Part shown: one piece after another, positions 1 to 20,303 of the stretch
Layout: the number at the start of each line of letters is the position of its first letter
Numbering within the stretch: the first letter of the stretch is position 1
Source of the DNA: Candidatus Zixiibacteriota bacterium
GTDB taxonomy: Bacteria > Zixibacteria > MSB-5A5 > CAIYYT01
Length of the DNA stretch: 20,303 nt
Assembly (NCBI GenBank): GCA_040235515.1
Contig: JBECKX010000053.1
Span: forward strand, 1 to 20,303
Direction: 5' to 3'
Made by a program: the position numbers and the translations under genes
The notes under the pieces: generated by a model
The model's input: the letters and a program-made list of their open reading frames with translations, nothing else
Databases searched by the model: none
Told to the model about the DNA's origin: nothing

Positions 1-109
1 CGGCAGAAATTCAGCGCAGCCTGCAATTCTACTGGCATTTCCTGCGTAATTGGCTTATAAGCATCCCCGGAAGAAATCACCGACTACGCCGACTGCGAGG
101 AGGAACTTG

Positions 110-1600
110 ATGCACGTAAGTTGCGAGACAATCACCGGCCGCCCAATCAAAGCAGACTTGATCGTGCTTGCGATCTACGCCGATGGCTTCAGTGACCCTG
201 TGGTCAGGCAGATTGATGCCGAGCTTGATGGCTACATTGGCGCACTGAAGAAGCGCGGGCATTTCGACGGGGCGCGACTTGCGCGGCATTCGTTTTATCC
301 GCATCCTTCACGGAGCTATTCCGAAGTGATGGTGGTCGGTGTTGGAAAACGTGCCGAAGCTGATACAGAGTTGTTTCGCAAGCTGGGGGGAATCGCCGGC
401 AAGAAAGCGACCGACCCCGCGATCAATGATGTGGCGATAGTTGTCTCTTCACCCGGAGGAGGGAAGCGCGATATCTCTCAACTGGCGAGAGCGGTGGTGG
501 AAGGGTTCAATCTGGGGAGTTATTTCCTCGATCGGTTTAAGGGAGAGGTGTCCAAACGCTCGCGTCCGCGCAAGCTAAGACTGGTGCTCCCCTCCGGTGC
601 GAATTTGACCCATGCCCGTGCGGCGGCTGACCAGGGTCTGGCTGTGTCTGAGATGCAGCGCAGAGCGCGCGATCTGTCGGCTTACCCTGCGGCGGTGATG
701 ACTCCAACTTATCTTGCAAATGAAGCGCGCCGCCTCGGTAAAGAGAACGGGTTTGAAGTGACCGTGATGGGGAAGTCTCAGATCGAGAAGCTCAAGATGG
801 GGGCGTTTCTGGCGGTCACACAAGGTTCAGTGGAACCGCCAAGACTGATCAAGATGAGCTACAAGCCGAAACGTAAGGCGACGAAGCAGGTGTGGCTGGT
901 GGGGAAGGGGGTCACGTTTGACACCGGTGGGCTCTCGCTCAAATCTGGCGAGGGGATGATCGAGATGAAGCAGGATATGACCGGAGCGGCGGTCACGATC
1001 GCGACTATGGGTGCGATCGCGCGGTTACGACCGAATATCGCCGTGACCGGCTTGGTGCCGAGTTGCGAGAATATGCCGGACGCCAAAGCCTTCAAACCGG
1101 GAGATATTGTCAAGACCTGCATCGGCAAGACGATTGAAGTGTTGAATACGGATGCGGAAGGGCGGTTGCTGCTGGCTGACGCGCTGGGGTATGCGTCACG
1201 GCACAAGCCCGACTATCTCGTGGATGTCGCCACGCTGACCGGCGCAACCAAGTACACCCTTGGTCACATAGCCGCGCCCTACATGACTACCTCGGACTTG
1301 CTGGCGTCGCGCTTCGAGGATGCCTCATCCGCCAGTGGCGAGAAGGTGTGGCGGTTGCCGTTGTGGGAGGAATATCGCAAGCAGATCGAGTCTGACCTTG
1401 CGGATATGAAGAACATTGGTGGGGCGCCTGCAGGTACGATTACCGCGGCGATGCTGCTGAAGGAGTTTACTGCCGGCCTGCCGTGGCTACACCTCGATAT
1501 TGCCGCAGTGGATATGCAGTACAGCGATTCAGAATATATCCCGAAGGGTGCGAGTGGATTCGGTGTCAGGGTGTTGACAGAGTTCCTCTGCAGCCTCTAG
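110..1600 (+). CDS. pepA: Leucyl aminopeptidase (peptidase M17)
   Basis: M17 metal-binding motifs VGKGVTFDTGGLSLK, MKQDMTGAA and NTDAEGRLLLAD, plus ATLTGA. Start moved to ATG 110 because the Shine-Dalgarno (SD) GAGGAGG lies at 97-103. Confidence 0.95.
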   Translation: MHVSCETITGRPIKADLIVLAIYADGFSDPVVRQIDAELDGYIGALKKRGHFDGARLARHSFYPHPSRSYSEVMVVGVGKRAEADTELFRKLGGIAGKKATDPAINDVAIVVSSPGGGKRDISQLARAVVEGFNLGSYFLDRFKGEVSKRSRPRKLRLVLPSGANLTHARAAADQGLAVSEMQRRARDLSAYPAAVMTPTYLANEARRLGKENGFEVTVMGKSQIEKLKMGAFLAVTQGSVEPPRLIKMSYKPKRKATKQVWLVGKGVTFDTGGLSLKSGEGMIEMKQDMTGAAVTIATMGAIARLRPNIAVTGLVPSCENMPDAKAFKPGDIVKTCIGKTIEVLNTDAEGRLLLADALGYASRHKPDYLVDVATLTGATKYTLGHIAAPYMTTSDLLASRFEDASSASGEKVWRLPLWEEYRKQIESDLADMKNIGGAPAGTITAAMLLKEFTAGLPWLHLDIAAVDMQYSDSEYIPKGASGFGVRVLTEFLCSL

Positions 1601-1636
1601 TCTACTCCCGGCTGCGAGCGCGAGCCCGAAGCGGGC

Positions 1637-1681
1637 AAAACAGAAACGGATCGACGGTTTCCCGCCGATCCGTTTGTTTTT
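1637..1681. terminator. Probable bidirectional rho-independent terminator between convergent pepA and the TolB-like gene
   Basis: Stem AAACGGATCG (1644-1653) / CGATCCGTTT (1666-1675), with an A-rich run upstream and GTTTTT downstream. Confidence 0.75.
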
Positions 1682-1771
1682 CTCATAAAGCGTGGTGTCA
1701 GCCTGAAAGTATGAATCGCTTTAGTATTAGCTTCAAAAGTATCAGCTTCAAATGCAGCTATAGCTGCTGTT

Positions 1772-2755
1772 CTAGTTACACCACACCGGATTGAAGTCAT
1801 TGCCGGGGCCGGAAAGTCTTACCGGCTCGCCACCGTTGATCGAAATCTTGTAGATAGCGCCATCCTGGGTAGAGAAGAGCAGCATCTTGGAATCTGGCGA
1901 CCACGACGGTGAGGTTGCGCTGATCGCCGTCGGAGCATTCGGTTTATAGACCAGTTGCTTCTCGCTCAGATCAGGCTTGGCGATGTAGAGCCCCGGATTT
2001 GCCATATCGTTGGAGACGTAGGCGATCCAGGTTCCGTCGGGTGACCACGCGGGTGCTGTGGCACCGCCGAATTTATGGGCGCGTTCTTCGAGCACCTGAT
2101 CCGGCACCGGGAACTCACTCACCTTGGCGATCGCGATTCCCGCCGGGGTCAACTGCTCGCCGCGCAGGCGCATCACCACAAATGCCAGCTGCTTCATATC
2201 GGGAGACATCGTGGGGGTGAATGCAACCATCTCCGAGTTGGGTTCGAAGTCGAGCGTCTTGATCGTGAACTTCTTCGTATCCCAGAACCCGATTCGATAC
2301 TTCGGAAAGGTCGAATTTACCAAGTTGGCGTTTTGATCGTAGACGAAGAGCACGCTGCTGCCATCCGCGACAAATTCCGGGGCGAGTGCACCCATCGTTT
2401 GCGTGATTCCTTCCCACCAGTTCTGGGATGAGTCGGCGTAGGCGAAAAAGAGATCGTAAATCATGTGGCTGCCGCCGCCGCCATCGGGGTACTTGAGCGA
2501 GAGGTTACCCTGACGCGCAAAGACCAGTTTGCTGTTATCCGGCGACCAGCTCATGCGTCCACGCGCATTGCCGATACCGGCGACCCAGGGCCGTTGGTTG
2601 GAGCCGTCGGCATCCATCAACCAGACATCGTTGTTGCGGAGAAAGGCGATTGTATTGCCTTTCTTGATATCCATAGCGGAAGTCGTGGAATAGAACGTCA
2701 CGACTGCCACCCCCGCCAGCAGTAATAGCATCACAAGGATTTTGGTGATCCTCAT
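1772..2755 (-). CDS. Exported TolB-like (PD40 repeat) beta-propeller protein
   Basis: Hydrophobic N-terminal signal/anchor. Repeated motifs MSWSPDNSKLVF, PTMSPDMKQLAF, PAWSPDGTWIAY and PSWSPDSKMLLF, ending in DFNPVW. SD GAGGA upstream. Confidence 0.8.
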   Translation of the reverse strand: MRITKILVMLLLLAGVAVVTFYSTTSAMDIKKGNTIAFLRNNDVWLMDADGSNQRPWVAGIGNARGRMSWSPDNSKLVFARQGNLSLKYPDGGGGSHMIYDLFFAYADSSQNWWEGITQTMGALAPEFVADGSSVLFVYDQNANLVNSTFPKYRIGFWDTKKFTIKTLDFEPNSEMVAFTPTMSPDMKQLAFVVMRLRGEQLTPAGIAIAKVSEFPVPDQVLEERAHKFGGATAPAWSPDGTWIAYVSNDMANPGLYIAKPDLSEKQLVYKPNAPTAISATSPSWSPDSKMLLFSTQDGAIYKISINGGEPVRLSGPGNDFNPVWCN

Positions 2756-2883
2756 ACTTCTCCTCGTATTTTCAGTTACTCGTTGATTTCTACAATTGCG
2801 TCAGTATTTTGCGACCGGAAGGCCGTTTCTCAACCACTCATGCTATTGTACCCAATAGCCACCGTTAGTTTCAGATTATCGGT

Positions 2884-2911
2884 AACTTATTGATTCTGTT
2901 TAAGATGTCAA
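2884..2911 (-). promoter_or_regulatory. Putative sigma70 promoter for the TolB-like gene, overlapped by an IHF-consensus site
   Basis: Minus strand TTGACA (2911-2906), 16 nt, TAAGTT (2889-2884). AATCAATAAGTTA (2895-2883) matches WATCAANNNNTTR. Confidence 0.45.
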
Positions 2912-2945
2912 TTGCAAAGGGAGGGTCGGCGGGGCTCCGGGCTAT

Positions 2946-3722
2946 CTATTTACCCAGCCGTTCCGGCAGCTCGGCAATCGATTCCAGGATGTCGTCCGGC
3001 TTGGTAGCGAGCTTTTTCAAGTCGCTCTTGCGGAACTTGCCGCTGTTGACGAGGACTCCACGGATTCCGATTCGCTGGGCGCCGCCGACATCGTTCTCGA
3101 TATCATCCCCAACCATCACGAGCTGCTGCGGCGGCAGTCCCAATTCCGCCAGTACCTGGTCGAAGTAAGATTGAGATGGCTTGCCGATGAGAGTCGATTG
3201 TTTGCCGGTAACATACTCCAGCCCGACGATAAACGCGCCGATGTCGAGTTTGAGCGTATCCTCCGATTTCCAGTATTTCCCCTTGTGCATCGCGACCAGC
3301 TTGGTATCACCCATCAGCGAGTTGAAGAGCTGAGACATCAATTCGTAGTTCCACGCATTCCCGATATCGCCGATGACAATCACCTCGGGGTTTTTCTCAT
3401 CCTGCTCGAATTCGGAGAATTCGCGCTTCGTGTCCTCACGCATCAACAGCCGGCAGCGCCGGTAGCCATTCTTACGCAGGTAGCGGGCAGCCGCAACCGG
3501 CGCCGTAAAGAAATCGGAGGCTTCGACATCGAAGCCGTGCTGGTTCAGCTGTGCGGTGAGAGTAACATTTGATTTGGTCGTGGTATTGGTACAGATGCGA
3601 AACGGTATCCCCTCCCGGCGCAGATATGCAATCGCCTCGGGCGCGCCCTCCAGCGGCTCTCCGTCGATGGTGAGTACGCCATCGAGGTCAATCAATACGC
3701 CGTGTATTTCTTTCCATTCCAT
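2946..3722 (-). CDS. HAD-superfamily subfamily IIA hydrolase (LHPP/HDHD2-like phosphatase)
   Basis: Motif I DLDGVL, motif II CTN, motif III IGKP, motif IV VGDDIENDVGGAQ. 258 aa. Confidence 0.9.
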   Translation of the reverse strand: MEWKEIHGVLIDLDGVLTIDGEPLEGAPEAIAYLRREGIPFRICTNTTTKSNVTLTAQLNQHGFDVEASDFFTAPVAAARYLRKNGYRRCRLLMREDTKREFSEFEQDEKNPEVIVIGDIGNAWNYELMSQLFNSLMGDTKLVAMHKGKYWKSEDTLKLDIGAFIVGLEYVTGKQSTLIGKPSQSYFDQVLAELGLPPQQLVMVGDDIENDVGGAQRIGIRGVLVNSGKFRKSDLKKLATKPDDILESIAELPERLGK

Positions 3723-3960
3723 CTGCTCTGACCCCTGATTTCACTCGCCGGTTGAACGGCGACGGTCGCTCATGCACTGGTCCTTAAATCTGTTGGTTTT
3801 ACCTTCAGAATTACTTAAATACAGCCGTTATGCACAACAAGGAAGTGTGCCGAGAAATGCTCGGCTGTTTCCGCCGATTCGTTGTGCCCCGTTTTCTGAG
3901 TAGTTAGCCAACTACGAATATTATCGGGCATCTTTGGAATAAACTCAAGGCAAAGAGACG

Positions 3961-4959
3961 ATGTTGAATTTTCACACCATTCGCTGGATTGACGGGGCCG
4001 TTGAAATCCTTGATCAGACGAGACTGCCCGAACGGGAGGTCTACCTCAAGCTGACCGACTACCGTGAAGTGGTCGAAGCGATCAAATCGTTGCGGGTCAG
4101 GGGAGCGCCGCTGATCGGAATCGCCGCTGCTTATGCGGTTGTGCTGGCTGCACGTTCGTGCCGCAACAAGGTCGAGTTCGCCATTGCGATCAATGAGATC
4201 AAATCCGCGCGTCCGACAGCCGTAAACCTGAGCTGGGCGGTCGAGCGGATGCTGATCAACTACCACGCCTACGCACATCGCCCCGACTTGACGGAGCAGA
4301 TGCTCGCAATCGCCAGACAAATCCATAGTGAAGATGAACGGATGTGCGAACAGATCGGTGTCAACGGCATGGGGCTGATGCCGACCACCGGTTCGGTGCT
4401 GACTCATTGCAACGCGGGTGCTCTGGCCACAGGAGGAAGCGGAACGGCCCTCAGTGTGATCTACCACGCGCAAAGCTCGGGCAAACGTCTGCGGGTCTTT
4501 GCGTGCGAGACGCGGCCCGTGCTGCAGGGCGCACGACTGAGCGCGTGGGAACTGGCGCGCGAAGGAGTGGATGTCACTGTGATCACCGACAATATGGCGG
4601 GTTACCTGATGTCGCTGGGCATGATCGACTGCGTGATTGTCGGCGCTGACCGAATCGCAATCAACTACGATGTCGCGAACAAGATCGGGACCTATACTCA
4701 CGCCGTGCTGGCCAAGGAGCACAACATTCCATTCTTCGTTGCGGCGCCAACGAGCACATTCGATAATCGAGTGGCTTCGGGGGTGGATATCGAGATCGAA
4801 CAGCGCGACGCTTCCGAGGTCGCGCGCTGCGGCACCAAGCAACTGGTTCCCGACTCTGTGAGGATTCTCAATCCCGCCTTCGATATCACGCCGAGGGAGT
4901 TGATTACCGCGATTATTACTGATCAGCAATTGATCAAGTGCGGACGCTGGACCGATTGA
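3961..4959 (+). CDS. mtnA: S-methyl-5-thioribose-1-phosphate isomerase
   Basis: LDQTRLP, VRGAPLIG, RPTAVNL, LTHCNAGALAT, ETRPVLQGARL, VGADRIA, ANKIGTY and NPAFDITP motifs. Confidence 0.95.
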   Translation: MLNFHTIRWIDGAVEILDQTRLPEREVYLKLTDYREVVEAIKSLRVRGAPLIGIAAAYAVVLAARSCRNKVEFAIAINEIKSARPTAVNLSWAVERMLINYHAYAHRPDLTEQMLAIARQIHSEDERMCEQIGVNGMGLMPTTGSVLTHCNAGALATGGSGTALSVIYHAQSSGKRLRVFACETRPVLQGARLSAWELAREGVDVTVITDNMAGYLMSLGMIDCVIVGADRIAINYDVANKIGTYTHAVLAKEHNIPFFVAAPTSTFDNRVASGVDIEIEQRDASEVARCGTKQLVPDSVRILNPAFDITPRELITAIITDQQLIKCGRWTD

Positions 4960-4997
4960 GGTTCGTTGAGCGGCCGGGGTACAAAAGGAAGGCGCGA

Positions 4998-6890
4998 CTA
5001 GCTTGTCTCAGATTCTTCCGTTTTGAGCTCAGGAGTTGAGCGGAGGTTCGCCTCCTCGATCTGGTTATCGAAGAAATCCCGCACGGCTTTCGCGGTGGCA
5101 CTGTGGCGCACGATCTGATTGATCTCTTCCAGCGAGGCGGAACTGATAGCTTCTATCGACGGGAAAGCCTTCAGCAGGAGTTCCTTTCGCTTCGCCCCGA
5201 CCCCCGGGATTGAGTCGAGCAGCGACTTCGCCGTCTTCTTGTCACGCAGCTTTCTATGATAGGTGATCGCAAATCGATGCGCCTCGTTGCGAACCTGCTG
5301 CAGCAGTTTCAGCGAAGCTGATGTCTTTGGCAGGGTCAACATATGTTTCTCCTGCGGCAGGACCACCTCCTCCAGCCGCTTGGCCAGTCCACAAATCTGC
5401 TGATCTTCGACCCCCAACTCATCCAATGCAGCGAGCGCCGCATTGAGCTGTCCGCGCCCGCCATCGATCAGGCACAAGTCCGGCGAGTCGGCCTCCTCAG
5501 CCAGAACGCGGGTGAAGTAGCGGGAAACGATTTCGCGCATCATGGCGAAGTCGTCCTGTCCTCCTACGGTCTTGATCCTGAAATGCCGGTAGTTGGCCTT
5601 GAGCGGTTTGCCATTGCGGAAGTACACCATCGAGCCGACCGGGTTGGTCTCGCCGAGGTTGGAGATATCGAATGCGCAGATGTCGACCGGCGGTTTGCGC
5701 AGGTAGAGATCCTTTTGCAGTGCTGCGATGGCATGCGGGAGCTTGGAAGAGCGTTCCTGCTTCTGGCGCACCAATTCGCCCAGCAGCAGCCGGGCGTTCG
5801 ACTCCGCCATCTCGACGATGCGTGCCTTCTCACCGATCTGCGGGAACTTCAGGTCCACGCGGCCGCCCCGTTTCTCGGTCAGCCAGGAGCGAATGACCGC
5901 CTCATCCTCCGGTTTGTACGAGCTGTAGATTTCCTCAGGAATCTGCGAAGCGCTCACATAATATTGCTTGAAGAACTGTTCGGCGATTTCGGTTTCACCG
6001 TCTCCTTTCCCGGTCCGCAGGTGGTAATTCTGTCGACCGATCAACAGACCTTCCCGCAATTGCAGCACGACCGCCGAGCAGTCATCGTCCGAGCGGGCAA
6101 AAGCGATGATGTCGCGATTGCCGCCCTCCACGTCGGAGACTTTCTGTTTCTGCATTACAGACTTAATTGCGGCAATCTGGTCGCGCACGCGGGCGGCCTC
6201 TTCGTAGTCCTGGCGTTCGGAGAGCTGTATCATTTCAGACTGCAACTGCTCGATCAGGCTGGCGGTCTTTCCCTGCAGCAGTTTGAGCACCTTCTGTACT
6301 TCCAGGTCATATTGCGCTTTACTCACAAGGGCTTCACAGGGGCCATCACAGCGCTTGATATGATATTGCAGACATACCTTGTACTTGCCACCACCCTTCG
6401 GATGAGGGATCTTCAGTTTGCAGTCGCGCAGTTTGAAGAGTCGCGAGATCATGCGATACATCTCGCGCATCGCTCCGGCGTTGGCGAATGGTCCGAAGTA
6501 GATGCCGTCGGGGCGGTCGTTACGACGGGTGACGATCAATCGGGGAAAATCGTCATCCTGCGTCAGCTTGAGATAGGGAAACCGCTTATCATCCTTGAGA
6601 TTCACGTTGTAGCGCGGCCGATGCTTCTTTACCAGGTTGGCTTCAAGTATCAGCGCCTCGATCTCATTGTCGGTTACCATCAACTCGAAGTCAGCAATCT
6701 TGCGTTTGAGCGCGGCGGCTTTTGGATTTGACTCATCAACGCTGCTGAAGTAGGTCCGTACCCGGTTACGCAGGCTCTTGGCCTTACCGATATAGATGAT
6801 CTTCCCCCGGGTATCCTTCATCAGGTAGACGCCGGGTTTGCCGGGCAGATCCTCCAGCTTCTGTTTTAACTCGGGGCTGATATTGCTCAT
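4998..6890 (-). CDS. uvrC: Excinuclease ABC subunit C
   Basis: GIY-YIG N-terminus (PGVYLMK..IIYIGKAKSLRNRV), Cys cluster, UVR motif (YEEAARVRDQI), RNase H-like FDISN / DDFAMM / LIDGGRGQL, RNEAHRFA, and HhH (IPGVGAKR). Confidence 0.98.
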   Translation of the reverse strand: MSNISPELKQKLEDLPGKPGVYLMKDTRGKIIYIGKAKSLRNRVRTYFSSVDESNPKAAALKRKIADFELMVTDNEIEALILEANLVKKHRPRYNVNLKDDKRFPYLKLTQDDDFPRLIVTRRNDRPDGIYFGPFANAGAMREMYRMISRLFKLRDCKLKIPHPKGGGKYKVCLQYHIKRCDGPCEALVSKAQYDLEVQKVLKLLQGKTASLIEQLQSEMIQLSERQDYEEAARVRDQIAAIKSVMQKQKVSDVEGGNRDIIAFARSDDDCSAVVLQLREGLLIGRQNYHLRTGKGDGETEIAEQFFKQYYVSASQIPEEIYSSYKPEDEAVIRSWLTEKRGGRVDLKFPQIGEKARIVEMAESNARLLLGELVRQKQERSSKLPHAIAALQKDLYLRKPPVDICAFDISNLGETNPVGSMVYFRNGKPLKANYRHFRIKTVGGQDDFAMMREIVSRYFTRVLAEEADSPDLCLIDGGRGQLNAALAALDELGVEDQQICGLAKRLEEVVLPQEKHMLTLPKTSASLKLLQQVRNEAHRFAITYHRKLRDKKTAKSLLDSIPGVGAKRKELLLKAFPSIEAISSASLEEINQIVRHSATAKAVRDFFDNQIEEANLRSTPELKTEESETS

Positions 6891-6897
6891 TACAGAG

Positions 6898-6927
6898 AAA
6901 TTACGTTCAACTTGGCGCCGCTGTCAA
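6898..6927 (-). promoter_or_regulatory. Putative sigma70 promoter of uvrC (leaderless geometry)
   Basis: TTGACA (6927-6922), 18 nt, TAATTT (6903-6898), then 7 nt to the ATG at 6890. No SD visible. Confidence 0.5.
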
Positions 6928-6976
6928 TGTTGTGTCGATGTTAAGCAGGGTGGTATGAAGAAAAGGTGCCAACAGT

Positions 6977-7603
6977 TTACTTGACCCGCCGCGCCCCGGC
7001 GTAGGATGTGGCATAATACTCGTCGGTCAGGTCGTCCACCACCACGCCGCGCGACTCGGACGCATGCACAAACTTGTAGTTTTCGAGGTACATTCCGACA
7101 TGGGAGACCTGCCTGCCGGAGAGTCGGAAGAAAATCAGATCGCCGTAGGAAAGGTCATCGAATTCCACACGGTCATTGAGGCGGTAGAGTGCCTCGGTAG
7201 AGAGCGGAAGACGGGTGCCATCATAGTCGCGGTAGATCACATACATCAATCCTGAGCAATCGATCCCGGCGCGACTGGTTCCGCCGCGGCTGTAGGGTGA
7301 TCCGAGGAAATTGGCGATGACACGATTCATGCGCGCGCGGTCGATTTCACCGGTGTAATCGTGCGACGTTGCGGAGTTCTTCTCAGAGTTCTTTTGAGAC
7401 GTTGAAGCTGCCTCAGACTTGTCGGCAGTCTTTCGCGCTGACTTGTCAGAGTCCCTGGCTGGATGCCTGCCGGGCGGGGGATTATTTTTCGATTTCTCTT
7501 TCGCGCGCTGTTGCTGCTGACCCGGATGATCGCTGTAGCGCACCGCCGCCGTGCAAGAGAGCAGCAGGGAGAGCGTTACAACGATGATGCCGGCGAACTT
7601 CAT
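6977..7603 (-). CDS. NlpC/P60 (C40) peptidoglycan endopeptidase lipoprotein
   Basis: True start is MKFAGIIVVTLSLLLSC (lipobox Cys) at 7603, with an ATGA overlap with the upstream stop and SD GGGAGG. Low-complexity linker, then LGSPYSRGG, GIDCSG, GDLIFF, SHVGMY and FVHAS catalytic motifs. Confidence 0.9.
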   Translation of the reverse strand: MKFAGIIVVTLSLLLSCTAAVRYSDHPGQQQQRAKEKSKNNPPPGRHPARDSDKSARKTADKSEAASTSQKNSEKNSATSHDYTGEIDRARMNRVIANFLGSPYSRGGTSRAGIDCSGLMYVIYRDYDGTRLPLSTEALYRLNDRVEFDDLSYGDLIFFRLSGRQVSHVGMYLENYKFVHASESRGVVVDDLTDEYYATSYAGARRVK

Positions 7604-8568
7604 TGTTTGCTGCCTCCCGAGAGGGCAGGGTAGGTCATTCCGAATCGCTTCGAATAGTAGACCCGCGTCACCAACAGGGTGACCAGAAGCAGGATCAGAT
7701 AGAGCGGGAAAAACAATGCTGCGAAGACCGAGAGAGACAAGATTGCGATCTTGCTCGCGAGAACCGCTATCTCCACCGACTTGCGCATCGCCGCGACGAT
7801 ATAGATCGGAGCAGTTATGCCGGCGGTGATGGCAAAGCTGTAGTCTGCCGCCATGATTGAAAGGATCAGGGCGAGAACCACCATCCACGCTGCATTCCCG
7901 ATGGTTCGCGGAATCCCCCACTCGACGGCATACGTAATCTTACCGACTCTGGCATCGCCTTCGATATCTGGAAGGGTTGTGGTCAGATAGACCGCCCCGA
8001 CCGCAAAGACGTATGGGAGCGACTTGAGGACTCCCTCTAAGTCGAATGTGTGGCAGACGACCCAGCCGAATAAGAACGCCAGCATGCCGTGGCCGAGAAG
8101 ATTATTGCGAAACGCCTTGTAGGCGTTCTCGCGTACCTTGAAGCGTGGATATGAATACTGAAAACCGATCAGTGCACCAATAACGAAGAGCACACCGAGC
8201 TGCCAGTTGACGACAAATGCGCCGACAATCGAGATCAGCGTCATCGTCCAGTAGAGCTTGGTTGCCTCGGATTGCGAGATATGTCCCTCTGCGAGCAGAA
8301 ACAGTTTTCCGTTCGCCTTGTCGGTGTCGATGTCATGAATCTGGTTGAGGATAAAGATGCCGCCTGCCAGCAGGGTTCCGAATAGAAGTGTCAGCAGCAG
8401 GTTCAAATCCAGCGGCGTGAACGACGCAAAGGGGAAATGGTCCAGCTGAAAGATCCCGGTGCCGCGATCACGCCAGAGAGCGGCGCGCGCACCTAGCAGG
8501 GAGATGGTCCAAACCGGAATGATCAGCATCGGTCGCATGAGAAAGATGTAATCGAGTAGCTTTTTCAT
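7600..8568 (-). CDS. UbiA-family membrane prenyltransferase (substrate unknown)
   Basis: Multiple TM segments, N-terminal LMRP, Asp-rich motifs NQIHDIDTDKAN and LPDIEGDARVGKIT, and YSYPRFK motif. Confidence 0.85.
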   Translation of the reverse strand: MKKLLDYIFLMRPMLIIPVWTISLLGARAALWRDRGTGIFQLDHFPFASFTPLDLNLLLTLLFGTLLAGGIFILNQIHDIDTDKANGKLFLLAEGHISQSEATKLYWTMTLISIVGAFVVNWQLGVLFVIGALIGFQYSYPRFKVRENAYKAFRNNLLGHGMLAFLFGWVVCHTFDLEGVLKSLPYVFAVGAVYLTTTLPDIEGDARVGKITYAVEWGIPRTIGNAAWMVVLALILSIMAADYSFAITAGITAPIYIVAAMRKSVEIAVLASKIAILSLSVFAALFFPLYLILLLVTLLVTRVYYSKRFGMTYPALSGGSKQ

Positions 8569-8603
8569 AGTTTATCGATTCCTGAGCTGAGGTTCACTTA
8601 AGT

Positions 8604-8632
8604 AGTATGAACGGCGCCTACCGGGGTTTCAA
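8604..8632 (-). promoter_or_regulatory. Putative sigma70 promoter for the UbiA-NlpC/P60 unit
   Basis: TTGAAA (8632-8627), 17 nt, CATACT (8609-8604), about 35 nt upstream of the ATG. Confidence 0.4.
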
Positions 8633-8676
8633 CAAAAATATGGGGATTTTGCGCCAAACGAGTCGGCGCCGGTCTG

Positions 8677-9501
8677 TTAACAAAACCACTTGAGATAAAG
8701 GTAAAGCAGCGGCGCTGCGAACACCAGCGAGTCGAAACGGTCGAGAATGCCGCCGTGGCCGGGGATGATATTGGATGAGTCCTTGACTCCCATCTCGCGT
8801 TTGAAGATCGATTCCGCCAGGTCGCCGAGCTGTCCGAAGAAGGCGATGATCAGCCCGGGGGCGATTAAGTTGAGAAATCCCACCTGCTTGAGAAAGATGA
8901 AATTGAAAATTCCGGCTGCAAGGATTGCTCCACCAAGTCCCCCGATGAAGCCAACCACAGTCTTGTTCGGGCTAATGGCGGGAGAGAGTTTTGCGTTACC
9001 GAATTTCCAACCGAAGAAGTAGGCGGCGGTATCGGCAATCCAGAGGGTCGCGAAGAGATAGACAAGCCAGCCACCACCGGAACCGCCGACGTCCGAGGTG
9101 ATCTGCGGAATCAGCAGCATGGTCGCGAAGCCGATGGTTAGATAGAACAGCGACAGCAACGTCAATCCCATAGTCCTGCTGACATCACCAAGCTCCCTGG
9201 TGAAGGTGTGCGGCAGAGTCGCGAAAATCATGGTGGCGATGATCGCCTCGACCAGATACCTGCTCTCCAATTGCTGGATTGAATATGGAACGAACAGCGC
9301 CGGAATAATCAGCAAGAGCTTGTGCCACAACTGCAATCGGAGACCGGTCAGGGTGAAGAACTCCCAGAGTGACATTGCAAGCAGCACCTCGATCAGGATC
9401 AGCAGCGGCCAGCCGCCCGCGAGACAGATATAGATAAGGATCGGGATGAAAATGACTGCGACCAGCAGTCTGAGTGCGAGATTGCGCGAGATCAACGCCA
9501 C
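8677..9501 (-). CDS. cdsA: Phosphatidate cytidylyltransferase
   Basis: Polytopic membrane protein with DTAAYFFG, ISPNKT, GDLAESIFKR and KDSSNIIPGHGGILDRFDS signature. Follows uppS. Confidence 0.97.
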   Translation of the reverse strand: MALISRNLALRLLVAVIFIPILIYICLAGGWPLLILIEVLLAMSLWEFFTLTGLRLQLWHKLLLIIPALFVPYSIQQLESRYLVEAIIATMIFATLPHTFTRELGDVSRTMGLTLLSLFYLTIGFATMLLIPQITSDVGGSGGGWLVYLFATLWIADTAAYFFGWKFGNAKLSPAISPNKTVVGFIGGLGGAILAAGIFNFIFLKQVGFLNLIAPGLIIAFFGQLGDLAESIFKREMGVKDSSNIIPGHGGILDRFDSLVFAAPLLYLYLKWFC

Positions 9502-9515
9502 GTCGTTACAGGCTC

Positions 9516-10268
9516 CTAGAGCTTCCCGAAGCGGCGTTCGCGTTTTTGATAATCAAGGATTGCGCGCAGAAATTCGGCTTCGCTGAAGTCTGGCCAGAGT
9601 ACCGGTGTGATGTACAACTCCGTGTATGAAGTCTGCCACAGCAGGAAATTCGACAACCTTTGCTCACCCGAAGTTCTGATCAGCAGATCGGGATCGGGCA
9701 GGGGATAGGTGAAGAGATAACGGGAGAACAGTTCCTCATCGACATCTTTGAGGCGAATATTCCCGGATTTGTAGTCCTTTGCGATCTGCTTCACCGCTTC
9801 GAGTATCTCTGTTCGACCACCATAGTTCAATGCCAGGTTGAGCACCAGCCCGGTATTGGCCGCGGTCTTGCGAATAGCCTGTTCGATCGCCTTGCGGCGG
9901 GAGAAGGGAAGTTCCTCGATTTGTCCCGTAACGATCAGGCGAACGTTGTTGGCGATCAGATCATCCAGTTCGGCGCGGGCGGTATCGGTGAGCAGCTTGA
10001 AGAGGAAGTTGACCTCCGAGCGCGGGCGTTTCCAATTCTCGACGCTGAAAGTGTAGAGTGTCAGATAGGGGATTTCGAGTTGACCGCACGCCTCAACGAT
10101 GCCGCGAGCGGCTTTGACGCCGGCCTTATGGCCATCCGAGCGTTTCAGTCCACGCTTGTTGGCCCAGCGGCCGTTGCCATCCATAATGATGGCGACATGC
10201 GCGGGTAGCTTCTCGTGTGAGATTTTCTCGCGGAGAGAGTCTGTATCGGGGAGAGTTGACGAGGTCAG
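9516..10268 (-). CDS. uppS: Undecaprenyl diphosphate synthase (cis-prenyltransferase); start probably a non-canonical CTG at 10268
   Basis: LPAHVAIIMDGNGRW, YTFSVENWKRP, ALNYGGR and PDLLIRTSGEQRLSNFLLWQ. The frame is open upstream of ATG 10184 to a stop at 10281-10283 with no ATG/GTG/TTG. Identity is secure; the start is inferred. Confidence 0.93.
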   Translation of the reverse strand: MTSSTLPDTDSLREKISHEKLPAHVAIIMDGNGRWANKRGLKRSDGHKAGVKAARGIVEACGQLEIPYLTLYTFSVENWKRPRSEVNFLFKLLTDTARAELDDLIANNVRLIVTGQIEELPFSRRKAIEQAIRKTAANTGLVLNLALNYGGRTEILEAVKQIAKDYKSGNIRLKDVDEELFSRYLFTYPLPDPDLLIRTSGEQRLSNFLLWQTSYTELYITPVLWPDFSEAEFLRAILDYQKRERRFGKL

Positions 10269-10822
10269 ACCTCCATCACCTCATCTTCTTTGCTCTTCGT
10301 CAGAGCGTCGATTTCAGCAATATACTTGTCGGTTAAGTCTTGTGCGTCGATCTCACCGTTGCGGCGGGCATCCTCTGAGATGTCGCCATCCTTCTCACCC
10401 TTGCGCAGGTGGTCGATCATATCGCGCCGGATATTCCGAACCGCAATACGGGCATCCTCAGCCATCTTGCTGACCAGCTTCACCATCTCCTTGCGACGTT
10501 CCTCGCTCAGAGCCGGCACCGGCACGCGCACTACCTGGCCATCGGACTGCGGGTTAAGGCCGACGTTGGCTTTCTGAATCGCTTTGACGATTTCACCTGC
10601 CAGTTGCTTTTCGTACGGCTGAATGACAATCAACTGTGCTTCCGGAGTCGCCAGGGTCGCCACCTGGTTGAGCGGCGTCTCCGCACCATAATATTCTACT
10701 TTGATATCATCGAGCATGTGGATATTCGCTTTGCCGGAACGCACAGTTCCGAAATGCTGTTTCAGGTTGGCGACGGTCTTTTTCATTTTACCGTCGGCGT
10801 CAGCTTTTAGCTCCTTCAGCAT
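10265..10822 (-). CDS. frr: Ribosome recycling factor
   Basis: RSGKAN, VEYYG, GLNPQSDG, PALSEERRKEMVK and AVRNIRRD. 185 aa, SD GGGAGGA. Confidence 0.98.
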   Translation of the reverse strand: MLKELKADADGKMKKTVANLKQHFGTVRSGKANIHMLDDIKVEYYGAETPLNQVATLATPEAQLIVIQPYEKQLAGEIVKAIQKANVGLNPQSDGQVVRVPVPALSEERRKEMVKLVSKMAEDARIAVRNIRRDMIDHLRKGEKDGDISEDARRNGEIDAQDLTDKYIAEIDALTKSKEDEVMEV

Positions 10823-11010
10823 TGCTTATCCTCCCGATCAACTAACGATTGTTTGAAATAGTGGTTTGATCTGTCGCCACGCCTGCAATCTCCGCACCAC
10901 CATGTGATGCCGACGCTGCCACCGATCGGCAGTCACTCCTGCGACCTATCTGTGGTACTTCGTTGCGCGACAAAGAAATTCTGCCTCAGTTGAGCGCAAC
11001 ACTCGGAAAC

Positions 11011-11730
11011 TCAGTTGGTAACCCTCGTTCCCACGTCTTCCCCCATTACGACTTTACGCAGATTCCCCGCCTCGGTCAACTTAAAAACGATCAACGGCAA
11101 TTCGTTCTCCTCCAGCAGAGTGAATGCCGTGCCATCCATCACCTTCAGGTGACGTTTGAGCGCCTCGTCATAGGTAAGTTTCTCGAAACGCCTGGCATTC
11201 GGATTCGTCATCGGATCGTCATCGTAAACGCCGTCCACCTTCGTGGCCTTGAGAACGACATCCACTTCGGTCTCGACGCCGCGCAACACGGCAGCGGTAT
11301 CGGTGGTGAAGTAGGGGTTGCCGGTCCCGGCGGCCATGATCACTATGCGACCCTTCTCCATATGACGAATCGCGCGCCGCCGGATGTAGGTCTCGGCGAC
11401 CGCTTCGATACGAATAGCACTGAGTACCCGGGTGAAGAGTCCATGGTTTTCCATGGTGGATTGCAGCGCCATCGCGTTGATTACGGTGGCGAGCATGCCC
11501 ATGTAATCACCGGTGGCGCGTGTGATACCCATTTCGACACCGGCCGTCCCGCGGTGGATATTTCCGCCACCGATGACGATGCCGATCTCGACGCCCTTCT
11601 CCTTGATTGCTTTTACTTCTTGAGTGACAAATTCCAGTTGCTGCGGATCGATTCCGAAGCCCTGCTCTCCGGCGAGTTGTTCACCGGAGAGCTTGAGCAG
11701 GATTCTCTTATAGGCAGGGTCATCCGCCAT
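11011..11730 (-). CDS. pyrH: UMP kinase
   Basis: RILLKLSGE, IGGGNIHRG, DYMGMLAT, GTGNPYFTTD and KVDGVYDDDP. Its ATG directly abuts the tsf stop. Confidence 0.98.
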   Translation of the reverse strand: MADDPAYKRILLKLSGEQLAGEQGFGIDPQQLEFVTQEVKAIKEKGVEIGIVIGGGNIHRGTAGVEMGITRATGDYMGMLATVINAMALQSTMENHGLFTRVLSAIRIEAVAETYIRRRAIRHMEKGRIVIMAAGTGNPYFTTDTAAVLRGVETEVDVVLKATKVDGVYDDDPMTNPNARRFEKLTYDEALKRHLKVMDGTAFTLLEENELPLIVFKLTEAGNLRKVVMGEDVGTRVTN

Positions 11731-12324
11731 CTATTCACCGACCAGGAATCTGGCGAAACGGCTGACCGAAATATTCTCGCCCAGTTTGGCGATCGTGGCG
11801 GTGATGTAATCCTTGATCGTGATATCAGGATCTTTGACGTACTGCTGTTCCATCATGACGACTTCAGAGTAGTACTTCTCGATTTTGCCATCCACGATCT
11901 TATCGATGATCTTCTCAGGCTTGCCTTCGTTGAGAGCCTGGTGACGGTACACTTCACGCTCCTTCTCGAGCAGTTCGGTGTCGAGTTCCTCGCGATTCAC
12001 CACCAGAGGGTTGGCCGCGGCGATATGCATCGCCAGGTTGCGGACCAGTTCGCGGAAGTCGTCGGTGCGGGCGACGAAGTCGGTCTCGCAGTTGACTTCC
12101 ACCATCACGGCGAGTTTGTCACCCTGATGAGTGTAGGTGCCTATCAGACCCTCTTTGGTCTCGCGCTCAGCCTTCTTGGCGGCCTTGCTGATCCCGCGCT
12201 CGCGCAGGATCGTAATCGCCTTATCCATGTCACCATCTGCTTCGACCAGCGCCTTCTTGCACTCCATCATGCCGGCGCCGGAGCTTTCGCGCAGTTGTTT
12301 TACCTGATCTGCAGTGATAGCCAT
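11731..12324 (-). CDS. tsf: Translation elongation factor Ts (short form, 197 aa)
   Basis: Start [13 protein letters not shown] at 12324. [21 protein letters not shown] and RFARF motifs. Confidence 0.97.
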
Positions 12325-12349
12325 TTCTATTACTAATCCTTCCTCAAAT

Positions 12350-13171
12350 CTAATCGTCAGTGTCGGCTGAATCGTTGTTACCGTCGGCTGACTCTGCGCT
12401 TTCACCCGCAGAGGCGGCCTTTTCGGTCGCAGCCGGCTTCTGCTGTTGTTTGGATGCTTCAATCATCGCCTGTTCGGTGTCGTCCGCGAGTCGCTGCTGC
12501 GCTTCCAAAATCGAATCGGCAATGCGCTTGGTGATCACCTTGATCGACTTGATGGCATCGTCGTTGCCTGCGATCGGGAAGTCGATCGGGTCGGGATCGG
12601 AATTTGTATCAATGATACCGATGATCGGTATCCCGAGTTTGCGGGCTTCCGCAACAGCGATTTTCTCTTTCTTGCAGTCGACGACGAACACGAGTCCGGG
12701 CAGACGGTTCATTTCGCGAATCCCGCCGAGCACCTTGTTGAGCTTCTCGTGTTCGCGGGAGAGCATCGAGATTTCCTTCTTCGAGATTTTCTCGAACGTG
12801 CCGTCCTGCTCCATCCGCTCGATATCTTTCAAACGCTTGATATTGCGCTTGATCGTCTGGAAGTTTGTCAGCATCCCACCCAGCCAGCGCTCCGTGACGT
12901 AATATTGGCCGCTGCGCTGCGCTTCAGCCTTCATCACTTCCTGAGCCTGCTTCTTGGTGCCGACGAAGAGCACATACTGATTCCGCGAAATCACCTCATT
13001 GACCTTACGGCAGGCGACTTTGAGTGAATCGAGTGTTTTGTTGAGATCGATGATATAGATGCCGTTCTTGGCGGTGAAGATGAACTTCTTCATCTTCGGA
13101 TTCCAACGGCGGGTCTGGTGTCCGAAATGGACGCCAGCTTCGAGAAGGTCACGAACTGTGACTTCAGCCAT
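12350..13171 (-). CDS. rpsB: 30S ribosomal protein S2
   Basis: [35 protein letters not shown] and GNDDAIKS. Acidic low-complexity C-terminal tail. Confidence 0.99.
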
Positions 13172-13189
13172 GCAGTACTCCTGAAATTT

Positions 13190-13307
13190 CGGTTAATCCT
13201 CCGCTCGGATCAACTCTGCATTGGACCGGGACTGCAGGGAAGTATGCCGCAGCGAAAGGGCACGCTGTTCCCTGAAGACCACCCGGGCAGATCCCCGAAC
13301 GTGTGTC
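13190..13307 (-). promoter_or_regulatory. rpsB 5' leader, S2 autoregulatory RNA (t44-like)
   Basis: Minus strand ACACACG...CCGGGTG...CGGAGGATTAACC parallels the E. coli t44/S2 leader (ACACACG...GGGGTG...GGAGGCATAACC). Pairings CGTTCGG/CCGAGCG and TCTGC/GCAGA, with inner stem CAGGGAA/TTCCCTG (13235-13274). Confidence 0.8.
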
Positions 13308-13439
13308 GTTACTCAATCTATGACTTAAAGCCGTCGCGACGGCTCCACCGTAGTTGTGGCGCTCGGTACACGACAGACTCAAGCTCAAATCAAAATAGTT
13401 GGTGGCGCCAACCGCAGGCTGACGCCGCAACCCTGCTGC

Positions 13440-13475
13440 ACTGGTATCGTTACCGGTATCGCTACCAGTATCGCT
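13440..13475. repeat. 3 x 12-bp tandem repeat that also forms a 30-bp imperfect palindrome, just downstream of rpsI
   Basis: ACTGGTATCGTT ACCGGTATCGCT ACCAGTATCGCT. 13440-13469 matches its own reverse complement at 26/30 positions. Confidence 0.7.
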
Positions 13476-13479
13476 CCGT

Positions 13480-13872
13480 TTAACGCTTCGAGAACTGGAA
13501 GCGCTTGCGGGCTTTCACCTGACCATACTTCTTGCGCTCAACCATGCGAGCGTCACGGGTCAGCATCCCGGCAGCTTTCAGCGGGCCGCGAAATTCCGGA
13601 TCGAACTTTGCCAGCGCGCGCGCCAGAGCATGTCTGATTGCGCCGGCCTGCCCGGAGAGTCCGCCGCCACGGGCGCGAATCTTGACATCCAGACGACCCT
13701 CCATCTCAACCGTCTTGAACGGTTCGGTCGCGTGAGTTACCAGCGACTCGCGAGTAAGGTAGGGGAGTAGTTCTCTTCCGTTAACTTCGACTTTGCCAGA
13801 TCCGGCGGAAATCCAGAGACTTGCGACGGCGTTTTTCCGTCTGCCGGTGGCATGAATTGCTTCGGTAGCCAT
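13480..13872 (-). CDS. rpsI: 30S ribosomal protein S9
   Basis: TGRRKNAVA, GGGLSGQAGAIRH, LTRDARMVERKKYG and C-terminal QFSKR. Confidence 0.99.
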   Translation of the reverse strand: MATEAIHATGRRKNAVASLWISAGSGKVEVNGRELLPYLTRESLVTHATEPFKTVEMEGRLDVKIRARGGGLSGQAGAIRHALARALAKFDPEFRGPLKAAGMLTRDARMVERKKYGQVKARKRFQFSKR

Positions 13873-13954
13873 TCGACTCCTTTATAGTCCTGACTCTTTA
13901 TTCAACTTCAAAGTGTGAGACTCAATTCCAATCATAACTGCAAGTAAACCGGGT

Positions 13955-14389
13955 TTACTTGATTACCAGCGGTTCCGGCTTCTGCGCGGCATGCGGATGC
14001 TCGGGGCCGGAGTAGATTTTCAGTTTCTTCAGCATCTTGCGACCCAGCGGACCCTTGGGGAGCATTCCCCACACCGCTTTGCGAACCACCCACTCCGGGC
14101 GCTGCACGACAGCCTTCGCAAAAGTGGTTTGACGCAGGCCACCCGGATATCCGGTATGCCAGTGATATTCCTTCTCGATCTCCTTCTTGGGAGTCGAGAG
14201 GCGAACCTTGGAGGCGTTGACAACGACAACGAAATCTCCAAAATCGAGGAACGGTGTATATTGCGGCTTGGTCTTGCCCATCAGAATGCGGGCGATGCGT
14301 GCCGCCTGGCGCCCCAGGATTTGATCCTTGAGGTCAACCACATACCATTTTTGTTCTACCGAATCTTTCTTCGGAATGTAAGTCTTCAC
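13955..14389 (-). CDS. rplM: 50S ribosomal protein L13
   Basis: WYVVD, LGR, GKTKPQYTP, GDFVVVVNA, HTGYPGG, GMLPK and HPHAAQKP. GTG start with SD AGGAG. Confidence 0.99.
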   Translation of the reverse strand: MKTYIPKKDSVEQKWYVVDLKDQILGRQAARIARILMGKTKPQYTPFLDFGDFVVVVNASKVRLSTPKKEIEKEYHWHTGYPGGLRQTTFAKAVVQRPEWVVRKAVWGMLPKGPLGRKMLKKLKIYSGPEHPHAAQKPEPLVIK

Positions 14390-14425
14390 ACAATTCTCCT
14401 ACAAAATCGAAAAACTAAGACCCGT

Positions 14426-14466
14426 ATAATACGAACCGACAGCCTTTTGTCAAGAGGCTGTCGGTT
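14426..14466 (-). promoter_or_regulatory. Putative rplM promoter embedded in an inverted repeat
   Basis: TTGACA (14453-14448), 16 nt, TATTAT (14431-14426). Arms AACCGACAGCCT (14434-14445) / AGGCTGTCGGTT (14455-14466) flank the -35. Confidence 0.65.
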
Positions 14467-14554
14467 AATTCTTGGCTCTTTTTTTGGCGTCACATCCGGC
14501 TATGCCGTTGTCGCCAAAACTATTTGCGCCGGCAGAAGGTTTCTCTGCGCCGCT

Positions 14555-15187
14555 CTATGCTCCCGCGCAGGCAGCACAGGGATTCGGGCCGCCGCCGAAG
14601 ATATAGTTGATGATATAGACCGCGTCTCCGATGATAACCAACCCGTCGCAATCGACATCCCCGGAGGAAAGCGGGTTTGGCGCCGGTCCGCCGGCAAAGA
14701 TGTAGTTCACGATGTATACGGCATCTGTGATAATCACCAGGCCGTCTCCATCGACATCACCGCAAACGAGGCCTGCGCCCCCACCGAAATCTTGCCAGAA
14801 ACCGCTGTTAAGCATGAAGTTAGTCGAAGTTGAGGGTCCAGCGACCGTCTGACCGATCGTACCATTCAGCATGAAATTGGTGGAGGTCATCAATCCGCCA
14901 CCGGATGAGATAACATCCCAGTTGATCTCTTCGCCGGCCTGCGGTCCGGCTGGAAGCTGTGTAGCGCCCGGAGTCGAACCGGGGTTGGTAGCTGATTCTC
15001 CGGTAGTCGTTGTCGGGAGGGAAGATGCGGGAGTATCGTTCTTTTTTGCGGCAGGTGCGGTCGTCTCTGTGGCTTTACCTGATGCAGCTGCTGCAGCCTT
15101 CTTCTGAGCTCCGAGCAACGGTACAGCAGCAATCAGAGCTGCGCAGAGCAAGAGACTCAGAGATAGTCGCAAATGGAGGGATCGCAT
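14555..15187 (-). CDS. Secreted protein: signal peptide, Ala/Thr/Pro linker, 'INW..SGGG..GTIGQ..GFW' domain and C-terminal dockerin-like domain
   Basis: Hydrophobic N-terminus. Duplicated calcium-loop/helix units GDVDGDGLVIITDAVYIVNYIF and GDVDCDGLVIIGDAVYIINYIF with 4 Cys. SD AAGGAG. Confidence 0.8.
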   Translation of the reverse strand: MRSLHLRLSLSLLLCAALIAAVPLLGAQKKAAAAASGKATETTAPAAKKNDTPASSLPTTTTGESATNPGSTPGATQLPAGPQAGEEINWDVISSGGGLMTSTNFMLNGTIGQTVAGPSTSTNFMLNSGFWQDFGGGAGLVCGDVDGDGLVIITDAVYIVNYIFAGGPAPNPLSSGDVDCDGLVIIGDAVYIINYIFGGGPNPCAACAGA

Positions 15188-15228
15188 GATTGAAGTTCTC
15201 CTTGATTATAGATCAATATAATGCAAAT

Positions 15229-16824
15229 TCAGTTTTCTGCAAGCATTTCGAGCAGTTCCTCAAGCTTCTCCACGCGCTCTTTCAGCGCGATAGTTTCCGC
15301 CCGGTTGGCTGCCAATGCCGACTTAAGTTCTCGATTTTCCGCTATCAACTCTTTGACCGCCGCCAGCGCGACACCTGCTACATCCCCAGCTGCGAGGTAG
15401 TTGTTAACCCTCTCGCCGGTCTCTTCATCGATCGTGCCAACTCCGAAGGCTGCGACGAACTCTTCGGCGTAGGGCCCGATATGGTATTCATCAGATTCGC
15501 GGTAACTCCAGCCTTCAATGTTTAAGGACTCGATTGCGTCGAAGAGTTGCTGCTCGTTAAGGGGCGTGAAGTTCTCTTTGAATTCCCTGGAGGAAGCATT
15601 GGTCCAGACACCGCCGGCCGTAAGGTGCGCACCGTTGCCGTTGGAAGTACCGGTGCCGACATGTATGGGATAGCTGATCGGCCCGTCGTCGTTGTCGCGA
15701 TTGAGGGCAAGACGCCCGTGTGACGGGCCATCGAAAAAATTGATAATTCGAGTTGCACCCCGCTGGTTGACGTTTTGTCCAAAGGTCAGGACGTAGTTCG
15801 AGGGCGCGCCAAGAAGATCGTAGATGCCGCAGTTGCTCCCGCCCAATATCGTACTGTAGGCCCCATTGTTTTGATTCGTACTGCCACCAACAATTGCAGA
15901 GTATGAATCTGAGAGCGTATTGTTGCCGCCACCCAGAATCGACGATCGCTCGCCATTACATTGGTTGCCTATGCCCCCGAGAATGCTGGAATAGGTGTTA
16001 CTGGACAAATTATTGGATCCTCCGGCAATAGCGGATGATATCCCGGATGCGGTATTCCCGTAACCGCCGCCGATCATAGAGTTGTCGCCAGTCACTACGT
16101 TTCCGACACCTCCTGCAACGACGGATGCGAAACCATCAACCTCATTATTGACACCGCCTCCTACCGTGGTGTAGGAACTAATCGCAGTGTTATCATATCC
16201 ACCGCCGATTGTGGTGAAATACCCCGTTGCCTGGTTTAGGTACCCTCCACCAATATGGGCACGCCGATTTGAAGCGACGTTGTCAGTACCTCCTGTGATT
16301 GACGAATAGACGCCTGTGGCTGAATTGTTCGCGCCGAACGCAATTCCGGTACTGTCGCCCAACACGTTCCCGGTACCCACACTCAAACCTTCCTCAACGG
16401 TGAGAATACCGGATATCAATCCACCGCCGCTGCCATCCACCGTTTCTACCCTCCGCGCGAACGGAACCGACAGGAGTCGCTGACGCGGGGAGGTTTCCGT
16501 GCCTCCGTTGATTTTGATCGCGAAGAATAAGTCATCAGTGGCGAAAAGTCCGGACGTCAACGCAGAAGACTCCCCGAGGATAACATTGAACAAGCCATCC
16601 ACCACAGCCACACCCACATGGCTCTCGCTCCAGAGCGATGACCCACCCACAGGCACGTCGTACAAGAAGAACTCGAGGTTGTAACTTCCGGTCAGCGGGT
16701 CTCCGTTGGCATCGGAGAGACGCCCTTGATACTTAATCTGCTGCGGTGTAGCCGCCACCATCGTTGTCAACCTGAGTATGAAGAGCAATGTTAGTAATGT
16801 CACGCTCAAGCGTTTGGCGTTCAT
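15229..16824 (-). CDS. Secreted fibre-like protein, paralog A (YQGRL domain, 11 x 15-aa Gly repeats, Peptidase_S74-like chaperone, coiled coil)
   Basis: Signal peptide and IKYQGRL. Repeats S-x-I-x-GG-x-x-N at about 15811-16305. WTNASSREFKENF (Ser+5 Lys) and HIGPYAEEF, then a heptad-like C-terminus. Confidence 0.8.
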   Translation of the reverse strand: MNAKRLSVTLLTLLFILRLTTMVAATPQQIKYQGRLSDANGDPLTGSYNLEFFLYDVPVGGSSLWSESHVGVAVVDGLFNVILGESSALTSGLFATDDLFFAIKINGGTETSPRQRLLSVPFARRVETVDGSGGGLISGILTVEEGLSVGTGNVLGDSTGIAFGANNSATGVYSSITGGTDNVASNRRAHIGGGYLNQATGYFTTIGGGYDNTAISSYTTVGGGVNNEVDGFASVVAGGVGNVVTGDNSMIGGGYGNTASGISSAIAGGSNNLSSNTYSSILGGIGNQCNGERSSILGGGNNTLSDSYSAIVGGSTNQNNGAYSTILGGSNCGIYDLLGAPSNYVLTFGQNVNQRGATRIINFFDGPSHGRLALNRDNDDGPISYPIHVGTGTSNGNGAHLTAGGVWTNASSREFKENFTPLNEQQLFDAIESLNIEGWSYRESDEYHIGPYAEEFVAAFGVGTIDEETGERVNNYLAAGDVAGVALAAVKELIAENRELKSALAANRAETIALKERVEKLEELLEMLAEN

Positions 16825-16846
16825 GGCCTATCCTTTATTTCTTTGG

Positions 16847-18361
16847 TTATTGCTTTGCCAACTTGTTCTGTAGAATAATCTCTTCGAGCTGCCCAATCCG
16901 TTGCTCCAGCGAGCGGTTCTTCTCGATCAGTTCCTTTACCGCCGCCAGCGCGACCCCGGCGACATCACCGGCAGCAAGGTGAGTGTTCACTCGTTCACCA
17001 GTCTCTTCATCGATCGTGCCAACTCCGAAGGCCTGAACGAACTCCTCAGCATAGGGGCCGATGTGGTATTCATCAGAACTGCGGTAATTCCAGCCCTCAA
17101 TGCTCAGTGATTCGATTGCGTCGAGGAGTTGCTGCTGCTCAAGTGGTGTGAAGTTCTCCTTAAACTCTTTCGAGGAAGCGTTGGTCCAGACGCCGCCAGC
17201 CGTCAAACGTGCGCCATTACCATTAGCAGAGTTGGTGCCGACGTGGATGGGATAGCTTGCTCCGCCATCCGTGCCGTCGCGGTTGAAGGCGAAGCGGCCA
17301 TGGTTGGTGCCGTCGAAGAAACCGACGATCCTCTGAGCGCCCCCCCAGTCCACATTGTCCCCGAAGATCAGAGAATAGGAAGAGGGTGCTCCCAGATTGT
17401 CGGTGATTGAGCAAAGGGTGCCTCCCAAAATAACACTGTAGCTGCCCGAGTTTGTATTCTGTGCGCCACCGAGAATGGTAGCATATGAATCGAAGCAGTC
17501 GTTGTGGGAACCGCCAAGAACGAAAGAACTTGAGCCTGTGCATTGATTGTTGCTGCCGCCGAGGATAGCTGAAGCATCTCCCGTAGCATGGTTGTTGCTT
17601 CCTCCAAGTACGCCTGAGTAATTCGCAGTAGCCGAGTTGAATTGCCCACCCCCGACTATCGATCCATTTCCCGACGCAATGTTGTCGGATCCTCCTACTA
17701 CGGCTGCCCGGAAGAAGCTGGCTTCGTTTGCAGATCCACCCGCAATAGTTGCCGTATTGGCGAGTACCTTGTTAAAACTTCCACCGCCAATGTGCGAGTA
17801 TTTCCCCGTTACTTCATTCTGATATCCACCCGCGATAGATGAATAAGAATCGGTAATGGAATGTCGATATCCTATTGCTGCGGTTGTGCTGTCAAAGATT
17901 GTATTGTCCCGACCAACCATTAGACCTTCCTGTACAGTGAGAGGTGTTGTTATGACTCCGCCACTGCTGCCATCGACGGTTTCTACTCTCTGCGAAAACG
18001 GAACGGAAAGGAACTGCTGGCGAGGAGTGGTCTCAGCGCCACCGTTGATCTTGATTGTCAGATACAATTCATCAGCCGCGAACAGGCCGGTCGATAATGT
18101 GGATGTCTCCCCAAGTACAACGTCAAACAAACCATCTACTGCACTCACTCCGAGATGACTCTCGCTCCAAAGTGAGGAGCCGCCGACGGGAACATCGTAT
18201 AGGAAGAATTCGAGATTGTAGGTGCCAGTCAGGGGATCGCCGTTAGAGTCAGCCAGTCGGCCCTGGTAGCTAAGCAGTCGAGGGACTCCTGAGGCTATCC
18301 CTGATAAAAGCAATACAGCAAGGAAGATAGGTATGGATGTTGAGCGAATCTGATGTAGCAT
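16847..18361 (-). CDS. Secreted fibre-like protein, paralog B (10 x 15-aa repeats, S74-like chaperone)
   Basis: Start moved to ATG 18361 (SD AAGGAG 7 nt upstream). LSYQGRL, repeats at about 17393-17842, WTNASSKEFKENF and HIGPYAEEF. Confidence 0.8.
   Translation of the reverse strand: MLHQIRSTSIPIFLAVLLLSGIASGVPRLLSYQGRLADSNGDPLTGTYNLEFFLYDVPVGGSSLWSESHLGVSAVDGLFDVVLGETSTLSTGLFAADELYLTIKINGGAETTPRQQFLSVPFSQRVETVDGSSGGVITTPLTVQEGLMVGRDNTIFDSTTAAIGYRHSITDSYSSIAGGYQNEVTGKYSHIGGGSFNKVLANTATIAGGSANEASFFRAAVVGGSDNIASGNGSIVGGGQFNSATANYSGVLGGSNNHATGDASAILGGSNNQCTGSSSFVLGGSHNDCFDSYATILGGAQNTNSGSYSVILGGTLCSITDNLGAPSSYSLIFGDNVDWGGAQRIVGFFDGTNHGRFAFNRDGTDGGASYPIHVGTNSANGNGARLTAGGVWTNASSKEFKENFTPLEQQQLLDAIESLSIEGWNYRSSDEYHIGPYAEEFVQAFGVGTIDEETGERVNTHLAAGDVAGVALAAVKELIEKNRSLEQRIGQLEEIILQNKLAKQ
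17226..17305. repeat. 80-bp exact repeat, copy 1 (in paralog B)
   Basis: Identical to 20224-20303 by direct comparison. Confidence 0.9.
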
Positions 18362-18384
18362 TGTCTGCTCCTTCACGGAACCGG

Positions 18385-19812
18385 CTATCTATGAGCCAGC
18401 GTATTCTGATTTATTTTCTTTTCCAGTTGTTCGATGCGAAGCTCCAGCGCGCGGTTTTTCTCGATCAGCTCTTTCACCGCCGCCAGCGCGACCCCGGCAA
18501 CATCACTAGCCGCCAGGTGACTGTTGACTCGCTTGCCGGTGTTCTCATCAATTGCTCCAACGTCGAAAGCTCTAATGAATTCTTCAGCATACGGGCCGAT
18601 GTGGTATTCGTCTGAGTTGCGGTAGTTCCAGCCCTCGATGTTGAGGGACTCGATTGCGTCGAAGAGCTGCTGCTGATCTAGTGGAGTGTAGTTTTCCTTG
18701 AATTCTTTGCTTGAGGCATTTGTCCAGACACCGCCATTGGTAAGATAGGCGCCGTTACCATTTCCGCTGGTGGTGCCCACCTGGAACGGATAGCTGAAGA
18801 CACCGGCATCAGAGTCGCGATTGATCGCAACCCGTCCTGATGAAGTTCCTTCGAAGAGTGCCACTACCATGTTCTGATTGATCAGATTGACGTTTGAACC
18901 GAATACCATGCAGTACGATGTAGTCCCAAGAAATGGCAGGATACTGCAATTCGAGCCTCCCATAATTGTGCTGTAGACTCCATTGTTAACGTGATTTGCC
19001 CCCCCTACAACAGCGCTGCCCGTTTCAAGAGACTTATTCCCGCTGCCGCCCAATACCGCTGAGACAATCCCGACAGCCTCGTTGGCACTTCCGCCCGCCA
19101 CCACACTGGATAGCCCGGTTGCAGAGTTGTAGAATCCGCCGCCAACCGTCGAATTCTGCTCATCGGTACTATTGCCGTAGCCTCCTCCGATCACGTCATA
19201 AAGCCCCCGAACGTTGTTAGAAGCTCCACCACCAATGTGGGAGCCATCGGCGCTTACAGTGTCGGCTGAACCGCCGGTAACTGAGCTGTAGGATCCAGTA
19301 CAAGCCTGTTGGAAGCCTATGGCCGCGGAGGCCGTACCCGACACGAGATTGCTTGAGCCTGAATTCAGTGTGCCCGATATTTTGACGTCACTTGTTATTT
19401 GGCCGCCGCTGCTACCGTCTACGGTCTCGACTCGTTGGGAATATGGAACGGAGAGAAGTTGCTGACGATTCGTGAGTTCGGCGCCACCATCTACCGTGAT
19501 TCCAAGGAATAAGTTGTCGGTTTGGAATAGGTCCTGGGGGAAGGGGGTTGCCCCACCGAGGATGACGCTAAACAGTCCGTCGGTGCAGTCGGTCCCGAGA
19601 TGAGTTTCAGTCCAGAGGGGGGCTCCACCACTGGGAACATCGTATAGGTTGAACACTAAATCGTGATTACCATTGAGAGCGTCCCCGTTGACGTCGGACA
19701 AACGCCCTTGATAGTTGACTAAGTCGGGCGCTGCATAGACTGGTGCTGTTGAAGTCAGACACACGATTGCCGAGATCAGTAACACTACAGAAACCCAAGA
19801 TGAGCCTTTCAT
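18385..19812 (-). CDS. Secreted fibre-like protein, paralog C (8 x 15-aa repeats, S74-like chaperone)
   Basis: Signal peptide ending VYA-A, VNYQGRL, repeats at about 18928-19287, WTNASSKEFKENY and HIGPYAEEF. SD GAGGA. Confidence 0.8.
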   Translation of the reverse strand: MKGSSWVSVVLLISAIVCLTSTAPVYAAPDLVNYQGRLSDVNGDALNGNHDLVFNLYDVPSGGAPLWTETHLGTDCTDGLFSVILGGATPFPQDLFQTDNLFLGITVDGGAELTNRQQLLSVPYSQRVETVDGSSGGQITSDVKISGTLNSGSSNLVSGTASAAIGFQQACTGSYSSVTGGSADTVSADGSHIGGGASNNVRGLYDVIGGGYGNSTDEQNSTVGGGFYNSATGLSSVVAGGSANEAVGIVSAVLGGSGNKSLETGSAVVGGANHVNNGVYSTIMGGSNCSILPFLGTTSYCMVFGSNVNLINQNMVVALFEGTSSGRVAINRDSDAGVFSYPFQVGTTSGNGNGAYLTNGGVWTNASSKEFKENYTPLDQQQLFDAIESLNIEGWNYRNSDEYHIGPYAEEFIRAFDVGAIDENTGKRVNSHLAASDVAGVALAAVKELIEKNRALELRIEQLEKKINQNTLAHR

Positions 19813-19823
19813 TCGATTATCCT

Positions 19824-20303
19824 CTACTTGCCAGAAGTAGTCTGCGCTAACCGAGAGTCGCTTAACAACTTCTCGATCCGAGCCAGGCGCTCTTCAAGCT
19901 GGTTGATTCTTTCAGTTTTCTTTATTAACTCTTTGACCGCTGCTAGAGCCACCCCAGCTACGTCACTAGCCGCGAGATGTGACGTGACACGCTCTCCCGT
20001 CACTTCATCAATCGCACCGACATCAAATGCCTCTACGAACTCCTCGGCATAGGGACCGATGTGGTATTCATCTGAGTTGCGGTAATTCCAGCCCTCTACC
20101 TTTAGTGACTTTATAGCATCCAGGAGTTGTTGCTGATCAAGGGGCGTGTAGTTTTCCTTGAGTTCTTTACTCGAGGCATTTGTCCAGACACCGCCGGCAG
20201 TCAAACGTGCGCCGTTGCCGTTGGCAGAGTTGGTGCCGACGTGGATGGGATAGCTTGCTCCGCCATCCGTGCCGTCGCGGTTGAAGGCGAAGCGGCCATG
20301 GTT
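19824..20303 (-). CDS. Fibre-like paralog D, C-terminal part only (gene runs off the window edge)
   Basis: Frame open to the window edge: NHGRFAFNRDGTDGGASYPIHVGTNSANGNGARLTAGGVWTNASSKELKENY, followed by the same S74-like domain and coiled coil. Confidence 0.8.
   Translation of the reverse strand, partial: NHGRFAFNRDGTDGGASYPIHVGTNSANGNGARLTAGGVWTNASSKELKENYTPLDQQQLLDAIKSLKVEGWNYRNSDEYHIGPYAEEFVEAFDVGAIDEVTGERVTSHLAASDVAGVALAAVKELIKKTERINQLEERLARIEKLLSDSRLAQTTSGK
20224..20303. repeat. 80-bp exact repeat, copy 2 (in paralog D; may extend beyond the window)
   Basis: Identical to 17226-17305. Confidence 0.9.

Follow-up and report, generated by a model that had tools for sequence, protein, structure and literature searches.

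The small secreted protein encoded at the end of the fibre operon described here is likely a mounting adaptor, and we put the probability of this reading at about 0.6. A module of about 50 residues in this protein, which we call GFW, would take hold of all three N-domains in a trimeric fibre, and through its dockerin tail the protein would attach the fibre to the cell. We favour this reading because GFW genes adjoin fibre genes in many phyla and carry each time an end tag typical of the lineage; both the binding of the N-domain by GFW and the tethering to the surface we infer from the sequences. The fibres themselves add new members to a kind already known, and the GFW partner is the new part. 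We found no published account of such an adaptor in the open-access literature, subscription papers being outside the scope of this search. The candidate bears on a question left open by the paper on the related mosaic adhesive trimers (MAT), the prey-grabbing fibres of Bdellovibrio, namely what holds the fibres on the cell. The candidate has 50 residues and predicts a clear stoichiometry, three repeats for one trimer, which makes the mounting testable with two small recombinant proteins. If the reading is right, it would account for the display of phage-like adhesins without tags in many phyla that are mostly uncultured, a very common class of tiny "sorting-domain-only" proteins would acquire a function, and fibres could be put on bacteria in a modular manner.

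The window, that is, the whole stretch of 20,303 nucleotides that was analysed, is the entire contig C84. It contains housekeeping genes ending with rpsB–rpsI–rplM and then, on the minus strand, the fibre genes and a gene for a protein of 210 aa, the candidate adaptor (14555–15187). The fibre unit ends at a sigma-70-like promoter upstream of rplM (14426–14453, minus strand, 11 of 12 positions matching). The complete fibre genes, all on the minus strand, are F1 (15229–16824, 531 aa), F2 (16847–18361, 504 aa counted from the ATG) and F3 (18385–19812, 475 aa). F4 (19824–20303, minus strand) is present with its C-terminal part; its reading frame is open at the contig end and the N-terminal part lies on contig C62. 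The earlier note had described tandem co-oriented paralogs with short gaps, and this description holds for three complete genes and one partial gene, with intergenic gaps of 11, 23, 22 and 41 nt and GGA/GAGG-type Shine–Dalgarno motifs in front of the reading frames.

The window end and the start of C62 overlap by 82 identical bases, and C62 carries, besides the N-terminal part of F4, one non-S74 fibre, one S74 fibre and the S74-type tail of a seventh. Since the end of C84 continues into these genes, the array comprises at least seven fibres. An exact repeat of 80 nt common to F2 (17226–17305) and F4 (20224–20303) is the likely cause of the contig break. Between these two genes the neck and the loop are 87–100% identical, and the repeats are only 41% alike, so that the pair appears as a mosaic; the 80-nt stretch is likely also a sign of recent exchange between the paralogs. 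The exact gene order at the F4 join is not certain because in one public contig F2 passes into F4 through this repeat.

The candidate adaptor consists of a signal peptide, a long low-complexity linker rich in Ala, Thr and Pro, the GFW module (aa 86–131; 14795–14932, minus strand) and a tail with a twin calcium-binding dockerin (aa 142–210; 14558–14764, minus strand), which is matched by Dockerin_1 (PF00404) with 29.2 bits at a cut-off of 22.9. Three close homologs of the protein carry a name, and all of them are from the candidate division Zixibacteria, from which we take the host to be probably a Zixibacterium. The GFW module is built from three pseudo-repeats of 19 residues, and the octamer TSTNFMLN recurs at this spacing. 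The offset of 19 has a z value of 4.6, which none of 200 column shuffles reached, and comes out best in 76 of the 117 sequences; the motif used for searching does not force it. Four GFW-dockerin reading frames and a divergent fifth on contig C119 are found in the genome, three of the five directly following a fibre gene and two standing alone. With the GFW profile 6449 clusters were retrieved at E <= 0.001, and some GFW proteins carry two or three modules.

AlphaFold2 modelled the isolated GFW module with low confidence (pLDDT 58). When one N-domain and one GFW module were predicted as a complex, the values were 0.17 and 0.13, below the mark of 0.32, and speak neither for nor against binding; they cover the 1:1 arrangement, which is probably the wrong stoichiometry given the triple repeat in GFW.

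The fibres could be assigned to a published superfamily. Caulton et al. (2024; PMC10769870) describe 21 MATs in Bdellovibrio bacteriovorus, which have a signal peptide, a beta-rich domain that is conserved and ~130 aa long, and S74 or non-S74 tips. The sections of this paper used here also describe surface display, list MATs from FCB, PVC and OP3 bacteria (Table S3) and call the surface element to which the MAT N-domain binds unidentified; the excerpts of a 2026 review (PMC13689555) name no partner for this domain. The Bdello_MAT_N model NF053851 matched the YQGRL N-domain in all seven fibres scanned (E 1e-5 to 2e-9). The NF053851 scores, 23–38 bits, lie below the cut-off of 60 bits; of 24 matches in the genome, the best of which has 42.1 bits, none exceeds it, and 14 control genomes gave no match. 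Judged by these profile scores, the window fibres are distant members of the MAT superfamily and lie outside NF053851 as curated. The earlier note had put the fibres forward as a candidate undescribed system, and for the fibres this part of its proposal has to be given up.

Like the Bdellovibrio fibres, those studied here have a signal peptide followed by a beta-rich N-domain, occur as many paralogs, end with or without S74 and vary at their tips. They are shorter (380–770 aa, compared with mostly 630–1660 aa), their N-domain scores below the NF053851 cut-off, and the window fibres have an S-S-x-x-x-K dyad motif and a UspA1-like repeat shaft. Furthermore, the tandem arrays end here in a GFW-dockerin gene, which is absent from the description in the sections of PMC10769870 drawn upon, and the host, unlike Bdellovibrio, is not known as a predator.

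Genome-wide we count 30 reading frames with the N-domain. All 30 have a signal-peptide-like start compared with 139 of 2000 random interior positions, the call being a hydrophobicity heuristic and not SignalP. The conserved N-domain of ~100 aa lies directly behind this start (in F1 at 16459–16749, minus strand) and is predicted as an all-beta, Ig-like sandwich with a pLDDT of 86. Foldseek found no relative of this model in the PDB at E <= 0.001, and the best structural match was VIA with a Z of 7.7. Sequence searches of the PDB with the N-domain and GFW profiles returned nothing significant; in the ESM Atlas the N-domain finds unnamed clusters alone, and the scores for GFW stay below 0.9.

Behind the N-domain, the Gly-rich repeat region matches the head of Moraxella UspA1 (PDB 3PR7, E 1.9e-21), with a spacing of mostly 15 residues, as in the Gly-rich 15-residue repeats of UspA1 (3PR7, 3NTN). 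Unlike UspA1 the fibres lack a C-terminal beta-barrel anchor: their chains end in S74 and a coiled coil, and a search for the YadA anchor in the fibres scanned gave no match.

Peptidase_S74 is found above the Pfam cut-off in all four fibre reading frames of the window (25–33 bits, cut-off 22). The predicted Ser–Lys dyad of F1 is S411/K416 (15577–15594, minus strand), and F2 and F3, which share the architecture of F1, have the motif at 17159–17176 and 18697–18714, respectively. Ser and Lys are five residues apart in this motif as in the dyads of MyRF (S587/K592) and endoNF (S911/K916), for which we refer to the material taken from PMC8326128. Self-cleavage by S74 has been demonstrated for a Bdellovibrio MAT, according to the part of PMC10769870 used here. 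The window fibres thus resemble the ICA chaperone of endoNF and MyRF (PF13884) in an S74 domain above cut-off, the spacing of Ser and Lys and the C-terminal coiled coil, and they differ from the phage chaperone in being cellular, in their signal peptide, in the missing virion context and in the replacement of the usual Asp after the Ser, which gives S-S-x-x-x-K in place of S-D-x-x-x-K. S74 is optional among the N-domain proteins of the genome: ten of the 30 have the cleavage motif, six have a DHPLDP-type end and the remainder end differently. The list of S74 motifs holds 11 reading frames, one of which is the F4 fragment without N-domain, hence the count of ten.

The fibres are likely exported, self-maturing and trimeric proteins of cellular origin, as the earlier note had proposed; its statements on the secretion signals, the S74 domains, the repeats, the coiled-coil ends, the dockerin tail of the partner and the missing barrel all agree with the searches described above. 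The S74 domain, the UspA1-like repeats and the coiled coil point to a trimeric, surface-exposed and adhesive state.

The dockerin is not specific to the fibre system but is a genome-wide tag: it occurs in 116 reading frames, in 102 of them within 25 aa of the C-terminus. None of the genome's 30 fibres carries a dockerin or a T9SS tag. The genome also encodes SprA and two secretins, and it gives 34 matches to the T9SS signal and five to cohesin, two of the cohesin proteins bearing a dockerin and a T9SS signal as well. As such proteins exist and the fibres have no tags of their own, a cohesin scaffold exported by T9SS is a plausible landing site. The arrangement recalls a cohesin–dockerin assembly (PF00404/PF00963) in the C-terminal twin calcium-binding dockerin and in the presence of cohesin-like domains in the genome, those on contigs C24, C40 and C193 among them. 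It departs from one in the numbers, 116 dockerin reading frames facing five cohesin matches, and in the cargo, which is a short peptide and not an enzyme.

In the mechanism that we propose for the adaptor, Sec would export both fibres and adaptor. Trimerisation would be driven by S74 together with the coiled coil, and subsequent self-cleavage, in F1 before S411, would expose the tip. Fibre and adaptor would then form a 3:1 complex with one 19-residue repeat for each protomer, and the dockerin of the adaptor would dock on a cohesin-bearing surface protein. The five adaptors of this genome could in this way serve 30 fibres with different tips and provide an interchangeable adhesin repertoire.

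A motif scan of GTDB, of which seven of 64 parts were read, yielded 122 loci, and we estimate the total at about 1300 stretches. According to the record titles, some of which look mislabelled, the loci come from Chloroflexota, Planctomycetota, Verrucomicrobiota, Bacteroidota and allies, Zixibacteria, Eisenbacteria, Marinimicrobia, Acidobacteria, Lentisphaerae and Pseudolysobacter; Bdellovibrionota appears in the title of none of the 122. The linkage was counted for 80 GFW reading frames with flanks. The 42 loci without flanks (L130–L171) were left out, the duplicates L058 and L120 were dropped, and L115 was kept in the 80 and is probably a chance match of the motif. A co-oriented N-domain gene was found within 5 kb in 52 (non-iterated profile) to 56 (iterated profile) of the 80, counts that are not independent since kin share loci. 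The background, taken from ten genomes hand-picked among the motif-bearing ones, is 45 N-domain matches in ~43 Mb, or ~1% per 10 kb. This neighbourhood survey bears out the association expected by the earlier note. A fibre marker lies at most 700 nt from the GFW reading frame in 50 of the 80. Among the 30 non-adjacent reading frames, ten run into the end of their contig within 1.5 kb, and 24–28 of the 80 have no fibre gene in their locus. In locus L068 the N-domain and GFW appear fused; here one domain lacks its end and the other its start, and we rejected this candidate as a probable deletion or misassembly.

Among 151 genomes of the phylum the N-domain was found in 147 and GFW in 133, and the four genomes without N-domain are also without GFW. 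Fourteen genomes have one to three N-domain genes and no GFW match; in five of these we checked seven loci, two of which have a GFW-like gene, divergent in sequence, directly after the fibre. In the class of a Saprospiraceae record the N-domain occurs in 74 of 121 genomes, one unpublished genome being included in this tally. A sample of 30 N-domain loci from Bacteroidia had a small T9SS-tagged protein directly upstream in eight, with a divergent GFW peptide recognisable in seven, and a GFW-like gene downstream in two further loci.

The tails of the GFW proteins differ between lineages. Sixty of 126 GFW reading frames were scanned, and the T9SS signal TIGR04183 was found in 11 and a dockerin (PF00404 or NF041540) in 18. 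By eye, Chloroflexota have a short YLP-type tail, Verrucomicrobiota a domain ending in FYRL and Pseudolysobacter the end FFNGFE, all of which we take to be sorting tags. These tails also admit a different role for the GFW protein, that of an export or folding factor which would hold the N-domains in the periplasm and hand the fibre to a secretion system, the fibre then being released or anchored otherwise. T9SS signals are normally removed after export, the GFW protein of T9SS lineages comprises little beyond the peptide and the secretion signal, and the fibres bear no tag of their own, all of which would suit such a factor. We nevertheless consider this role unlikely, as in other lineages the tails resemble anchors (the dockerin, or a hydrophobic C-terminal segment seen by eye in P0014/P0131) and as a long linker precedes the GFW module in the window adaptor. 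With GFW as a mounting adaptor, its signal in the T9SS-tagged lineages would likely also carry or anchor the untagged fibre.

A wider form of the adaptor reading, to which we give somewhat less than even odds, is that GFW would serve universally as a "tag-lending" clamp, its pseudo-three-fold peptide capturing any MAT-type trimer and routing it to the export or anchoring pathway of the lineage, be it T9SS, dockerin, the tails of Chloroflexota and Verrucomicrobiota or perhaps the Pam pilus tip of CPR bacteria. For Pam we have a lead only: the pam neighbourhood of CPR bacteria has a conserved tail-fibre-like gene, as described in the portion of PMC13278184 used, and the PamT model NF058579 matches GFW proteins weakly, with E 0.002–0.008 in five of 60. 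On the GFW module the PamT scores are 14–18 bits, far from the cut-off of 240; a match of 13.6 bits spans positions 39–78 of 241. If the wider form were true, phage-like fibres would be secreted piggy-back and put on display in plug-in fashion in ten phyla or more, and GFW would be the surface element that is missing from the picture of the Bdellovibrio MAT system.

The weak PamT matches could also be read as a sign that the GFW protein, though co-regulated with the fibres, does not contact them and is a surface protein in its own right, such as a short beta-strand filament that assembles itself; stand-alone GFW genes and proteins with two or three modules would fit such a filament. We think this improbable, because the close adjacency to fibres is kept in many phyla with different tags, because none of the 151 genomes of the phylum has GFW without the N-domain and because the three-fold repeat fits a trimer.

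That the array is a tail-fibre cassette of a prophage, tailocin or eCIS, as the matches of the S74 and repeat regions to the phage tail fibre phrog_1980 (E 1e-6 to 3e-10) might suggest, is largely refuted, in this genome over the sequence as far as C62; the earlier note, too, saw no phage genes. None of 50,697 phage records matches the N-domain, and the N-domain proteins start without exception with a signal-peptide-like segment. In viral contigs a single GFW motif was found, as against an estimated 1300 or so stretches in genomes. No sheath gene was found in the 100%-complete genome, and in four of four relatives the array is flanked by a GNAT/dockerin-protein region and by rplM–rpsI, with no phage genes seen. 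The relatives have three to seven fibre genes, whose ends differ, and beside rplM the same gene for a GFW-dockerin protein. Thus the site and the GFW-dockerin partner are constant among the four, and it is the fibres that vary.

Six fibres of the genome (on contigs C110, C121, C169, C192 and C20; loci L007, L010, L013, L016 and L017) end in a conserved C-terminal domain of about 130 aa, the DHPLDP-type domain, which occupies the position taken by the S74 domain in other fibres. A Pfam search of the six fibres gave no match to this domain, nor did NCBIfam and PHROG searches, in which two fibres were scanned. In the fibre arrays of relatives (L203–L205) DHPLDP-type ends predominate. Possibly the domain is a second type of trimerisation chaperone.

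Some fibres depart from the common architecture in other ways. In an ORF of 217 aa on contig C163 (L006:1274–1924) the N-domain is joined directly to the S74 domain without a shaft, reflecting an internal deletion or a misassembly within a fibre array. The fibre at L014:524–2749 (contig C19) has a shaft of repeated Asp-rich DSDGDGVP-type motifs in place of the UspA1-like repeats and ends in an S74 domain resembling the window type. At L066:5384–8398 a 1005-aa N-domain protein adjoining a GFW gene carries, as judged by eye, its own dockerin-like C-terminal tail and appears to be a self-tagged fibre.

Cohesin-like sequences were also found in the genome. A 286-aa ORF (C193:10055–10912) with a cohesin match has, by eye, a cysteine in a lipobox-like context and may anchor dockerin-tagged proteins to the membrane. 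The tandem proteins at C24:652–5630, in which cohesin-like domains are accompanied by a dockerin and by a T9SS signal, could form a surface scaffold.

Within the window array an exact 80-nt repeat is present in two identical copies (17226–17305 and 20224–20303), through which a single public contig connects the fibre genes F2 and F4; the junction in that contig reflects a recombinant allele or, alternatively, the path taken by the assembly. The genes at 50–13872, whose translations were read by eye, are ordinary housekeeping genes: pepA, TolB-like, HAD hydrolase, mtnA, uvrC, NlpC/P60, UbiA-like, cdsA, uppS, frr, pyrH, tsf, rpsB and rpsI.
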